In this document: positions 1-64,000 of the stretch, piece after piece
How the letters are laid out: every line of letters starts with the position of its first letter
How positions within the stretch are numbered: the stretch's first letter is position 1
From: Nitrosopumilus sp.
GTDB taxonomy: Archaea > Thermoproteota > Nitrososphaeria > Nitrososphaerales > Nitrosopumilaceae
Assembly (NCBI GenBank): GCA_965223425.1
Contig: OZ245003.1
Coordinates: forward strand, 672,001 to 736,000
Direction: 5' to 3'
DNA: 64,000 bases
The notes under the pieces: model-generated
Told to the model about the DNA's origin: nothing
The model's database searches: none
What the model saw: only the letters and a program-made list of their open reading frames with translations
Made by a program: the position numbers and the translations under genes

Positions 1-546
1 CATAGTACTGGAAACTTTTCTGAAGCAAAATTTGGTGGAAATGACAGACAAATTGCAATTCCTCATCCGTCTCTTCAAAAAGCATATCTACAAACTTTAA
101 AGAAAAACCAACCTAAATTCTCAGAATTTCAAATTACTATTGAAGCTACACATCATGGACCTACTGCTTTAACCAAGCCCTCAATTTTCATTGAAATAGG
201 CACCACCGAAAAACAATGGAATGATGTATCTTTATGCAACTCAGTTGCGTCTTTAGTTCATCAAGTAATGGCGCAACCAATTGAGGAAGACCCCGTAGCC
301 ATTTGTTTTGGCGGAACTCATTATCCTTCAAAATTTACTAATGAATTACTTGATGGAAAATTTGCCCTTGGAACTGTAATACCAAAGCATGCATTAGATG
401 ATCTAGATGAAAAATTATTTTCTCAGATTATCAAACAGAATAGTATGGCAAAAGCTGCTCTTTTAGATTGGGGCGGATTAGGATCCAATAAGCAAAAAGT
501 ACTTAACTATCTTGAATCCACAGAATTAGAGGTCATCAAACTTTGA
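1..546 (+). CDS. dtdA: D-aminoacyl-tRNA deacylase (DtdA/GEK1 type), 5' end outside window
   Basis: Frame 1 open from base 1: HSTGNFSEAKFGG...TIEATHHGPT...FIEIGT...FGGTHY motifs. Confidence 0.85.
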   Translation, partial: HSTGNFSEAKFGGNDRQIAIPHPSLQKAYLQTLKKNQPKFSEFQITIEATHHGPTALTKPSIFIEIGTTEKQWNDVSLCNSVASLVHQVMAQPIEEDPVAICFGGTHYPSKFTNELLDGKFALGTVIPKHALDDLDEKLFSQIIKQNSMAKAALLDWGGLGSNKQKVLNYLESTELEVIKL

Positions 547-842
547 ATCTTGAACAAAAAGTTTACAAAAAATTACTAGATGTGCCAAAAGGTCAAATCA
601 CCACTTATGGTGAATTGGCAAAAGCTGTGGGATTAAAAAATGGTCAGCGAGTTGTTGGAAAAATTATGAACAAGAACCCTTACCCTGTGATTGTTCCATG
701 TCATAGAGTTGTAATGTCTACTGGAAAAATTGGCGGTTATGCCTATGGAGAACATATCAAAACAAAATTGCTAAACGACGAGGGCATTCAAATTAAAAAT
801 GGTAAAATTTTAGATCAGGAAAAACGAATATACCGATTCTAG
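543..842 (+). CDS. ogt: Methylated-DNA--protein-cysteine methyltransferase (MGMT family)
   Basis: TYGELA...NPYPVIVPCHRVV active-site motif. Confidence 0.9.
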   Translation: MNLEQKVYKKLLDVPKGQITTYGELAKAVGLKNGQRVVGKIMNKNPYPVIVPCHRVVMSTGKIGGYAYGEHIKTKLLNDEGIQIKNGKILDQEKRIYRF

Positions 843-848
843 CTATAG

Positions 849-1301
849 CTAACTTCTTTTTGCTTTAATTTCTTCCATCAATGTTCTAAGATGTGCTTTG
901 TTTCTAACAGTATTTCCGCCAACTTTTTTGTATAATGCCCAAAATTCTGGATTTGTTAAATCTTTTCTGTCTTTTGCAATCTTTAGCAATCGTCTTAATG
1001 AGCGAACCTTAGCAACGTATACTTGTTTTTTACCTACCCGCGCCCCTTTTCTGCCTTGTTTTGAGCCTTGAGTTGTACCTCTTTTGTTCTTTTGAGCTTT
1101 CTTTCTTTGTGCCCTGCCTCTGGACGTACCTACAAATGACTTGATTTTGATTGTATTTGCCGTAATTAGACTTCTGATATTTTCTCTTGTGATTGCATCT
1201 GCAACATCATCTAGATGATCAGCGTCAAATTTTATTCTATGGACACCAACCCCGGTAACCCTGGATGCTAGTCTTTTCTTAGCTTTAAGGTTTACTACCA
1301 C
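849..1301 (-). CDS. rpl19e: 50S ribosomal protein L19e
   Basis: NLKAKKRLASRV...DAITRENIRSLI...SRGRA...GSKQGRKGAR. Confidence 0.95.
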   Translation of the reverse strand: MVVNLKAKKRLASRVTGVGVHRIKFDADHLDDVADAITRENIRSLITANTIKIKSFVGTSRGRAQRKKAQKNKRGTTQGSKQGRKGARVGKKQVYVAKVRSLRRLLKIAKDRKDLTNPEFWALYKKVGGNTVRNKAHLRTLMEEIKAKRS

Positions 1302-1689
1302 TTGCGCTCACCCTTGCGTTAAAAATTTTGAATTTACTTTCTACTGCTTTGGCAACAATTTCTTTTCTTTTTTTAGTGCCAACACCGTGTGCAAATCTAA
1401 TGCCGTCTTTTTTTGGATCTAATTTTTCTAAATCTGTTAAATTGTAAACTAAATTGTCTGTAAATCCTGAAGGATGCAACCCTCTTGCTTCTTTTGGTCC
1501 TCCATATCCAACTTTAACTAATCCTGGACGGCCTCTGCTCTTTTGTTTTCTCTGATGATGATCAATACCCTTTGGCTTTCTCCAATTAGTTTGCAGTCTA
1601 ACATAACGCCAACTCTCTGGTCTGACAAATTCAGGATTGTGTTCTTTTACTTCCTGCCTCTTTGCAAGTTTATCTTTATTGATTGACAT
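1285..1689 (-). CDS. rpl32e: 50S ribosomal protein L32e
   Basis: PEFVRPESWRYVRL...WRKPKGID...RGLHPSG; start trimmed to MSINKD. Confidence 0.95.
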   Translation of the reverse strand: MSINKDKLAKRQEVKEHNPEFVRPESWRYVRLQTNWRKPKGIDHHQRKQKSRGRPGLVKVGYGGPKEARGLHPSGFTDNLVYNLTDLEKLDPKKDGIRFAHGVGTKKRKEIVAKAVESKFKIFNARVSASGSKP

Positions 1690-1886
1690 CATAGTGGCTC
1701 TTGAATTTTGAAATAAATACGTTCCTAGACTAGAAAAAATTTCAGATAGGAAAGAGATAATAAGGAAATTCAAGGCGGATCGAAATATCTCATGACCGAG
1801 CCTGAGATTGTTAAAATAAATTTTGGAGGTCTGACCCTCTGACCCAAGTTGTAGGTACAGCTGTAACTGACAAATTTTCATCACAA

Positions 1887-3443
1887 TTGACAACATTTGG
1901 AATCAATCCTTCAAAAGTTCACAGAAACCTCAGTGTGGATGAAATGGTATCCATATCCGTTGATAGAAACGAGGGCGTTGTAAATTCGACAGGATCCCTT
2001 TCTGTAAATACTGGAAAATATACTGGCAGATCCCCTGATGACCGCTTTATTGTGTATGATGACAAAACCCATGATGCTGTTGATTGGGGAAAAATCAACC
2101 ATCAATTCCCAAGTGGTAAATTTGAAAAGTTGCTTGAAAAAATGAAAAACTTTGTTGATGACAAAGAACTCTTTGTCTTTGACGGTTTTGTGGGAGCTGA
2201 TCCGGAAACTCGTTTGCCAATCAGAGTGATCAATGATCATGTTTGGCAAAATATGTTTTCTGGTAACTTGTTTATTCGACCCGCTAATGAAGAACTAGAA
2301 AACCATGAACCTGAATTTACTATTTTATGCGTTAATGACTTTAAGGCAGTGCCAGAAATTGATGGAACCAGAACTGATGTCTTTATTCTAATTGATTTAA
2401 CGAGAAAGATTGTTTTGATTGGAGGAACCGAATATGCAGGTGAAATGAAAAAATCAATGTTTAGCGTAATGAATTTTCTGTTACCAGATCGTGGAATTTT
2501 TCCAATGCACTGTTCTGCTAATATTGGTGAAAAAGGTGACACTGCATTATTTTTTGGACTGTCTGGTACTGGTAAGACTACTCTTTCAGCGGATCCTAAC
2601 AGAAGACTGATTGGTGATGACGAACATGGTTGGTCTGATAATGGAACATTTAATTTTGAAGGCGGCTGCTATGCAAAATGCATCAATCTTAGTCAAGAAG
2701 CAGAACCTGAAATATGGAATGCAATTAAATCCGGCGCACTTTTAGAAAATGTTGTCCTAAAGGATAACATTCCAGACTATGACGATAACAGCTTGACAGA
2801 AAACACTCGTGTTGGATACCCGTTAGGTTACATTCCCGGTGCAGTGATTCCAAGTGTTGGTGGAAATCCTAGAGTTATTGTATTTTTGACTGCAGATGCG
2901 TTGGGTGTTTTACCTCCAGTCTCTAGACTCACAAAAGAGGGTGCAATGTATCACTTTATGTCCGGCTATACCAGTAAATTGGCAGGAACTGAAAGGGGAA
3001 TTAAAGAACCCAAATCCGTATTTTCGCAGTGTTTTGGAGCACCATTCATGCCCAGACCTGCTTCAGTTTATGCAAAACTGTTAGGAGAAAAAATCAACCA
3101 GCACAACACTGTAGTCTATCTCATCAACACCGGGTGGTCCGGTGGCCCATATGGAGTTGGAAAAAGAATCAAGATCAAGTACAGCCGGGCTATGGTGACT
3201 GCGGCGCTTTCAGGAGCACTTGATATTGTAAAGTATAGCCACAATGATTTGTTTAATTTGGATATCCCTGCAGAAGTTGGCGGGGTTCCTTCTGATATTT
3301 TGGATCCAAAAAATACTTGGATTGACAAGGATTCGTATGATCTTTCTGCAAAAAAATTAGCCCAGATGTTTGTTGAAAATTTTGCAAAGTTTGAAAATAT
3401 TTCACCTGAAATAATTAACGCTGGCCCTAAATCTGCACAATAA
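1887..3443 (+). CDS. pckA: Phosphoenolpyruvate carboxykinase (ATP)
   Basis: TGKYTGRSP, YAGEMKK, GLSGTGKTTLS, LIGDDEHGW, NFEGGCYAK. Confidence 0.97.
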   Translation: MTTFGINPSKVHRNLSVDEMVSISVDRNEGVVNSTGSLSVNTGKYTGRSPDDRFIVYDDKTHDAVDWGKINHQFPSGKFEKLLEKMKNFVDDKELFVFDGFVGADPETRLPIRVINDHVWQNMFSGNLFIRPANEELENHEPEFTILCVNDFKAVPEIDGTRTDVFILIDLTRKIVLIGGTEYAGEMKKSMFSVMNFLLPDRGIFPMHCSANIGEKGDTALFFGLSGTGKTTLSADPNRRLIGDDEHGWSDNGTFNFEGGCYAKCINLSQEAEPEIWNAIKSGALLENVVLKDNIPDYDDNSLTENTRVGYPLGYIPGAVIPSVGGNPRVIVFLTADALGVLPPVSRLTKEGAMYHFMSGYTSKLAGTERGIKEPKSVFSQCFGAPFMPRPASVYAKLLGEKINQHNTVVYLINTGWSGGPYGVGKRIKIKYSRAMVTAALSGALDIVKYSHNDLFNLDIPAEVGGVPSDILDPKNTWIDKDSYDLSAKKLAQMFVENFAKFENISPEIINAGPKSAQ

Positions 3444-3444
3444 T

Positions 3445-5472
3445 CTACTTTCTTTTGATAAATCCGACCATGCTTACTATTATTATGATTCCTGCAATTA
3501 TTCCAATCTGTTTTTCTGGAACATCTAATATTTCTAATCTTTGAGAATTTTCTGGAAGAGAGTTAATTTCAATCGTATTAAACGCATTTGATACACTTCC
3601 ATTAGTCCTAATTTTAGCATTTATCCAGTATTCGGCGTTTTCGTAAATTTTTGTTGCCGCTATTTTACTTGGCGTTGCAGTCGTTATGTCTGTCTTTCCA
3701 TCCCTGCTATTTGTTACTGAAATTTTTGCAAAATCCCACCCTTCTGGATGATAAATTTCAAAGACAAGTTTTTGACTATTCTGGATTACAGAAATTGAAC
3801 CTGGTGTATAATGTAGTAAGAATGGAATTATATATGACGTATCGCCATGATTTACAATTATTTTTCCTTCATGCTCCCCGAAATTCTCTTCAAGCATGTT
3901 CATTTTGACCTGTAAGGTATTTTTTTCAATAGCATGTGCAAATTTTATGAATTTTGGCCCTTCGAATTTCACATCAATATCGTCCAATGCACCGCCAATC
4001 AATTTTAACGCAAATTGTTTTTCAGCGGCTCGATCATTTGATGACAAGTTCACCACAAAATTTGGTGGTGTAATGATCAGTTTTGCGCCATACGCATTGC
4101 CAATGTCTAATCTTCCTGCACCTGATTCATGAACTGAAAATTCCTGACCATAGGCGTCAGAAACAGGCTCAGATGTCGTGAGTAGCAGTGATTTAATTTC
4201 ATGATGATGCAGTTCAGGATTTTTTTGAAGTAATAATGCCGCTGCACCTGAAACGTGTGGTGCAGCATAACTGGTTCCGCTAGTAAAGTCATATCCTGCA
4301 TTGTTTTGTGTAGAATTGATATATGCGCCAGGTGCTACAATTTCTGGTTTTAGATAAAATGGTGATACTGGTCCCCTAGAACTAAAATGTGCTACAAAGT
4401 CTGGATTGTAAAACAAATGCAGGCTTGCTTCATTACCGTTTTTCATTGAATCTGTGATTTGAAGCCCCTCTTTTCTGTCTATGGATACAACTGGAATCTG
4501 CGGTTTGTATCCCGGTTCTATAAACTCGTGAATTAGCTCACCTAAGAAAATACCTGGTTCATTGTTGTAAACAATCAAGGCTTTAGCTCCTGCAGTTGCT
4601 GCATTTTTTTCTTTGATTGAAAAATACAATAATTCCCCTTCAACGTCACTTCCCCTTTCAACAATTAGTATTGCGTCTTTAACATCAAGTTCTTTCAGGT
4701 TCTCAATTTTTCCATAACCTCCAAAAATTATTTTGCCTGTGATTGGCTCTTCTAGTTTTGTAGAGCCCACCATTGGAATTATGGTATATGGCTTTTCATC
4801 TACCTCTAATGTTGCAACCAAACTAGAAGTCAGGTTGTTGTACGTTGCGCCAACTGTAACTGAGCCAAAATTTCTACCTGGGCTGCCAATTGTCTTAAAA
4901 TTTGGCCCGTCGTTACCTGCGGCAGTTACTACAAAAATTTCTTTTTCTAATGCGTGATTTATTGCCCGCTCAATCTTGGTGTTTGTTTTGTTGACCCCTA
5001 AACTAATGTTGATAATGTCTGCTCCGTCTTCTACAGCTTTTTCAACAGCTCTGGTGATTAATTCTGATGATACCCCCTCCCCGTCTTCTGAAACTTTGTA
5101 AGCAAGAATTTTTGCCTTGGGTGCTATTCCAACTGCTTGTCCATCAGCTGCAATTACACCTGCGACTTGGGTACCGTGACCATTTGTGTCCATAGGAGGC
5201 TGACCCTCCTGTATGAAATTGTATCCGCCCACCACTTTTCCATCAGGACCCCATCCAAAAAGATCTGGGTGATTAAAGTCCACCCCCGTATCAATTACTG
5301 CTATCTTAATTCCGGTTCCGTCAATTCCATCCATCCTTGGAATATCGGTTCCAACGTATGGAACGCTTCTCTCAAGATATGTCTGAATTTCGTTTTCAGG
5401 TTGTAAGGGTTGAGATAAAACAAATCCTGCCAAAAATACCGCTATCAAAGAAAAAATTACTAAGAATTTCAC
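3445..5472 (-). CDS. Secreted S8 subtilisin-like serine protease with PA domain and C-terminal membrane anchor
   Basis: Signal peptide; VIDTG, HGTQVAG, SGTSYAAPHV triad motifs; hydrophobic C-terminus. Confidence 0.9.
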   Translation of the reverse strand: MKFLVIFSLIAVFLAGFVLSQPLQPENEIQTYLERSVPYVGTDIPRMDGIDGTGIKIAVIDTGVDFNHPDLFGWGPDGKVVGGYNFIQEGQPPMDTNGHGTQVAGVIAADGQAVGIAPKAKILAYKVSEDGEGVSSELITRAVEKAVEDGADIINISLGVNKTNTKIERAINHALEKEIFVVTAAGNDGPNFKTIGSPGRNFGSVTVGATYNNLTSSLVATLEVDEKPYTIIPMVGSTKLEEPITGKIIFGGYGKIENLKELDVKDAILIVERGSDVEGELLYFSIKEKNAATAGAKALIVYNNEPGIFLGELIHEFIEPGYKPQIPVVSIDRKEGLQITDSMKNGNEASLHLFYNPDFVAHFSSRGPVSPFYLKPEIVAPGAYINSTQNNAGYDFTSGTSYAAPHVSGAAALLLQKNPELHHHEIKSLLLTTSEPVSDAYGQEFSVHESGAGRLDIGNAYGAKLIITPPNFVVNLSSNDRAAEKQFALKLIGGALDDIDVKFEGPKFIKFAHAIEKNTLQVKMNMLEENFGEHEGKIIVNHGDTSYIIPFLLHYTPGSISVIQNSQKLVFEIYHPEGWDFAKISVTNSRDGKTDITTATPSKIAATKIYENAEYWINAKIRTNGSVSNAFNTIEINSLPENSQRLEILDVPEKQIGIIAGIIIIVSMVGFIKRK

Positions 5473-5550
5473 AAATTTTCTAACTATTTTAACAAGTAAA
5501 AATGAATTGCTTGCTAAAGCAATAAATTGAATAAATTTTCCAAAGAATTC

Positions 5551-6171
5551 ATGGGAAAATACACACTTCCTGAAATGCCATATGCTTATGATGCATTAGA
5601 ACCTCACATTGACGCAAGAACAATGGAGATTCATCATACAAAACATCATCAAACATACACTGACAAACTAAATGCAGCTCTTGAAACATGTCCTGCTGAG
5701 ATTCAAGAAAAAGATATCATTGACATTTTGTCTGATATTAACTCAGTACCAGAAGACAAAAGAGGTGCAATTAATTTCAACGGTGGTGGTTATGATAACC
5801 ATAGGCTATTTTGGAATAACATGAAAGCAAATGGAGGCGGAGAACCTGGAGGATCAATTGCTGATGCAATTAACGATTCTTTTGGAAGCTTCTCTGACTT
5901 TAAAGAGAAATTTTCATCCACTACAGCAGTAATTCAAGGCAGTGGTTGGGGATGGTTAGTATACAATCCTTCTTCAGGAAAGGTTGAGTACAAATCAATG
6001 CCAAACCAAACTAGTCCAAGAACAGAAGGATTGGTGCCGTTATTAGGCTGTGATGTATGGGAGCATGCATACTATCTCAACTATCAAAACAAGAGACCTG
6101 TCTATATCGAAGCATGGTGGAATGTAGTTAATTGGGATGAAGTAGAAGATAGATTCTCAAAAGCAAAATAA
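5551..6171 (+). CDS. sod: Fe/Mn superoxide dismutase
   Basis: YDALEPHID...HHTKHHQTY...DVWEHAYY. Confidence 0.97.
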
Positions 6172-6259
6172 AGTTTTAATCTTTATTTTTTTTTATTTAT
6201 TTTTCATTATCCATATTTTATGAATGAATTTATAACCATCCGTGAAAGGCTTGTTGTAA

Positions 6260-6685
6260 ATGAGCGAAGAACAGGCACAGCAATTAATGCAGCAAATGCA
6301 AATGCTTGAAACATATTTTTCTGATCTATCCCAAAGAGAGGGAACTTTTCTCAATGTTTTAAGAGAGGCAACTGCTGCAATTGAATCAATCAAATCTCTT
6401 AATCAGGAATCTGACTCTGATACTCTTGTTCCAATTGGAATGGGAACATATGTTCCTACAAAAATTTCATCTGCTAACAAAATTATTTTGAATATCGGTG
6501 CGGGAGTTGCTGTGGAAAAAGACTTTCCTTCAACCATCAACTATCTTGAAGCACGAATTAAAGAAATTGAAGTTGCTCTACAAGATACTGCTGCAAAAAA
6601 ACAAGATGCTGCAGCACGATTAGAGCAAGGAAAAGGACAAATTAATCAATTAATGCAAGCTGAATCACAACCAAAATCGGGATAA
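6260..6685 (+). CDS. pfdA: Prefoldin subunit alpha
   Basis: Coiled coils flanking LVPIGMG / [12 protein letters not shown] hairpins; upstream of ftsY. Confidence 0.9.
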
Positions 6686-6687
6686 AC

Positions 6688-8043
6688 ATGTTTGATAATC
6701 TTCGTAATGCATTTTCTAATGCAGCGAAAAGTCTTGGTGAGAAAGAGCTTAATGAAAAAGATATTGAGGATATTCTTTTTGAATTAGAGCTTTCTCTTTT
6801 AGAATCTGATGTCGCAGGGGAAGTTATTGATGCAATCAAATCTGATTTAAAAACAAAATTACTTGGTTCAAAAATCAACAAACATGAGATTGAAAAATTT
6901 GTTAAAGATAGTTTGATTTCAAATGTTTCTGCCCTGTTTGATGATGCAGGAAAAATTAACCTTTTTGACAAAATTAATGAAAAAAAGAAACGAGAACAGC
7001 CGTTTTTGATTTTATTTGTTGGAATTAACGGAACTGGAAAAACTACTTCTTTAGCCAAAGTTGCATATATGTTACAGCAGGCAAAATATTCTGTTGTTGT
7101 CGCAGCATCTGATACTTTTAGAGCTGGTGCCATAGAACAATTACGTGAACATACTAAACGTCTAAACCTGAAACTTGTTGCACAGAATTATAATTCAGAT
7201 CCTGCTGCTGTTGCTAGGGATGCAGTATTGTATGCAAAATCTCACAAAACAGATTGTGTGTTGATTGATACTGCAGGTAGAATGCAGACAAGCAAAAATT
7301 TGATGGAGCAAATTGAAAAAATTACCAAAGTTGTTAATCCTGACATGAAAATTTTTGTAGGTGATTCATTAGCCGGAAATGATACTGTTAATCAGGCACG
7401 TGAATTCTTTGAACATGTTAAATTTGATGCTTCTATTTTGACTAAAAGTGATGCAGATGCACGAGGGGGAGCTGCCTTATCAATTGTTAAAGTCACTTCT
7501 ACTCCTGTAATTTATGTTGGAGTTGGACAAGAATACTCTGATCTAAAACCTTTTGATAAGACAACTTTTCTGGAAACTGTTTTTGGTTCTTTAGATGATG
7601 TCGATGTAAAGAAAGCAGATGAACCAGAACCGACACCAGAACCGACACCAGAACCGACACCAGAACCGACACCAGAACCGACACCAGAACCGACACCAGA
7701 ACCGACACCAGAACCGACACCAGAACCGACACCAGAACCGACACCAGAACCGACACCAGAACCGACACCAGAACCGACACCAGAACCGACACCAGAACCG
7801 ACACCAGAACCGACACCAGAACAAGATTCTTCTTCTGATGATCCGTTTGAGGGAATTAATGATGATGATATTACAACTTATTCAGAAGTATATGATATTC
7901 CTCCACCTGAAAATGATGATGAAGCAATCAAACTGGGAAACAAAATTCGTGAATGGATAAAAAATGGTCGACTTGGTGGGTCTAAAGATGAAGAAGAAAA
8001 CCCTAAAAAGCAACGAGGTAGGTTTGGATTCCTTAAGAAATGA
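6688..8043 (+). CDS. ftsY: SRP receptor FtsY with C-terminal (PEPT)n extension
   Basis: [28 protein letters not shown] motifs. Confidence 0.95.
7624..7821 (+). repeat. Perfect 12-bp coding tandem repeat CCAGAACCGACA x16.5 (Pro-Glu-Pro-Thr)
   Basis: Read directly from the sequence inside ftsY. Confidence 0.97.
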
Positions 8044-8954
8044 AACTTAAAACAAAAGATTTACTCACTTTAGCGGAATTAACCCCAAAGGAATTTGCAA
8101 ACTTGATAGATTATTCTATTAAACTAAAAAAGGAATTTCGAAAAAGTGGAAACAAGCCTATTTTAAAAAATAAAACATTAACCATGATTTTTCAAAAACC
8201 CTCTACTCGAACACGCGTTAGTTTTGAAATTGGAATGTATCAACTAGGAGGCTATGCAGTTAGTTTGTCTTCTAATGATATGCAACTGTCACGTGGTGAA
8301 TCTGTAGAGGATACGGCAAAAACCCTTTCGCGATATACTGATTGTATTATGGCACGTGTTTATGAACATGAATTGCTAGAAAAACTCTCTAAACATGCAA
8401 GCGTACCTGTGATTAACGGATTATCTGATACCTTTCATCCTTGCCAAATTTTGGCAGACTTTATGACAATTAAAGAAAAGAAAGGCAAGCTCAAAGGATT
8501 AAAGATTGCGTGGATAGGCGATGGAAATAACGTATGTAATTCCATGATTTATGGTGCTGCACTATCTGGAATTAAAATGTCGATTGCCACCCCAAAGGGA
8601 TTTGAACCTGATAAAATGACGGTTAAAGAATCAAAGAAATCAACTGATGTTGAATTGACTACTGATCCGTTTATTGCAACTAAAAATGCTGATGTAGTTG
8701 TTACTGACACTCATTCTTCAATTCATAACAACGATAAACAAAGAATCAAAAAATTCATTCCAAAATACCAAGTCAATTCCAAATTAATGAATAGTGCAAA
8801 GAGCAGTGCGATCTTTATGCACTGTCTCCCTGCCAAGAGAAAACAAGAAGTAACATCATCTGTAATCGATGGTTCTAAATCAGTTGTTTGGGATGAAGCA
8901 GAAAATCGTCTCCATACTCAAAAAGCATTACTTGCTGCTCTGATTCGCGCTTAA
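8040..8954 (+). CDS. argF: Ornithine carbamoyltransferase
   Basis: [29 protein letters not shown]. Confidence 0.95.
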
Positions 8955-8990
8955 CGTATATAAGAGCAGATTCAAACTCGGTTTCTATAG

Positions 8991-9473
8991 ATGGCTTATT
9001 CGAAAATATTGAGAAGGCTCAGAGAGGAAAAGACCAATTATAAAAAACGTGGAACCATGTTGATGGGAAAACGAGATTTTATCACTGTAAATATTTCTAA
9101 TGAAAATACTCTAGTCCAAATTCTCAAACCTGGCATGTCTGGAGACAAAGTTGTAGCCTCTGCCCATTCTAGATATCTTCTCGAAAAAGGATGGAAAGGT
9201 TCTAGAAAGAGCATTCCTGCAGCATATCTTACAGGATACTTGGCAGGTAAGAAAGCACTTGGTCAAGGCGCAAAGGATGCTATTCTTTATACCGGTACTA
9301 AAAAATATACACAAAGAATGGCTGCCGCACTAAAAGGAGTCATCGATGCTGGTGTTCAAGTACCAGCTAGTGAAGAAACATTTCCATCTGATGATAGAAT
9401 TAATGGAGAATACCTTACTGTTAAAAATGAAATTTCACAAATAAAATCTGGTATTGATAGCGAGGCTAAGTAG
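8991..9473 (+). CDS. rpl18: 50S ribosomal protein L18
   Basis: RRLREEKTNYKKR...PAAYLTGYL; first gene of L18-S5-L30-L15-secY. Confidence 0.93.
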   Translation: MAYSKILRRLREEKTNYKKRGTMLMGKRDFITVNISNENTLVQILKPGMSGDKVVASAHSRYLLEKGWKGSRKSIPAAYLTGYLAGKKALGQGAKDAILYTGTKKYTQRMAAALKGVIDAGVQVPASEETFPSDDRINGEYLTVKNEISQIKSGIDSEAK

Positions 9474-9475
9474 AA

Positions 9476-10186
9476 ATGAGTCAGACAACACAGTCTAGTC
9501 CACGAGGACGAGCAACTCCGACATATGGACGAGGTCCACCAGGACAATCTAAAGGAGGAAATGATCGTCCTAGAAGACCAAAACGAGAACCAGAACCGGA
9601 AGTCTGGATCCCAAAAACTATCTTGGGACAGAAAGTTTCATCAGGCGAAATTTCTTCTCTCGAGGAGATTATCGAGTCAGGATTAAGGATTCAGGAGGCA
9701 GGGATTATTAAAAAACTACTTCCAGATTTAAAAAGCGAAGTTGTTGATGTGGGGATTATTCAAAAAATGACTTCCAATGGCCAATCTACTAGGTTTAAAG
9801 CAATAGTTGCAGCTGGGAATGAAAACGGTTACTTGGGAATTGGTCAAGGAAAATCTAAACAGATGAGAATAGCTATTGAAAAAGCAACAAACCAGGCTTT
9901 TCTAAACGTCAACCCAATCAAACTAGGATGTGGTAGTTGGGAATGTAGATGTGATCAAAAACATTCCATTCCATTCAAGGTTAGAGGAAAAGGCGGAAGT
10001 GTTACAATTGAAATTATTCCAGCGCCTCGTGGACTTGGTTTAGTTGCTGGTGGTAAAATTAAACGATTATTGGAATTAGCAGGTCTTAAAGATGCATGGA
10101 CCACTGCAAAAGGTTCTACTCCTACAATGAATTCAACTTCAAAAGCTATCCTGGGTTGTCTTAGACAGACGTTTAGTCAGGGTTGA
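9476..10186 (+). CDS. rps5: 30S ribosomal protein S5
   Basis: WIPKTILG...GCGSWEC...PAPRGLGLVAG. Confidence 0.95.
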   Translation: MSQTTQSSPRGRATPTYGRGPPGQSKGGNDRPRRPKREPEPEVWIPKTILGQKVSSGEISSLEEIIESGLRIQEAGIIKKLLPDLKSEVVDVGIIQKMTSNGQSTRFKAIVAAGNENGYLGIGQGKSKQMRIAIEKATNQAFLNVNPIKLGCGSWECRCDQKHSIPFKVRGKGGSVTIEIIPAPRGLGLVAGGKIKRLLELAGLKDAWTTAKGSTPTMNSTSKAILGCLRQTFSQG

Positions 10187-10192
10187 TAAAAG

Positions 10193-10660
10193 ATGGCAAA
10201 CGCGTTTCTAGTAGTTAGAATCAAAGGTCAAGCCGATGTTCCTTATTGGGCAACCCATACTATGACTTTGTTAAAATTGGATAAAAAATACCGTGCCACA
10301 ATTTTACCTGCTAAAGAGAATACTTTGGGAATGCTAAAAAAAGTACAACACTATGTGTCTTGGATTGAACTTGATAGTACTCTGGCAAAAGAATTGATTG
10401 ACAAGAAAGCAAGAAAATCAGGCTATCAAAAAATAACTGCTGATGATTTGAAAGAACTTGGATTTGCAAGTTCTGATGAATTGGCAGCAGCATTAACTGA
10501 AGGCAAAGCCACTCTATCTAAATTAAAACCTCTAAAACCTTGGTTTGCTTTAGCACCTCCAAAACATGGATTCAAAAGAAGCACCAAGAAACTATATGGA
10601 CAAAAAGGTGTCCTTGGACAAAACAAAGAACTTGGTGATATGGTAAGGAGAATGATCTAA
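10193..10660 (+). CDS. rpl30: 50S ribosomal protein L30
   Basis: VVRIKG...GMLKKVQHYVSW...LAPPKHGF; operon position. Confidence 0.93.
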   Translation: MANAFLVVRIKGQADVPYWATHTMTLLKLDKKYRATILPAKENTLGMLKKVQHYVSWIELDSTLAKELIDKKARKSGYQKITADDLKELGFASSDELAAALTEGKATLSKLKPLKPWFALAPPKHGFKRSTKKLYGQKGVLGQNKELGDMVRRMI

Positions 10661-10661
10661 C

Positions 10662-11087
10662 ATGGCAACAAGATTAAGAAAGACCAGAAGACTTCGAGGA
10701 GGAAGACATATGGGATGGGGACAAGTAGGCCAGCATCGCGCAAGCGGGCATAAAGGCGGTCTTGGAATTACCGGTATGATGAAACACCACTATAGTACTC
10801 TGCTAAAAGAAGACCCGGATCATTATGGTCATGATAATCCTAAACCACCTTACCCAAATATTACAAAGAAATGGACTAGCGTCCGAGATCTAGATGACTT
10901 GTTCACCAAGTTCGGTAAAGAAGAGGGAGGGAAAAAAATCGTAGACCTTGAAAATGCGGGATACGAAAAACTCCTTGGCGGCGGAAAACTAACTAACGCT
11001 TATTCCGTCAAAGTACAACAATTTACTGCGTCTGCAGAAGAAAAACTAAAAGCTGTTGGGGGCGAGGTGCTGTCTGATAATGGCTGA
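10662..11087 (+). CDS. rpl15: 50S ribosomal protein L15
   Basis: RKTRRLRG...HRASGHKGG...KLLGGG...FTASAEEK. Confidence 0.95.
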   Translation: MATRLRKTRRLRGGRHMGWGQVGQHRASGHKGGLGITGMMKHHYSTLLKEDPDHYGHDNPKPPYPNITKKWTSVRDLDDLFTKFGKEEGGKKIVDLENAGYEKLLGGGKLTNAYSVKVQQFTASAEEKLKAVGGEVLSDNG

Positions 11088-12510
11088 AGGTAGCGTAACT
11101 ACTATTATTCGAAAAATTGTTTTCAGAGTAGAACCATATCTTCCCCAAGTACCAAAACCAAAAAAGAAAATCCCTCTTCAAACACGACTATTGTGGTGTG
11201 GGGTTGCATTACTCATCTACATGGTTATGGGTCAGACTCCTTTGTTTGGAGCAACTACACCGGAATTTGATTTTCTGGCATTTGCTAGAGTTATTTTTGC
11301 ATCGCAGCAAGGTACCCTTGTTGAGCTAGGAATTGGACCGATAGTTACATCTGGACTCTTGATGCAATTATTGAGAGGTTCAGATATTCTCAAATTTGAT
11401 TTCAAAAAACCTGAGGAAAGAGGAATATTTCAGACAGCAACTAAATTGGTAACGTATGTTGTCATTGTAGCTGAATCTATTGTGTATGGTGTCGCAGTTT
11501 ATGGTCCGAGTGTTTCTGATCCAAACATTTTGTATATTATGGTGGGTCAGCTGATGGCCGCATCAATAATTATCATGTTCCTAGATGAATTGATTCAGAA
11601 AGGTTGGGGTGTAGGTAGTGGAATTAGCTTATTCATTATGGCAGGTGTTGCCCAACAGATTCTCTGGAGCTTGTTTAGCCCGTTACCTGCAGGTGATGGA
11701 GGAACAATCGGCATTATACCATATATCGGTCAATCCATGCTGAATGGTGACGTTTCAAACATCCTGTTCCGTTCAAATCAACTCCCGAGCATCTTTGGAT
11801 TGTGTCTTACTGCAGGAATACTGTTGATACTTGTATTTACACAAGGTATGAAAATTGAGATTCCTATCGTCTCAACAAAATACAGAGGTTTCTCTGCTGT
11901 TTATCCCATCAAAATGATGTATGTCTCTAACATTCCTGTAATCTTGGCCTCTGCTCTTACTGCAAACGCAGTTTTCGTCTTCCAAATGTTGTGGGCAAAC
12001 ATGAACCCGCGTAACAATAATTTCTTTATGAATTTTATAGCGCAGTTTGACCCGACAAGTCCTTCTACTCCTATAGGTGGCATGATCTATTACATCACTC
12101 CTCCAAGAGGTCTAGACGTTGTAGCTTTAGATCCCATGCGTGCTGTAGGATATGTTTTATTCATGATTGGAATCGTAGTTGTGTTTGGTAAACTATGGGT
12201 AGAGCTTGGAGGCTTGTCGCCAAAGAGTGCGGCTCAGAACTTGCTTGATGCCGACGTTCAAATCCCTGGATTTAGAAGATCAAACAAGCCCGTTGAAGCA
12301 CTACTAAACAAGTACATTCCGTCAGTAACCATTATTGGCTCTATGATTTTGGGTCTGTTGGCTGGCGTATCTGATGTTCTTGGTGTATTTGGCTCTGGAA
12401 TAGGAGTTTTACTCATGGTAGATATTCTCATAAACTATTATACGCAGCTAGTCCGAGAACAAGTAGAAGTCGTTATGCCGCGTTTGGGTGCTTTGCTTGG
12501 TCGAAAATAA
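11080..12510 (+). CDS. secY: Preprotein translocase subunit SecY
   Basis: GTLVELGIGPIVT, LDELIQKGWGVGSGISLFI, YVSNIPVI, IPGFR. Confidence 0.97.
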   Translation: MAEGSVTTIIRKIVFRVEPYLPQVPKPKKKIPLQTRLLWCGVALLIYMVMGQTPLFGATTPEFDFLAFARVIFASQQGTLVELGIGPIVTSGLLMQLLRGSDILKFDFKKPEERGIFQTATKLVTYVVIVAESIVYGVAVYGPSVSDPNILYIMVGQLMAASIIIMFLDELIQKGWGVGSGISLFIMAGVAQQILWSLFSPLPAGDGGTIGIIPYIGQSMLNGDVSNILFRSNQLPSIFGLCLTAGILLILVFTQGMKIEIPIVSTKYRGFSAVYPIKMMYVSNIPVILASALTANAVFVFQMLWANMNPRNNNFFMNFIAQFDPTSPSTPIGGMIYYITPPRGLDVVALDPMRAVGYVLFMIGIVVVFGKLWVELGGLSPKSAAQNLLDADVQIPGFRRSNKPVEALLNKYIPSVTIIGSMILGLLAGVSDVLGVFGSGIGVLLMVDILINYYTQLVREQVEVVMPRLGALLGRK

Positions 12511-13075
12511 GAAAGTTGTGATGGTAGGGATACCAGGTGTTGGGAAAACCACTTTGCTAAAAAAAATAGTTGAAATCATAAAAAACCGTGATAAGAGCGT
12601 TAGAGTGATTGGTTTTGGAACTCTGATGTTTGATGTTGCTAAGAAAAATGATCTTAGCAATAGAGATGAACTTAGAAAGCTACCTGTAGTTGAACAACAA
12701 AACCTTCAAAAAATCGCTGCAGAACAAATTGCTGAACATACTGAGCAAGTTGTAATTGTTGATACTCATGCATTTATCAATTCTCCAGAGGGATACTATC
12801 CCGGTTTACCAGAACATGTTTTAAAAATTATAAAACCTACAAATTTTGTTTCTGTTTCTGCAAAACCTGAAGAAATCTACAACAGAAGAATGAAAGATGA
12901 CACCCGAAATAGAGATAAAATTACTCTTGCTAACATTAAGAAAGAATTAGACATTCAATCCGGCATGATCTCAGCATGTGCAGTGATTTCTGGCTCTCCA
13001 GTTAAACACGTGCTGAATGGTGAGGGAAAGATTGATGAGGCAACAGATAAAATAGTCAACGCTATAGGACTGTAA
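12497..13075 (+). CDS. adk: Adenylate kinase (archaeal)
   Basis: GIPGVGKTT, RDELRKL, DTHA...GYYPGLP; follows secY. Confidence 0.92.
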   Translation: MVENKKVVMVGIPGVGKTTLLKKIVEIIKNRDKSVRVIGFGTLMFDVAKKNDLSNRDELRKLPVVEQQNLQKIAAEQIAEHTEQVVIVDTHAFINSPEGYYPGLPEHVLKIIKPTNFVSVSAKPEEIYNRRMKDDTRNRDKITLANIKKELDIQSGMISACAVISGSPVKHVLNGEGKIDEATDKIVNAIGL

Positions 13076-13078
13076 AAC

Positions 13079-13699
13079 ATGGATTTCAACTTTATTTTAT
13101 TATTCATCGAATCAATTCCCCTTCAATTTGATTTCTTTGGAGGAGAAAGAGGCGCACTTGGAAGCGATGACCCAATAATCAAAGGTTTGATTCTTTCACT
13201 GTTTGCCGTATCTGGATTTGGAGTCTTGCTCAATATTTTCAATGCTGCAGTTAGAAAGAAAATGGTTGATCAAACAAAACTAACACGAATTATGAAAGAA
13301 ACACGTGCATGGCAAAAAGAGAGAATGTCTGCCATGAGATCTAAAGATCAAGCAAAAATTAATGAGCTGGGCAAAAAATCATCCTACATGAACAAAATGT
13401 CTATGGAAATGATGCAGATGAATATGAGACCTATGATGATTACTTTTGTACCATTGATTTTGATATTTTATCTTGTGTTGCCACAATTATTTTCTTACAC
13501 TGTAGCCTTGTCTCCAATCCCATTAAACGTAATTCCCGGGGAATTCTTCCAATTAACATGTACCGCAGAACAAGCAGCCGATGCAGATCATGTTTGTACA
13601 GAAGAAAATGCAATATACCTCTGGGCCTGGTATTTCCTATCTTCTATTGCTTTTAGTGGAATTATCATGAAACTAACAAAAACAACAATGGGCACTTGA
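13079..13699 (+). CDS. EMC3/TMCO1 (DUF106) family membrane protein
   Basis: TM helix, Met-rich coil, MRPMMITFVP, WYFLSS; conserved position between adk and cmk. Confidence 0.85.
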   Translation: MDFNFILLFIESIPLQFDFFGGERGALGSDDPIIKGLILSLFAVSGFGVLLNIFNAAVRKKMVDQTKLTRIMKETRAWQKERMSAMRSKDQAKINELGKKSSYMNKMSMEMMQMNMRPMMITFVPLILIFYLVLPQLFSYTVALSPIPLNVIPGEFFQLTCTAEQAADADHVCTEENAIYLWAWYFLSSIAFSGIIMKLTKTTMGT

Positions 13700-14256
13700 C
13701 CAAATCCATTGTTATTTCTGGTCCTCCTGCAGTAGGAAAAACAACTGTTGCTAAAGGATTAGCAGAAGAGTTTCAGTTAAAATATCTTAGTGGAGGCGAT
13801 GTACTGAAACAAATGGCAAAAGAACAAGGCTTTGATTCTGATGGCGATGATTGGTGGGATACTGAGGATGGAATGAAGTTTCTTAGTCAACGTGAACAAA
13901 ATTCTGAATTTGACAAAAAATTAGATGAAAGGCTGACTGAATTGTTCAATCAGGGTGGAATGGTTATCACAAGCTACACTTTGCCATGGCTGGTCAAAGA
14001 CGGCATCAAAATTTGGTTGGAAGGATCCCATACAAGCAGCACTGAAAGAATGCAATCTAGGGATAATATGAGTCCTGAAGAAGCCTATGAGATTACCAAA
14101 GAACGGTTTGATAAGAACAAAGCGTTATACAAAAAATTGTACAACTTTGATTTTGGTGATGACAAGTCTGTATTTGATTTGATAGTCAATACTGATAATC
14201 TTGCCGCACAACAAGTAATCGATGTTACAAAAGAAACGGTGAGAAAACTACTGTGA
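13696..14256 (+). CDS. cmk: Cytidylate kinase (archaeal)
   Basis: ISGPPAVGKTTVAK P-loop; RMQSRD; gene order. Confidence 0.88.
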   Translation: MTKSIVISGPPAVGKTTVAKGLAEEFQLKYLSGGDVLKQMAKEQGFDSDGDDWWDTEDGMKFLSQREQNSEFDKKLDERLTELFNQGGMVITSYTLPWLVKDGIKIWLEGSHTSSTERMQSRDNMSPEEAYEITKERFDKNKALYKKLYNFDFGDDKSVFDLIVNTDNLAAQQVIDVTKETVRKLL

Positions 14257-15254
14257 CTCTCAAACAACTTGAAAATCTCATTGAAATTGATCAGGATGTT
14301 ACAGATGATACTTTTGGAACATATTATGATAAAAGAACAGTTGAACAACTACTAAGTTATGGAATTATCTTATTGGACAAACCGCCTGGTCCTACCAGCC
14401 ATGAAACTGTAGCTTGGACAAAACGTATTTTGAAACTTCCAAAGATTGGTCATAGTGGAACACTTGATCCTCAGGTTTCGGGAGTTTTGCCATTGGGTCT
14501 TGGAGAAGCCACGAAAGCATTGGGAGTTTTACTTTTTGGTCCAAAAGAATACCATGCTTTAGGACGAGTTCATTCACTTCCATCTAAAGAAAAATTGGAA
14601 CAAACAATTGATTTGTTTAGGGGGGAGATTTTCCAAAAACCCCCTCAACGCTCAGCTGTTGTAAGACAGACTAGAACAAGAACCATCTATGAGTTTGAAG
14701 TTTTAGAACAAAAGGAACGGCTACTACTAACTCGAGTTTTGTGCGAAGCTGGAACCTATATTAGAAAATTATATTATGATTTGGGAGAAATCCTTGGACC
14801 TGGCGCTACAATGATAGAACTAAGGCGAACCAGAGTGGATCAATTTTATGAAACTGATGGCCTGGTGACTCTTCACGAACTTGCAAATGCATTTGCAGTA
14901 TGGGAAGAAAAAAAAGATGACAGTAAACTAATGAAGATTATCAAACCTGTTGAGTATGCATTAAGCGAATTAAAATCCGTAATAATCCGTGATTCGGCAG
15001 TAGATGCCATGTGTCATGGTGCACAATTAGCAATTCCTGGCATTTTACAAATTTCTCCAAATCTAAAGAAAGGAGATGTTGTTGGAATTTATACGCAGAA
15101 AGGAGAAGCGGTTGCTTTAGCTGAGTCAAAAATGTCCGAAGAAGAAATTCGTGATGCAACTAAGGGCTATGCATTTGAAACAAAAAGAATCATCATGGCT
15201 CCAAACACCTATCCAAAAAAATGGAGAACAAAACCTACTCCACCAAAGGATTAA
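14253..15254 (+). CDS. cbf5: H/ACA pseudouridine synthase Cbf5
   Basis: LDKPPGPTSH, GHSGTLDP, CEAGTYIRK, PUA domain. Confidence 0.95.
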   Translation: MTLKQLENLIEIDQDVTDDTFGTYYDKRTVEQLLSYGIILLDKPPGPTSHETVAWTKRILKLPKIGHSGTLDPQVSGVLPLGLGEATKALGVLLFGPKEYHALGRVHSLPSKEKLEQTIDLFRGEIFQKPPQRSAVVRQTRTRTIYEFEVLEQKERLLLTRVLCEAGTYIRKLYYDLGEILGPGATMIELRRTRVDQFYETDGLVTLHELANAFAVWEEKKDDSKLMKIIKPVEYALSELKSVIIRDSAVDAMCHGAQLAIPGILQISPNLKKGDVVGIYTQKGEAVALAESKMSEEEIRDATKGYAFETKRIIMAPNTYPKKWRTKPTPPKD

Positions 15255-15280
15255 AAAATCAAGAAACCATCTTAAAAGAA

Positions 15281-15727
15281 TTGTTAGCAAAAAGTCTTGT
15301 AATTTTCATTGGCGTTGGTTTGATTTCAGGCCTTGCCTTTGGTGTTTATTTAATTGATGTAAAAACAACGAATCAATTGATCTTCGTTGATGGACTTTCA
15401 ATTTCTATAGTTACAGAAAAATTTGATTTTAAACAAGGTGAAGAGATAAAAATCCGAATTGTAAATTCTGGAACTTCCCCATTGATTTTTCCTGATACAT
15501 CATACGGCCTTAAAATTACTGGTCTGTCTGGAATATTGATTTACTCCCCAACTGCAGCACAAGTAATTTCTCATCTTGAACCTAACGATGAGATAGCATT
15601 CTCATGGGATCAAGTAAAAAATGATGGTGATGCGGCATTGGAGGGTCTCTACAAAATATCTGCAAAAGGTGCAGACAAACTAGGAAATTCCGTAGAAAGA
15701 TCAACTACTGTGACAATTTGGAAGTAG
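15281..15727 (+). CDS. Hypothetical membrane-anchored protein with Ig-like domain
   Basis: N-terminal TM helix then beta-rich domain (FSWDQ...GLYKI); start uncertain. Confidence 0.6.
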   Translation: MLAKSLVIFIGVGLISGLAFGVYLIDVKTTNQLIFVDGLSISIVTEKFDFKQGEEIKIRIVNSGTSPLIFPDTSYGLKITGLSGILIYSPTAAQVISHLEPNDEIAFSWDQVKNDGDAALEGLYKISAKGADKLGNSVERSTTVTIWK

Positions 15728-15750
15728 TTTTTCAATTTTCAAGTAACATG

Positions 15751-15758
15751 ATATATAA
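15751..15758 (+). promoter_or_regulatory. Probable TATA box of the tRNA gene
   Basis: ATATATAA about 37-44 nt upstream of the mature tRNA 5' end. Confidence 0.45.
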
Positions 15759-15794
15759 TGAAATCTCGCCGAATAATTTTGTCGTAAGACTCGT

Positions 15795-15895
15795 GCCGGG
15801 GTCGCCTAGCCTGGTAGGGCGCGCGCCTGGAAATAGTTTACCATAAAGCGCGTTCTCGCAAGGGAACGGGAGTTCAAATCTCCCTCCCGGCGCCA
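15795..15895 (+). tRNA. tRNA-Ser(GGA) with a 14-nt intron at position 37/38 (15833-15846) and encoded CCA
   Basis: Acceptor GCCGGGG/TCCCGGC, discriminator G, anticodon stem CGCGC/GCGCG around CT-GGA-A, long variable arm, T-arm GGGAG-TTCAAAT-CTCCC. Confidence 0.92.
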
Positions 15896-15954
15896 TTCTT
15901 GTTTTTCACGTCTTGCCTTTTTGTGCCTTTTATACAAACGGAGTTTTGGATAAT

Positions 15955-16195
15955 ATGGCAGATATTCACAAAGCAAAACAAAGAGCAGAATGGTTCAAAG
16001 CAAGTATAACTGAGAGATTTTCCGAATCCGATGCTGCAAGTCTGAAAATTTTTAACTAGACTCAGACTGGAAAACAAATCCTGTGGCAGAATAGCGAATT
16101 ATGCAGATGCAATAATTAGAATTCTAAAGATCAAAGATGATAAATCCATTCAAAACTGGTCACGAAATGACCTTGAAATCATCCATCAAGTATAG
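15955..16195 (+). pseudogene. Frameshifted, truncated fragment resembling the N-terminus of an archaeal tyrosine integrase
   Basis: MADIHKAKQR... then a frameshift to FLTRLRLENKSCGRIANYADAIIRILK...; starts 60 nt after the tRNA. Confidence 0.4.
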
Positions 16196-16396
16196 TGCCA
16201 ACTAAAAGTTTCTTACCGCTAAACAAAATTTAGCCGTCATGTCTTTGGATCACCGCGAAGGCAGAGACATTATAACTCCCCATAATTTCTTTGCAAATCA
16301 TGTATGGAGCCTAGAATCTAAAAGAATTCTTACAAAATCATGAAACGAAAAAAAGATCGATTCAAAGGAATCCAAATTATGTTCGAGTCCTTAGTT

Positions 16397-17137
16397 TCAA
16401 ACAAAGTATTTCTCTATATCTTCATACCTCATACTCAAATCTTCTAAAATCTTTGGGTAATCTGTCTTGTATTTTACAAGAAATTTTTCTATATATTGCT
16501 GCACGTTTGTTTCTACTAGAAACTGCTTCAACAGATGCTTATCCAAATCTTCTAATGAAATCAATATTGCTATATCGTGATAATCCTTCCAAATTTTAGA
16601 TGGGATTTTTCCATCCCCTGTTTTATCAAATTTAGATGCTCGTTCTAATGATGCTATTACCTTCAAAAGTATTAGTAATTCACGCCTAGGAACGTATAAT
16701 GAAAACCCTCCGATTTGCTTTAATTCTTGATATTCAATTACTTTTCCCCAATGGAATTTAATCCCAAATCCCTCTTCATCTTCTTTTGAAAATTTCCCAA
16801 TAAACACATCAACAATGACTTCTTCTGATCTTCCTTTACCATCCTCGATATCTTTTACATAGTACTTGGGATTGAAGTGTTTGTCTTTTTTTACATAATA
16901 TCCATTAGCAGGAAAATACTCTGTTAGCAATATATCGTTTAGATCCTTATCTGTTGGCATTACAACATCTATATCTCTTGAGCCTAGTGCTTGTTTGTAT
17001 GCATAAACTGCCCATCCTCCGATTATTATGGGGTATATGCCTTTTTTCTCATTCATCCATTTCAGAAATTTCTTTAATTCATCAAAACTTACATCTGTAA
17101 ATTCTTTATCATAATCATCATAACTCATTGATGCCAT
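16397..17137 (-). CDS. AbiEii-like nucleotidyltransferase (type IV TA toxin)
   Basis: IIIGGWAVYAY...GSRDIDVV Pol-beta-like NTase motif; LLK...KDYHDI C-terminal motif; overlaps the upstream antitoxin gene. Confidence 0.72.
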   Translation of the reverse strand: MASMSYDDYDKEFTDVSFDELKKFLKWMNEKKGIYPIIIGGWAVYAYKQALGSRDIDVVMPTDKDLNDILLTEYFPANGYYVKKDKHFNPKYYVKDIEDGKGRSEEVIVDVFIGKFSKEDEEGFGIKFHWGKVIEYQELKQIGGFSLYVPRRELLILLKVIASLERASKFDKTGDGKIPSKIWKDYHDIAILISLEDLDKHLLKQFLVETNVQQYIEKFLVKYKTDYPKILEDLSMRYEDIEKYFV

Positions 17138-17721
17138 ATCCGTGAAATTAGACGTTCTGCCAAGTATGCCATATTATTACAATAAAGATCCATGATTGTT
17201 CTAGTTGGTGAGGTGATACGAATATCATTTTCTTTTCTAGAGTCATCTGGGTACTTGTACCAGTATAGATGCACTTTTACTTCTCCTTCTGAGGATTGTA
17301 CCTCTTCTAATAATGACGGATCTTCTACATATGCATGTAATTCCGGATCTCTTGAATAATTATCATAGAATCCTAATGCACTAGTCAGGCACATTATTGC
17401 CCCATTTTTACTTAGATGTTTTATTGTAAAATCTGGATCAGGACCTACGGTGTAAGTACCTATCTTCTCATTCTGCATGTCTCTAAATCGATTATAGAAA
17501 GTCAATAATGCTTGTCTGGATGGTACTTGATAGATTGCTCCTCCTTTTGGATCTATTGTTTTTCTAACAAATTTGAAATTTTCAAGCCATCTTACAAAAT
17601 TGCTGATTCTTGCCCCATGTTTGATATCGATATCTCTTGACATCTTCCTTTGTGTAAATTCAGGATTTTCTAGCATGTATCTTAGTTGCATGTTTTCTTC
17701 TTTTGTTTTGAATTCTGTCAT
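17125..17721 (-). CDS. AbiEi-like antitoxin (wHTH plus C-terminal domain)
   Basis: N-terminal HTH (FTQRKMSRDI...ISNFVRWLE); LTSAL; RITSPTRTIMDLY motif typical of the AbiEi C-terminal domain. Confidence 0.7.
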   Translation of the reverse strand: MTEFKTKEENMQLRYMLENPEFTQRKMSRDIDIKHGARISNFVRWLENFKFVRKTIDPKGGAIYQVPSRQALLTFYNRFRDMQNEKIGTYTVGPDPDFTIKHLSKNGAIMCLTSALGFYDNYSRDPELHAYVEDPSLLEEVQSSEGEVKVHLYWYKYPDDSRKENDIRITSPTRTIMDLYCNNMAYLAERLISRIWHQ

Positions 17722-17739
17722 CCTTGATCATACTCCAGT

Positions 17740-17778
17740 CAGATCAGAGATCTTAACGTACACAGATCACTGATCTTA
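17740..17778. promoter_or_regulatory. Two tandem palindromic boxes AGATC-N3-GATCT, putative antitoxin operator
   Basis: CAGATCAGAGATCTTA (17740) and CAGATCACTGATCTTA (17763), about 20 nt upstream of the antitoxin start. Confidence 0.55.
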
Positions 17779-17830
17779 CTATACCTTGATTATGGATGTA
17801 TAATGATAAAAACATATCTCTTCTGGGTTC

Positions 17831-19292
17831 GTAAGAGGCTAGGTTAGTCACGAACTCAAACATTCTAGATCATACTGATCCAAATTCGATGATCCCTGAC
17901 TCTGTCTAATGAGTGACTCGGAGATCAAGATATTACGGGATGCTCTGGCAAAATCATTTGCTGAAAACGACAGCTTGCGAAAGATTGTCAGCCAGTTGGC
18001 AGGCGATGTAAAAAAATTACAGGCAAGGGAAGCCGAGAAGGATTTGACAATAGCGGAACTAGAGAGGCGCGTAGCGTTCTACGAGAATCCGCACTCACCG
18101 CCGTCGGCAAACTCCATTCCCACGCGCCGAAAAAAGGCAGACCGTGCAAAAGGCGGTTCCTCCTCCTCCTCCTCCCCTCCAAACAAGGGCGGAGCAAGGG
18201 CAGGCCACGTCGGCGCATCCCACAAGAGAAGGCCTTGTCACACAACGGTGCACAGGCCAAAGAAATGCGCAAAGTGCGGCAGCAAAGGCATTACAGTTAC
18301 AAAGACCACGACAAAGATGACAGTCGACATTCCGGAGATTCCAAGAACCGTATCCACAAACAACGTCATACAGCACTGCACCTGCAGGTGCGGACATGTC
18401 ACAACGCCCCAGGTCGGAATAGACGGAACATCGATTGGCAAGAACCTCATGACAATAACCATGTCGATGTATAAACAAGGCTGCAGCCTGAACTCAATCA
18501 GGGAGGCAGCAAGCCTGTATGACACGTCAATCTGCAAAAAAACAATACAAAACGCGCTGTTTGCATTAGGAGGAGCGTTAGAGTCAGAGGTAGAGTCATG
18601 GAAAGAAAATATTGGCAGATCAAAATACCTGAAACTTGATGAGACGTCATATACAATATACGACAAACTGGGATATGTCTGGGTATGCATCGGTGATGAT
18701 GCGGTACTGATTCATGTGGACAGAAGCAGGGCCGCTGCCGTACTGGATCTTCACTTTCCTCACTGGGATATTCCCGTGACAGTCGACGGTTATGCGGCAT
18801 ACAACAGTTTCAGAACAATTCAACGGTGCTGGTCACACATACTGTGTGATGCCGAATTTGAACAGGATGATGGTGATGATGATGAACCAAAAACCATGCT
18901 GTATGAGAAACTGCGTTTGCTATACCACGATGCAAAGCAGGTTGCGCTGCGGCCTGACGCGCACACGCATTATGACTCGTTTGTGATCTCCTGCACGGCA
19001 ATTGCGGATTCGTACAAGGGTTGTCCGGACTGCAAGTTCGGAGACAAGCTGGAAAAGGCCACACCAAACCTGTTTACGTTTCTAAAGCATCCCGGAATGG
19101 ATCCCACAAACAACGAATCAGAAAGGATGCTTCGCCGGGTCGTCATATCGCGCAAGATTAGACAGCGTCTTGTCACCGAAGCAGGCATGAAGGTATTTGG
19201 CATACTTGTGAGCTGCTTGCTGACATGGCAGAAAAGGGGAACCAGCATTCAAGAAGAGATACTGAAACTGTACTAGAGACCTAGCCTCTTAC
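17831..19292 (+). mobile_element. IS66-family (single-ORF, ISBst12-like) insertion sequence
   Basis: Perfect 14-bp terminal inverted repeats GTAAGAGGCTAGGT (17831-17844 / 19279-19292); no 8-bp TSD visible. Confidence 0.9.
17909..19276 (+). CDS. IS66 transposase, apparently intact
   Basis: Coiled coil, PPS, CxxC zinc finger, LDET, VDGYAAY, QRCWSH, PTNNESERMLR. Confidence 0.92.
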   Translation: MSDSEIKILRDALAKSFAENDSLRKIVSQLAGDVKKLQAREAEKDLTIAELERRVAFYENPHSPPSANSIPTRRKKADRAKGGSSSSSSPPNKGGARAGHVGASHKRRPCHTTVHRPKKCAKCGSKGITVTKTTTKMTVDIPEIPRTVSTNNVIQHCTCRCGHVTTPQVGIDGTSIGKNLMTITMSMYKQGCSLNSIREAASLYDTSICKKTIQNALFALGGALESEVESWKENIGRSKYLKLDETSYTIYDKLGYVWVCIGDDAVLIHVDRSRAAAVLDLHFPHWDIPVTVDGYAAYNSFRTIQRCWSHILCDAEFEQDDGDDDEPKTMLYEKLRLLYHDAKQVALRPDAHTHYDSFVISCTAIADSYKGCPDCKFGDKLEKATPNLFTFLKHPGMDPTNNESERMLRRVVISRKIRQRLVTEAGMKVFGILVSCLLTWQKRGTSIQEEILKLY

Positions 19293-19357
19293 TTTTGACG
19301 TGTTGCTTAATCAAATTTCACATCTGGGAAAGAATACTGTTTTTTTAAATTTAAATC

Positions 19358-19576
19358 ATGATCAAGTTCGATAAACCAATCCAGACCAAGTCTGGCATGG
19401 ATGTAAGCATGATATGGAATGAACTACAACAATGTTGGATATCTTATAAAAAAGCCAAATTTGATCGTGATTATCTTAATGCACATAATTATGCATTACA
19501 AATTCAAAAATTACAGGATGATATTGGCCTACAACAAGCTAAGTTTCCTGAGTTAGAAAAATCTATCATCAGATAA
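19358..19576 (+). CDS. Small hypothetical protein (72 aa)
   Basis: ATG-started ORF with host-like AT-rich codon use. Confidence 0.5.
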   Translation: MIKFDKPIQTKSGMDVSMIWNELQQCWISYKKAKFDRDYLNAHNYALQIQKLQDDIGLQQAKFPELEKSIIR

Positions 19577-19624
19577 TAATGAATAATATAAGATTAAGAA
19601 AAATTCTGATCTAATTACTCTTGT

Positions 19625-19823
19625 ATTTTTTCAAATGATTTTTTCAAATGATTTTTTCAAATGATTTTTTCAAATGATTTTTTCAAATGATTTTTTCAAA
19701 TGATTTTTTCAAATGATTTTTTCAAATGATTTTTTCAAATGATTTTTTCAAATGATTTTTTCAAATGATTTTTTCAAATGATTTTTTCAAATGATTTTTT
19801 CAAATGATTTTTTCAAATGATTT
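19625..19823. repeat. Non-coding perfect 13-bp tandem repeat ATTTTTTCAAATG x15
   Basis: Read directly; no spacers between units. Confidence 0.97.
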
Positions 19824-19855
19824 CTGCATTCCATTTTATCCAGCAGGAAATTTTT

Positions 19856-20948
19856 GTATGAGTTCACCTGCCCCTTATATCAGTCTGGCAACCTCTTGCG
19901 CCACGCTCTTGCCGTGATTCTGCCACGTCAGGACGCAGCTTACAAAATCTCCAAGGCGCTTCATGGACTTGCTGCCGCCCTTGGTCTGCCCGCTTATCTT
20001 CCGGAACACCACCATATAGCGCAGCGCCCTCTCTGATGCGTTGTTAGTCGGCTCCACACCGGCGTACTGGACAAACGTAAACAGGTGCGGAAGGTGCCGG
20101 TACATCATCATGACAAGCTTGTGCAGGTCTGCATCACCATCATCATCATCATCATCATCCGTGCCGCAGTACCGGTCAAGAACGTCTGCCAGGGTGTCCT
20201 CCATGACGTGCCGCTGCCTCCGCGAGTGCGCCCCCAGCCGTGCGACGTGTTTTGCCTCCTTGAACACAAACCGCAGGTCCTCGAGGTACTGCCGCCGTTT
20301 TTTCCGCCTGCCGTCATCTGGGAGCGGATCGTATTTTTCTGCCAGGGTTTTTGCCCTGCGTATGTCGTGCGACCAGCACAGCTGGTGTCTGTCCTCTGCA
20401 TTGAACCTGTCATACCCCCTGTATGCGTCAGTTACCGCTATGCCGTCATAGTCCATCGAATCAAGCATCAGGGTGGCCCTGCTTGGGCTGATCTGTATTG
20501 AGATGTTGTTTCCCGGACTGGGCCACGTTTGTCTGCTTTTTGGTGCCGCAGTCGCGATGCATGGTCTCGTCAAACCCGGCGCTTTCTGATTTGGCCACGT
20601 TCTTTGCTATCTCAGATGCCTGGCCTTCCAGCGCGTCTGCGGTGCGTGCCATGATGCTGTTTGCAGTGGAGGCAGACATGCTGACTCTGGCAACAGAGTG
20701 TATGATGCGCGGTATGACCTTGAGCGGGACGCGGGCAGCGCGCAGCTCAGAGACGAACCCTACCATCTTCTTGCCGTACGATCCGAGTCTTGGCAGGTCG
20801 CCGTTTGGCGCCTCTCCTCTGTATGGCCGCATGACGTGCAGACTGCAGTCTCTATGCGGTGGCGGGTCTCGTGTGCGGTGACCTCCATCTCGATAATGTC
20901 CCGTACGCGGGGGTCGCCCAAAACCATGGCCTTGCCGCATCTGCATCT
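19856..20948 (-). pseudogene. Second, unrelated IS66 transposase, frameshifted and 5'-truncated
   Basis: CRCG/CTSCG zinc finger, GFDETMH, VTDAYRGY, HQLCWSH, EPTNNASERALR spread over at least 3 frames; possible end GTATGAGTTCACC at 19856. Confidence 0.85.
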
Positions 20949-22041
20949 TCAGCTAAGCGAAATCTGCTCTAATTCAGGCCAAATCGGCTACAAAATGCAA
21001 ACAGATCAATGAGGGTACGACCTCATGATTTTTGTTGCTTAGACAAAAAACCAGACCGGGCCGCGAACTGTTAAACAATCCACGCATATATGAAGATGTT
21101 GCAGACGGCGCCAAAAACATGCTTGCATGCGCCAACACATCAGACAGGTACAACGCAACGTTTGGACCAGATGATCTGAACTGCGGCATGCTAAAGGCTG
21201 CCACCATGGATTCCTCTGTGGGCGGATGCGCAAAGGCGCAAAGGCGCAAGGGCTGCGATACCCCGTCTGACAGGTGGATTGCATCGGCAATCAGGGGAAT
21301 TGAGCAGGATGCAATCCAGCACACGCTTGAGGGCCAGATAGCAAGGCATCTTGAAACCCTCAAAAGACTGGGCAGGTTTCCAAAAAAAGGACTGGACATG
21401 GCAATCGATATGCACCTCATACCGCGCTATGACAGGGTACCGGGGGCTGAGCTGACACGTTCCAAATACAAGAACGGAACCAAATACTTTGAGCGTTACA
21501 TGACAGTCCAGTGCGTAAATGACAAGATGCGTATCGTTCTTGCCGCATCATACCTGAAGATGCTCGAATCCGTGCCTGATTACGTGGATGCCGTCCTCAA
21601 AACCATGGCAGGGATGGGCATCAGGATACACCTGGCGTTGCTTGACCGTGAGTTCTTCTCAGTTGATGCGATAAGCAAGCTGCAGGAAAACAACGTAAAG
21701 TTTCTGATGCCGTGCAGGAACACGTACAACGTGGTGGCCGCCTGCAAGAGTTTGCACAGGGGAAGAGAAGAAAAATCTCAGGGAACGTAATTGAAAACAA
21801 CCTGGGTTCTGCTGCTGAATATTCCATGATAATAACTGACAGGAAAAAGGCCAAAGACTCTGATGACCCAGAAGGAGGTACATCGGGTTTGCAACAAACC
21901 ATCCCGCAGTCAGGACCGAGGTCTATGCCAAAAGATGGGGGATAGAGATGAGTACGGCAAAATCGAGGAGTGCAGGGCCAAGACACGGATCACAGACATG
22001 GAATCGCGGATGCTGTGCTTTTACTATTCTCTGGTATTGTA
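20949..22041 (+). pseudogene. ISH3/IS4-family transposase with several frameshifts, 3'-truncated
   Basis: MAIDMHLIPRY, LLDREFFSVD, then YIGFATN and YAKRWGIE in shifted frames; left end CAGCTAAGCGAAAT. Confidence 0.82.
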
Positions 22042-22211
22042 GACTTTATGCATAATTGACCCGTCAAATTTTTTCTGCAGCATACATTACCAAGACACAC
22101 AAAGCCAGTCCAGGAAATTATTTAATTTTGACGCAAAAGGCCGTGTAAATTCGCAGAAATTAGAAATCCGTGCGCACTCTTGCAGTGCCTCATGCACCCT
22201 GTGCTGTGCCG

Positions 22212-23492
22212 TCAATAACCAAGTGACGGCCGCTTTTTCTTTGCATCCCACAGCAGTTGAAAGTTCGCAAGGCCGGTACACACAGCCAGCTCCTCGCGAA
22301 ACCCCTCTACCGTGCCGTCATACGGGTCTGTCATCCTCGCCCACTGCTTTATTCTTCCGATGGCGTGCCCCGCCTTTACCCTCTTGGCGCTGATCCTTTT
22401 GTTCGAGTCCTTTTGCTGCTGCGTCAGCTCCGTCCGCGGCCTCTTTTTTTCCGGCATCTCAAGTGCTATTCCCGTGTAGTGATTGGCAATTCCCTGGTAT
22501 CCCTTGTCTACAAGTACCCGTATCCTGTCCTTTTCCGGAGTGTCCTTTTTGTACATGGATTTAGACCACCTGCCAAAGTCTATCGGATCCTCTCTTATCA
22601 TGGTAAGGTCATGCGTCCCGCCCTCAAAGGACCTGCCTGCTGCAAGTATCAGGCCTGCCCTGTTTGTTGTTATGGTGGTGTTAATCGTAAAGCGCTTCTT
22701 TTTGCCAGAGTACGTGTTTTTTCTTTTATCCTTGTCCTGCGGACGCTGCCTTGGCACCTCGGTGCCGTCAATTATGATGGTTCTGTCCGGCATTAGCTGC
22801 TCTAGCTGCTCTGATGTCTCGGCCTTTTTTACCAGACGGGTCATCCTGTCTGCAGTAGGCAGGATCCCTGCCAGCACGGAATCTGCGAACCGGAGGTACC
22901 TGCACACGGTGGACTGGTCAACATCAAACAGCACTCCCAGTGCATCCTGCGTCACGTTTGAGCGCTTGCGGAACAGCGCAAGCAGCAGGACGGACCTGCG
23001 GTCAAGCAGGCAGCGGTTTCCGGGATCCGGTGTTTCGTCCTCTGAAAAGAGCGGCGCGTCTTTGTTGTGCCTCTTTGACTCTGCCACAAAGTCGTTGCAG
23101 ATGTAGTCAAACTGGTCAAGGTCATACGAGGTAATCCCTGCAAGCTTTGCGCTGTTGTGCAGTATGCCATGGATCACCTCCCTGATGTGCAGCAGCGACG
23201 TGTCCGTATCAGAGCGGCCTGCATCTGTAACGGCCCACAGGCTGTCCTCGCGCAGCAGCTGCTGCTCGCGCAGCAGGCCAATCGTCTTCTCGCGCTTGCT
23301 GATTGCTCTGTTGTTCTGCTTGATTGCTCTGTTGTTCTGCTTGATTGCTCTGTTGTTCTGCTTGATTGCTGTGTCCTTTTGCTTGATTGCTGTGTCCTTT
23401 TGCTTGATTGCTGTGTCCTTTTGCTTGATTGCTGTGTCCTTTTGCTTGAGCTCCCTTTGCAGCCTGCGTATAGTCTGTTCTGAAGATTCCAT
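22212..23492 (-). CDS. IS5-family transposase with N-terminal heptad-repeat expansion
   Basis: HTH (LGVLFDVDQSTVCRY), IIDGTEVPRQRP, YSGKKK, DKGYQG; expected RxxVEH reads RVKAGH. Confidence 0.88.
   Translation of the reverse strand: MESSEQTIRRLQRELKQKDTAIKQKDTAIKQKDTAIKQKDTAIKQNNRAIKQNNRAIKQNNRAISKREKTIGLLREQQLLREDSLWAVTDAGRSDTDTSLLHIREVIHGILHNSAKLAGITSYDLDQFDYICNDFVAESKRHNKDAPLFSEDETPDPGNRCLLDRRSVLLLALFRKRSNVTQDALGVLFDVDQSTVCRYLRFADSVLAGILPTADRMTRLVKKAETSEQLEQLMPDRTIIIDGTEVPRQRPQDKDKRKNTYSGKKKRFTINTTITTNRAGLILAAGRSFEGGTHDLTMIREDPIDFGRWSKSMYKKDTPEKDRIRVLVDKGYQGIANHYTGIALEMPEKKRPRTELTQQQKDSNKRISAKRVKAGHAIGRIKQWARMTDPYDGTVEGFREELAVCTGLANFQLLWDAKKKRPSLGY
23298..23448 (-). repeat. 21-bp coding tandem repeats (KQKDTAI x4, KQNNRAI x3)
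   Basis: TTGATTGCTGTGTCCTTTTGC and TTGATTGCTCTGTTGTTCTGC units. Confidence 0.93.
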
Positions 23493-23650
23493 TACCTGTT
23501 GCGGCGATCAAAATGGATCTAAATCTTTCGGAAAAATTTTTATGATTCAATTATGCATAAAGTCTATTTTATGGTTTATCAAGCTTCATATCCATTTTTA
23601 ATAAAAAACCTAGATTATTTTATTCATTGCGAGAATGAATTCCCTATTTT

Positions 23651-23669
23651 ATCTCTCCCAGCACCATTC
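23651..23669 (+). repeat. Degenerate copy of the tRNA-Ser 3' end (putative attR)
   Basis: CTCCCAGCACCATTC vs tRNA CTCCCGGCGCCATTC (13/15), just before core genes resume. Confidence 0.55.
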
Positions 23670-23685
23670 CCAAATTCATTAATTA

Positions 23686-25008
23686 ATGTCTGGATTCTGT
23701 GATTTAGTTGTGTCTAGATATGATATTGCCATTATTGGTGGAGGTATACTGGGTACTTGTATCTCTAATTGGATTTCATCTCTTTATGACGTAGATGTGT
23801 GCGTCCTTGAAAAAGAATCTAATGTTGCTATGCATGCTAGTAGCAGAAACACAGCTGTTGTTCATTCTCCGTTCTATCTTAATCCTAAAACAAAAAAAAT
23901 TCTAGCAAAATCCGCACTTATTTCTTATGGTATGTGGGAGAAACTTGCAAAAATCTCTAATGTTCCTTGGAACAAGACCGGGGTGTTGGAGCTAGCACTT
24001 GATGAGAAACAGCACAAAAATCTTGAAGAGTATATGCAGTGGGGCAATGAAAATGGAATTCCTTCAAATGATCTAGAACTTTTAGATGGCAACCAAGTTT
24101 CTAAAATGGAGCCTAACGTAGAGTGTTATTCTGCCATTTTTTGTAAACGTGAGGTGTCCTCTGATTTTGGCGCATTTACCAATGCAATTAAAAAGGAATC
24201 AGAAAAACATGGAACAAATTTTCTTTTGGGAAAAAATGTAAAAAACATCAAACAAAATGAAAATGATTCTACAATAATTTTTAGTGACGATTCTAATGTT
24301 TCTGCCAAATTTGTAATAAACTGTGCAGGGGGCAATTCTTTAGATGTAGCACAAATGTTGGGTCTTGCAACTGAATACTCTGACCTTCATTTTAGAGGTG
24401 AATACTGGATTGCTGATTCCCCGTACAATGATCTAGTAAAAACTACAGTCTATACGGTTGCAGAATTCAAAGGATATCCGTTTTTAGATCCACATTGGAT
24501 AAAAAAAGCAAATGGTCAAACAGAAATTGGTCCCAACGCAGTTCCCGTTCCGAGCCCTGAAACTTATGAAGGATATGTTGGTGATATCGGAACCTCACTT
24601 TTAAAATTAAAAGATATAGTTACTGGTAATGCAAAAAAATTATTCTCTGATTCTGAGTTCTTATCTCTGATTTCAAAAGAATGGCTTAGCTCCATATCCA
24701 AGACTGCAATGATTAATCGGGTACAGAAGTTTATTCCAAAAATTCAACCTGAGTTCTTTTCACAAAAAGGAACTGCCGGTATACGTTCCCCAATCATTAC
24801 TCCACAAGGCAAATTCTTGTTAGATGTCATGGAACTTGAAAATGACCATTCTTTTAACATAATTAACTATAATTCTCCTGGAGCAACCGGCGCTCCTGCA
24901 TATTCGGCATTTGTCATTAAAAAATTACAAGAGAAGGGATTTTTGGATTTCAAGAAAAATACCGCAGAATCATTTTGGAGTTTTGATGACGTTCTCAATC
25001 AAGCTTAA
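23686..25008 (+). CDS. FAD-dependent oxidoreductase (LhgO/DadA family)
   Basis: IIGGGILG FAD motif, HASSRNTAVVHS, FRGEY, SPGAT. Confidence 0.85.
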   Translation: MSGFCDLVVSRYDIAIIGGGILGTCISNWISSLYDVDVCVLEKESNVAMHASSRNTAVVHSPFYLNPKTKKILAKSALISYGMWEKLAKISNVPWNKTGVLELALDEKQHKNLEEYMQWGNENGIPSNDLELLDGNQVSKMEPNVECYSAIFCKREVSSDFGAFTNAIKKESEKHGTNFLLGKNVKNIKQNENDSTIIFSDDSNVSAKFVINCAGGNSLDVAQMLGLATEYSDLHFRGEYWIADSPYNDLVKTTVYTVAEFKGYPFLDPHWIKKANGQTEIGPNAVPVPSPETYEGYVGDIGTSLLKLKDIVTGNAKKLFSDSEFLSLISKEWLSSISKTAMINRVQKFIPKIQPEFFSQKGTAGIRSPIITPQGKFLLDVMELENDHSFNIINYNSPGATGAPAYSAFVIKKLQEKGFLDFKKNTAESFWSFDDVLNQA

Positions 25009-25035
25009 TATCCTATGACAATCAAAATCTGAACT

Positions 25036-25305
25036 ATGCTTCCTGATAAATGTTCGGTAACAGAAGAAGGAAAACAATGTGTCAGTCCTCCAGAATTTAT
25101 TGTGTCAGTCATCGCCGATAAAGACGAATACATGGTCGGAGTTACCTGTGAAAGGCATAAACAAGTTGTGTCTGGTAAAATTGGAATTCTTCAAAATGAA
25201 GGCAAAATCTATGACGGAAAAATTGTCTTCTCTCCTGTTAAAGCGGTTGGAACCGATTGTATTCATGGAGACACAGATGATTTTGTTCAAATTGATATTA
25301 AATAA
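25036..25305 (+). CDS. Hypothetical protein with Cys/His motifs
   Basis: 89-aa ORF, CSV...CVSPP...TCERH, host-like composition. Confidence 0.65.
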   Translation: MLPDKCSVTEEGKQCVSPPEFIVSVIADKDEYMVGVTCERHKQVVSGKIGILQNEGKIYDGKIVFSPVKAVGTDCIHGDTDDFVQIDIK

Positions 25306-25341
25306 CCCCAAAAACTGAAATAATTTCAGAGCCGAGACTAT

Positions 25342-25719
25342 TTGTTGCTTTTAGAAATACTATCCGATCTAGTCAAAATTGATGACATCTTGTTTGTCGT
25401 AAAAAATAACGGAGCTACAAGCGAAATCAGGGGTGGTTCTCTTAGTATTAGGCAAAAAGAAAAGTGGATTACTGTTGGTGATAATGACGGTCCTGCCCAC
25501 ATGCATGTTGATTCAGATTTGATAAAGTCTGCCGAGTTTGTACAAGAAGAAAAGCCTGAACGCACTAGTTTTAGTGTACGATTTTTTAATGAAAATGGGG
25601 AGCGTGTTTTAGCAGCATTTTTTACAAAAATGTATGATGAATCTAAAACACTAATTTCCGAAAGAAAAAAAACCTATGATGAACTGAATCAAAAGTATTC
25701 TTCTAAAATTTTATTTTAA
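25342..25719 (+). CDS. HemS/ChuX/HutX-like heme-utilisation fold protein
   Basis: FVVKNNGATSEI...HMHVD...SFSVRFFNENGERVLAAF. Confidence 0.6.
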   Translation: MLLLEILSDLVKIDDILFVVKNNGATSEIRGGSLSIRQKEKWITVGDNDGPAHMHVDSDLIKSAEFVQEEKPERTSFSVRFFNENGERVLAAFFTKMYDESKTLISERKKTYDELNQKYSSKILF

Positions 25720-25759
25720 AAAAAACCTTGTCTGAAAAAGACAAGGAGAAAAAATATTA

Positions 25760-25846
25760 TTATTCGGTTTCTTTTTTCTTCTTCTCTTTTTCAGATTGTA
25801 GTTTAGCTAATTCTAATTCTTCATTAGTATGTTTGAATTTTTTCAA
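25760..25846 (-). CDS. Possible 28-aa charged micro-protein
   Basis: TTG-KKFKHTNEELELAKLQSEKEKKKKETE-stop in an intergenic gap. Confidence 0.25.
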   Translation of the reverse strand: MKKFKHTNEELELAKLQSEKEKKKKETE

Positions 25847-25915
25847 TCTAATACTAGATTATAATTTAGATATAAAAACTGCACATTTTTTTGGATCATA
25901 ACTCATGCGTAAAAA

Positions 25916-26884
25916 TCAATATCCTACTGAATAGATCGGTTTTTTCCCATTTATCCCAAGATTCAGATTTTTTACAGCAATTTCTGCCATTTTGTATCTT
26001 GTCTCTTTTGTGGAGCTTCCTATGTGCGGTGCTAATACCACATTTTGCAATTTTACTAATGGGTGGTTTTTACTGATGGGCTCTGTTTCAAACACGTCTA
26101 ACCCTGCGCCTGCGATTATTTTTTTCTTCAGGGCCACTACAAGCTCTTTTTCATTCACTATCATACCTCGTGACGTATTTATCAAAAATGCAGATTTTTT
26201 CATTTTTCTAAAAATTTTCATATTAAACATGTGCTCTGTTTCTTTTGTATGTGGGACATGGACTGAAATTATATCACTTTGAGCAACTAATTTTCCAAAT
26301 GAGACGTATTTTATTCCCAGTGTACTTTCCTTGGTTTTAGAAACACGATTTCTGTTGTGATATATTAATTTCAAATCAAATGCCTTTGCCCTTTTTGCAA
26401 GAGTTTTGCCGATTCTTCCTAAACCTAAAATGCCAAGAGTTTTACCTTGCAGATCCAGTCCTGTATAGTCATATGCACCGAATATCTCCCCCCATCTCCC
26501 TTCTCGAATCATTCTATCCCCTTCTGAAACCCTTCTTAGTATGTCCAGCATTAACGAAAATGCGAGATCTGCAGTTGCGTCTGTTAGTACCTCAGGGGTA
26601 TAGCCTACACGAATTTTCTTTTTCTTTGCATGTGCAATATCTATGTGATCAAAACCGACACTATAGGTACTAACTACTTTGAGATTTTCAGCCAAATTCA
26701 GTGCCTCTTTATTGATTTTGTCATAAGGAAAGCAGATCAATCCTTCTATTTCTTTTATTTTTGAACGCAGTTTAGTTTGAGGGATTGGAATTTTTCCAGA
26801 ATGAATTTCTATTTGATATCTTTTTTTTAATTTCCTTAATGAAGAATCATGCAGTCTTCTTGTAAGAAACACTTTCTTTCTCAT
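25916..26884 (-). CDS. D-2-hydroxyacid dehydrogenase (glyoxylate reductase/D-glycerate dehydrogenase type)
   Basis: SVGFDHID, GILGLGRIG, INTSRG, LDVFETEP, PHIGS. Confidence 0.92.
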   Translation of the reverse strand: MRKKVFLTRRLHDSSLRKLKKRYQIEIHSGKIPIPQTKLRSKIKEIEGLICFPYDKINKEALNLAENLKVVSTYSVGFDHIDIAHAKKKKIRVGYTPEVLTDATADLAFSLMLDILRRVSEGDRMIREGRWGEIFGAYDYTGLDLQGKTLGILGLGRIGKTLAKRAKAFDLKLIYHNRNRVSKTKESTLGIKYVSFGKLVAQSDIISVHVPHTKETEHMFNMKIFRKMKKSAFLINTSRGMIVNEKELVVALKKKIIAGAGLDVFETEPISKNHPLVKLQNVVLAPHIGSSTKETRYKMAEIAVKNLNLGINGKKPIYSVGY

Positions 26885-26935
26885 TAATTTGAGATTTATC
26901 TCAAACCATTTATACGATCTCTTTGTAAATTTAAC

Positions 26936-27085
26936 ATGTCTTCTGAGATTGAGGAGGAAGAAGCAGAGTTTGCCATCTGTGTAGAGTGTGGAAATGCTAT
27001 TGAAAAATGTGTTTGTGTCTGTCCTTATTGTGGAGAACGTGACAAATGCGAGTGTGCCTTATTTGATGCAGCAACTGGAGGTTAA
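26936..27085 (+). CDS. Small 8-Cys protein (49 aa), not in the ORF track
   Basis: MSSEIEEEEAEFAICVECGNAIEKCVCVCPYCGERDKCECALFDAATGG; TTTATA about 25 nt upstream. Confidence 0.7.
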   Translation: MSSEIEEEEAEFAICVECGNAIEKCVCVCPYCGERDKCECALFDAATGG

Positions 27086-27134
27086 TTAGGTTGATAAAAC
27101 AGATTATTGATGTTCAAATTAAAGGTGACTTGCT

Positions 27135-29045
27135 GTGAGTGTGGTTGATTTTACTTGGTTGATAGGAGGCCCACAAGGAAGTGGTGTTGAATCTGGTGCA
27201 AATATTTTCTCCAAAGTCTGTGCAACAATGGGATATCAGATATTTGGCAAACGAGAGTTTTACTCTAACATCAAAGGAGAACATAGTTATTTTACAGTCA
27301 GAGTCTCAAACGAGAATATTCATTCTAACGTAAATGATGTAACATTAATGGCATCATTTGACGCAGAAACCATTTTTCGTCATTTTGATGAAGTTTCTTC
27401 CAATGGTGGAATAATTTATGATTCTGAATTAGAAAATATTGATACTGATAAAGTTCGCACTCTTGATTCTCCATTCAAGGAACGATTACATAAATTTCTT
27501 GAGTCAAAAAACAAGCCATTTACAATTGCTGGCGTTCTTGAGGTTGCTAAAGAGAAAGGTGTTAATCTTTACCCTGTATCGTTTAAGACCATTTTAGAAG
27601 ACATGGCTAAAGAGACTGACAACCCAAAATTACGTGGTCTAGTTAGAATGTACAACGTGATTGGAGTATCATTATCTCTGGGATTGATCAAAATGCCATC
27701 TGATTCTTTACTTGATGCAATAGATGCAATATTCTCAAAAAAACCCCAAATTGCAGAAATAAACAAGCAGGTTGCAAACTATTCTTATGATTATGCTTCA
27801 ACTAGGTTTGAAAATTTTGGACATAGTTTAACTGGAACAACAAAACAACCTGAAACAATCCTTGTTCAGGGTCATTATGGAACCTCAATTGGAAAAATGG
27901 TTTGTGGATGTAGATTTCAGTCATATTATCCAATCACTCCAGCTTCAGATGAAAGTGTCCACCTAGAATCAAATGAAATTTTACAAGTTCAAAATAATAG
28001 ACCTGGTTCTACTGCAGTAATTCAAACCGAAGACGAGATTTCTGCAATGGGAATGATGATTGGTGCTGCATTAACTGGCACGCGTTCTTCAACATCTACT
28101 TCTGGTCCGGGATTTGCATTGATGACTGAGGCATTGGGATGGGCCGGAATTAATGAAGTTCCTGTTGTGATTACCCTGTACCAGAGAAGCGGACCTTCAA
28201 CGGGTCTTCCAACTAGACATGGACAAGATGACTTGCTTTTTACAGTATTTGCAGGGCATGGAGATTTTCCAAAAATTGTTTATGCATCTGGTGATATTGA
28301 AGAGAGTTTCTATGATACTGGCAGATGTTTTAATTATTCTGACACATACCAACTTCCAGTAATCCACATGATGGACAAGTTTCTATCCAGTTCAGTTGTT
28401 ACCTGTAAAAAATTTGATCCAAACAAGATTTCAATTGATAGGGGCAAACTACTAGACAAAGTTGAGGGTGAATACAAAAGATTTGCCTTTACCGATGATG
28501 GGATATCTCCCCGTTCTAGACTTGGGTTAGATAATGGTGTGTTTTGGAATACTGGTGATGAATCTGACGAATATGGACACATTACTGAAGATCCTCAAAT
28601 CCGAACAAAGATGATGGACAAAAGAATGTCTAGACTGGATTTAGTATTACAAAAAATTCCCACTGACGAACAAGTGGTATCTTTTGGAGTGCATGAATAT
28701 ACAATAATTTCATGGGGTTCTGCTAAAGGACCAATTATTGATGCGCAATCCATGCTACAAAAAGAAGGAATTGATGTTGGCTTTGTTCAAATAAAACTTC
28801 TCCATCCATTTCCAGGCGAACATGTGAAATCCCTTCTTAAAGATGCTAAAATATTGATTGACATAGAGGCAAATCATTCTGGACAATTAGGAAAACTCTT
28901 CAAACAAAACGTATCCCGAGAAATTGATTACCATGTCTTAAAATATACGGGTAGGGGAATGACTAGCACTGAAATTTATGATTCACTAAAGAAGATTGTT
29001 GAAAACAAGGCTTCAAAACGGGAGGTTCTAAGCCATGGCGCTTAA
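27135..29045 (+). CDS. korA: 2-oxoacid:ferredoxin oxidoreductase alpha (gamma-alpha fusion)
   Basis: [44 protein letters not shown]. Confidence 0.92.
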
Positions 29046-29997
29046 ACTTGCTGACTATAAAACTGATGTTCATAATGATTGGTGTCCTGGCTGTGGTGAT
29101 TTTGGAATAGTAAACGCATTGCAGATGGCATTGGCAGAAATGGGAATAGAAAGAGACAAGGCCACAATCTTTTCAGGTATTGGGTGTTCGGGGAAAACTT
29201 CCCACTTTATCAATACATACGGAGTTCATACCCTTCATGGCAGAGTCCTCACTTTTGCACAGGGTGGAAAACTTGCAAATCCTGAGATGACTGTAGTTGC
29301 AGTTGGTGGCGATGGCGATGGTTTGGGAATCGGAGCAGGCCACTTTGTTGCAGCTGGCAGAAGAAATGTAGACATGACTTACATAATTTTTGACAATGGC
29401 GTTTATGGCTTGACAAAAGGACAAGCATCTCCCACTCTGAAACTTGGTGAAAAAACCAAATCACTTCCTTCACCAAATACAAATTATAATGTTAACCCAA
29501 TTGGTTTGGCCATAGCAAGTGGTTTTACATTTGTTGCTAGAGGATATTCTTATGATGTTCGGCATCTCAAGGATTTGATAGTTCAGGCAGTTAAACACAG
29601 GGGTTTATCATTTCTTGATGTTTTACAGCCATGTCCTACTTACAATGATATCAACACCAGAGATTGGTATGCTGGTGCGGATCTGGCTAAAGAGTCCATG
29701 GAAAGACACTCTCGAATTTACAAACTTGAAGATACGCATTATGAACCATGGGTACATTATGCTGAAGAGGCTGAAGTTAACGAAAAACTATCTCAAGCAT
29801 TGATTAAATCCCTGGAATGGGGAAACAAAATACCGACAGGCGTCTTTTATCAAAACGAACTTGTTTCGCCTTATACGATGAGAATTACTGATAAAATTCC
29901 AAATTATCTTGAAAATCCGCCAGCTAAGCAAAAAATTTCAGAAAATGGATTGCCCATTACAGATGTTTCTGAAATTCTTGATTCTTTAGAAGTTTAG
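29035..29997 (+). CDS. korB: 2-oxoacid:ferredoxin oxidoreductase beta
   Basis: [33 protein letters not shown]. Confidence 0.93.
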
Positions 29998-30045
29998 AGA
30001 CATTTACCTAACAAGTTATAGACTAGTTTGTAGATAATTCTGCTG

Positions 30046-30480
30046 TTGAATATCTACGAGGCAAATAAAATATTCCGAAAATCCATCATCAAAGGATTCT
30101 TTGAACCCCAGCTGGTTAATCTTGATTTTAAAAAATCTTCCGTAAAGCACCCTTCCATAAACGATGATGGTTTGATGCAGTCAGACTTGCTTCATATTTT
30201 TTTTGATGTGGAAACTGGCTCTGATTATCCGGACGGTGATGAATGGTTTATCGTTGAGATGCTGTTTCCTCACGATGTAAAATTTCCTGATAGCTTGAAA
30301 GGTCCTGATTATTTTACTACTCTTTCAGTTGATGAAGGTAAAACATATTGGCATCATCGTGAATTGATTCGCTACAAACATGGAAAATCTAAAAAATTAG
30401 ATAATGCTTTGGACTTTTTAGAGTCAAAATACAAAGAACTTCATGGATTGTTAGAACCGCTACAAAAAGATCTCAAATAA
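30046..30480 (+). CDS. Hypothetical protein
   Basis: 144-aa ORF, host-like composition. Confidence 0.65.
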   Translation: MNIYEANKIFRKSIIKGFFEPQLVNLDFKKSSVKHPSINDDGLMQSDLLHIFFDVETGSDYPDGDEWFIVEMLFPHDVKFPDSLKGPDYFTTLSVDEGKTYWHHRELIRYKHGKSKKLDNALDFLESKYKELHGLLEPLQKDLK

Positions 30481-31006
30481 TCTCTTTCCAAGAATCACCC
30501 CTGAAAGAATATCTCTTGTTTCCAGAAGATGCCGTATTAAGACGCCACCTAATTGATTTTGAGTCAAACATGTATGTGATCTCTGAGACCTGCGATGGTA
30601 ATTTTTCAGGATCTAGATGATATGGCAACAACTCTAAAACAAAATCAATTTTTTCTACAGCGTTATCAAACCATTGCCTGTCCTCAATATCTACGGTAAA
30701 CACAATTTTTGGATTTCCAGCAAAATTAATCTTGATTTTTAGCGCATTACCGGCTCCTCTTCTTCGCTTCATCTCTTTGAAAATCGCTTTAACTTTTTCC
30801 CAACGTTTAAAGTCAAACCATTGAAAAAATGCGTCATTAAATGCCAGAGGAATATTTACGTCTAAGAAACTCACAAAATCCTTGTCGTTTGGTTCAATTT
30901 CATCTTGAATGACCGTAAAATGGGAGTTTAGAAATCCGTACAGAACTTCAATTTCCCAGGGTGAAATTCCATAATACCGCAATGTGGTCTCCAAACTTTC
31001 TGACAA
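30473..31006 (-). CDS. Hypothetical protein
   Basis: 177-aa ORF, host-like composition. Confidence 0.65.
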   Translation of the reverse strand: MSESLETTLRYYGISPWEIEVLYGFLNSHFTVIQDEIEPNDKDFVSFLDVNIPLAFNDAFFQWFDFKRWEKVKAIFKEMKRRRGAGNALKIKINFAGNPKIVFTVDIEDRQWFDNAVEKIDFVLELLPYHLDPEKLPSQVSEITYMFDSKSIRWRLNTASSGNKRYSFRGDSWKEII

Positions 31007-31111
31007 TACTCTAAAATCATAAAAATTGTAATTAAAGCTTCAAGCCTAGGTACTATTAGGTCAATTTCGTCTTAAAATTAAAATTATATGGTGCGAGTTA
31101 TTATTATCGAT

Positions 31112-31444
31112 ATGAAGAGAGAATTTGTTGTAAGAAGCATAGATGCGGCGCCTGACGGTGCACCATATGTCCTGGTTTCATTATCCTCTGTTAAAGACCT
31201 TAAGGAAGGAGGAACCCAAAACCCTCAACCGCCTTTTGGCAGTCCCAAAGTCATGGGATTTACAAACATGAACGACATGATGAAAGATCTAAACAAGATG
31301 CTATCTGGCATGGGAGGAGGAATGGGAATGCAAAATGGTGTTACACAACTGAAACTTGAAATGCATGAATACAAAGACATGGGTCTTGCAGTTGGTGATA
31401 AAGTATTTCTGGAGTTAAGCAAAGCCGAAACTCTGGGCGTTTAA
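31112..31444 (+). CDS. Hypothetical protein with Met/Gly-rich insert
   Basis: MKREFVVRSID...MHEYKDMGLAVGDKV. Confidence 0.65.
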   Translation: MKREFVVRSIDAAPDGAPYVLVSLSSVKDLKEGGTQNPQPPFGSPKVMGFTNMNDMMKDLNKMLSGMGGGMGMQNGVTQLKLEMHEYKDMGLAVGDKVFLELSKAETLGV

Positions 31445-31445
31445 T

Positions 31446-32000
31446 CTACCAGATTGTGTTGAAATATTTCCAACCATAAAAAGCAGCAATGGTTCCAATT
31501 ACAAACAGCATTGGCTTCCATGCAAACACTGGAATGCTTGGAGTTGCAAGTTTTACTTTATAGTTATCTACAATGGCATGGACGTTTTTTTTAATTTTAT
31601 CGTGCCAGATGCTGTATTCTACCTGATATTTTTTTAGAATCTCTTCTACCTCATAAACAACAGGCGTTCTCTGTGAAAAGAGATGCTGAAGATAATCCCT
31701 TGAAACCTCCACTTCTGCATGAATTCCAATTAGCCCCCTTCTAAGATCAACCATTCTGACATGCATCTCCCACGGTTTTTTCAACTTCAAATTGAGACCG
31801 TTTCCAATCTGCTCTGGTTGCTTGTGTTCAAGTTTTACTTTGGTAAATCCTTCTTCAGTAAAAATTTTCATCAGTTCTTCAAAACTTTTCTTTACTACAA
31901 TGTGGAGTTGCTCCACTCCTTCTTTACCATCCACATCTATCCTGTGTTTTATCCCATCAAGGAATGAAACTGTTTTTGGATATGTGGTAAGATATTCCAT
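31446..32000 (-). CDS. Hypothetical protein with C-terminal TM helix
   Basis: 184-aa ORF, WEMHVR...IHAEVEVSRDYLQHL. Confidence 0.65.
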   Translation of the reverse strand: MEYLTTYPKTVSFLDGIKHRIDVDGKEGVEQLHIVVKKSFEELMKIFTEEGFTKVKLEHKQPEQIGNGLNLKLKKPWEMHVRMVDLRRGLIGIHAEVEVSRDYLQHLFSQRTPVVYEVEEILKKYQVEYSIWHDKIKKNVHAIVDNYKVKLATPSIPVFAWKPMLFVIGTIAAFYGWKYFNTIW

Positions 32001-32048
32001 TATTTTGTCCCCAAAATACCTCTATTTAAAGCAGAACTAACTAGAATT

Positions 32049-32822
32049 CTACTCTGGAGAGTTTGATAATCCTCTAACGTAAACACATTGATCTGGGGAT
32101 ATTGCCATCTCTGAAGGATTAATTTTTCTATCTGTAAGTTTTGCGCCTGAGTTTCTTACTATTGCAAATGGTTTTGATTCTGCACCCTCGCCCATCTTAT
32201 GATTTGCAATAGTTGCAAGATTATCTACTACTGCTTGAAATGTTACCTTTAGCGGGTTGTCATCCAGATCTTTTTCAGCTCTCATGTCTAAGACGGGTTC
32301 AATTCCGGCACATGCTACTGCGACCCCTGATGTTCCAACCCTTGCCGGCATCAATCTACTGTCTACTAGAATCACTCCAACATGAACAAGCATTTTTAAG
32401 AAAATTTTTCTACGAATTTGCTCTGCAATAAGATATGGATTTGTTGGATATAGAATGACCCTGCCTTTTTTTGCGTTGGATTTGTCAATTCCAGCATTTG
32501 GTGCCATTATATTGTCTGATGATGTGATTACAAATCCTCCTATCCCGCCAAAAATTTTGTCAGATTCTCTTACAATGACTTCGGCAATTTCTGGCTTCAA
32601 TTGAAATTTTTTTGAAACTTCTGAACCCTCATCTGAGGTTCTAATTTTTTGAAGGTCTATAACTCTCCCTTGTGAACTTGAGATATATTTTGTTGAAATA
32701 ACCAAAACATCCCCATTTTGCAGTTTAGATCTGTTTTTTCCTAGTGTTTTTACTAGTGCCTCAAAAACCTCAAATTTTTCATCCATTCTCTCTGCTAAAA
32801 GAGGTAAAACGGTTAATTGCAC
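32049..32822 (-). CDS. cofE: Coenzyme F420-0:L-glutamate ligase
   Basis: DVLVISTK, PNAGIDKSN, VILVDSR, GEGAESKP. Confidence 0.9.
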   Translation of the reverse strand: MQLTVLPLLAERMDEKFEVFEALVKTLGKNRSKLQNGDVLVISTKYISSSQGRVIDLQKIRTSDEGSEVSKKFQLKPEIAEVIVRESDKIFGGIGGFVITSSDNIMAPNAGIDKSNAKKGRVILYPTNPYLIAEQIRRKIFLKMLVHVGVILVDSRLMPARVGTSGVAVACAGIEPVLDMRAEKDLDDNPLKVTFQAVVDNLATIANHKMGEGAESKPFAIVRNSGAKLTDRKINPSEMAISPDQCVYVRGLSNSPE

Positions 32823-32889
32823 AGTATTCTAAGCATCCTTTTTCTTTTTTATTGTTCTGAAAAGCTTTTAATCTGTAGAACAAGCTTTT

Positions 32890-34167
32890 TTGGTTATGAA
32901 TATTGTTGAGAAGATTTTAGCATGCGCGTCTGGAAAATCTTCTGTATCCCCTGATGATGTTATTTTTGCCAATGTCGACAAGGTAATGGTTCATGATGTA
33001 TCCGGACCGGGCGTAATCAAGGTATTTGATAAACTAAAGAAACAGGGTATCTCAGTTGATAAATTATGGGATCCCACAAAAGTTTGGGTGGCCGAAGATC
33101 ATTTTGTTCCTTCAGCCGAAAAAGTATCTGCGGAAAATATTGTAAAACTATCAAACTTTACAAAAAACTATGGAATTGAAAAGCATTTCAAATACGGTAT
33201 GGGACAATATGGAATCTGTCATACGCTATCTCACGAGGAAGCAATGGTGATGCCCGGTGATGTTTATGTCGGCGGTGACTCTCATACAAACACAACTGGT
33301 GCATTAGGTGCATTTGCGTGCGGATTGGGACATACAGATATTGCCTATGTGTTACTGAATGGCAAAATTTGGTTCAAGGTTCCAGAAACCTACTACTTTA
33401 AGCTTAATGGGAAGCTACCTGACCATGTAATGGCCAAAGACTTGATTTTAAAAATAATTGGTGAAATAGGAACTGATGGCGGTGCATATAGGACCATGCA
33501 GTTTGGTGGAAGCGGTGTTGATGAAATGTCCGTCCAAAGCAGACTGACATTATGTAATATGACCACTGAAGCAGGTGCAAAAAATGGGATTGTCGAGCCA
33601 GATCAAAAAGTGGCTGACTATCTTTCTAGCCGGGGCGCAACAAATGTAAATCTGGTTAATGGTGATGATGATGCAGAATATGCTAAAGTGTTTGAATTTG
33701 AAAGCTCAGAAATGGAGCCAGTTATAGCAAAACCGTTCTCTCCTGAAAATATATCAGTTGTAAGAGAGGCCCCCTCTGTTGAACTGGACAAATCATACAT
33801 TGGGTCTTGCACCGGTGCAAAGTACGAGGATTTGGAGGCAGCAGCAAAAATCCTCAAAGGAAGAAAAGTAAAGATTAGAACTGAAATTTTACCTGCAGCC
33901 GTTTCAATCTATCGGCGCGCAATGGAGAATGGCCTGTTGAAAATTTTCCTAGATGCCGGCGCGACTGTTGGCCCTCCCACTTGCGGAGCGTGCTGTGGCG
34001 CTCACATGGGTGTTTTGGCAAAAGATGAGATCTGTATTAGCACCACCAACCGAAATTTTCCTGGAAGAATGGGCCATGTTGAATCCCAAACATACCTTTC
34101 ATCCCCCTTGGTAGCAGCTGCATCGGCAGTTACTGGAAAAATCACTGATCCGAGGGACTTGGAATGA
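32890..34167 (+). CDS. Archaeal-type isopropylmalate/homoaconitate isomerase, large subunit
   Basis: DHFVP, GICH, GGDSHT, IGSCTG, CGACCG, TTNRNFPGRMG. Confidence 0.9.
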   Translation: MVMNIVEKILACASGKSSVSPDDVIFANVDKVMVHDVSGPGVIKVFDKLKKQGISVDKLWDPTKVWVAEDHFVPSAEKVSAENIVKLSNFTKNYGIEKHFKYGMGQYGICHTLSHEEAMVMPGDVYVGGDSHTNTTGALGAFACGLGHTDIAYVLLNGKIWFKVPETYYFKLNGKLPDHVMAKDLILKIIGEIGTDGGAYRTMQFGGSGVDEMSVQSRLTLCNMTTEAGAKNGIVEPDQKVADYLSSRGATNVNLVNGDDDAEYAKVFEFESSEMEPVIAKPFSPENISVVREAPSVELDKSYIGSCTGAKYEDLEAAAKILKGRKVKIRTEILPAAVSIYRRAMENGLLKIFLDAGATVGPPTCGACCGAHMGVLAKDEICISTTNRNFPGRMGHVESQTYLSSPLVAAASAVTGKITDPRDLE

Positions 34168-34655
34168 GGGGCAACATCATAAAGTACGCACAGGACAACA
34201 TTGACACTGACGTAATTATTCCGGGCCAATATCTGAAAGTACATGATTACGCTGAGCTTGCCACTCATGCGATGGAGGGGCTGGATCTTGACTTTCACTC
34301 GAAGGTAAAAGACGGTGATTTCATTTTATCTGGTAGAAACTTTGGATGCGGCTCATCCCGTGAGCATGCGCCCATTGCCTTGTCCCACTCTGGAGTAAAA
34401 GCCGTTCTTGCATTGTCTTTTGCAAGAATTTTTTATCGCAACGCAGTTGATGGCGCGTTCTTGTTGCCAATTGAAATCGATGAGGATGCATACAATGGTA
34501 TTTCCGAAGGCGATGAAATCGATATTGATGTCTCTTCTAATGAAATCAAAAACATTACTAAAAGCCAATCATACAAAATGAAGCCGTTCTCAGAAATCAT
34601 CGGAAAGATAATTGCTGCAGGCGGTCTCTTCAAGTACAAACCAGACCGGGATTGA
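34164..34655 (+). CDS. Archaeal-type isopropylmalate/homoaconitate isomerase, small subunit
   Basis: [34 protein letters not shown]. Confidence 0.9.
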
Positions 34656-34656
34656 A

Positions 34657-36072
34657 ATGGGAAAGACTCTTTTTGAAAAAATTTGGAACTCTCATGTTGT
34701 TGCTGAAAAACATGGCGGCCCGTCTTTAATCTATGTTGACAGACACCTTGTACATGAAGTAACATCGCCTCAAGCCTTTGATGGACTGCGTATGAGTAAA
34801 AGAAAAGTCCGTCGACCTGATCTTACCGTTGCCACAATGGATCATAACGTTCCTACAAATGATCGCTCCCTTCCAATTTTAGATCAGGTCTCTGCAATTC
34901 AAATGCAGACGTTGGAAAAAAATTGTACGGATTTTGGAATTAAACTATTTGACATTAACAGTCCTAACCAGGGAATTGTACACGTGATAGGACCCCAGCT
35001 GGGAATCACCCTGCCCGGCTCTACAATTGTCTGCGGTGACAGCCATACGTCTACTCATGGGGCCTTTGGGGCATTGGCATTGGGAATTGGAACCAGCGAT
35101 GTTGAGCATGTGTTGGCATCTCAAACTTTATGGCTGGAAAAACCAAACCCTTTTGAAATTCGGATTGAAGGAAAAAGACAGAACCCTCACGCCGTTACTG
35201 CTAAGGACATCATGCTTTCAATAATCAAAAATATTGGCACCGGGGGAGGGGCTGGCACCGTAATTGAATATCGAGGTCGAGGCATTGCTGATCTTTCCAT
35301 GGACCAAAGAATGACTATTTGCAATATGTCCATTGAAGCCGGCGCACGTGCAGGTCTGATTGCACCTGATGGGAAGACTTTTGAGTATCTTAGGGACAGA
35401 GAATACACTCCAAAAAACTATGAATCCCTTGTTGACTCCTGGAAAGAAAGTTTAAAGACAGATGGTGACGCAAAATTTGAAAGGCAATTCACCTTGCATA
35501 TCGATAATATTGCACCCCAAGTTAGCTGGGGAACAAACCCTGGAATGACTTGTGATGTTACCGAATCCATTCCACATCCTGATGAATTCTCCAGGGGCGA
35601 TGTTAGTCAAAAAAAGAGCGCTGAAAAAGCACTTGACTATATGGACTTGAAACCCGGAACTCCAATTGAAGATATCAAAATTGACAGGGTGTTTATTGGT
35701 TCTTGTACTAATGCGCGCTTGGAAGATCTTATTGAGGCATCCAAAATAGTTCAAGGACAAAAAATCTCACCAAATGTCAGGGCAATGGTCGTTCCCGGAT
35801 CTCAGATGGTGAAAAAACAGGCTGAGGACATGGGCATTGATAAAATCTTCATTAATGCTAATTTTGAATGGCGAGAAGCTGGATGTAGCATGTGCCTTGG
35901 AATGAATCCTGATATTTTATCGCCTGGTGAAAGGTGTGCCAGCACATCAAATAGGAATTTTGAAGGCAGGCAAGGAGCCGGCGGAAGAACTCACCTGGCA
36001 AGCCCTGTGATGGCCGCAGCAGCTGCAATCCACGGACATTTCGTAGACGTAAGGAACCTGGATCTGAATTAA
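34657..36072 (+). CDS. leuC: 3-isopropylmalate dehydratase large subunit (bacterial type)
   Basis: [55 protein letters not shown]. Confidence 0.95.
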
Positions 36073-36073
36073 A

Positions 36074-36658
36074 ATGGAACCCTTTAAAAAAGTAAAAAGC
36101 GTTGCGACTCCGCTTGATGAGGTCAATGTCGACACTGATCAAATTGTTCCAAAACAGTTTTTAAAACTGGTACAAAAGTCTGGATTTGGAAAATTTTTGT
36201 TCTATAACTGGCGATATGATGAAAACGGGAACATGAAACCTGATTTTGTTTTGAATGATTCTGCATATGATAATTCTAATATTCTTGTAACTGGGGACAA
36301 TTTTGGCTGCGGTTCTAGTCGTGAACATGCGGTTTGGGCTCTTCGGGACCATGGCTTTTCTGTTATTATTGCACCTTCTTTTGCTGACATCTTCTTTAGT
36401 AATTGTTTTAAAAACGGAGTCTTGCCGATTTCATTAGATGCAAAAACAGTTGAAACGCTACAGCAAGAAACAAGCCCAATTGAAGTGGATCTAGAAAAAC
36501 AAATTATCAAAACTTCTTCTGCAGAAATATCTTTTGGGATAGATTCGCACAAGAAAAAAATTCTTTTAGAAGGTTTGGACGATATCGCGCAAACTTTTCA
36601 GTTTGAAGACAAAATTTCTGCATTTGAAAAAGAGTCTAAAACCCCATCTGTTTTATAA
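36074..36658 (+). CDS. leuD: 3-isopropylmalate dehydratase small subunit
   Basis: [33 protein letters not shown]. Confidence 0.95.
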   Translation: MEPFKKVKSVATPLDEVNVDTDQIVPKQFLKLVQKSGFGKFLFYNWRYDENGNMKPDFVLNDSAYDNSNILVTGDNFGCGSSREHAVWALRDHGFSVIIAPSFADIFFSNCFKNGVLPISLDAKTVETLQQETSPIEVDLEKQIIKTSSAEISFGIDSHKKKILLEGLDDIAQTFQFEDKISAFEKESKTPSVL

Positions 36659-37379
36659 TCTTCTGTACTGCTTTTTCATTTCTTTCCAAAATCATGGGCG
36701 ATTCTGCATCAATCCATTCCATATTTCCAATATCAAAAGCACTAACCCTCCCTTCTTTTGATATTTGTTGTAAAATATCATATGAAAGATTGATTGTTTT
36801 CTGTTTTTGTTTCTGTTTCTGTTTCTGTTTTTGTCTTGCTTTGATTCGCTTGATGATGTCCTTTCTGAGCATGTATATTCCCAAACATTCTGATAGTTGT
36901 AGCTTCATGACTGGCTTCTCTTTAAATTCAGTTATGATGCCATTTTTTACAACTGCAAATCCCGTTTCTTCTTTTCTTTTTGTCCTGGTTGCGATGCATG
37001 CAGAGCCCTTTTTCTTTCTGAAAAACTCCTTCATCTTTTTTAGATCGATTGCGCACAAGTTATCCACAAACCATAACAAAAATTCTGATTCATTTTTGAG
37101 CTTTCTCTCAATATGTAACAGATCTCCCCCTGTGCCGCTCTGTGAATCTTGAACCAGACTGATGTTTTTTTGACTTTCATAATAATTTCTGATCTGGCCT
37201 CCTAATCCGTTGAAATCTGAAACTATTACGATTTCTTTTACAAAACTAAATGATTGCAGATATTTTACAACATAATCAATTAACGGCTTGCCGTTAATTG
37301 GGGTCATTGCTTTTGGAAAATACTCTGTATATGGCTTGCCTCTGGTTCCTTTGCCGCCTGCTAAAATTACAGCCTTCAA
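36636..37379 (-). CDS. Sugar-phosphate nucleotidyltransferase with an internal (QK)5 repeat
   Basis: AVILAGGKGTR...PKAM motif. Confidence 0.88.
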   Translation of the reverse strand: MKAVILAGGKGTRGKPYTEYFPKAMTPINGKPLIDYVVKYLQSFSFVKEIVIVSDFNGLGGQIRNYYESQKNISLVQDSQSGTGGDLLHIERKLKNESEFLLWFVDNLCAIDLKKMKEFFRKKKGSACIATRTKRKEETGFAVVKNGIITEFKEKPVMKLQLSECLGIYMLRKDIIKRIKARQKQKQKQKQKQKTINLSYDILQQISKEGRVSAFDIGNMEWIDAESPMILERNEKAVQKIIKQMGF

Positions 37380-37382
37380 AGT

Positions 37383-37832
37383 CTAACGGTATGATTTCTG
37401 TTTTCTTCTTCTTGCACCAGGCCCGCCAAATTTCTTTGGTTCTTTTCGTCTGGCATCTCCACTAATCAGATATTTGTCAAATTCTGTAATTCGTTTTCGA
37501 AGGTCTTCTCTGGTAGATTTTGGAAATGGATGTTCTTTTGGGTCTTTTTTGGATTTTGTCCATCCTGTAAGCGCCCTTGATATTCCGGTTGCAACTGCAC
37601 TGGCTTGTCCCATAAAACCGCCGCCTCTTACTCTGACTGAAATGTCTATTTTGTCTCTCAACTTGCCTGTAATTTCCAGTGGTGCAAAAATTACCTCACG
37701 TGCGGTCTCTTGTGGAATCATTTCTACTGGAACGTTGTTGATTCTAACCTTGCCCTGCCCTTTTGTAATGTAGACATGTGCGCTAGCTGCTTTCCTGGTT
37801 GCAAAATAAATTTCAGTTTTTGGAATTGTCAT
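37383..37832 (-). CDS. rps9: 30S ribosomal protein S9
   Basis: VRGGGFMGQA...DARRKEPKKFGGPGARRRKQKSYR. Confidence 0.97.
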   Translation of the reverse strand: MTIPKTEIYFATRKAASAHVYITKGQGKVRINNVPVEMIPQETAREVIFAPLEITGKLRDKIDISVRVRGGGFMGQASAVATGISRALTGWTKSKKDPKEHPFPKSTREDLRKRITEFDKYLISGDARRKEPKKFGGPGARRRKQKSYR

Positions 37833-38293
37833 TCAGTCCACCCTATTACTCTGCCCAATTCTCCCATTGTGGTATAGTTTGATGCAGATTTTTTAATCTT
37901 TGCTTTCTCAAATTGAATTTTTTCAAGCGATTTTAGTTCTTTTGGCGAACCAATGTATGCTCTAAGTCTCTTGTGTGCTGTAATGCCTGATGGCTTTTTT
38001 TCATAGGGCAGCATTCCACGAATCATTTTCGTAATCATTGTATCTGGTCTTCTATAGTGGACGGGCCCATGTTTTGGATTAATGATGCTGTTAATTTCTA
38101 GAAACTCTCTATACTCTTTGATAATGTTTGATCTGGTTCCACTCATCATAATCTTCTCACAATTTACAAGTGATACTCTGTTTCCTTTGAGTAATAGTTT
38201 TGCAACGTGTGATGATAACCTACCTGCAATATGGTCTGTTGCATCCACTACAATCGGCCTGTCTGTTCTTACAACAGTTTCTTGTTTAGCCAA
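37829..38293 (-). CDS. rpl13: 50S ribosomal protein L13
   Basis: VVDATDHIAGRLSS...GPVHYRRP...IRGMLP. Confidence 0.95.
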   Translation of the reverse strand: MAKQETVVRTDRPIVVDATDHIAGRLSSHVAKLLLKGNRVSLVNCEKIMMSGTRSNIIKEYREFLEINSIINPKHGPVHYRRPDTMITKMIRGMLPYEKKPSGITAHKRLRAYIGSPKELKSLEKIQFEKAKIKKSASNYTTMGELGRVIGWTE

Positions 38294-38633
38294 GTAAAAC
38301 GACTCCTTTTCCAGTAGGATTTTGTTCAATTAATTCTGAATAACCAATTAATTTGCCCCCGTTATCTGTTATTTTACCTGCCGCTGAGTTTGAAATTGAA
38401 AATGAACATAACGTGATTTTATGAGAAACATTACCTGTTCCAAGAACTTTTCCTGGAAAGACCACAGTATCGTTTTCTTTTGTTAGTTGGCCAATCCTGT
38501 TCAAATTGATGTCCCGTCTTGCAATAGATGGTTTTAGTGCATATTCTGCCAGTTTTGCCCAAATTGGGGCATCGTTTTTGATTGAAGCCTTTTTTAGATC
38601 TTTGGCCATACGTATAACCACTTGATTAGTCAT
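38286..38633 (-). CDS. rpl18e: 50S ribosomal protein L18e
   Basis: APIWAKLA...INLNRI...VFPGKVLGTG. Confidence 0.95.
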   Translation of the reverse strand: MTNQVVIRMAKDLKKASIKNDAPIWAKLAEYALKPSIARRDINLNRIGQLTKENDTVVFPGKVLGTGNVSHKITLCSFSISNSAAGKITDNGGKLIGYSELIEQNPTGKGVVLLG

Positions 38634-38678
38634 GTGAATATTGCGGTTTAAAACCCAAATATAATGTGTATGCTTAGT

Positions 38679-39317
38679 TTATTCTTCGATTTTGCTGATC
38701 ATGTCTTTGAATTCGCTTAATCTGCTACTTACCTCGTTTACTCCTGCAAGAATAATTTGTTCTGGACTGAGAGCCCCGGTTGATTCTACAGTGAGAACTC
38801 TTTCGTTTTCTTTGTCTGTTTCAGTAAGCATTGATACATTTGCAGAATTCCATTTGGCATGCTGTGTTCCGCGTCCAAGTTTTGCATAACATTCAATTTT
38901 GATTCTTTGACCTGGAGCTAGTTCAACAAGTGCAATTTTATCTGAAATTGGTTTTATTGAATCATCCTCAGAGGATAATTCATTTGAAAGAACAGTTCTT
39001 GTTTCGTCTGATTCTCCAGAATCTAACACCAACATGACTTTGCAGTTTGAGCAGCCAGACTCACTCTGACATTCACATTTGGATGGTTCATTAAATCTGG
39101 CCAAATCTGTTTTTAATGGAATTAGTCCTAATCTGTGTGCCAATCCCTCGTCAGGTAATACAGAAGAATTTTCTATAATGTCAACTGTATCAATAGCAAA
39201 AACTGGTACGCCATTTAGACAAATACGTCTAAGTGCATTTGCATACTGTAAAGGAACGTTTTTCATCTTTACGGACATTTTTTGATTATCTTTGCTGATT
39301 ACTTCTAGGGATGACAA
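38679..39317 (-). CDS. rpoD: DNA-directed RNA polymerase subunit D (Rpo3)
   Basis: ANALRR, ENSSVLPDEGLAHRLGLIPL, LGRGTQHAKW, VESTGAL. Confidence 0.95.
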   Translation of the reverse strand: MSSLEVISKDNQKMSVKMKNVPLQYANALRRICLNGVPVFAIDTVDIIENSSVLPDEGLAHRLGLIPLKTDLARFNEPSKCECQSESGCSNCKVMLVLDSGESDETRTVLSNELSSEDDSIKPISDKIALVELAPGQRIKIECYAKLGRGTQHAKWNSANVSMLTETDKENERVLTVESTGALSPEQIILAGVNEVSSRLSEFKDMISKIEE

Positions 39318-39920
39318 ATCTTGAACAAAATCTTCAAAGTCCACATAAAAATCTAGCTAGTTTTACGTATGGATGAGGACGAATAACCCTTTGTTATCGA
39401 TAATTCAAAACACCTCGTCTCTGAAAATTTTACTTTCATGTGTTTTGTGGCAATAAATCCTATGTCAGTGTCCTCTCTCATGATCGAGTATGTATTCTGA
39501 ACTAAGACGTTTATGACCATTTTCTTTAATTGTAGTATATGAAAATTATTTCGCCCAGTCATCAGTGTCCTCCTCCCTCCATTTCGGGTTGTCTTTCCTG
39601 ATCGTATCTATGGCCTTTCTATGTCCAAATGCCCGTAGTGAGGTCTCACATCAGTTTACTGAAAGCTAGTCTTTTCATAACTTCAACTTCAAGTACAAAA
39701 ATCCCCGTTGTTTTTACTAGTTTAGGCAGGGTTAGCAACAGACTACTGAAAACGCAAACTATATTATCAAACCTTTTCATAGTCATATATTGGAAAATAA
39801 TTCGTCTGCCAGAGTAGCCGTTTCTAGTTTAATAAATTACATGGATGCAAGTTGTTGTTGTTGTCATGCGTCAAAATTATCTGCCTCCTTTCTGCGCGTA
39901 ACCTTTGATACTCCGCCCGC

Positions 39921-39934
39921 GGGGGGGGGGGGGG
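39921..39934 (+). repeat. G14 homopolymer in the leader of giant gene 1
   Basis: Direct read; 51 nt upstream of the TTG start. Confidence 0.9.
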
Positions 39935-39985
39935 TTAGCAGCAGCAGTAATGGTGGGAGAAGAAGAGTACAGGAGAGTCTGAGAG

Positions 39986-42900
39986 TTGCGACGACTGATA
40001 AAACCGCCATTGCTTGCAACAGCAGCAGCAGCAACAGCGCTTGTTCTTCTGATTCCACTTTGCATCCCCTTTGCGGAAGCCACGATAGATTCGCCTGTTC
40101 CAGTAGCCTCTATCACTGACGACCAGAGACATTCCACCGGCAAGATATTTGACGAGCTTCAATTTGCAAATGACATCACCACAGTAAAGATAGGCACCAG
40201 TACCTACGCCCTGGTCGCAGCAGATCGTGACGACGGCGTCCAGATAATCGACATTACCAATCCAGCAGACCCCTTCCCGACAGCCTCCTTTGGTGACGGG
40301 GACACCGTCACAGTCGACGGGGTAACTGGGACATTTCACGAGCTTGACGACGCACAGGACATCACCACAGTAACTATCGGCACCAGTATCTACGCCCTAG
40401 TCACAGCAAAATCTAACGGCGGCGTCCAGATAATAGACATTACAGATCCCGCAAACCCCTTCCCGACAGCCTCCTTTGGTGACGGGGATCGCGTCACAGT
40501 CGACGGGGTAACTGGGACATTTCACGAGCTTAGATCTGCACGAGGCATCACCACCGTAACTATCGACACCAGTACCTACGCCCTGGTCACAGCAACCACT
40601 GACCGTGGCGTCCAGATAGTCAACATTACAGATCCCGCAAACCCCTTCCCGACGGCCTCCTTTGATGAAGGGGACACCGTCACAGTCGACGGGGTAGTTA
40701 GGACATTTGACAATCTTCGCGAAGGATATGACATCACCACAGCAACTATCGGCGCCAGCACGTACGCCCTAGTCGCAGCATCCTATGTGCACGGCATCCA
40801 GATAATCGACATTACAGATCCCGCAAACCCCTTCCCGACAGCCTCCTTTAATGACGAGGAGCTCGTCACAGTCGACGGGGTAAATGGGACATTTGACAAG
40901 CTTAAAAGACCACGGGACATCACCACAGTAACTATCGACACCAGTATCTACGCTCTGGTCGCAGCATGGAGTGACAACGGCGTCCAGATAGTCAACATTA
41001 CAGATCCCGCAAACCCCTTCCCGACGGCCTCCTTTGGTGACGGGGACCGCGTCCCAGTAGGCAATGCAAACAGGACATATGACGAGCTTGACCGCCCACT
41101 TGGCATCACCACAGTAAAGATAGGCACCAGTATCTACGCCCTGGTCGCGTCAGAACGTGACGACGGCGTCCAGATAATCGACATTACAGATCCCGCAAAC
41201 CCCTTCCCGACCTCCTCCTTTGGTGACGGGGACCGCGTCCCAATCGCCGGTGCAACCAGGATATTTAACGAGCTTAACGGCGCACAGGACATCACCACAG
41301 TAACTATCGACAACAGCACGTACGCCCTGGTCGTGTCTCGCGATGACAGCGGCGTCCAGATAGTCGACATCTCGGCAAGTTCTGTTGCAGGCCAGACCAC
41401 GCCAGTAATCAAACTTTTCGGTGTGAACCCGCACCTGATGGAGCTTGGCGGCGCCAACTATACAGAGTCCGGGGCCACGTGTAATGATGCAGACGGCACC
41501 GACCTAACAAGCAATGTCACCATAAACAGCGGCAGTGTCAGCAGGTTTGCCGTGGGGGAGTACGACGTCACCTACGACTGTGCAGCAGATGACAGCGGCA
41601 GCGACAGCAGCAGGGCCGACACTGTGATCCGCAAAGTCGCAGTCCGCGACACCATAAAGCCCGCATTTGTAGTAGATGAGCACGACGCAGATTACACCAC
41701 CACCATAAACATGAGTGGCACGTACGTTGCAGGCACGATCCTAAACGTGACTGACCGCGACGAGACCACCGAGAGCATAGGGAGCGCCGACGCAGTAGAT
41801 ACAAACATTCCGGGAACCTACTACGTCACCTACACCGTCACTGATGCCTCTGGCAACTCGCGCACAATAACTGAGACCGTAATAATATTTGACACGAGGC
41901 CCCCCGTAATCGAGCTAAACGGCGACAACCCGCACTTTGTGGAGTGGGGCTCCGGATACGACGAGCCGGGCGCCGTATGCACTGACGGCGCAGGCGATGA
42001 CACGCTCTCGCCGGAAAATCTCGTGATAAACTTTACCGCGCCAGTTGACGCATCCGCCGTGGGCGACTACCAGGTCAACTACTACTGCACGGACCCAGAC
42101 AGCAACATTCACGCAGACCCCCCCGTGGTCCGCGTGGTTACAGTCCGCGATACGGTGTCGCCCGTAATTGTCGATGCCGCCCTGCTCGGGGCAGGCACCA
42201 TAGTCCTGACCTACAGCGAGCCAGTCGACGTGAAATCTGATGCGACTGACGGCTCCGGGTTCGGGCTGTCTGACGGAACAGTACATTTCAACTCGGATCC
42301 CGCAGGCGCCGCCAACAAGATAACGCTTGGCATCTCCGGGCGTAACGGCTCCACTGCCGATCCGCCTGACATCACGTATGATTCTGAATCCGGAGGAAGC
42401 GTGGAGGACACCAACGGGAACGCCGCGCACACGGGGACCTTTGATGGAACCATAGATATGGCGCCCCCCATACCAAAGTCTGCCCACACGTCCAACTCCA
42501 CTGCCATTCACATCGGGCTTTCAGAGGCAGTAGCTGACGCCGGTGTCGCTCCCGGCGACTTTGCGCTGTCTGTGGCCCCCGCGGCAGTAACGCCTGTTAA
42601 TGCCACTGTGCATGCAGGTGATGGTGATAATCTCCACGCTGCCCCGCATGTCACCTCCGTGTCAGTTGACGGCTCCCGCATCACGCTCCTCCTAAACGGC
42701 GCGCTGCACGGAAACCAGGACGTAAAGGTCTCATACCAAAAGGGCGGCTCCATCGGTACGGGCACCGGTTCAGGCGGCACCATAAACGACCTCTCAGGGG
42801 GCACCACGCTTGCCGGCTCTGTTCCGATCGGCCAGCAGGCAGACTTTCCAGTCGCCATGACCCTCTCCAAGGACGGCACAACAATCTTTGTGCTTGACTT

Positions 42901-45900
42901 TTTTAACAACCTGCACGCATACGGTTTGCCTGCCCCGTGGGACACATCCGGCGCATCCCACGCATACACCACCCCGCTGGCATCCCTGATACCTCCCATT
43001 CCAGTCAACAGCACCGTCACGGTGAACCCCGAAACTTACATGGCGGGCCTAACCTTCTCTGATGACGGCACCAGGCTGTTTGCCACAGACGCGCTGGACG
43101 GCTCTGTCATCCACGAGTTTGCGTTCTCCTCCCCGTGGAACGCCTCTGCTGAATCCTTTTCCTCGTACACTGCCCACTCTTTACCCCTGTCCGGCATCGG
43201 GCCCAACACGGATCTGCGCGGCATTGCCTTCTCGCCGGACGGTACCACCATGTACATCGCAAGTGACCGCAACGACCAGATACACGAGTTCTCCCTTACT
43301 GATGCGTGGAACGCCTCCTCTGCCTTCCTGACGCACAGCGTCTCTGCGCAGGGCCCCCGGGCAGACGCTGCAGATGTCACTGCAGGCATCGCCTTCTCTG
43401 CTGACGGCTCCCGCATGTTCGTGGCAGTGCCTGATAAAAACCTCATAAACGAGTTTGCGCTTTCAGAGGCCTGGAACATCTCAAGTGCCGCACACGCGGG
43501 ATCATTCAGCCCAGGGCCGTCCGTATTCAGCGTCCTCCCCCCCGGTTCCCTGTCCTTTGTTGACGTGGAACTGCCGTTTGAGCCCTCAGATGTGGCCTTC
43601 TCCGCTGACGGCACCAGCATGTTCGTGCTAGATGAGAGCGCAGGCGATGACTTTCCTGATTCGGTATCCGGCCTGACGCCCGCAGTAAAAGGGTACGCTC
43701 TGGCGCCCCCTGCCAAACCCTTTGATCCCGGGGCCCTCCCAAACCAGCTCGGGTCATTTGGGCTGCGTGAGGTCCAAAACACCCTGCCTGTGGCAAGGGC
43801 AGGCCCTGACGTCTTTGCATATACGAACACGGCAGTGTCCCTTGACGGCACCGGCTCGTATGACGCAAACGGCGACACCCTGGCATACCTGTGGGAGCAG
43901 ACTGGAGGCCCGGGGAACGTGGCACTGGATGATCACACCCTGCAAAAACCGGCGTTCATAGCACCTGCAGTGGCAGACTCGGGGCCCCCCATCGTCCTGG
44001 AGTTCACGCTGACGGTAAGTGACGAAACAGGCAACGCAGACCGTGACACGGTGGCAGTAACGGTGCTTGCAGGCGTGGGTACGCCTGCTATAGTGTCTGC
44101 CAGCGTGGTCAGTGCGACGCAGTTTGAAATAGTGTATAACAAGGCAGTACACGGAAACAGCACCGATTACACCAACCTTGTAATTGACGGCAGGGGGCAG
44201 ACAGTCGGTGTGGTGGCCGGCACCGGGACTGCAACTCACACCGTCTCATATTCCCCCTCTGATACAACGGCAACAACAACAGCAACAACAACGACTGATG
44301 CGACAGGCACCGTGGATATCGGCGATGGAATCACCGATGCCCACGTGCCTGACATCTCGCTGGTTCCAGTTGTCGGCCAAACGCTGTCTGACGGCGTTGC
44401 CCCTACGCTGGTCTCTGCCAGGACGGGTCCTGCCTCAAACCAGATAGACGTCACCTTCTCCGAGGCTGTCCGCAGCGGCGCCTCTGATGACTTTGTCGGC
44501 TGGAGTGTATCGCTGGGAGACAACAATGACAACTACAACACAGTCATTACAGTCACCGGCCTTGACGGTACCGGCAGCACTGCAACCCTGACGCTGCAAA
44601 AACCGGTCATGCCCAGTGACGCAACGCCTGACGTAACGTACGATGCCGCTGCGGGGAGCGTCTCAGATGCGGCAGGCAACGCGTTAGCTACTGCAACTGT
44701 CACCGCTACTGCGGGACATCCTGCAGGTCTTCACATCCACCTGATCGGCGATGCCTTCCTATACCACCCGTACGGGGAACCGTACACCGACAAGGGCGTC
44801 CTGTGCCATGACGCAGACGGAAACGACATAACTGACACCGGCGACTATGAAACCCTGCCGTACCTGCGGCAGCTAAACCAGACCGTAGATGGTGAGAGGC
44901 TAGGCGTAGATGTCAACCTTCATGAAAATACCGTTCTTAATTTTACCCACCAATCCCAAAACGAGTACCGCCCATTTGATCCGCAGGAGGTAATATACAG
45001 GTGTGTCACCCCGCTTGGATCCGTAGAGGAGGGCAGGACCGTAGCCCTGCGTGATGAAACCCCTCCTGAAATCCGACTAAACGGGTCCCGCAACGTGGAT
45101 CTGGAGATAGGCGAGATATTTAATGAGACTGCCACATGTACTGACGCTCCTCTCAAATCCCAGATGGAACGTCTAACCGGTGCCTTTTATCTGACTTTTA
45201 CCATCTCTTCCCTCCCTGACGGGTACCAAAACACCGCAGGAGAGCACACGATAAGCTACACATGTTCGGACTCTAAAGGCAACGACGCAGAAACCAGCAG
45301 AACGCTTCATGTAGGCACGCCTGACAACACGCCACCCGTGCTTGCAGTAAACCCCGGCATAGTGACCACCCTGGCAAACGGCACGCATGTCGTACGGCAG
45401 GATGTCGGCTTTGCAGCAGCAGATGACGGCGGCCTGCAGTCCGCAGTATCCTGCACGGACAACAGGGATGATACCCCTGCAATTACCCTTGATCCTGCCA
45501 CGGTGGACACCTCGTCTGCTGGCACCCACGCCGTAACGTACTCCTGCACGGATGCTGCCGGCAAACAAGCTGATACCGTCACAGTCACCTGGGATTTCGG
45601 TCCTGCAGCCCCCGTGCTTGCAGTAACGCCCGCAGACACCGCAGTCACGCTTGCAATCAACGCATCATACGGCATCCCCGCAGCATCCTGCACAGACCAC
45701 AAAGACGGCGACATCACCAACACCGGGATTCTAACTGCCATCTCGTCTGGAGGCCAGCCAGTCGACGAAATAGACACCTCCTCTGCAGGCACATACGATA
45801 TAACGTACTCCTGCTCAGACTCTACCGGCAACACAGTAGAGCACAACGTGACAGTCACAATCCGGGCTGCCACAACTGACAACACGCCGCCTACCATAGT

Positions 45901-48900
45901 GCTAAAGTCGCCGCCCCTGACACTGTTTGTTCCGGCCGGAGCCGCCTTTGCAGATGCCGATCCCGGCGCCTTCTGCATTGATGGCCAGGACGGACGCACA
46001 GACGAGGGAATCGACGTGGATGCCACCGCACTTGACACGGCCGTTCTTGGCAACCACACCGTGACGTACTCCTGCACGGATTCTGGCGGCCTCCGGTCTG
46101 ACACCATATCAAGGCCAGTCAGCGTGTACGGATTCACCGTAAACGGGAACATCGCCGACTTTGCAACTGACATCACCACCTCTGATGTCTACGAGCCATA
46201 CGCAATCCTAGACATTACGAATATCAAGAATGCGTCACCCAGCAAAAAGTATTACGATACAGACGGGCAAGACACCGCCCGCTTTAACGGAACAACGCTC
46301 CAGGCGGGAACCTGGAGCGTGACGTATGCCGTCTCTGGCCGCGACGACGTGTCAAATCCGATCAACTTTGAAATCGAGGAAACCATAACCGTGGCTACTG
46401 CGACTGCACCGCCGGATGACAACGTCACCCCGACTGCGATAATCAGAGCGCCTGACACCGCAGACGAGGGAGCAACAGTAACCCTTGACGGGACCGGCTC
46501 GACAGACACTGACGGCACCATATCATCATACGCATGGACCACCAACGACACGTCCATCACAATAACAAACCCCTCTCAGGCAACGGCATCATTTACGGCC
46601 CCCTCGGTCGAAAAAGACACTTCTCTGGTCATCACGCTGAAGGTAACTGACAACGACGACGGCACAGATTCTGCACAACACACCATGACCATAACCAACG
46701 TAAGCCGGCCACCGGGTGACACCACATCACCACCGGCCAACAACCCTCCTGTCATCTCGCATACGGTGGACACCGACCAAATCTCTACTACCAGAATCAC
46801 GCTGGATCGCAATACCGGATTTGAGCTTGATGAGCTGGGCGTAACATGCTCTGACCCGGACGGTGACACCGTCCAACTCACGCATGAGGCAAGTCCGGCG
46901 TATGATAAAGACACAGAAGGCAGGTACTCCATCTTCTACACTTGCACCGATTCACGCGACCTTTCTACACACTTCCAGGTTGTCCTGCACCTTTCTGCAC
47001 CTGACAACACGCCACCCACAATCTCACTTGTCGGCGACTCTGAGCATACAGTCGACAAGGGCGCTTCTTACGATGATCCCGGAGCCGAGTGCGCCGACTT
47101 GCGGGATGACTCCCCCGAACTGGTGACATCCGGCTCAGTTGACACCTCCGAACCGGACACCTACGAGATAGAGTACACGTGCAAGGACGCCGCAGGCAAC
47201 GAGTCAGATACTGTTACCCGGACAGTCACCGTATTGCCTGACACCACGCCTCCAACCTTTACGGTAAACGGTAACGCAACCGACTTTGCTACATCCCTGG
47301 CAGAAGGCCAGACCTACAGGAACGGCAAGATAGAAAACATCACCGAGACTGGTAGCCCTCCGACCAGCACGGAGATAAGGTATTACAGCGGCGCCGGCGA
47401 TGCTGCTGTCACCACTGACGAAAACAAGATCAACTCCATTAACAATACCATGCCTGCCATCGGAAGCTACACCATACAGTATACAGTCTCTGACTCGGCC
47501 GTTTCACCAAACACACACACAATCACAGAGACACTCACCGTGCGCGCACCTGCCACGGTAACCATAGGCGCAATCGTCTCGACTACCGGCTCCATCTCGT
47601 CACTTGGCATACCTGCAAATGACACCATACACCTGGCAGTAAATGACTTTAACAGGGAATACCTTGCGTCAAACGAGGCCGCATGGAGGCTTGCAGTGTC
47701 TGAGCATGATGATAGGTCTACTTCTGAGGGCGCAATTGCAGCACTGGAACTGCTTGCAGGCAGCAACATAACCTCCATTGTGGGGCCCCTCACAAGTGAT
47801 GCGCTGTCTGCAGTAAAGGGCCACGCCCTGTTTGACAATCCGTCAAGGCTTGCCATAAGCTACGCATCCACTGCGCCCACGGTGGATCTCAAACAGAAAG
47901 ACGACCGCGTCTTTAGGACCGTCCCTGATGATTCCAATATCGTCAGTGTATACGTCAGCCTCTTTGAGGCAGACTCTGTGGATTACGTGATTCCGGTGTT
48001 CCGCAACGACACGTGGGGGATAGCACTGAACCGGACCCTTGCAGATGAAATTGATGATCATAACAACAATAATAACAACAACAACGAAATAACCGTACAC
48101 GGCGGAATACTGTACGACCCTGACACTGTGTCACTTTCTGCCAACACAACGCTTGCCTTGCTAAATGACACGCTAAGTCAGGATTCCGTCAGTGAAAAGA
48201 CCCCCGCAGTGGTGGTGTTCGGATTTAACGAGACCCTTGACATACTCGACGAGGCTGCAGCCACTGCAAACCTGCCTGCAGCAAAGTGGTACGGCAGCGA
48301 CGCCGTGGCGCCATCAAAGCTGCTTGAGGGTGATGCCCCACGGGACGAGAATCGCAAGGCATTCCTTGAGCGCACCGACTATAACGTGCTCACCCTTGCA
48401 ATAGACCAAAACGAGGCAAACAAAAGGATAGACCGCTCCGTGGACAACGCTGACGTATACTCTTATGCGGCATACGATGCAGTATACATACTCGGCACTG
48501 CCATACACCTCAACGGCGGCTCTGCAGGTAATACAGTCAACGAGGGCCTGATTGGCAACATCACGCAAGTGGCAGACAACACAAACGGGCACTACACAGA
48601 CCCTGCCATGGGCAACACCGAGCTCAACGAGTACGGCGACCTGCTGCAGGCTGACTACTTTGTCCTCTCCCTTGATGCAGGCAGCGGGACCTCCTTTGAG
48701 CCAGAATTCAGGTATTATCACTCATCAGGCACCCTTGAGAGCCTTGTCTCCTCTGGTGGCGGTGGTGGCAGCAGCGGAGACGTCTCTGCCCCCTCAATCC
48801 GCACGGGCTTTGATGCGGGCCAGTACCCACTGGTATATGACGGGGTAAAGTACGGCCCTGACACGATTGACTCTCCCCACACTGCCACGATACGCGCAGG

Positions 48901-49699
48901 CAGCGGCGAGAGGCTTCTCAGCACCCTCACAGTATACGAGAACGGCGGGGCGCAAAACGTGCGGCACGTCGACATGTTTGTCGCACACAACGGCAGGACA
49001 ATACACAACGACGGCACGGAAACCCACGTGACCTACGATTCGGGCAACGTCCGGATAACTGATCCGCACGGCCTGATTGCCAGTGCCACCGTGGATGCGT
49101 CTGCCATTGATGCCACAAAGGCGCAGTTTGAGTTTGCCATAACCTTTGCCAAGAAGGTTCCGCTCTCTGACGTGCTGTACCGCCTGTGGGACACCAGCAG
49201 AAACGCGCTTTACATCCACCTTGAGGACGCCCTTGTGGTGTCTGAGGGAAGGAAAGGCGGCAGCAGCAGCGGAGGCGGCAGCAGCAGCGGTAGCAGCAGC
49301 AGCAGCGGAGGCGGAGGCGGCGGCGGCAGTAGCAGCAGCAGTACTGCCACCCCAGCCACTGGCAGCGGCAACGGCACAACCACAACCACAACCGCCACCG
49401 CTGGCAACGGCACCGCAGCTGACACTGCAGACAAGCAGCAACCACAACAACAACAACCCCGACAGGGCTTTACCGCAGAACAGCTTGACACCCTAAAGCA
49501 GTGGGGCGGATTTGCGTCCCAGTCCGCATCTGACTCGCAGCTTTTAGCCCAGTTCGGAATAGAGGGCACCAGCATCCCCCCATACTTTAAGCAGACAGCA
49601 AAGTGGTTCCTCGATGCAGATGACGGCGGTGACGGCCTGACTGCGCAGGAGTTTGTCGCAGCGCTGTCGTACCTCGGGCAGCGCGGGCTGCTAAACTAG
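39986..49699 (+). CDS. Giant modular cell-surface protein 1 (3237 aa): signal peptide, 7 LVIVD-like propeller repeats, DUF5011/Ig-like domains, second propeller, PKD domains, branched-chain amino acid SBP-like domain, low-complexity linker, thaumarchaeal-type C-terminal motif
   Basis: SD-like AGGAG at 39971 then TTG; hydrophobic signal; YALV...DGVQIIDITDPANP repeats; PPVIELNG/DAAGN motifs; FSxDGT repeats; IVGPLTS...ISYASTA...FRTVPDD; IPPYFKQTAKWF...FVAALSYL. Confidence 0.9.
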   Translation: MRRLIKPPLLATAAAATALVLLIPLCIPFAEATIDSPVPVASITDDQRHSTGKIFDELQFANDITTVKIGTSTYALVAADRDDGVQIIDITNPADPFPTASFGDGDTVTVDGVTGTFHELDDAQDITTVTIGTSIYALVTAKSNGGVQIIDITDPANPFPTASFGDGDRVTVDGVTGTFHELRSARGITTVTIDTSTYALVTATTDRGVQIVNITDPANPFPTASFDEGDTVTVDGVVRTFDNLREGYDITTATIGASTYALVAASYVHGIQIIDITDPANPFPTASFNDEELVTVDGVNGTFDKLKRPRDITTVTIDTSIYALVAAWSDNGVQIVNITDPANPFPTASFGDGDRVPVGNANRTYDELDRPLGITTVKIGTSIYALVASERDDGVQIIDITDPANPFPTSSFGDGDRVPIAGATRIFNELNGAQDITTVTIDNSTYALVVSRDDSGVQIVDISASSVAGQTTPVIKLFGVNPHLMELGGANYTESGATCNDADGTDLTSNVTINSGSVSRFAVGEYDVTYDCAADDSGSDSSRADTVIRKVAVRDTIKPAFVVDEHDADYTTTINMSGTYVAGTILNVTDRDETTESIGSADAVDTNIPGTYYVTYTVTDASGNSRTITETVIIFDTRPPVIELNGDNPHFVEWGSGYDEPGAVCTDGAGDDTLSPENLVINFTAPVDASAVGDYQVNYYCTDPDSNIHADPPVVRVVTVRDTVSPVIVDAALLGAGTIVLTYSEPVDVKSDATDGSGFGLSDGTVHFNSDPAGAANKITLGISGRNGSTADPPDITYDSESGGSVEDTNGNAAHTGTFDGTIDMAPPIPKSAHTSNSTAIHIGLSEAVADAGVAPGDFALSVAPAAVTPVNATVHAGDGDNLHAAPHVTSVSVDGSRITLLLNGALHGNQDVKVSYQKGGSIGTGTGSGGTINDLSGGTTLAGSVPIGQQADFPVAMTLSKDGTTIFVLDFFNNLHAYGLPAPWDTSGASHAYTTPLASLIPPIPVNSTVTVNPETYMAGLTFSDDGTRLFATDALDGSVIHEFAFSSPWNASAESFSSYTAHSLPLSGIGPNTDLRGIAFSPDGTTMYIASDRNDQIHEFSLTDAWNASSAFLTHSVSAQGPRADAADVTAGIAFSADGSRMFVAVPDKNLINEFALSEAWNISSAAHAGSFSPGPSVFSVLPPGSLSFVDVELPFEPSDVAFSADGTSMFVLDESAGDDFPDSVSGLTPAVKGYALAPPAKPFDPGALPNQLGSFGLREVQNTLPVARAGPDVFAYTNTAVSLDGTGSYDANGDTLAYLWEQTGGPGNVALDDHTLQKPAFIAPAVADSGPPIVLEFTLTVSDETGNADRDTVAVTVLAGVGTPAIVSASVVSATQFEIVYNKAVHGNSTDYTNLVIDGRGQTVGVVAGTGTATHTVSYSPSDTTATTTATTTTDATGTVDIGDGITDAHVPDISLVPVVGQTLSDGVAPTLVSARTGPASNQIDVTFSEAVRSGASDDFVGWSVSLGDNNDNYNTVITVTGLDGTGSTATLTLQKPVMPSDATPDVTYDAAAGSVSDAAGNALATATVTATAGHPAGLHIHLIGDAFLYHPYGEPYTDKGVLCHDADGNDITDTGDYETLPYLRQLNQTVDGERLGVDVNLHENTVLNFTHQSQNEYRPFDPQEVIYRCVTPLGSVEEGRTVALRDETPPEIRLNGSRNVDLEIGEIFNETATCTDAPLKSQMERLTGAFYLTFTISSLPDGYQNTAGEHTISYTCSDSKGNDAETSRTLHVGTPDNTPPVLAVNPGIVTTLANGTHVVRQDVGFAAADDGGLQSAVSCTDNRDDTPAITLDPATVDTSSAGTHAVTYSCTDAAGKQADTVTVTWDFGPAAPVLAVTPADTAVTLAINASYGIPAASCTDHKDGDITNTGILTAISSGGQPVDEIDTSSAGTYDITYSCSDSTGNTVEHNVTVTIRAATTDNTPPTIVLKSPPLTLFVPAGAAFADADPGAFCIDGQDGRTDEGIDVDATALDTAVLGNHTVTYSCTDSGGLRSDTISRPVSVYGFTVNGNIADFATDITTSDVYEPYAILDITNIKNASPSKKYYDTDGQDTARFNGTTLQAGTWSVTYAVSGRDDVSNPINFEIEETITVATATAPPDDNVTPTAIIRAPDTADEGATVTLDGTGSTDTDGTISSYAWTTNDTSITITNPSQATASFTAPSVEKDTSLVITLKVTDNDDGTDSAQHTMTITNVSRPPGDTTSPPANNPPVISHTVDTDQISTTRITLDRNTGFELDELGVTCSDPDGDTVQLTHEASPAYDKDTEGRYSIFYTCTDSRDLSTHFQVVLHLSAPDNTPPTISLVGDSEHTVDKGASYDDPGAECADLRDDSPELVTSGSVDTSEPDTYEIEYTCKDAAGNESDTVTRTVTVLPDTTPPTFTVNGNATDFATSLAEGQTYRNGKIENITETGSPPTSTEIRYYSGAGDAAVTTDENKINSINNTMPAIGSYTIQYTVSDSAVSPNTHTITETLTVRAPATVTIGAIVSTTGSISSLGIPANDTIHLAVNDFNREYLASNEAAWRLAVSEHDDRSTSEGAIAALELLAGSNITSIVGPLTSDALSAVKGHALFDNPSRLAISYASTAPTVDLKQKDDRVFRTVPDDSNIVSVYVSLFEADSVDYVIPVFRNDTWGIALNRTLADEIDDHNNNNNNNNEITVHGGILYDPDTVSLSANTTLALLNDTLSQDSVSEKTPAVVVFGFNETLDILDEAAATANLPAAKWYGSDAVAPSKLLEGDAPRDENRKAFLERTDYNVLTLAIDQNEANKRIDRSVDNADVYSYAAYDAVYILGTAIHLNGGSAGNTVNEGLIGNITQVADNTNGHYTDPAMGNTELNEYGDLLQADYFVLSLDAGSGTSFEPEFRYYHSSGTLESLVSSGGGGGSSGDVSAPSIRTGFDAGQYPLVYDGVKYGPDTIDSPHTATIRAGSGERLLSTLTVYENGGAQNVRHVDMFVAHNGRTIHNDGTETHVTYDSGNVRITDPHGLIASATVDASAIDATKAQFEFAITFAKKVPLSDVLYRLWDTSRNALYIHLEDALVVSEGRKGGSSSGGGSSSGSSSSSGGGGGGGSSSSSTATPATGSGNGTTTTTTATAGNGTAADTADKQQPQQQQPRQGFTAEQLDTLKQWGGFASQSASDSQLLAQFGIEGTSIPPYFKQTAKWFLDADDGGDGLTAQEFVAALSYLGQRGLLN
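40090..41375 (+). repeat. Seven 180-bp (60-aa) tandem repeats, LVIVD-like beta-propeller blades
   Basis: Recurrent ACATTACAGATCCCGCAAACCCCTTCCCGAC framework at 180-nt period. Confidence 0.92.
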
Positions 49700-49949
49700 G
49701 GACGCCAATAATAACGACACCATTCAATCAAAGACAGAACGGCCAGCTGCACGGCTAACTGCCAGGTGAGATTGGAGAATTTTCAACGTATCCGGATCCT
49801 GCAATTGCGGCCAGGGCTTGGTGTTATAGCTTTTGCAGTCGGTCATGACAGTATTGCTGTCTTCAATGTGCCTGGAGGCGATGACACATCTCAAATGAGA
49901 ATGATTCGGGAACCCTCTTGCCATATCCTGAATTTAATGCCAAAGAAAC

Positions 49950-50221
49950 AAGCCGTCCTCCCATCTGACACCGTAACCCACGAGCTGGTGCGGACATACA
50001 AGACAAGCGACGTGCGGGCTGACCAGTTCGGCTACACCTGGACGAAAAACTCGTACGGCATGTGGCACTACCTTGAGGGTCTTGTGCCCCACACCGGCAC
50101 TGCCTGCACTGACGTCAACAACAGGCTGTGCGACGCGTTTGCCGAAAAGATGGCAGGGCACACGGCGCTCATGGAGCAGCTGCGCGATGCGGAGTACGGC
50201 GACATATACCCGACGCAATAG
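49950..50221 (+). pseudogene. Possible orphan 3' fragment of another GC-rich surface-protein gene
   Basis: GC-rich coding-like tail (DQFGYTWTKNSYGMWHY...CTDVNNRLCDAF) joined to compositionally different DNA with no convincing start. Confidence 0.4.
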
Positions 50222-50259
50222 CCGTCCGGTGCTGCCGGCTCTGTGACGCAGTTTCTCAG

Positions 50260-50598
50260 TGCTGTGTTGCACAACCAAACAATTATTCAGTCTACACTAG
50301 ACAATGATTCATTGTTCATCAAACACCTGCAAACAAATATACAGCAACGCCTTGATTTCCAGTTTCTTTACCGTGCTTTCAGGATACACAAATGACTTTC
50401 CTTCCTTTCTGCCATTCATTGATTCTAGCTCTTCTTGCCACGAGTCAATGACATCCCATGACATGATCAGCTCGCCTCGGATTACAGGGAAGCGACTGAT
50501 TGTTTTCCAGTTTCTAACCATGAGAAATGAAATAATTCTCTCATCTGTTGCTTGTTGGTGCAAAAAATTGGATCAGATGGCTGTTATGAAACACAGCA
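50260..50598 (-). mobile_element. Internally deleted IS5 (IS903-like) element / MITE
   Basis: Inverted termini GCTGTGTTGCACAAC vs GCTGTGTTTCATAAC (13/15); encodes the transposase N-terminal fragment RNWK...RGELIMSWDVIDSWQEELESMNGRKEGKSFVYPES. Confidence 0.72.
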
Positions 50599-50644
50599 AC
50601 TATGACAACAAACTGGTAAAATAAAACCAACAAAAAATCCTAAC

Positions 50645-50751
50645 ACATAGACAAATAAAAAGATGGTGAACCACTCCATTGCACCATATGCATAAGTTAT
50701 TGGTGTGTTGCCCAAAACATAGACAAATAAAAAGATGGTGAACCACTCCAT
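50645..50751. repeat. Two identical 35-bp direct repeats separated by 37 bp
   Basis: ACATAGACAAATAAAAAGATGGTGAACCACTCCAT at 50645 and 50717. Confidence 0.9.
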
Positions 50752-50967
50752 CTTGTCAATTCCCTGATGGCCATGATCCCAATCTGCATTTTATCAGAAT
50801 GTTTGACAACTTCTTCAGTGCCATCTTGGAAGACTGAGTCTAACAGTTCATAGAATGGAGTAATTATGAAGTTTGATTCTTTTTTATCTTGACAATGGCA
50901 TTGCCTAACTGTTTTTATTGACGTGTTATTTACAGATAAATACCGATCTGTCATAACTTCTTTAGAA

Positions 50968-51654
50968 ATGGCCGATGTTACAGTGGTAAGATATTCCTTT
51001 GAAGGCGAAAAATTTGAACTTTTGGTAAAGCCTGACCCCGCACTGGATTACAAGCTGGGAAAGAAAAAGGAGATTTCGTCAGTTTTGGTTTCAGAAGACA
51101 TTTACACTGATTCAGGAAAAGGCACAAAGCCTCCAACTGAAAAATTACTCAAAGCCTTCAAAACTGAAGACCTAACTGAGATTGCTCAGATAATTATGCA
51201 AAAAGGTGATCTGAATCTTACAACTGATCAAAGACGAAAAATGATTGATGACAAGAAAAAACAGATTGTAGGGTTCATTGCAAAGACATACGTAGATCCT
51301 AAAACCCACTTGCCCCATCCTCTGCTAAGGGTTGAGCAAGCTATGAAAGATGCGCGGGTTTCAGTAGAACCTCAGAAAGGTGTAGAGGAGCAAGTAAAAG
51401 ATATCGTTGAAAAATTGCGTTCAATAATTGCTTTAAAGTCTGAGAACCTGCAACTGGAAATTGTTGTTCCTGCACAATTTGCATCCCAATCATACTCTGT
51501 TCTCAAATCAGTAGGATTCCTAAAAAAAGAAGAATGGCAAAATAATGGTTCCCTAAAAGCAATACTTGAAATACCTGCTGCGGCAAGGCCAAACGTGATA
51601 GACAGATTAGGCTCTATAACCAAAGGCTCTGCTACAGTTGAGGTAATGCAGTAA
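50968..51654 (+). CDS. Ribosome maturation factor SBDS/Sdo1
   Basis: GEKFELLVKP...LNLTTDQRRKM...DPKTHLPHP; leads the exosome operon. Confidence 0.93.
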   Translation: MADVTVVRYSFEGEKFELLVKPDPALDYKLGKKKEISSVLVSEDIYTDSGKGTKPPTEKLLKAFKTEDLTEIAQIIMQKGDLNLTTDQRRKMIDDKKKQIVGFIAKTYVDPKTHLPHPLLRVEQAMKDARVSVEPQKGVEEQVKDIVEKLRSIIALKSENLQLEIVVPAQFASQSYSVLKSVGFLKKEEWQNNGSLKAILEIPAAARPNVIDRLGSITKGSATVEVMQ

Positions 51655-52334
51655 TGGAAAACAAGCGAAAATACGTTATTCCCGGTGACTTGGTAACTTC
51701 AGAACCCTTTAGACCTGAACAAAATGTAATACTTGATGGAAACAAGATAATCTCCACAACTGTAGGAATTTCTGAAATTTACGATGACTCTGTTCGCGTC
51801 ATCCCATTAACTGGAAAGTACATTCCAAAAATCAACGATCTTGTAATTGGCAAGGTCATCTCCCATACTTCCCTGTCATGGGAATTAGATATCAATTCGT
51901 GCTATGTTGGATTCCTACCCGCACAAGATGTCTTTGGACGAGACTTTTCTGCCCATGCTGATGAGCTTACTTCAAAACTAAAATCAGGAGATCTTGTTGC
52001 TGCAAGAATTGCTAATTTTGATAGAACAAGGGATCCGCTTGTAACAATATCTGATAGAGACTTGGGGAAAATTGACTCTGGAGCACTAGTTATAATCTCT
52101 CCAAGCAAGGTTCCGCGCCTAATTGGAAAGAGAGGCACAATGATTCAGGCAATTGAGATGGCAACAAATGCCGCAATTACCATTGGACAAAACGGCTGGA
52201 TAGTAGTTTCATGCGAGTCTCCCGAGGGATTATTAAAGGCCAAAAAAGCAATTCAGATTGTCGATGAGAAAGCACACATTGCAAATTTGACTGATCAAGT
52301 GAAAGAAATGTTAGAATCAAAAGGTGAATCATAA
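51654..52334 (+). CDS. rrp4: Exosome RNA-binding subunit Rrp4
   Basis: VIPGD, YIPKINDLVIG, PSKVPRLIGKRG, IGQNG. Confidence 0.93.
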   Translation: MENKRKYVIPGDLVTSEPFRPEQNVILDGNKIISTTVGISEIYDDSVRVIPLTGKYIPKINDLVIGKVISHTSLSWELDINSCYVGFLPAQDVFGRDFSAHADELTSKLKSGDLVAARIANFDRTRDPLVTISDRDLGKIDSGALVIISPSKVPRLIGKRGTMIQAIEMATNAAITIGQNGWIVVSCESPEGLLKAKKAIQIVDEKAHIANLTDQVKEMLESKGES

Positions 52335-53068
52335 TGGGTGGAAGAGAAGCAACAATGGTCCTTCTGGACGAAAATGGAATCCGTTGTGATGGAAGAAAAG
52401 TCGACGAACCAAGACGTATCATGATTAGAGCTGGCGGGCTAAAAAATGCAGACGGCTCAGCTTACATTGAGTTTGGTGACAATAAAATACTCGTTGGCGT
52501 ATTTGGTCCAAGAGACGTTCATCCAAAACACATGTCAGACACTGACACAGGAATTTTACGCGTTAGATATCACATGGAGCCATTCTCCGTTGGCGAAAGA
52601 AAAAATCCGGCTCCTTCAAGAAGAGAGATTGAAATTTCCAAAGTAATCAAAGAAGCATTAGAGCCTGCAGTTATGTTGGGACAGTTTCCAAGAACCGCAG
52701 TTGATGTATTTATTGAAGTCTTGCAAGCAGATGGCGGCACTAGGTGTGCGGCACTATCTGCAGCTTCTGTTGCCTTGGCCGATGCTGGAATTCCGATGAG
52801 AGATATGGTTGCAGCTTGTGCTGCAGGCAAAGTCGCAGATACCATAGTCCTTGATGTTAACAACGAGGAAGACCAAGCAGGTCAAGCAGACATGCCAATC
52901 GGTTACATGCCAAGTCTTGAAAAAATCACTCTGCTACAATTGGATGGCGTTCTTAGTCCTGAAGAATACAAAAAATGCGTCCAAGTTGGAGTTGATGGAT
53001 GTAAAATTGTCTATGATCTGCAAAAGAAAGCGCTAAACGACAAATACTTTGGGAAAGGAGGCTCTTAG
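52334..53068 (+). CDS. rrp41: Exosome subunit Rrp41
   Basis: DGRKVDEPR, ADGSAY, SRREIEISKVI, QADGGTR. Confidence 0.95.
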   Translation: MGGREATMVLLDENGIRCDGRKVDEPRRIMIRAGGLKNADGSAYIEFGDNKILVGVFGPRDVHPKHMSDTDTGILRVRYHMEPFSVGERKNPAPSRREIEISKVIKEALEPAVMLGQFPRTAVDVFIEVLQADGGTRCAALSAASVALADAGIPMRDMVAACAAGKVADTIVLDVNNEEDQAGQADMPIGYMPSLEKITLLQLDGVLSPEEYKKCVQVGVDGCKIVYDLQKKALNDKYFGKGGS

Positions 53069-53070
53069 AA

Positions 53071-53889
53071 ATGGGTTCGCATTCTGTTATTGATGATTTG
53101 AAAAAAACACAGATTCTTGAACTACTCGAACAAGGAAAAAGAGTAGATGGACGTGCATTAGATGAGACACGCGAGGTAACAATTGAAATTAATGCAATTC
53201 CCAAAGCAAATGGTTCAGCAAGAGTTCGTCTTGGAGACACTGAAGTTGTGTGCGGAATAAAAATCCAACCGGATAGACCCTTCCCAGATATGGGCGACAA
53301 AGGCATCTTCATTTGCACTGCAGAACTGTTGCCGCTTTCCCATCCTACAGTCGAAACCGGACCGCCAGGACCGGCTGTTATTGAATTAGCAAGAGTTGTT
53401 GACAGAGGAATTAGAGAAAGTCACATGGTTGACGTATCACAACTAGTTATTGAAAAAAACAAGTCAGTTGTCGGTGTATTTGCTGACAACGTGGTAGTTG
53501 ACTATGATGGAAACCTCTTTGATGCATGCTCTTATGCCTCTACTGCTGCGTTGCTTTCGTCTAAAACCCCAAAATGGAACTGGGTTGACGATGCTCCCGC
53601 ACTTGCTGAAGGTGAGGAATCTACTGTGCCAACTACAACAATTCCAGTGTCAGTAACCATGGGAAAGATTGGAAATCACATCGTAGTTGATCCAAACGGT
53701 GATGAATGGGACAGTATGGATGCCAGAGTTACAATTACTAGCGATTCGGATGGAAACATCTGTGCCTTACAAAAAGGCGGCACTGATGGATTCACACAAG
53801 AAGAGATTGTTCAATGCGGGGAAATCTCTGTCAGAGTAGGCGCAAAAATAAGAGAAAAACTAAAACAAGCTCAACAGGCAGGCCGATAA
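53071..53889 (+). CDS. rrp42: Exosome subunit Rrp42
   Basis: RVDGRAL, ANGSARVRLG, ELARVVDRGIRES, DGNLFDA. Confidence 0.95.
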   Translation: MGSHSVIDDLKKTQILELLEQGKRVDGRALDETREVTIEINAIPKANGSARVRLGDTEVVCGIKIQPDRPFPDMGDKGIFICTAELLPLSHPTVETGPPGPAVIELARVVDRGIRESHMVDVSQLVIEKNKSVVGVFADNVVVDYDGNLFDACSYASTAALLSSKTPKWNWVDDAPALAEGEESTVPTTTIPVSVTMGKIGNHIVVDPNGDEWDSMDARVTITSDSDGNICALQKGGTDGFTQEEIVQCGEISVRVGAKIREKLKQAQQAGR

Positions 53890-53890
53890 A

Positions 53891-54103
53891 ATGGCAAAAG
53901 CAAAAAAATCCCTCAAAGGACTAGGTGCACGATATGGAATTAAAATTAGAAAACAGTATACCAAAATCCATCTCCAATTAAAAGAGAAAAGAACATGTCC
54001 TGAATGCGGTTCCAAAACGTTTGGTAGGGACGCTGTGGGAATCTGGTCTTGTAAAAAATGCAGCTATAAAGTAGCTGGAACAGCATATGACATTAAGCTT
54101 TAG
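53891..54103 (+). CDS. rpl37ae: 50S ribosomal protein L37Ae
   Basis: GARYGIKIRK, CPECG, GIWSCKKC, VAGTAY. Confidence 0.93.
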   Translation: MAKAKKSLKGLGARYGIKIRKQYTKIHLQLKEKRTCPECGSKTFGRDAVGIWSCKKCSYKVAGTAYDIKL

Positions 54104-54332
54104 TGCAAAAATAACAGTTGATGCCAAAGACAAGACAAAGGCAATTTATGATTCTGTAAATACTGACAATGAGTTTTATCCAGAAAACCCTGCAAAAACT
54201 ACGATAGAATTTGATGAAAAAATCATCATTTCAGTTGAATCCAAACACTTGCCACATTTGAGAGCAAACCTCAACTCTACACTTAGACTAGTCCAGGCCA
54301 GCCATGACTCAATTGAATCGGTAAAGATATAA
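54087..54332 (+). CDS. pcc1: KEOPS complex subunit Pcc1-like
   Basis: LRANLNSTLRLV motif; conserved position before pfdB. Confidence 0.75.
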   Translation: MTLSFSAKITVDAKDKTKAIYDSVNTDNEFYPENPAKTTIEFDEKIIISVESKHLPHLRANLNSTLRLVQASHDSIESVKI

Positions 54333-54355
54333 TGAAACAAAATTTGTGATCATAC

Positions 54356-54745
54356 ATGTCATCCCCACAAATGCCCCCATGGCTACAAGAACGACTGGTG
54401 AAATTACAGCAAACCCAGCAAAACCTGCAATCAATCATGACACAGAGACAACATCTTGATATTGAAAACGCTGAAACAGAAAAAGCTCTTGAAGAACTAA
54501 AGAAAGCAGCCGACGGCGATGCTGTATTCAAACACTCTGGCACTGTCCTGATCAAATCAACAAAAAAAGAGCTAATTGACGAGTTGGAAGAAAAACAAGA
54601 GATGGCAAAAACACGTGCAACTGTTCTTGAAAAGCAGGAAACTCGTGTTAAAACAGATCTTAAAGAACAAGAGGCAAAAATAACTGAAATGATGAAGGGC
54701 GGTTCTGCCAGTCCGCCGCCTGCAGAAGACAATCCCAGAAAATAG
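54356..54745 (+). CDS. pfdB: Prefoldin subunit beta
   Basis: QMPPWLQ...KALEELKK...VFKHSGTVLIK. Confidence 0.92.
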   Translation: MSSPQMPPWLQERLVKLQQTQQNLQSIMTQRQHLDIENAETEKALEELKKAADGDAVFKHSGTVLIKSTKKELIDELEEKQEMAKTRATVLEKQETRVKTDLKEQEAKITEMMKGGSASPPPAEDNPRK

Positions 54746-54796
54746 CCTATCTGCCTTTTCAAACAAGATATTAACAAATCTGTCCAAGTATTATCT

Positions 54797-55483
54797 GTGA
54801 AATTGGAGAATCTTAGAATTATTGTAGATGAGCGAGAGCGAAAAAGTGGAATTCCTGAACTTCTCAAATCAGTTGGATTGAACCTTGAAATGAAAACACT
54901 TCCAGTTGGCGATTATATTGTTGCGCCAGAAACCGTTGTAGAGCGAAAGAGCATTCGTGATCTGGTTTCTTCTGTTTTTGATGGAAGGCTTTTTGATCAG
55001 TGTACCAGGCTAAAAGAACACTTTCAAAATCCCATTGTTTTGATAGAGGGAAACGTTGATGAAATTGAGGAAATTGCTGAGAACCCCTTGATATTTTACG
55101 GAGCTGTCTCTGCTGTTGCCCTGGATTTTAAAATTCCGGTAATTCCCACTCCGAGCGCAACTCATACAGCTAAACTGTTGGTGTCAATGTGTTCCAGAAA
55201 AGATTCCCCAAAGGGGCCTTATCTGAAGAAAATTCGAAAATCCTCTGACTTGGAAAGACAGCAGCTTTCAGTTCTTTGCAGCTTGCCTGGAATTGGAGAA
55301 AAATTTGCAGTTAGAATGCTTGAGAAATTTGGAACGCCGTTCAAAGTTTTCACTGCAACTACTGCTGAACTGGCAAAAGTTGAAGGGTTGGGCAAAGCAC
55401 GGGCAAAGAAAATCAAAAAAATGCTGGACTCTAAAAGTAAATTTCTAAAAAAATCTGATCAAAAGACTTTGCATGATGCGTAG
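54797..55483 (+). CDS. xpf: ERCC4/XPF-family endonuclease
   Basis: VDERE, VGDY...VERKS...DGRLFDQ, HhH LPGIG/VEGLG. Confidence 0.9.
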   Translation: MKLENLRIIVDERERKSGIPELLKSVGLNLEMKTLPVGDYIVAPETVVERKSIRDLVSSVFDGRLFDQCTRLKEHFQNPIVLIEGNVDEIEEIAENPLIFYGAVSAVALDFKIPVIPTPSATHTAKLLVSMCSRKDSPKGPYLKKIRKSSDLERQQLSVLCSLPGIGEKFAVRMLEKFGTPFKVFTATTAELAKVEGLGKARAKKIKKMLDSKSKFLKKSDQKTLHDA

Positions 55484-55990
55484 CTATTCTTCAAGTGGCA
55501 CAGAAGGAGATTCATTTTTGAGCAGTTTTCTTTTTAGCGGCGTTGCGCATATTGGGCATTCTTTCCCACCGGTGTGATTAGCTTTGCATCCCGGGCAATA
55601 ATGAACCCACTTTCCAACGTCTTTTATTCCTTGAGTCATTATCGGTGAAATTTTCAAACCCAGGTTTTTTGCCACATTTAAAATCGCAAAATCGTCACTG
55701 ATTATCTCCCCTTTCATCTCAATGCATAGTGCAATAATCGAAATGTCTTGTCTTGATAGCTGTGGAAAGTCCCCCGTATCCTTGGATGCTGTTATTGCAG
55801 CGTCTGTTGATTCTTTGTCCGGCTCTCTAATCTTCATCCTATTGGTTTCCAGCAGAGTCCCAAGGGCACCGTAATCTTTCTTTATGTGCCTGATTTCGTC
55901 ATAAACGAGGGATGTGGTGTAGCAGTCATTTGATGATCTAAATGGCACGCCCGCATAAAATGCGCTGGCGTCTAAAATCCTAAAATCCAA
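55484..55990 (-). CDS. nob1: Nob1-like PIN-domain endonuclease
   Basis: ILDASAF, TGDFPQLSRQD, SDDFAI, CPGC...CPIC zinc ribbon. Confidence 0.88.
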   Translation of the reverse strand: MDFRILDASAFYAGVPFRSSNDCYTTSLVYDEIRHIKKDYGALGTLLETNRMKIREPDKESTDAAITASKDTGDFPQLSRQDISIIALCIEMKGEIISDDFAILNVAKNLGLKISPIMTQGIKDVGKWVHYCPGCKANHTGGKECPICATPLKRKLLKNESPSVPLEE

Positions 55991-56795
55991 GTTTACTCAT
56001 CTGTCTCAGTCCTCGTTTTTTTAATCTTACAAAGACTGCCGGCTTTTTATATTTTTTAATAATTATCGGTTCTTCAAATCCTGCTGATTTAACCACTTGG
56101 GCGTCCATTACAATGTTGCAGTCATGAGAGCATATAATCTCAACTTTTTCATCTGGAACTACAATTGATTCTAGTCTATACACCGGTGCAACAGGAGTGA
56201 TGATCAGAACATCTAAACTTTCATGTAAGATTGGACCTCCCAATGAAAACGAATGTCCTGTAGACCCGCTAGGTGTCGCAATAATCACTCCGTCCATTTT
56301 CTGTTTTACCGTGTCATTTTGAAATTTGATTTCAATTTCTGCAGTCTTGGTCAGGTTTGTTCTACTAATGTAAATCTCATTTAATGCCGGTGGAAATTCT
56401 TTCCCCCCACAGGATGCAATCACTCTGGTTCTTTTGTCTAGGAAGAACTTGTCTTTTAAAATCTGATTAACTGCATTGTCAAATTCCCCAATAGTTATTT
56501 CAGCTAAAATGCCTCTGTTTCCACCTACGTTGATTGTTAAAATCGGTGTTTCATTTTCCAGGTTTCTAAAGACTCGAAGTGTAGTTCCGTCCCCCCCAAG
56601 TGTGATGACTAGATCAAGCTTTATCTTTTTCAGTTCCTCCAAGGCTTCAATTTTCTTTGCACCTTGCACCTCAATTGGTGAAATTGTATATATTGTTGAT
56701 TTTTTTGCCAAAAGCTTTTTCACAACATCTTTTGCAGCTTTTTCTGAGTCTTTTGACCCGACCTTACTTACTACTGCAACTTTTTGGAGTTTCAA
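55980..56795 (-). CDS. nadK: NAD+ kinase
   Basis: LGGDGT, ALNE, DGVIIATPSGSTGHSFSLGGP. Confidence 0.93.
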   Translation of the reverse strand: MKLQKVAVVSKVGSKDSEKAAKDVVKKLLAKKSTIYTISPIEVQGAKKIEALEELKKIKLDLVITLGGDGTTLRVFRNLENETPILTINVGGNRGILAEITIGEFDNAVNQILKDKFFLDKRTRVIASCGGKEFPPALNEIYISRTNLTKTAEIEIKFQNDTVKQKMDGVIIATPSGSTGHSFSLGGPILHESLDVLIITPVAPVYRLESIVVPDEKVEIICSHDCNIVMDAQVVKSAGFEEPIIIKKYKKPAVFVRLKKRGLRQMSKLGF

Positions 56796-56925
56796 GCAGT
56801 TCTTCTGAATTCTATTTACTTAAAAATGATATTTTTGCCGTAGTGTCTTTGATTGAAAATCGATCAACTGCCTGCCTACAAAGTGGCAAAAATGAGCGGT
56901 TTTCTACCAAAGACACTACGGTTGG

Positions 56926-56941
56926 TTCAGCTAAGCGAAAT
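56926..56941 (+). mobile_element. Orphan IS terminus identical to the ISH3-like left end
   Basis: TTCAGCTAAGCGAAAT identical to 20948-20963. Confidence 0.5.
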
Positions 56942-57210
56942 GTAGCTATAACCGGCAATCCGCGATTCTACAGATTCTGGGCGCGTGTGATTCTTTGTAG
57001 TGGAAGGTTTCTTCTCTTGGTAATCTCTACAAAGTACTTCTGGGAAACTGGAATCTGAAAAAAATACATAAATATCAAAACAAAAGCATCAAGTTGTTGA
57101 TTTACGCCTTTCAGTTATCTGCTTTCAAGAAGCCGTCGTCGCTAGCCGTACTGCGCATCTGTCATTCCTGCAGCAATCCTGCCTTCCCTGCCACAATGTT
57201 GCCTGACATC

Positions 57211-57224
57211 GGGGGGGGGGGGGG
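57211..57224 (+). repeat. G14 homopolymer in the leader of giant gene 2
   Basis: Direct read; 62 nt upstream of the TTG start. Confidence 0.9.
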
Positions 57225-57286
57225 TGGAGGAAGGATCAGCAGCAGTAATGGTATTGGGAGAAGGAGAGGACAGGAGAGTCTGACAG

Positions 57287-60200
57287 TTGCAACGACTGAT
57301 AAAACCGCCGTTTCTTGCAGCAGCAACAACAACAGCAATAGCAATGGCGGCACTTGTTCTTCTGATTCCCCTCTGCATCCCCCCTGCAGATGCCGCAACG
57401 GATGCAACGTCTGTTCCGACAGACTGGAGCCTGATACCCTCGGGCCTTGGCGACGGGGACCAGTTCAGGCTGCTTATCACGACGTCAACCAAACGCAACG
57501 CCGCATCTTCTGACATTGCCGTATATGACACGTACATCCAAAACCTCGTAGCATCAGGCCATGCAGACATACAAGAGCACAGCTCGTCATTCAGGGTGGT
57601 GGGCAGTACCAATGCAGTCGATGCGCGCGACCACACCGGCACCACCTATACCGACGATGACAAGGGCCCCCCAATCTACTGGCTAAAGGGCGCAAAGGTG
57701 GCAGATAACTATCAGGACTTTTACGACGGATCATGGGATGAGGAGAGATCCGGGCGAAACGAGCACGGAAACGAATTACTGTTTGGCTCTTCTGATACAG
57801 TGAATGTGTTTACCGGCTCTAATGATGATGGGACAAAACACGGCAACTCCCTTGGCTCCAGCAGTGTGCACGTTGGAGTCCCAAACAATGATGGTGGAGC
57901 TAGACTTAACCCACTCGGCAACGTTGCCATATCTCTGTCATCAAGTGAGACGCATCCGTTTTACGGCATCTCGCCTGTATTTCAGGTGGGAAGCATAAAT
58001 GCCGTCCCGACTGCGAAAATCAGCGCGCCTGACACCGCAGACGAGGGCACAACTGTAACCCTTGACGGGACTAGCTCTAGTGATGATGACGGCACAATAT
58101 CGTCATACGCGTGGAGCGCCAGCGACGCGTCCGTCGCAATAACAAACTCCTCTCAAAAGACTGCATCATTTACTGCGCCCCAGGTCACAGAGGACACTCC
58201 CCTGGTCATCACGCTGAAGGTGACTGACAACGACGGCGACACTGGCTCTGCACAACACACCGTCACCATTACCAATACCGTGACTGATCCCCCCAGGTTC
58301 GTCTCAGCAGAGCTAGACGAGTCAACGGGTATGCTGAAAATCACATTTGACAAGACGATAGACGCATCCGGCGTCGATGCCACAAAGTTCCACATAAGAG
58401 AGTCCGGATCCGTCACGGGAGGCGTGACCCTGTCTGCACCGGAGCTTGACACTGCCGCTACTACTACTGACGGCACCGCGCTCTCATTTACGCTGACTGG
58501 CCCGAACCGCGACGCAGTCATCGCGCTGGATGACCCGCAACTGGAGATAGGGGAGGGCGCCGTGGCCGACGTCAATGGCACCAGGATAACTGCGGCCTTT
58601 GACATATCGACTGCCAGGTTCGCCGAGTCTTTTGCCTTTCCGCTGACTACAGATAATGCGGCCAATAGCATCTCCTTCTCAAACGACGGCCTGAGGATGT
58701 TCCTGGCAGACGCCAGGCCTGTTAACGTACGCCAGTACGCCCTGCCTGCGGCCTTTGACGTGTCAGGCGCCAGCCTTACCCGCTCTGTTATGCTTTCATT
58801 CAGCAATATTGGCCTATCCGGCCTTACCTTCTCAAACGACGGCCTAAAGATGTTTACGGTAGATATTCTAACTGATCAAGTACGCCAGTACGCCCTGCCT
58901 GCGGCATTTGACGTGTCAGGCGCCAGCCTTACCCGCTCTGATACGCTTGTTAGCGCCATGGGTGACCTTGCCTTCTCAAATGACGGCCTAAGTGTGTTTG
59001 TTCTCCAGGCATTCTCTAGTACTGTAACACGTTACGACCTGTCTGCACCATTTAACATGACAGGCGCCAGCAAAGTCGGCTCCCACACCTTCGGTTTATT
59101 GGGCGTGAGTTCGTATGGCCTTACCTTCTCAAATGACGGCCACAGGATGTTCATAACAAGCCAACGTGATAGTGGTGCCTCTCACCATACCGACACCATG
59201 TACCAGTACGACCTGCCTACAGCATTTGACACGACAGGCGCCAGCCTTGTCGGCACCCTTGGCGTCTCCCCGCAGCCGACGGGCTCAAGAAACACCGCCT
59301 TCTCAAATGACGGCCTTGAGATGTTCCTGCTAGATCGAACCAACAGTACCGTACACCGGTACGACCTGAGGCTGCTCTACGACATAGACAGGGTTCTGCC
59401 ACCGGACATCAACGTTGTTCCAGTCGCCTCCTTTGATGACGGGGACACCGTCAAAGTCGGCAATACAAACAAGACATTTGACGAGCTTAGCCGCCCATAT
59501 GGCATCACCACGGTAAAGATAGGCTCCAGTACCTACTCCCTGGTCGCATCATTTGATGATGACGGCGTCCAGATAATCAACATTACCAATCCCGCAAAAC
59601 CCGTCCCGACCTCCTCCTTTGATGACGGGGACACCGTCACAGCAGTCGACGGGACACCCAGGACATTTGACGAGCTTGACAGCGTACGGGACATCACCAC
59701 GGTAAAGATAGGCTCCAGTACCTACGCTTTGGTCGCATCATCCAGTGACGACGGCGTCCAGCTAGTCAACATTACCAATCCCGCAAAACCCGTCCCGACC
59801 TCCTCCTTTGATGACGGGGACACCGTCAAAGTAGGCAGTACAAACAAGACATTTGACAAGCTTGACGGCGCATATGGCATCACCACGGTAAAGATAGGCA
59901 CCAGTACCTACGCTTTGGTCGCATCATTTGATGATGACGGCGTCCAGATAGTCAACATTACGGATCCCGCAAACCCCGTCCCGACCTCCTCCTTTGGTAA
60001 AGGGGACACCGTCAAAGTAGGCAGTACAAACAAGACATTTGACGAGCTTGACGGCGCATTGGGCATTACCGTAGTGGATATGGGCACCAGTACCTACGCC
60101 TTGGTCACAGCATACAATGACAACGGCGTCCAGATAGTCAACATTACGGATCCCGCAAAACCCGTCCCGGCAGTCTCCTTTGATAAAGGGGACACCGTCG

Positions 60201-63200
60201 AAGTAGGCAGTACAGACAAGACATTTGACGAGCTTGGAGGCGCATGGGGCATTACCGTAGTGGATATGGGCACCAGTACCTACGCCTTGGTCGCAGCAAA
60301 CACTGATGACGGCGTCCAGCTAGTCAACATTACCAATCCCGCAAAACCCGTCCCGACCTCCTCCTTTGGTAAAGGGGACACCGTCGAAGTAGACAATACA
60401 GAGAAGACATTTGACGGGCTTGACGGCGTACGGGGCATCACCACAGCAACTATAGGCTCCAATACCTACGCCTTGGTCGCATCATACGCTGATGACGGCG
60501 TCCAGATAATCGACATTACAGATCCCGCAAACCCTTTTCCGTCAATCTCCATTAATAACGGGGACACCGTCAAAGTAGGCAATACAAACAAGACATTTGA
60601 CAAGCTTGGAGGCGCACAGGACATTACCGTAGTGGATATAGGCTCCAATACCTACGCCCTGGTTGCAGCATACGATGACAACGGCGTCCAGATAATGGAA
60701 ATCTCGGCAAGATCTGCTGCAAGCCTGCCCACTGTGGCCCCGACCCTCGTGTCTGTTGAAAGGCACGACCCTGCCACACAAAGCACAAACGATCGCAACC
60801 CGACCTTCAGGGTAACCTTCAGCAAGGCAGTAAACAACGTGGATGCACCAGACTTTGAGACCTTAGGTGATGCCACAGCGACAGTCTCTGCTGTCACCCC
60901 GGTATCTGATACGGTATACCACGTGGAGGTAAACGTGACTGCAGACGGCATAGTCAACCTTGGCATTGATGCAGTACACAACATCCAAGATGCCGCAGGC
61001 AACTCCCTGTCCGGTACTGGGCCTACCGAGACAGACGAGCCATACACCATAGATACAGTTCCCCCAACCCTTGCATCAGTTACAAGGCACAGCCCTGCAG
61101 AGGAGGACACAAGCAACAACATCCTGGTCTTCAGGGCAAACTTCAGCGAGGCAGTCGCCAACGTGGATGAACCAGACTTTGTGATCCTGGGCAACGCCAA
61201 TATGAGCAACTTTGCAGTCACCCCCGTGCCTTCCAGCTCCAACTCCACATACGAAGTACGCGTATTTGTATTAATAGACGGCACGGTCGAACTTGGCATC
61301 AATGCTACGGCAAACGACATCACAGACGCCGCAGGCAACGCCCTGTCCGGCACGGGACCGACGGGGGCCAACGAAACATACACAGTAGATAAAGTTCTGC
61401 CAGCCCTTACATCCGTTGAAAGGCACGACCCTCTCACAGAAAACACAAACGATGACACCCCCACCTTCAGGGTAACCTTCAGCGAGGCAGTGGTTAACGT
61501 GGACCAATCAGATTTTCTGGACACAGGCAGCGCCACAGCGGCAGTCTCCGCTGTCGTCCCGGTGCCCGGCGGTAAAATATACGACGTGGGGGTAACCGTA
61601 ACTGCAAACGGCACAGTCGGCCTTTCCATCTCACTGACAACAGACATTGAGGACGCCGCAGGCAACTTAATGCGCCTTGGGCTGCCTAGCGGGGACAACG
61701 AATTATACAGCGTCTCCCTCCTCCCGCAGGCAGAAAACCGGCCTCCGACAATCACCCTAACCGGCGACAACCCTGCAACTGCAGAAAGGTACGTCACATA
61801 CACAGATGCCGGGGCAGCCTGCGCCGATCCTGACGGCGATGATATAACGCTTACCAACTCCTCTAATGTGGACACGGACACAGTATCTTTGCCGGCATCT
61901 CCTTACCGGTACACCTACTCGTGTACAGACCAACACGGGCTTGCCGCGACAAACAAGACCAGACTCGTCAGTGTGGAGGATACCGTGACACCTGTGATTA
62001 CCCTTGTCGGCCCGGCATCAGTATCGCTGACAGTGGGCGACACATACACGGAAGAAGGGGCAACCTGCACTGACTCTGGCCGTCTGCTTGGTGCTGCCAG
62101 TATCGGCGGCGCTACGGTGGACACGGCTGTCGTCAACGAGTACGATGTGGTGTATGCCTGCTCAGACGGGTACAACAACGCTATTCCGGTAACCAGGACC
62201 GTAACTGTTACAGAACCGACGACAACGCCACCAACGCCAACGCCACCAACGCCAACGCCTCCAACCCCGACTGACGACAGTGGCGCCCCCACCTTCACTG
62301 CAAGAACCGGCCCTGCCACAAACCAGGTGACTGTCACCTTCTCTGAGAACGTCAACAGCACGGCTGACTCCCATACAGCATGGGGCGTGGCAGGAAGCAC
62401 GGTCACCGCAGTCACCGGCCTTGACGGGACTGACGACACCGCAGTAATAACGCTGCAAAGCCCAATCCGGCCGCCTGATGCAACGCCTGCCGTGACATAC
62501 GATGACGATGCGGGGGACATCTCAGATGCTGCAGGCAACAGGATGCTTACCGCCACTGTCACCGCTACTGCGGGACACCCGGCGGACCTTCACATACACC
62601 TGATCGGCGATGCCTTCCTATACCACCCGTACGGGGAACCGTACACCGACGAGGGCGCCCTGTGCCATGACGCAGACGGAAATGACATAACTGACACCGG
62701 CGACTATGAAACCCTGCCGTACCTGAATCGGACGCAGACCATAAACGTCAACCTTCACGCAGATACTGCTCTTAATTTTACCCACCCCACCCAAAACCTT
62801 TACCGCCCCTTTGATCCGCAGGAGGTAACATACAACTGCACCACCCCGCTTGTATCCGTAGAGGACTCCAGGCTGGTAGCCCTGCGCGATGAAACCCCCC
62901 CTGAAATCCACCTAAACGGGCCACGCAACGTGGATCTGGAGTTGGGGGAATCATTTGGGGATCCTGATCCTGCCACGTGCACTGACACTCCTCTTAAATC
63001 CCAGATGGAACGTGTAGGCGGCCTCTTTTATCTGACTGTTCTCAGCTCTTCCCTCCCTGACGGGTACCAAAACACCGCAGGAGAGTACACGATAACCTAC
63101 ACATGTTCGGACTCTAAAGGCAACGACGCAGAGGATACAAGCAGAACGCTTCATGTAGGCACGCCTGACAACACGCCACCCGTGCTTGCAGTCAACCCCG

Positions 63201-64000
63201 GTGTGGTGACCACCCTGGAGAACGGCACGCATACCGTACGGCAGGATGTCGGCTTTGCAGCAGCAGGTGACGGCGGCCTGCAGTCCGCAGTATCCTGCAC
63301 GGACAACAGGGACGATACCCCTGCAATCACCCTTGATCCTGCCACGGTGGACACCTCGTCTGCTGGCACCCACACCGTAACGTACTCCTGTGCTGATGAT
63401 GACGGCAACCCGTCTAATGATATAACAGTCACCTGGGATTTCGGTCCTGCAGCCCCCGTGCTTGCAGTAACGCCTGAAGACACTACAGTCACGCTGGCAC
63501 TCAACGCATCATACGAGATCCCCGCAGCAGCCTGCACAGACCACAAGGACGGCGACATCACCGGCACCGGGATTGTAACTGCCATCTCCTCGCCTGGAGG
63601 CCGGACAGTCGATGCAATAGACACCTCCTCTGAGGGCACCCACGGCATAACGTACTCCTGCACGGACTCTGACGGCAACACCGTAGAGCACAACGTAGCA
63701 GTCACAGTCCGGCCTGCCACAGTTGGAAACACGCCGCCTATCATAGTGCTAAACCCGCCTGAAATCATATTTGTTCCAGTCGGAGGCAGCTTTGAAGATG
63801 CCGATACCGGCGCCACCTGCTCTGATGACCAGGACGGCTCTATAACTGCCCCTGACAAACTCACGGTGGATACTGCCGCACTTGACATCAACGTGCCAGA
63901 CACGTACCAAGTCACCTACACTTGCGAGGATTCTCAAGGCGCCTCTGACACCATATCCAGAACCGTCCACGTGTACGGATTCACCGTAAAGGGGAACATT
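57287..64000 (+). CDS. Giant modular cell-surface protein 2 (over 2238 aa, runs off the window): signal peptide, lectin-like domain, PKD, Ig-like, FSNDG propeller, 7 LVIVD-like repeats, 3 Ig-like, DUF5011-like domains, Pro/Thr linker
   Basis: TTG at 57287 after AGGAG gives MQRLIKPPFLAAA...LVLLIPLCIPPADA, homologous to the gene 1 start; same frame confirmed at 59402, 60662, 62222 and 63962 (TVHVYGFTVKGNI); absent from the ORF track because there is no stop. Confidence 0.88.
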   Translation, partial: MQRLIKPPFLAAATTTAIAMAALVLLIPLCIPPADAATDATSVPTDWSLIPSGLGDGDQFRLLITTSTKRNAASSDIAVYDTYIQNLVASGHADIQEHSSSFRVVGSTNAVDARDHTGTTYTDDDKGPPIYWLKGAKVADNYQDFYDGSWDEERSGRNEHGNELLFGSSDTVNVFTGSNDDGTKHGNSLGSSSVHVGVPNNDGGARLNPLGNVAISLSSSETHPFYGISPVFQVGSINAVPTAKISAPDTADEGTTVTLDGTSSSDDDGTISSYAWSASDASVAITNSSQKTASFTAPQVTEDTPLVITLKVTDNDGDTGSAQHTVTITNTVTDPPRFVSAELDESTGMLKITFDKTIDASGVDATKFHIRESGSVTGGVTLSAPELDTAATTTDGTALSFTLTGPNRDAVIALDDPQLEIGEGAVADVNGTRITAAFDISTARFAESFAFPLTTDNAANSISFSNDGLRMFLADARPVNVRQYALPAAFDVSGASLTRSVMLSFSNIGLSGLTFSNDGLKMFTVDILTDQVRQYALPAAFDVSGASLTRSDTLVSAMGDLAFSNDGLSVFVLQAFSSTVTRYDLSAPFNMTGASKVGSHTFGLLGVSSYGLTFSNDGHRMFITSQRDSGASHHTDTMYQYDLPTAFDTTGASLVGTLGVSPQPTGSRNTAFSNDGLEMFLLDRTNSTVHRYDLRLLYDIDRVLPPDINVVPVASFDDGDTVKVGNTNKTFDELSRPYGITTVKIGSSTYSLVASFDDDGVQIINITNPAKPVPTSSFDDGDTVTAVDGTPRTFDELDSVRDITTVKIGSSTYALVASSSDDGVQLVNITNPAKPVPTSSFDDGDTVKVGSTNKTFDKLDGAYGITTVKIGTSTYALVASFDDDGVQIVNITDPANPVPTSSFGKGDTVKVGSTNKTFDELDGALGITVVDMGTSTYALVTAYNDNGVQIVNITDPAKPVPAVSFDKGDTVEVGSTDKTFDELGGAWGITVVDMGTSTYALVAANTDDGVQLVNITNPAKPVPTSSFGKGDTVEVDNTEKTFDGLDGVRGITTATIGSNTYALVASYADDGVQIIDITDPANPFPSISINNGDTVKVGNTNKTFDKLGGAQDITVVDIGSNTYALVAAYDDNGVQIMEISARSAASLPTVAPTLVSVERHDPATQSTNDRNPTFRVTFSKAVNNVDAPDFETLGDATATVSAVTPVSDTVYHVEVNVTADGIVNLGIDAVHNIQDAAGNSLSGTGPTETDEPYTIDTVPPTLASVTRHSPAEEDTSNNILVFRANFSEAVANVDEPDFVILGNANMSNFAVTPVPSSSNSTYEVRVFVLIDGTVELGINATANDITDAAGNALSGTGPTGANETYTVDKVLPALTSVERHDPLTENTNDDTPTFRVTFSEAVVNVDQSDFLDTGSATAAVSAVVPVPGGKIYDVGVTVTANGTVGLSISLTTDIEDAAGNLMRLGLPSGDNELYSVSLLPQAENRPPTITLTGDNPATAERYVTYTDAGAACADPDGDDITLTNSSNVDTDTVSLPASPYRYTYSCTDQHGLAATNKTRLVSVEDTVTPVITLVGPASVSLTVGDTYTEEGATCTDSGRLLGAASIGGATVDTAVVNEYDVVYACSDGYNNAIPVTRTVTVTEPTTTPPTPTPPTPTPPTPTDDSGAPTFTARTGPATNQVTVTFSENVNSTADSHTAWGVAGSTVTAVTGLDGTDDTAVITLQSPIRPPDATPAVTYDDDAGDISDAAGNRMLTATVTATAGHPADLHIHLIGDAFLYHPYGEPYTDEGALCHDADGNDITDTGDYETLPYLNRTQTINVNLHADTALNFTHPTQNLYRPFDPQEVTYNCTTPLVSVEDSRLVALRDETPPEIHLNGPRNVDLELGESFGDPDPATCTDTPLKSQMERVGGLFYLTVLSSSLPDGYQNTAGEYTITYTCSDSKGNDAEDTSRTLHVGTPDNTPPVLAVNPGVVTTLENGTHTVRQDVGFAAAGDGGLQSAVSCTDNRDDTPAITLDPATVDTSSAGTHTVTYSCADDDGNPSNDITVTWDFGPAAPVLAVTPEDTTVTLALNASYEIPAAACTDHKDGDITGTGIVTAISSPGGRTVDAIDTSSEGTHGITYSCTDSDGNTVEHNVAVTVRPATVGNTPPIIVLNPPEIIFVPVGGSFEDADTGATCSDDQDGSITAPDKLTVDTAALDINVPDTYQVTYTCEDSQGASDTISRTVHVYGFTVKGNI
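59410..60710 (+). repeat. Seven approximately 180-bp tandem repeats, same family as in giant gene 1
   Basis: Recurrent GGCGTCCAG...CAACATTAC...CCCGCAAAACCCGTCCCGACCTCCTCCTTTG framework. Confidence 0.92.

What the first reader, a model, noticed from the sequence alone, without database searches (positions are those of the whole stretch)
39841..40119. Candidate phase-variation switch: poly-G inside an upstream ORF, conserved in both giant surface-protein genes
Seen: both giant genes have a homologous leader: G14 (39921-34; 57211-24), then CAGCAGCAGTAATGGT...CAGGAGAGTC-TGA-NAG-TTG(start). In each, an upstream ATG (39841; 57196) reads through the G tract. With G14 this uORF overruns the start out of frame (stops at 40119; 57513). 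With G13 it shifts frame and stops at the conserved TGA 3 nt before the TTG (39980; 57281). With G15 it stops about 40-50 nt before the start. The three outcomes match at both loci although the DNA upstream of the tracts is largely different. Established: long G tracts slip and drive phase variation of bacterial surface genes, normally inside the CDS or promoter. Inference: slippage may toggle translational coupling versus occlusion of an intact adhesin ORF. I know of no such description in Thaumarchaeota. Alternatives are promoter or 5'UTR spacing effects or a G-quadruplex.
Basis: partly seen in the sequence, partly recalled or inferred. Interest (0 to 1): 0.85.

Follow-up and report, generated by a model that had tools for sequence, protein, structure and literature searches.

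The report
Slippery poly-G tracts before archaeal adhesin genes
An ammonia-oxidising archaeon carries a run of 11-15 G's in the shared leader of eleven giant surface-protein genes, and similar runs in sugar-modifying and DNA-defence genes. This is the layout bacteria use to switch surface features on and off at random, but no switching has yet been shown here.

Summary
G14 sits at 39921-34 and 57211-24. The same promoter-leader-signal-peptide module precedes 11 giant genes (1483-7840 aa) in this Nitrosopumilus-genus genome, each with a G11-G15 tract.

Paralogue pairs that are 94-98% identical in the flanks differ by 1-4 G. The genome holds 25 G/C runs of 11 or more, against about 0.15 expected. 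The others lie in sulfotransferase genes, in two Type IIG-like restriction-modification genes split exactly at the tract, upstream of a methylase-HNH gene and upstream of a twelfth giant gene.

Other species of the genus carry such tracts inside the signal-peptide coding region of their own multi-copy secreted-protein families. In-frame and out-of-frame copies occur side by side. I read this as an archaeal set of slippage-prone contingency loci (about 0.6).

The proposed uORF coupling/occlusion mechanism is possible but unproven (about 0.3):
- All 11 copies keep TGA-NAG-TTG and an SD at -14.
- The "matching geometry" follows from homology, and the phases are 3/6/2.
- The uATG has no SD and the uORF shows no coding constraint.
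- The TSS is unknown.

No read-level length data could be obtained. This scan has noted similar tracts in other archaeal genomes.

The parts
39757..39768 (+). TATA-like box of locus A that aligns with the single TATA-like box of the other leaders (candidate promoter)
   Evidence: enriched TATA-type 6-mers at 39760-39767. Inference only, no TSS data.
39828..39839 (+).
   Evidence: 6-mers at 39828-39839. Genome-wide, TATA-like 6-mers peak 26-35 nt before start codons.
39841..40119 (+). Tract-spanning uORF of locus A as assembled (G14: frame +1, overruns the TTG start by 134 nt)
39921..39934 (+). G14 tract, locus A, on the sense strand
39950..39982 (+). Short tract-independent uORF (ATG overlapping TAA in TAATG) that ends at the TGA 3 nt before the start
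   Evidence: present in 10 of 11 leaders.
39972..39975 (+). Shine-Dalgarno-like GGAG, 14 nt before the TTG
   Evidence: 11 of 11 leaders. (16S 3' end ...CCUCCU; genome-wide GGAG peak at -14 to -11).
39980..39988 (+). TGA-GAG-TTG: conserved in-frame stop, one codon, then the TTG start
   Evidence: TGA-NAG-TTG in 11 of 11.
39986..49699 (+). Giant surface-protein gene A (3237 aa; signal peptide; Ig-like, PKD and ANF_receptor domains)
57064..57076 (+). A-run plus TATA-like box where homology among the nine B-type leaders begins (candidate promoter)
   Evidence: the only TATA-type 6-mers of the leader: 57067-57075.
57094..57099 (+). TTG-TTG in frame with the uATG, about 29 nt after the TATA-like box (possible 5'-proximal start of the uORF)
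   Evidence: frame open from here to the tract in 9 of 9 B-type leaders. One search shows no peptide constraint.
57196..57513 (+). Tract-spanning uORF of locus B as assembled (G14: frame +1, overruns the start by 227 nt)
57211..57224 (+). G14 tract, locus B
57248..57283 (+). Short uORF (TAATG ... TGA), locus B
57273..57276 (+). GGAG at -14, locus B
57281..57289 (+). TGA-CAG-TTG
57287..64000 (+). Giant surface-protein gene B (3218 aa in the genome; runs off the window; Ig-like and PKD domains)

Best explanation
The G tracts are slippage-prone contingency tracts built into a shared 5' control module. The module consists of an A-run/TATA-like box, a leader of about 190 nt, an SD and TTG start, and a signal peptide. 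It heads a family of 11 giant adhesin-like surface-protein genes. Each copy's tract changes length on its own, so individual paralogues would be expressed differently from cell to cell. This belongs to a genome-wide set of poly-G loci that also covers sulfotransferases and restriction-modification/methylase genes.

Shown: the tracts, the module, length differences between near-identical paralogues, the gene classes involved, and frame-breaking tracts in coding regions here and in relatives.

Inferred:
(a) The tract is transcribed, because the only conserved TATA-like box lies about 135 nt upstream of it.
(b) Length changes alter expression.
(c) The most likely read-out is translational. The tract lies in a uORF whose frame decides where ribosomes stop. 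They stop either 3 nt before the SD-led TTG (re-initiation possible), or 38-50 nt upstream (uncoupled), or 89-227 nt inside the gene (start region occluded).

My odds: contingency element that affects expression about 0.6; uORF-frame read-out about 0.3.
For: - 11 of 11 leader copies carry G11-G15.
- The 14 most similar paralogue pairs are 86-98% identical in the 100-nt flanks, and 13 of the 14 differ in tract length.
- 25 G/C runs of 11 or more are observed, against 0.13-0.16 expected.
- Non-leader tracts lie in or next to contingency-type genes. Three sulfotransferases have them in frame. Two MmeI/Eco57I-like genes are split at the tract, and G11 would give 1004 and 1005 aa. One tract lies 77 nt before an N6_N4 methylase-HNH gene. 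One lies 175 nt before a twelfth giant Ig-like gene.
- G runs of 11 or more occur in 23 of 60 other same-genus genomes.
- Relatives have them inside the N-terminal coding region of giant secreted-protein families. G017 family P has 3 copies in frame and 3 out; family Q has 3 in frame. The ten-copy G052 family has 6 in frame, 3 out and 1 cut by a contig end. In relatives the tracts also precede a methylase and a sulfotransferase.
- Homology among the leaders begins at an A-run/TATA-like box.
- TGA-NAG-TTG and GGAG at -14 are kept in 11/11 copies, and a TAATG short uORF in 10/11.
- The uATG is the only ATG in the 115 nt before the tract in 7 of 9 B-type leaders.
- Independent leaders share the logic. 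G007 L031 has uATG, G15, TGA and TTG in the same order. G052 L161 has an 85-codon ORF starting ATG-G11 and ending in an ATGA overlap with an Ig-like gene of 786+ aa.
- Termination-reinitiation coupling works in an archaeon but is almost abolished by about 20 nt of spacing (PMC10666635, abstract read).
- No MutS_V domain was found in the 99.99%-complete genome.
Against: - No evidence of length heterogeneity within a population. Only Logan contigs were available, and none of the listed pieces spans either tract.
- No RNA run is on record and there is no TSS information.
- Tract lengths are consensus calls from one assembly.
- The uATG has no SD-like sequence, and most genes here appear leaderless. 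How ribosomes would start on an internal SD-less AUG is therefore open.
- Variable sites in the uORF fall 10/11/8 by codon position. 17 of 18 variable codons change the residue. A second frame is also open over the same stretch, as I read directly.
- The phases of the 11 copies are 3/6/2, so no phase is preferred.
- The main start has its own good SD, so uORF effects could be small.
- 2 of 3 G009-X leaders have no ATG uORF through the tract, and the twelfth giant gene's tract lies 159 nt from its start. Some leader tracts must therefore work otherwise, or not at all.
- In G055, G002 and G021, 16 of 17 tracts examined were not next to a long same-strand ORF.
Confidence: 0.5

Rival explanations
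1. The tract is a length-dependent but frame-independent RNA-level dial. The transcribed G run is a binding site for a C/U-rich partner, or it forms a G-rich structure. The partner could be a small RNA as in Helicobacter RepG-tlpB, the C/U-rich stretch just upstream in the same leader, or the anti-SD of 16S rRNA. Tract length then tunes mRNA stability or access to the SD gradually.
For: - RepG-tlpB is a worked precedent. There a 6-16 G repeat in a 5'UTR sets repression or activation by a C/U-rich sRNA loop (PMC8295292, passages read).
- The G run is on the sense strand in all 12 giant-gene leader loci and in nearly all gene-associated tracts.
- Leader tracts without a tract-spanning ATG uORF exist in G009-X (2 of 3).
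- The predicted fold pairs the tract with the upstream CCUGCCUUCCCUGCC.
Against: - The folds are no more stable than shuffles (z -0.23 and +0.31).
- No partner RNA was identified. The only abundant C/T-rich stretches belong to a repeat of about 40 copies, which I guess, without testing, to be part of a mobile-element gene.
- The sense-strand bias is confounded with replication direction.
- Relatives mostly use frame-based tracts inside coding regions for the same kind of genes.
Confidence: 0.22
2. The tract acts at the level of transcription. The real TSS lies downstream of it, or the tract lies next to a promoter or regulator site. Its length would then change promoter spacing or activator geometry, as in the Bordetella fim or Neisseria porA/opc promoters.
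For: - No TSS data exist.
- In the twelfth giant gene the tract lies between two TATA-like stretches.
- In G009-X an A7 run sits 23-29 nt before the ATG with the tract just upstream of it (read).
- An earlier scan note describes a promoter poly-C before archaeal surface-protein genes (e1-1066409; not independent evidence).
Against: - Between the tract and the TTG there is no TATA-type 6-mer at either locus.
- The one conserved TATA-like box, where paralogue homology starts, is about 135 nt upstream of the tract.
- An SD at the genome's modal distance implies a leadered mRNA.
Confidence: 0.08
3. The leader tract has no regulatory role. It would be a mutational by-product or a recombination/gene-conversion hotspot that travels with the homogenised 5' module of the family. 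The apparent uORF geometry would be accidental, and part of the length variation could be assembly noise.
For: - There is no constraint on uORF phase or peptide.
- An open frame from the tract to the TGA is common in shuffles.
- Many tracts in G055, G002 and G021 are not next to long ORFs.
- Homopolymer lengths are the weakest part of any assembly.
- The tract-bearing unit is tandemly duplicated in one leader, at genome C1:1341530 and C1:1341607.
Against: - Every one of the 11 copies keeps a tract of 11 or more, although runs that long are expected about 0.15 times per genome.
- The length distribution is bimodal. Counts fall to 3 at length 9 and then rise to 12 at length 11.
- The other tracts sit in sulfotransferase, restriction-modification and methylase genes and break frames there.
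- Unrelated giant-gene families in four other species of the genus have tracts at their 5' ends.
Confidence: 0.15

Closest known systems
Poly-G/C contingency loci ('phasome') of Campylobacter, Neisseria, Haemophilus and Helicobacter
   Same: Long G/C homopolymers far above chance. They are concentrated in surface proteins, glycan-modifying enzymes and restriction-modification genes. Frames are broken exactly at the tract, and in-frame and out-of-frame copies sit side by side. The absence of MutS is a shared background (the Campylobacter/Helicobacter side is recalled). Only the search listings and abstract starts of PMC6321876, PMC4965091 and PMC5084427 were seen.
   Different: The host is an archaeon (Nitrosopumilus-genus AOA). 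Tracts are longer on average (mode 11, up to 16). In the 11-gene family the tract is not in the gene or in a promoter spacer but in a leader, separated from the gene by a conserved stop. Switching itself has not been observed.
Helicobacter pylori tlpB-hp0102 leader G-repeat targeted by the sRNA RepG
   Same: A variable homopolymeric G repeat (6-16 G) in a 5'UTR upstream of the RBS of a surface-related operon, where length sets the expression level (PMC8295292, passages read).
   Different: No partner sRNA is known here. The tract here lies inside a uORF with a conserved stop next to the start. The same module is used by 11 paralogues. The domain of life differs.
Translational coupling by termination-reinitiation (Haloferax volcanii and E. 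coli gene pairs)
   Same: In one phase the upstream ORF stops 3 nt before the downstream start. Coupling works in an archaeon and needs overlaps or very short distances (PMC10666635, abstract read; PMC6728339, listing only).
   Different: Known cases are fixed gene pairs. Here the upstream frame would be set by a mutable tract, giving three alternative stops. Translation of the uORF is unproven.
Mycoplasma hyorhinis vlp family; Moraxella catarrhalis uspA1 poly-G in the 5'UTR; Haemophilus lic1 repeats between alternative starts
   Same: vlp: a multigene surface-protein family shares a conserved 5' module with a homopolymer, and each copy switches independently. uspA1: a poly-G between the TSS and the start changes expression. 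lic1: repeat number selects among start frames and gives graded levels.
   Different: In vlp the tract is in the promoter spacer, and in lic1 it is in the coding frame. None of these has a uORF stop abutting the main start. All are bacterial.
Cj0031-type phase-variable Type IIG restriction-modification enzymes
   Same: Two MmeI/Eco57I-like genes of about 1005 aa are split at a mid-gene G10 or G12 tract, and G11 restores each. An earlier scan note reports the same in another AOA (e1-3975888).
   Different: These lie outside the window. The comparison with Cj0031 rests on that note and on recall, not on an alignment made here.

Membership tests
SSR-mediated phase-variable (contingency) locus | A simple-sequence repeat long enough to slip at high rate and far above chance expectation | tested here: met
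   G11-G15 in 11/11 leaders. 25 runs of 11 or more against 0.13-0.16 expected.
SSR-mediated phase-variable (contingency) locus | Repeat length polymorphic within a population or between close strains | tested here: inconclusive
   Near-identical paralogues differ by 1-4 G. No listed contig spans a tract and no raw reads were served. No orthologous leader exists in 150 same-genus genomes.
SSR-mediated phase-variable (contingency) locus | The repeat is placed so that a unit change alters expression (coding frame, promoter spacing or leader) | tested here: inconclusive
   Met for the tracts in coding regions of this genome (restriction-modification genes and sulfotransferases) and of relatives. 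For the leader tract only the change of uORF stop position is shown. No expression data exist.
SSR-mediated phase-variable (contingency) locus | Reversible, heritable ON/OFF or graded phenotype | not testable with these tools
   Needs cultures or enrichments, reporters or proteomics.
uORF / termination-reinitiation coupling | The upstream ORF stops within a few nt of, or overlapping, the downstream start | tested here: met
   TGA ends 3 nt before the TTG in 11/11 copies, but it is reached by the tract-spanning uORF in only one of three phases (3 of 11 copies as assembled).
uORF / termination-reinitiation coupling | The upstream ORF is actually translated | tested here: inconclusive
   There is no SD before the uATG and no codon-position or synonymous bias. 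The frame is open from the TATA-proximal TTG-TTG in 9/9 B-type leaders, but another frame is open too (read). Ribo-seq is not available.
RepG-tlpB type sRNA-targeted leader G-repeat | The G repeat lies in the transcribed 5'UTR | tested here: inconclusive
   Inferred from the position of the only conserved TATA-like box. No TSS data and no RNA run.
RepG-tlpB type sRNA-targeted leader G-repeat | A C/U-rich antisense partner RNA | tested here: inconclusive
   The scan for C/T-rich stretches found only a repeat of about 40 copies and low-complexity coding-like runs. No candidate sRNA was identified.
Promoter-spacer homopolymer switch (fim, porA, opc, vlp type) | The tract lies between or immediately beside core promoter elements | tested here: not met
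   No TATA-type 6-mer lies between the tract and the start. The conserved TATA-like box is about 135 nt upstream of the tract. This rests on motif position only.

The most novel reading that the evidence does not exclude
A marine-type ammonia-oxidising archaeon runs a true phasome. Its largest component is a new kind of switch: a poly-G tract inside a uORF sets, by its length modulo 3, whether ribosomes terminate next to, well before, or beyond the SD-led TTG start of each of 11 giant adhesin genes. Each copy would be set independently, so a clonal population would display a combinatorial repertoire of giant surface proteins. This would be the first simple-repeat phase variation shown in Archaea, and a translational-coupling version not described in bacteria.
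Probability: 0.25. Interest if true: 0.85.

Novelty: new variant of a known kind. Interest (0 to 1): 0.65.

Why it matters
Stochastic switching of surface structures by slippery repeats is a hallmark of host-adapted bacteria. The paper library searched here lists no description of it for archaea.

If these tracts really switch, ammonia-oxidising archaea vary about 5% of their coding capacity (about 41,000 codons of giant adhesin-like genes). They would also vary their glycan sulfation and their DNA-defence enzymes from cell to cell. That bears on how they cope with viruses, grazers or hosts. It also bears on how single-consensus genomes of such organisms should be read, because genes 'broken' at G tracts need not be pseudogenes.

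The leader version would add a testable case of uORF-based control in an archaeon whose mRNAs otherwise look mostly leaderless.

Tried and rejected
- Reads. The one run search listed 8 runs, all Logan contigs, and no RNA holder. I laid 4 of the 8 (X1, X2, X3, X5) on 39000-58000. The listed pieces stop at 39769 and at 57076-57154 and resume at 57266, so nothing spans either tract. This gives no evidence for or against heterogeneity or expression.
- Orthologues. The leader pattern had 0 hits in genome contigs. Leader DNA matched 0 of 24 same-genus and 2 of 16 same-order genomes, the latter only as 24-52-nt matches. Of 150 same-genus genomes, 1 had a 37-nt match. Two metagenome scans gave 0 hits and 3 chance hits without tracts.
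- RNA structure. Folds of both leaders are no better than shuffles.
- Coding signature of the uORF: none.
- Significance of the open frame from tract to TGA: none.
- Search for a C/U-rich partner RNA: nothing usable.
- Read-through or fusion of the uORF to the gene: rejected. The TGA is kept in 11/11 copies, and 2 copies have TGA-TAG.
- Alternative protein from the overrun frame: rejected. Its translation shows no signal peptide (read).
- Artefactual poly-G. Poly-G runs at contig ends, which look like sequencing artefacts, are seen in some fragmented relatives such as G062. That does not apply here, because the tracts are internal, recur at homologous positions in 11 copies, and occur in several 1-2-contig genomes of relatives.
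- Earlier notes for this genome: none fit.
- One script ran into a time limit through an unbounded loop and was corrected.
- Supplementary files of the papers were not consulted (closed). The additional files of PMC2831843 may list archaeal homopolymer counts that I could not see.
Full report
WHAT IS THERE. The window is G000:C1:672001-736000 of a 2.51-Mb chromosome plus a 123-kb contig, with 41% G+C. The genome encodes archaeal AmoA. That AmoA is 95-100% identical to those of assemblies titled Nitrosopumilus, Cenarchaeum, Nitrosarchaeum or Nitrosopumilaceae.

G14 lies at 39921-39934 and at 57211-57224. The giant ORFs start with TTG at 39986 (3237 aa) and at 57287 (open at the window end; 3218 aa in the genome). 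They encode signal-peptide proteins with Ig-like and PKD domains.

THE FAMILY. A search for the leader core found 87 sites with up to 2 mismatches. Eleven of them are followed by TGA-NAG-TTG and an ORF of 1483-7840 aa. All 11 have a G tract of 11-15 located 51-79 nt before the TTG. One has a tandem duplicate of the tract-bearing unit.

The alignment of the 11 leaders shows nine 'B-type' copies, including locus B. Their homology begins at CTGAAAAAAATATATAAATACC, about 135 nt upstream of the tract. There are two 'A-type' copies, locus A and C1:1341653, which differ upstream of the tract. All 11 are alike from CAGCAGTAATGG through the signal peptide.

Among the 14 most similar paralogue pairs (86-98% identity in the 100 nt on either side), 13 differ in tract length. 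An example is G11 against G15 at 98% and 94% flank identity.

The leader is private to this genome:
- 0 of 24 same-genus and 2 of 16 same-order genomes matched it, the latter only as 24-52-nt matches.
- 1 of 150 same-genus genomes had a 37-nt match.
- There were 0 exact pattern hits in genome contigs.
- Nothing related turned up in two metagenome scans.

THE GENOME-WIDE CONTEXT. The genome has 22 G runs and 12 C runs of 9 or more. Runs of 11 or more number 25, against 0.13-0.16 expected. The length distribution is bimodal. G+C counts are 16 at length 8, 3 at length 9, 6 at length 10 and 12 at length 11.

Beside the 12 leader tracts, the tracts include:
- Three sulfotransferase genes in a cluster at 303-333 kb, all in frame.
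- Two more ORFs of that cluster. One would gain 49 N-terminal residues with +1 G.
- Two inverted paralogues of an MmeI/Eco57I-like restriction-modification gene. Each is split at the tract. G10 to G11 gives 1004 aa, and G12 to G11 gives 1005 aa.
- A site 77 nt before an N6_N4 methylase-HNH gene.
- A site 175 nt before a twelfth giant gene (3510 aa, 31 Ig-like repeats) that has a related mature N-terminus but a different, A+T-rich leader.

Surface proteins, glycan modification and DNA restriction are the gene classes that make up bacterial phasomes. For that comparison I saw only the abstract starts of PMC6321876 and PMC4965091 in the listing. No MutS_V domain is found, while two NucS_C-domain ORFs are present. 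From recall, NucS-type repair is thought not to act on slippage loops, so the repair background would favour unstable repeats. I did not check this.

RELATIVES. G runs of 11 or more occur in 23 of 60 other genomes of the genus. They are mostly in the larger, nearly closed genomes. Some fragmented assemblies have very long runs at contig ends, which I read as sequencing artefacts without checking.

- G017: 9 of 18 tracts lie inside the N-terminal coding region of two paralogous families of beta-propeller proteins of 1200 aa or more. Family P has 3 copies in frame with the MKY start and 3 out. Family Q has 3 in frame. Other tracts precede an N6_N4 methylase and a sulfotransferase.
- G052: a ten-copy family has the tract in the signal-peptide coding region. 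Six copies are in frame (one of them only 253 aa long), 3 are out of frame and 1 is cut by a contig end.
- G009: one fn3/Ig-like family has the tract in the coding N-terminus. Another has two tandem tracts 35-44 nt before the ATG.
- The association is not universal. In G055, G002 and G021, 16 of 17 tracts examined had no same-strand ORF of 200 aa or more through them or starting within 260 nt downstream.

So 5' tracts on multi-copy giant secreted-protein genes recur in at least four other species (G007, G009, G017, G052), on unrelated protein families. In three of them (G009, G017, G052) the tract works on the reading frame of the gene itself.

WHERE THE LEADER TRACT SITS. TATA-type A/T 6-mers peak sharply 26-35 nt before the ATG of long ORFs. 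The counts are 519 and 799 in the two bins, against a background of about 200. Most mRNAs here therefore look leaderless.

The giant genes are different. At locus B the only TATA-type 6-mers are at 57067-57075, which is 212 nt before the TTG. That is exactly where paralogue homology starts. No such 6-mer lies between the tract and the start at either locus. All 11 copies have GGAG at -14, the modal SD position in this genome. The 16S rRNA ends in ...CCUCCU. I infer a leader of about 190 nt that contains the tract.

Locus A is ambiguous, with three TATA-like boxes. No RNA run was listed.

THE uORF HYPOTHESIS.

In favour:
- TGA-NAG-TTG is kept in 11/11 copies, although the N varies (G, C or T).
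- In 10/11 copies a TAATG provides a second, tract-independent short uORF that also ends at that TGA.
- In 7 of 9 B-type leaders the uATG is the only ATG in the 115 nt before the tract.
- Its frame is open back to a TTG-TTG that lies about 29 nt after the TATA-like box in 9/9 B-type leaders.
- Termination-reinitiation works in Haloferax but is almost abolished by about 20 nt of spacing (PMC10666635, abstract). The three stop positions (-3; -38 to -50; +89 to +227) would therefore plausibly differ in effect.
- Two independent leaders in other species show the same logic. G007 L031 has a uATG 20 nt before G15, then TGA, then TTG, with stops at +1, -9 or +149 depending on length. G052 L161 has an 85-codon ORF that starts ATG-G11 and ends in an ATGA overlap with an Ig-like gene.

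Against:
- The 'matching geometry' of the two window loci follows from homology plus a 1-in-3 chance of equal phase.
- The 11 copies are spread 3/6/2 over the phases.
- An open frame from the tract to the TGA occurs in 33-36% of shuffles.
- The uATG has no SD.
- Variable sites fall 10/11/8 by codon position, and 17 of 18 variable codons change the residue.
- A second frame is open over the same stretch, as I read directly.
- The indels between the B-type leaders are multiples of 3, but they lie in triplet repeats, which slip by 3 anyway.
- 2 of 3 G009-X leaders have no ATG uORF through the tract.
- The RNA folds are unremarkable.

VERDICT ON MECHANISM. I put about 0.6 on the tracts being functional contingency elements and about 0.3 on the uORF-frame read-out. 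I put about 0.2 on a frame-independent RNA-level dial of the RepG-tlpB kind (PMC8295292, passages). I put under 0.1 on a promoter-level effect and about 0.15 on no regulatory role. What is missing is any direct sign of switching. The only runs served were Logan contigs, and none of the listed pieces crosses a tract.

KNOWN OR NEW. The following searches listed no description of repeat-mediated phase variation in an archaeon:
- 'phase variation' + archaea + homopolymeric: 45 papers, 20 listed.
- 'phase variation' + 'ammonia-oxidizing archaea': 2 papers, both unrelated.
- Thaumarchaeota + sponge + 'phase variation': 2 papers, unrelated.
- 'phase-variable' + archaeon + 'slipped-strand': 2 papers. 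Passages of PMC13076061 were read and hold nothing on archaeal phase variation.
- Nitrosopumilus + homopolymer: 48 papers, 12 listed, none on its face about this topic; only titles and abstract starts were seen.
- A broader six-term search.

PMC2831843 surveyed homopolymers in 18 archaeal genomes. In the passages I read it reports nothing like this. This scan has itself noted poly-C tracts in a restriction-modification gene of another AOA and before surface-protein genes of a DPANN archaeon. Those are unchecked AI notes, not independent evidence. I class the finding as a new variant of a known kind.

Noticed in passing
G000:C1, whole chromosome (window included): 33 of 34 G/C runs of 9 or more fall into two blocks. 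The G run is on the + strand from 0.30 to 1.62 Mb and on the - strand from 1.64 to 2.50 Mb. The single exception is C9 at 897634, which has no ORF nearby. Orc1/Cdc6 lies at 149 kb, at the cumulative GC-skew maximum, and the minimum is near 1.45-1.5 Mb. So the G runs, and all 12 giant genes, point away from the likely origin. G009 and G017 show the same block pattern.
   Followed up: partly
G000:C1:1623314 and C1:1643967 (outside the window): Two inverted paralogues of an MmeI/Eco57I-like Type IIG restriction-modification gene flank the point where the tract strand switches. Both are out of frame as assembled, and both would be intact (1004 and 1005 aa) at G11.
   Followed up: partly
G000:C1:1357298-1362540 (outside the window): A CRISPR array of 74 repeats. 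Two of its 73 spacers contain G10 or G9 runs, so some targets may themselves carry G tracts. Another spacer has a perfect 34-nt match at C1:198216-198249 of the same chromosome.
   Followed up: partly
L011, L012, L016, L017, L019, L021, L055 (seven other genomes of the genus): A G11-G12 run sits at what looks like one orthologous intergenic site (...aaaatgaaaa-Gn-...ggccagagatggtctcaaagt...), about 45-50 nt downstream of a ctatatataat box and with no long ORF on that strand. It may be a small transcript. It was not identified.
   Followed up: no
The paralogous leader at C1:1341653 has about seven units. CAG, GGA and AAG triplet repeats in the B-type leaders also vary in copy number.
   Followed up: no
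G000:C1:1341530 and C1:1341607 (outside the window): The tract-bearing unit (...acgtaacctttgatactccgcccgc-G11) is tandemly duplicated in one leader. The G009-X leaders also carry two tandem tract units. A CTCCGCC-like motif directly precedes the tract in several otherwise unrelated leaders.
   Followed up: no
G000:C1, about 40 sites (e.g. 53308, 130148, 344010): A dispersed repeat carries a hypervariable C/T-rich stretch (CTCCTCCCCCTCCTCTTCCCCC...TTCTTCTTCCT) between constant flanks. Two other dispersed repeats of about 10-20 copies each were seen. I took them for mobile elements but did not examine them.
   Followed up: no
L025, L162, L163 (G009 and G052): A G11-G12 run follows an A run inside a repeated ORF of about 175-254 aa (...ccaaaa-Gn-ataaaataggatatgacggattcaagaag...) in two species. 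It may be a mobile-element gene with a slippery site.
   Followed up: no
window 39634-41535 and 44706-49777: Summed contig depth over the giant genes is about 10-50 times that of the unique flanks in runs X1 and X2. Many joints and variant letters are seen there, as expected when paralogous giant genes collapse onto one copy. This is a warning for any read-based analysis of these loci.
   Followed up: no

Follow-up and report, generated by a model that had tools for sequence, protein, structure and literature searches.

Nearly uniform seven-bladed propellers with two variable loops per blade in giant, putatively secreted proteins of Nitrosopumilus

The window, a stretch of 64,000 nucleotides of Nitrosopumilus sp. 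DNA, carries two paralogous giant genes on the + strand. Gene A (39986..49699, +) was delimited by its open reading frame, Pfam matches and GC content and encodes a multidomain protein of 3,237 amino acids that is probably secreted. Its domains are, in order, a signal-like N-terminus, an LVIVD propeller, Ig-like and PKD domains, a PD40-like propeller, an ANF_receptor domain, a Gly/Ser linker and a conserved C-terminal module. Gene B (57287..64000, +) is cut by the window end and encodes 3,219 amino acids in the genome. The GC content of gene A is 0.53–0.61, compared with ∼0.37 in its flanks. GC-biased gene conversion among blades was considered as the cause of this high GC content and was rejected, since GC is no higher in the propeller part (0.53–0.57) than in the remainder of the gene (0.54–0.61).

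The translated N-terminus of gene A (39986..40081, +) resembles a signal peptide, with basic residues and a hydrophobic stretch followed by AEA. It is common, almost verbatim, to 11 of the 12 giant propeller ORFs in this genome, whereas that of ORF O12 differs. These features of the sequence suggest that the gene A protein is secreted and displayed at the cell surface. Downstream of the LVIVD propeller, and unrelated to it, a second propeller region (42833..43765, +) matches PD40 (PF07676, E = 5.1e-09, 36.3 bits). At the other end of the protein, a conserved module of 80 amino acids (49457..49696, +) is common to 9 of the 12 giant proteins. The C-terminal 149 amino acids match no Pfam family at E ≤ 1, and the module possibly serves in anchoring or docking.

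Both genes contain tandem arrays that are detected by Tandem Repeats Finder, with 6.4 copies at 40147–41333 (80% matches) and 6.8 copies at 59427–60694 (84% matches). The original prediction gave a repeat period of 180 bp; the period is instead 186 bp, or 62 codons. Its count of seven repeats per gene holds when the blades are delimited in frame. In gene A, the seven blades of 62 codons each form propeller P03 (40085..41386, +), with blades beginning at 40085, 40271, 40457, 40643, 40829, 41015 and 41201. Propeller P04 (59414..60718, +) lies in the interior of gene B, at about amino acids 710–1145, and one of its seven blades has 63 codons.

Two stretches of four codons differ among the blades, and both are present in P04 as in P03. 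Loop B (40160..41287, +) is located at the entry to the first strand and occupies 40160–40171, 40346–40357, 40532–40543, 40718–40729, 40904–40915, 41090–41101 and 41276–41287. Loop A (40223..41350, +) lies between strands 2 and 3, at 40223–40234, 40409–40420, 40595–40606, 40781–40792, 40967–40978, 41153–41164 and 41339–41350. The peptides previously listed for gene A were reproduced exactly, both for loop A (DRDD, KSNG, TTDR, SYVH, WSDN, ERDD and RDDS) and for loop B (QFAN, DDAQ, RSAR, REGY, KRPR, DRPL and NGAQ). The near-identical DNA framework described around the loops is likewise evident, with many framework codons (for example, CTT, ACC, TAC, GGC and CAG) invariant in 14 of 14 blades. One loop-A codon had been reported to be NNT in every repeat of both genes. 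This is the second codon of the loop, which is NNT in all 14 blades and takes the same eight forms (CGT, TCT, ACT, TAT, AGT, GAT, AAT and GCT).

The best of five AF2 models of 40070–41398 has a pLDDT of 90.7 and a pTM of 0.90 (the other four have pLDDT values of only 54–65). It contains seven units, each with four strands plus a hairpin, and an N-terminal strand that completes the last blade and closes the ring. The best Foldseek matches are generic seven-bladed propellers (TM 0.55–0.64), and a search of PDB sequences with a 14-propeller profile gave no matches at E ≤ 0.01. The gene A array is predicted to form seven four-stranded antiparallel blades in a closed ring. In propellers, the 2–3 loop and the 4-to-1′ connection of antiparallel four-strand units lie on one side. 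Because each unit here has four antiparallel strands, these two segments should exit on the same side. The proposal that both variable loops map to one propeller face is thus favored by the strand order of the high-confidence model, rather than by its coordinates.

The array resembles the LVIVD repeat (PF08309) both in its core motif, which has the form ..YALVA..xxDxGVQIIDI(T/S)(D/N)P.., and in occurring as tandem units in large secreted surface proteins, a location that is presumed for the array protein. The seven units follow the signal-like N-terminus and precede the Ig-like and PKD domains. With the Pfam LVIVD model, the whole gene A protein scores 19.2 bits, where the cut-off is 20.2; among the best 120 database relatives, about 74 have been assigned to PF08309 by precomputed labels. 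The LVIVD unit has ∼42 amino acids, whereas the array unit of 62 comprises this core plus a β-hairpin of 20 amino acids that interrupts the link to the following blade. The repeat units of relatives in other genomes are 50–59 amino acids long. LVIVD repeats have been described in cell-surface proteins of both archaea and bacteria (Adindla et al. 2004, PMC2447325) and noted in sponge-associated Thaumarchaeota (Haber et al. 2021, PMC7848895). The available text of these two accounts makes no mention of variable loops or of selection.

Genome-wide, 112 blades make up 16 propellers in 12 GC-rich giant ORFs of 1,484–7,841 amino acids, and these genes account for ∼5% of the genome. The number of blades is seven or a multiple of seven in 16 of 16 propellers. 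A second Nitrosopumilus genome contains at least 154 nonredundant blades.

When 98 blades are compared by framework, 52 have their nearest neighbor within their own propeller, 29 have it in another propeller at the same position, and 17 have it in another propeller at a different position. The presence of nearest neighbors both within and between propellers indicates concerted evolution with exchange. Framework identity between blades reaches 100%. For example, some blades match over 177 nucleotides in all but a single loop codon (CGG>TTT), and others differ by six substitutions, all of them nonsynonymous and all in the loops. A strict four-gamete test of loop A against loop B peptides, made by eye, revealed no complete violation. 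From the sequences, shuffling of loops appears to be the more parsimonious reading, though not a proven one.

For each loop, 82 distinct peptides are found among 98 blades genome-wide. Selection was assessed by Nei–Gojobori p-distances between disjoint nearest-neighbor pairs of extant blades, which were chosen by similarity within a recombining family; the resulting values are pair-based counts. Across 44 such pairs from the whole genome, the global pS is 0.094 and the global pN is 0.079. After Bonferroni correction, pN lies above the synonymous rate in 5 of 59 codon columns (Poisson p values from 3e-4 to 8e-10). These are idx 23 and 26 of loop B, with pN values 2.8 and 2.4 times the synonymous rate, and idx 44, 45 and 47 of loop A, with values of 3.5, 3.4 and 2.35 times. 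All five fall in the two loops, as expected from the claim that change is concentrated at nonsynonymous loop positions. In the second genome, where 154 blades gave 52 pairs, pN is 2.0–3.1 times the synonymous rate at columns 26, 27, 35, 44 and 45. When the columns picked in that genome are tested in this one, pN/pS is 2.27 against the local synonymous rate (Fisher p = 1e-4) and 2.51 against the pooled rate (8e-16). In the 10 pairs that include window blades, the ratio is 4.5 (p = 0.0014).

The original suggestion of diversifying selection is therefore sustained in that pN exceeds pS at loop sites and does so in replicate. It is not sustained by the eight loop columns first singled out, for which window-blade pairs give a local pN/pS of only 1.37 (p = 0.15). 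The local pS of these columns is high (0.228), which is compatible with an older ancestry of the loop codons, and their pN/pS is 2.92 relative to the pooled synonymous rate. In the same pairs the framework has a pN/pS of ∼1.0, indicating that the whole domain evolves fast. Between gene A and its closest paralogue, pN/pS is 1.05–1.82 over amino acids 101–400. The other 28 comparison windows with a defined ratio give values of 0–0.87, with one exception of 1.24 (amino acid 1882).

An explanation without positive selection can be built on the synonymous values. The loops might simply be unconstrained while conversion homogenizes the scaffold, so that an excess of pN over pS would be an artifact of comparing a young scaffold with older loop codons. 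Recombination is evident among the blades, the five top columns have a local pS of 0.144 compared with 0.090 elsewhere, and the local ratio of the eight columns first singled out is not significant. However, the independently chosen columns retain their local excess, and the same columns are also significant in the second genome. Furthermore, this explanation would require conversion tracts to pass over individual codons time and again. The codons themselves also argue against relaxed constraint: at the most variable codons, 84 of 98 blades (for a loop-A codon) and 89 of 98 have T as the third base, even though T occupies only 21% of third positions across the propeller genes, whereas all four nucleotides occur at bases 1 and 2 in nearly even proportions. 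We consider an origin of the pattern without positive selection to be improbable.

Codons of this type also bring to mind targeted hypermutation, which the original prediction had offered as an alternative to selection. A diversity-generating retroelement (DGR) or another templated mutator could rewrite the loop codons, with NNT and NNC arising from AAT and AAC in a template. DGR targets resemble the propellers in that a small number of NNY-type variable codons fall on the binding surface of an otherwise constant scaffold, if the propellers indeed bind ligands. The NNT codon found in 14 of 14 blades and the multibase codon changes in otherwise identical blades would be consistent with such a mechanism. 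However, no match to RVT_1 reverse transcriptases was found in this genome (99.99% complete) or in five other genomes rich in the propeller family, although control genomes gave matches. Blastn with propeller DNA gave 215 HSPs, every one of them within the 12 giant ORFs, which leaves no noncoding copy to act as a template repeat. Adenines adjoining the variable codons are invariant, as illustrated by the third-base A of an ATA codon in 98 of 98 blades. Finally, donor variants for the multibase changes are present in sister blades, and conversion can therefore explain these changes. The propellers thus lack the reverse transcriptase, template repeat and adenine specificity of DGRs, and their variation is between germline paralogues rather than between template and target. 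Because neither a reverse transcriptase nor a noncoding template copy was found, we reject DGR-type mutagenesis, and any templated mutator seems extremely improbable. The analogy with antibodies or VLRs is apt only for a variable face on a constant scaffold. Nothing points to somatic assembly in what is a germline family of paralogues.

We regard as probable a reading in which an LVIVD-type propeller forms the tip of a giant adhesin-like surface protein, with a homogenized scaffold, loops under diversifying selection and a repertoire of binding functions. P03 would be the distal, N-terminal end of such a protein, secreted by a Nitrosopumilus-type archaeon. Repeated duplication of blades, together with gene conversion both inside a locus and from one locus to another, would have kept its blade scaffold nearly uniform, even in the choice of codons. 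In each blade, some five codons change more quickly than silent positions do, and they are kept different in almost every blade. Ordinary point mutation would supply this diversity, short conversion tracts probably move loop variants between blades, and positive (diversifying) selection would retain them. If these codons are diversified and retained in this manner, then the 14 different loops of each propeller make up an asymmetric face that no other propeller has. Most likely, the propellers would constitute a germline-encoded repertoire of cell-surface binding specificities, directed at particles, viruses, other cells or the matrix of a host.

The exposed tip might instead be what is recognized. 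If viruses, host cells or grazers target the propeller, then the loops would vary to evade them, and the paralogues would be antigenic or receptor variants. An excess of pN over pS on one exposed face fits escape as well as it fits binding. In addition, the family is patchy in the genus (5 of 24 other genomes searched) and expanded in some lineages, as expected of genes in conflict. Residues that are abundant at the variable sites include R, Y, W, F, N and H, and the enrichment in R, Y, W, F and H argues for binding, since these five are typical of binding hot spots. Moreover, all 16 propellers are kept side by side as intact ORFs, and neither switching nor silent cassettes were found among the propeller HSPs. 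Escape and binding are not exclusive, and we judge escape in place of binding to be unlikely, though far less so than an absence of selection. To our knowledge, there is little in print on how ammonia-oxidizing archaea recognize hosts, particles or viruses, and most of the giant proteins on their surface lack annotation. With a defined set of ∼35 residues in each propeller under continual change by selection, the question of what these cells bind, or hide from, becomes a testable one.

Five public sequencing runs from three studies are listed as containing this DNA, and none is recorded as RNA. Logan contigs from four runs span ∼75–280 bp over the repeats. Many of these contigs fit two places (169 of 377 in X1), and the 19 differing letters may come from paralogues.

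The closest analogue that we have identified is the NWD/HNWD family of Podospora anserina, which includes het-d and het-e. As far as the available text describes it, this is a multigene family of WD40 propeller repeats with concerted evolution within and between loci, in which positive diversifying selection acts on a handful of codons per repeat, located on the interaction face (Paoletti, Saupe and Clave 2007, PMC1805685). Its diversity is attributed to mutation supply and repeat reshuffling, with RIP as a proposed mutator (PMC1805685). The archaeal blades likewise exhibit exchange and homogenization within and between loci and have a few codons per repeat with ω > 1 (as pair-based counts), whereas their loops are assigned to a common face by strand order only. 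The fungal WD40 repeats vary in number and reside on intracellular STAND/NACHT proteins. In contrast, the archaeal repeats are of the LVIVD type, always number seven or a multiple thereof, and belong to giants that are presumably extracellular. In Pfam searches, no WD40 match in the array exceeds the cut-off, and the gene A protein has no NTPase domain. Within the available accounts, loops that change faster than silent sites are known from fungal recognition genes and are not reported for an LVIVD-type family. Archaea would then have arrived independently at the fungal route to a repertoire, by constant repeats with a variable face, using a different propeller family and, by its likely location, outside the cell. 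A stronger version, in which the propellers of ammonia-oxidizing archaea of this genus are a germline recognition repertoire and an extracellular, archaeal counterpart of fungal NLR repeats, with 14 unique loops per face that short conversion tracts shuffle and selection keeps apart, and which would serve in telling hosts, partners or viruses apart, is put forward only tentatively.

Highly repetitive, recently amplified propellers also have near-identical blades and are common in prokaryotic surface and signaling proteins, judging from the available part of a recent account (Pereira and Lupas 2022, PMC9218822). The terms "LVIVD," "hypervariable" and "positive selection" do not occur in its main text, to the extent available. 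Compared with those propellers, the archaeal examples have blades that are 70–92% identical within a propeller and that carry a defined variable face.

Two giant open reading frames on the forward strand of the window carry repeat arrays of the same period. Gene A (39986-49699, +; 9.7 kb, 3,237 amino acids) has its array at its start, where Tandem Repeats Finder reports 6.4 copies of a 186-bp unit with 80% matches (40147-41333, +). Its paralog gene B (57287->64000, +), which extends beyond the window end, carries 6.8 copies of a 186-bp unit with 84% matches (59427-60694, +). When read in frame, each array comprises seven units of 62 codons, one of the 14 units having 63, and many scaffold codons are the identical triplet in 14 of 14 units. 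The original prediction listed two variable peptides per unit, termed loops A and B, and re-reading of the units reproduces both lists exactly. One loop-A codon is NNT in all 14 units, with the same eight codons that had been described. The sole correction to the observation concerns the period, which is 186 rather than 180 bp. The near-constant scaffold with two variable loops per blade is real.

A 14-blade profile was searched against the entire 2.64-Mb genome (2 contigs, 99.99% complete) translated in six frames. The search yields 112 blades, which make up 16 seven-blade propellers (P01-P16; P03 in gene A) in 12 giant ORFs. These ORFs encode 1,484-7,841 amino acids and together occupy 5% of the genome (133 kb). 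A signal-like N-terminus is common to 11 of the 12, and in gene A it consists of basic, then hydrophobic residues. The 80-amino-acid C-terminal module of gene A (49457-49696), which has no Pfam match, is near-identical in nine of the 12 proteins, and the other three share a different C-terminus. Within the module, an acidic D/G-rich loop, which may resemble a calcium-binding or dockerin-type loop, is followed by ..TAQEF... In a blade-by-blade comparison, the DNA of propellers P01 and P05, as well as that of P02 and P09, is 97-100% identical, and these pairs thus represent recent duplications. Two giant genes of 3,912 and 3,925 amino acids (C1:535756-547491 and 973918-985692 on the main contig of this genome, G000) have propeller DNA that is 97-100% identical, and a 6,309-amino-acid gene holds a further copy of one propeller. 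The near-identical propellers at these distant loci are products of very recent duplication or conversion.

Downstream from the repeats, Pfam identifies eight Bact_surface_Ig-like stretches and two K319L-like PKD stretches in gene A. This gene also encodes an ANF_receptor domain, a Gly/Ser-rich linker, and a PD40-like second propeller (42833-43765, +; PD40, 36.3 bits) of a family other than the LVIVD-type propeller. A PD40-type second propeller-like region is found in gene B too (about amino acids 440-700), and 'FS.DG..MF' repeats are present in these regions of both genes. The blade repeats score slightly below the cut-off of Pfam LVIVD (PF08309; 19.2 versus 20.2 bits). Among 8,000 candidates scored in a database search, 713 are relatives at E <= 0.001, the closest being 53% identical, and about 74 of the best 120 among these 713 carry a precomputed PF08309 label. 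No match was obtained when PDB sequences were searched with a profile. The family is an LVIVD-type propeller carrying a 20-amino-acid hairpin insert. LVIVD was described as a 42-amino-acid repeat in cell-surface proteins of archaea and bacteria (PMC2447325).

Region 40070-41398 was modeled with AlphaFold2, with 14 propellers of this genome as the input alignment. The best model has a pLDDT of 90.7 and a pTM of 0.90; the pLDDT of the four others is 54-65. It contains seven repeats, each with four strands and a short extra hairpin, and the last blade is completed by an N-terminal strand. Foldseek matches the model only to generic seven-blade propellers (such as LGI1 EPTP, a phosphotriesterase, WD40 proteins, and BamB), with TM scores of 0.44-0.64 when fragmentary hits are left out.

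Entropy was computed for each codon column of the blade alignment over 98 non-redundant blades. The amino-acid maxima fall at columns 44, 45, and 47, at columns 23, 24, and 26, and at columns 8 and 14-16, with 15 residue types each at columns 44 and 45. In the model, loop A (columns 44-47) joins the second and third strands, loop B (columns 23-26) is the entry to the first strand, and columns 8 and 14-16 belong to the extra hairpin and to the stretch directly past the fourth strand. Successive connections in a four-stranded antiparallel blade switch between two faces. One face therefore carries the 2-3 loop as well as the entire segment that links strand 4 to strand 1 of the following blade. 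The modeled strand order and general propeller topology thus support the placement of both loops on one propeller face, and the invariant G-(S/T)-S turn and ITDPANP loop would occupy the opposite one. Across the 98 blades, each loop shows 82 different peptides, and the seven plus seven loops of P03 are all different. The variable sites are enriched in R, Y, W, F, N, and H.

To measure selection, extant blades were arranged in 44 disjoint nearest-neighbor pairs of at least 80% DNA identity, every blade being used once. Over all pairs, synonymous (pS) and nonsynonymous (pN) differences per site are 0.094 and 0.079. After Bonferroni correction, pN significantly exceeds the synonymous rate in five of 59 columns: 23 (2.8x), 26 (2.4x), 44 (3.5x), 45 (3.4x), and 47 (2.35x). 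To avoid selecting and testing columns on the same data, we chose columns in a second Nitrosopumilus genome, where 576 hits gave 154 non-redundant blades and 52 pairs. Columns 26, 27, 35, 44, and 45 are significant there at 2.0-3.1x. For these five in the present genome, local pN/pS is 2.27 (Fisher p = 1e-4), and with the pooled synonymous rate as the reference it is 2.51 (p = 8e-16). In the 10 pairs with blades of genes A and B, the local ratio is 4.5 (p = 0.0014). Two values from these 10 pairs count against selection. The exact eight loop columns of the original prediction give a local ratio of only 1.37 (p = 0.15), which is low because local pS is high (0.228), and the framework ratio is about 1.0. 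When gene A is compared with its closest paralog in 100-amino-acid windows, pN/pS is 1.05-1.82 over amino acids 101-400; other windows with a defined ratio give 0-0.87, except one at 1.24 (amino acid 1882). Furthermore, the third base is T at column 45 in 84 of 98 blades and at column 8 in 89 of 98, whereas only 21% of third positions are T across the giant genes. At column 45, the first two bases are nearly evenly mixed, and this pattern therefore reflects repeated replacement changes with the silent position still ancestral. Thus, the original proposal that selection diversifies one predicted face of a constant scaffold holds, with pN above pS at loop columns in two genomes.

For 52 of 98 blades, the nearest framework neighbor is a blade of the same propeller; for the others it belongs to another propeller, at the same (29) or a different (17) position. 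This distribution therefore reflects blades evolving in concert inside their array, duplication of whole propellers, and exchange from locus to locus. Along 177 aligned bases, the only difference between two P01 blades is one loop codon (CGG>TTT). A second pair is separated by six substitutions, each of which is nonsynonymous and falls in columns 23-26, 44, or 45, and GGG>GAT, AAA>GGC, and GTT>TTT are the sole differences in a third. Codons matching these changes are present in sister blades. Short conversion tracts, unseen in identical flanks, could supply such multi-base changes and would be a more economical source than three successive mutations. A mosaic history is also indicated by the uneven synonymous divergence between gene A and its paralog, which ranges from 0 to 0.45 across windows. 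Targeted mutagenesis, which the original prediction had entertained beside selection, is rejected on the basis of three observations. RVT_1 has 0 matches in this genome and in five other family-rich genomes, with control genomes positive; no non-coding template copy is found, all 215 blastn matches of propeller DNA lying within the 12 ORFs; and adenines adjoining variable codons are invariant.

Within the genus, five of 24 other genomes have a match, at most 53% identical, and none occurs in 16 genomes that represent other families of its order. A scan of species-representative genomes gave 294 relatives, mostly in Nitrosopumilus, Nitrosopumilaceae, and Cenarchaeum MAGs; the remainder include Flavobacteriaceae, Arenicellales, Gammaproteobacteria, Synechococcus, Chloroflexota, and Aenigmatarchaeota. 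A single 2.06-Mb Nitrosopumilus MAG accounts for 32 of 66 loci, often with 14, 21, or 28 consecutive blades. Three sponge-associated thaumarchaeal genomes are described as carrying LVIVD (PMC7848895).

The described system that comes closest in how it evolves is the Podospora NWD (het-d/het-e) WD40 family. Its ten genes carry repeats in concerted evolution within and between loci, and four residues per repeat, located on the interaction surface, are positively selected (PMC1805685). The present family differs in propeller family and domain of life, in consisting of giant, presumably extracellular proteins without an NTPase domain, and in keeping the number of blades fixed at a multiple of 7, as seen in 16 of 16 propellers. 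The terms 'LVIVD', 'hypervariable', and 'positive selection' are absent from the main text of a survey of highly repetitive propellers (PMC9218822), and titles and abstract openings of literature mentioning LVIVD make no reference to variable loops or selection. We infer that the propellers equip giant surface proteins with a repertoire of surfaces for binding (or escape).

All 12 giant genes have a GC content of 0.53-0.57 and a GC3 of 0.60-0.66; the medians for main-contig ORFs of at least 200 amino acids are 0.40 and 0.34. Blade conversion was rejected as the cause, since the propeller part is not GC-richer than the remainder of the gene. The high GC3 may reflect foreign origin or special codon usage. 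Giant genes are flanked by housekeeping genes: SBDS and exosome genes (Pfam) on one side and, on the opposite flank, ORFs that we presume from their translations, judged by eye, to resemble RpoD, L18e, L13, and S9. Contig C2 (123 kb) has a GC content of 0.469 versus 0.412 for the main contig and may be mis-binned.

Another GC-rich patch of the window (17909-23492; 0.50-0.57) contains an IS66-family transposase (455 amino acids), a second IS66 fragment (231 amino acids) on the opposite strand, and a DDE_Tnp_4 transposase. A perfect 13-bp tandem repeat (19625-19823; 15.3 copies, 100% identity), whose unit is no multiple of three, is situated between the IS66 transposase and the IS66 fragment. 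A perfect 12-bp repeat (7623-7822; 16.7 copies, 100% identity) is located downstream from the GTPase domain in an SRP54-type GTPase gene (6688-8043). Finally, a short hexamer repeat (36798-36834) in a minus-strand nucleotidyl-transferase-like gene encodes an alternating K/Q run.
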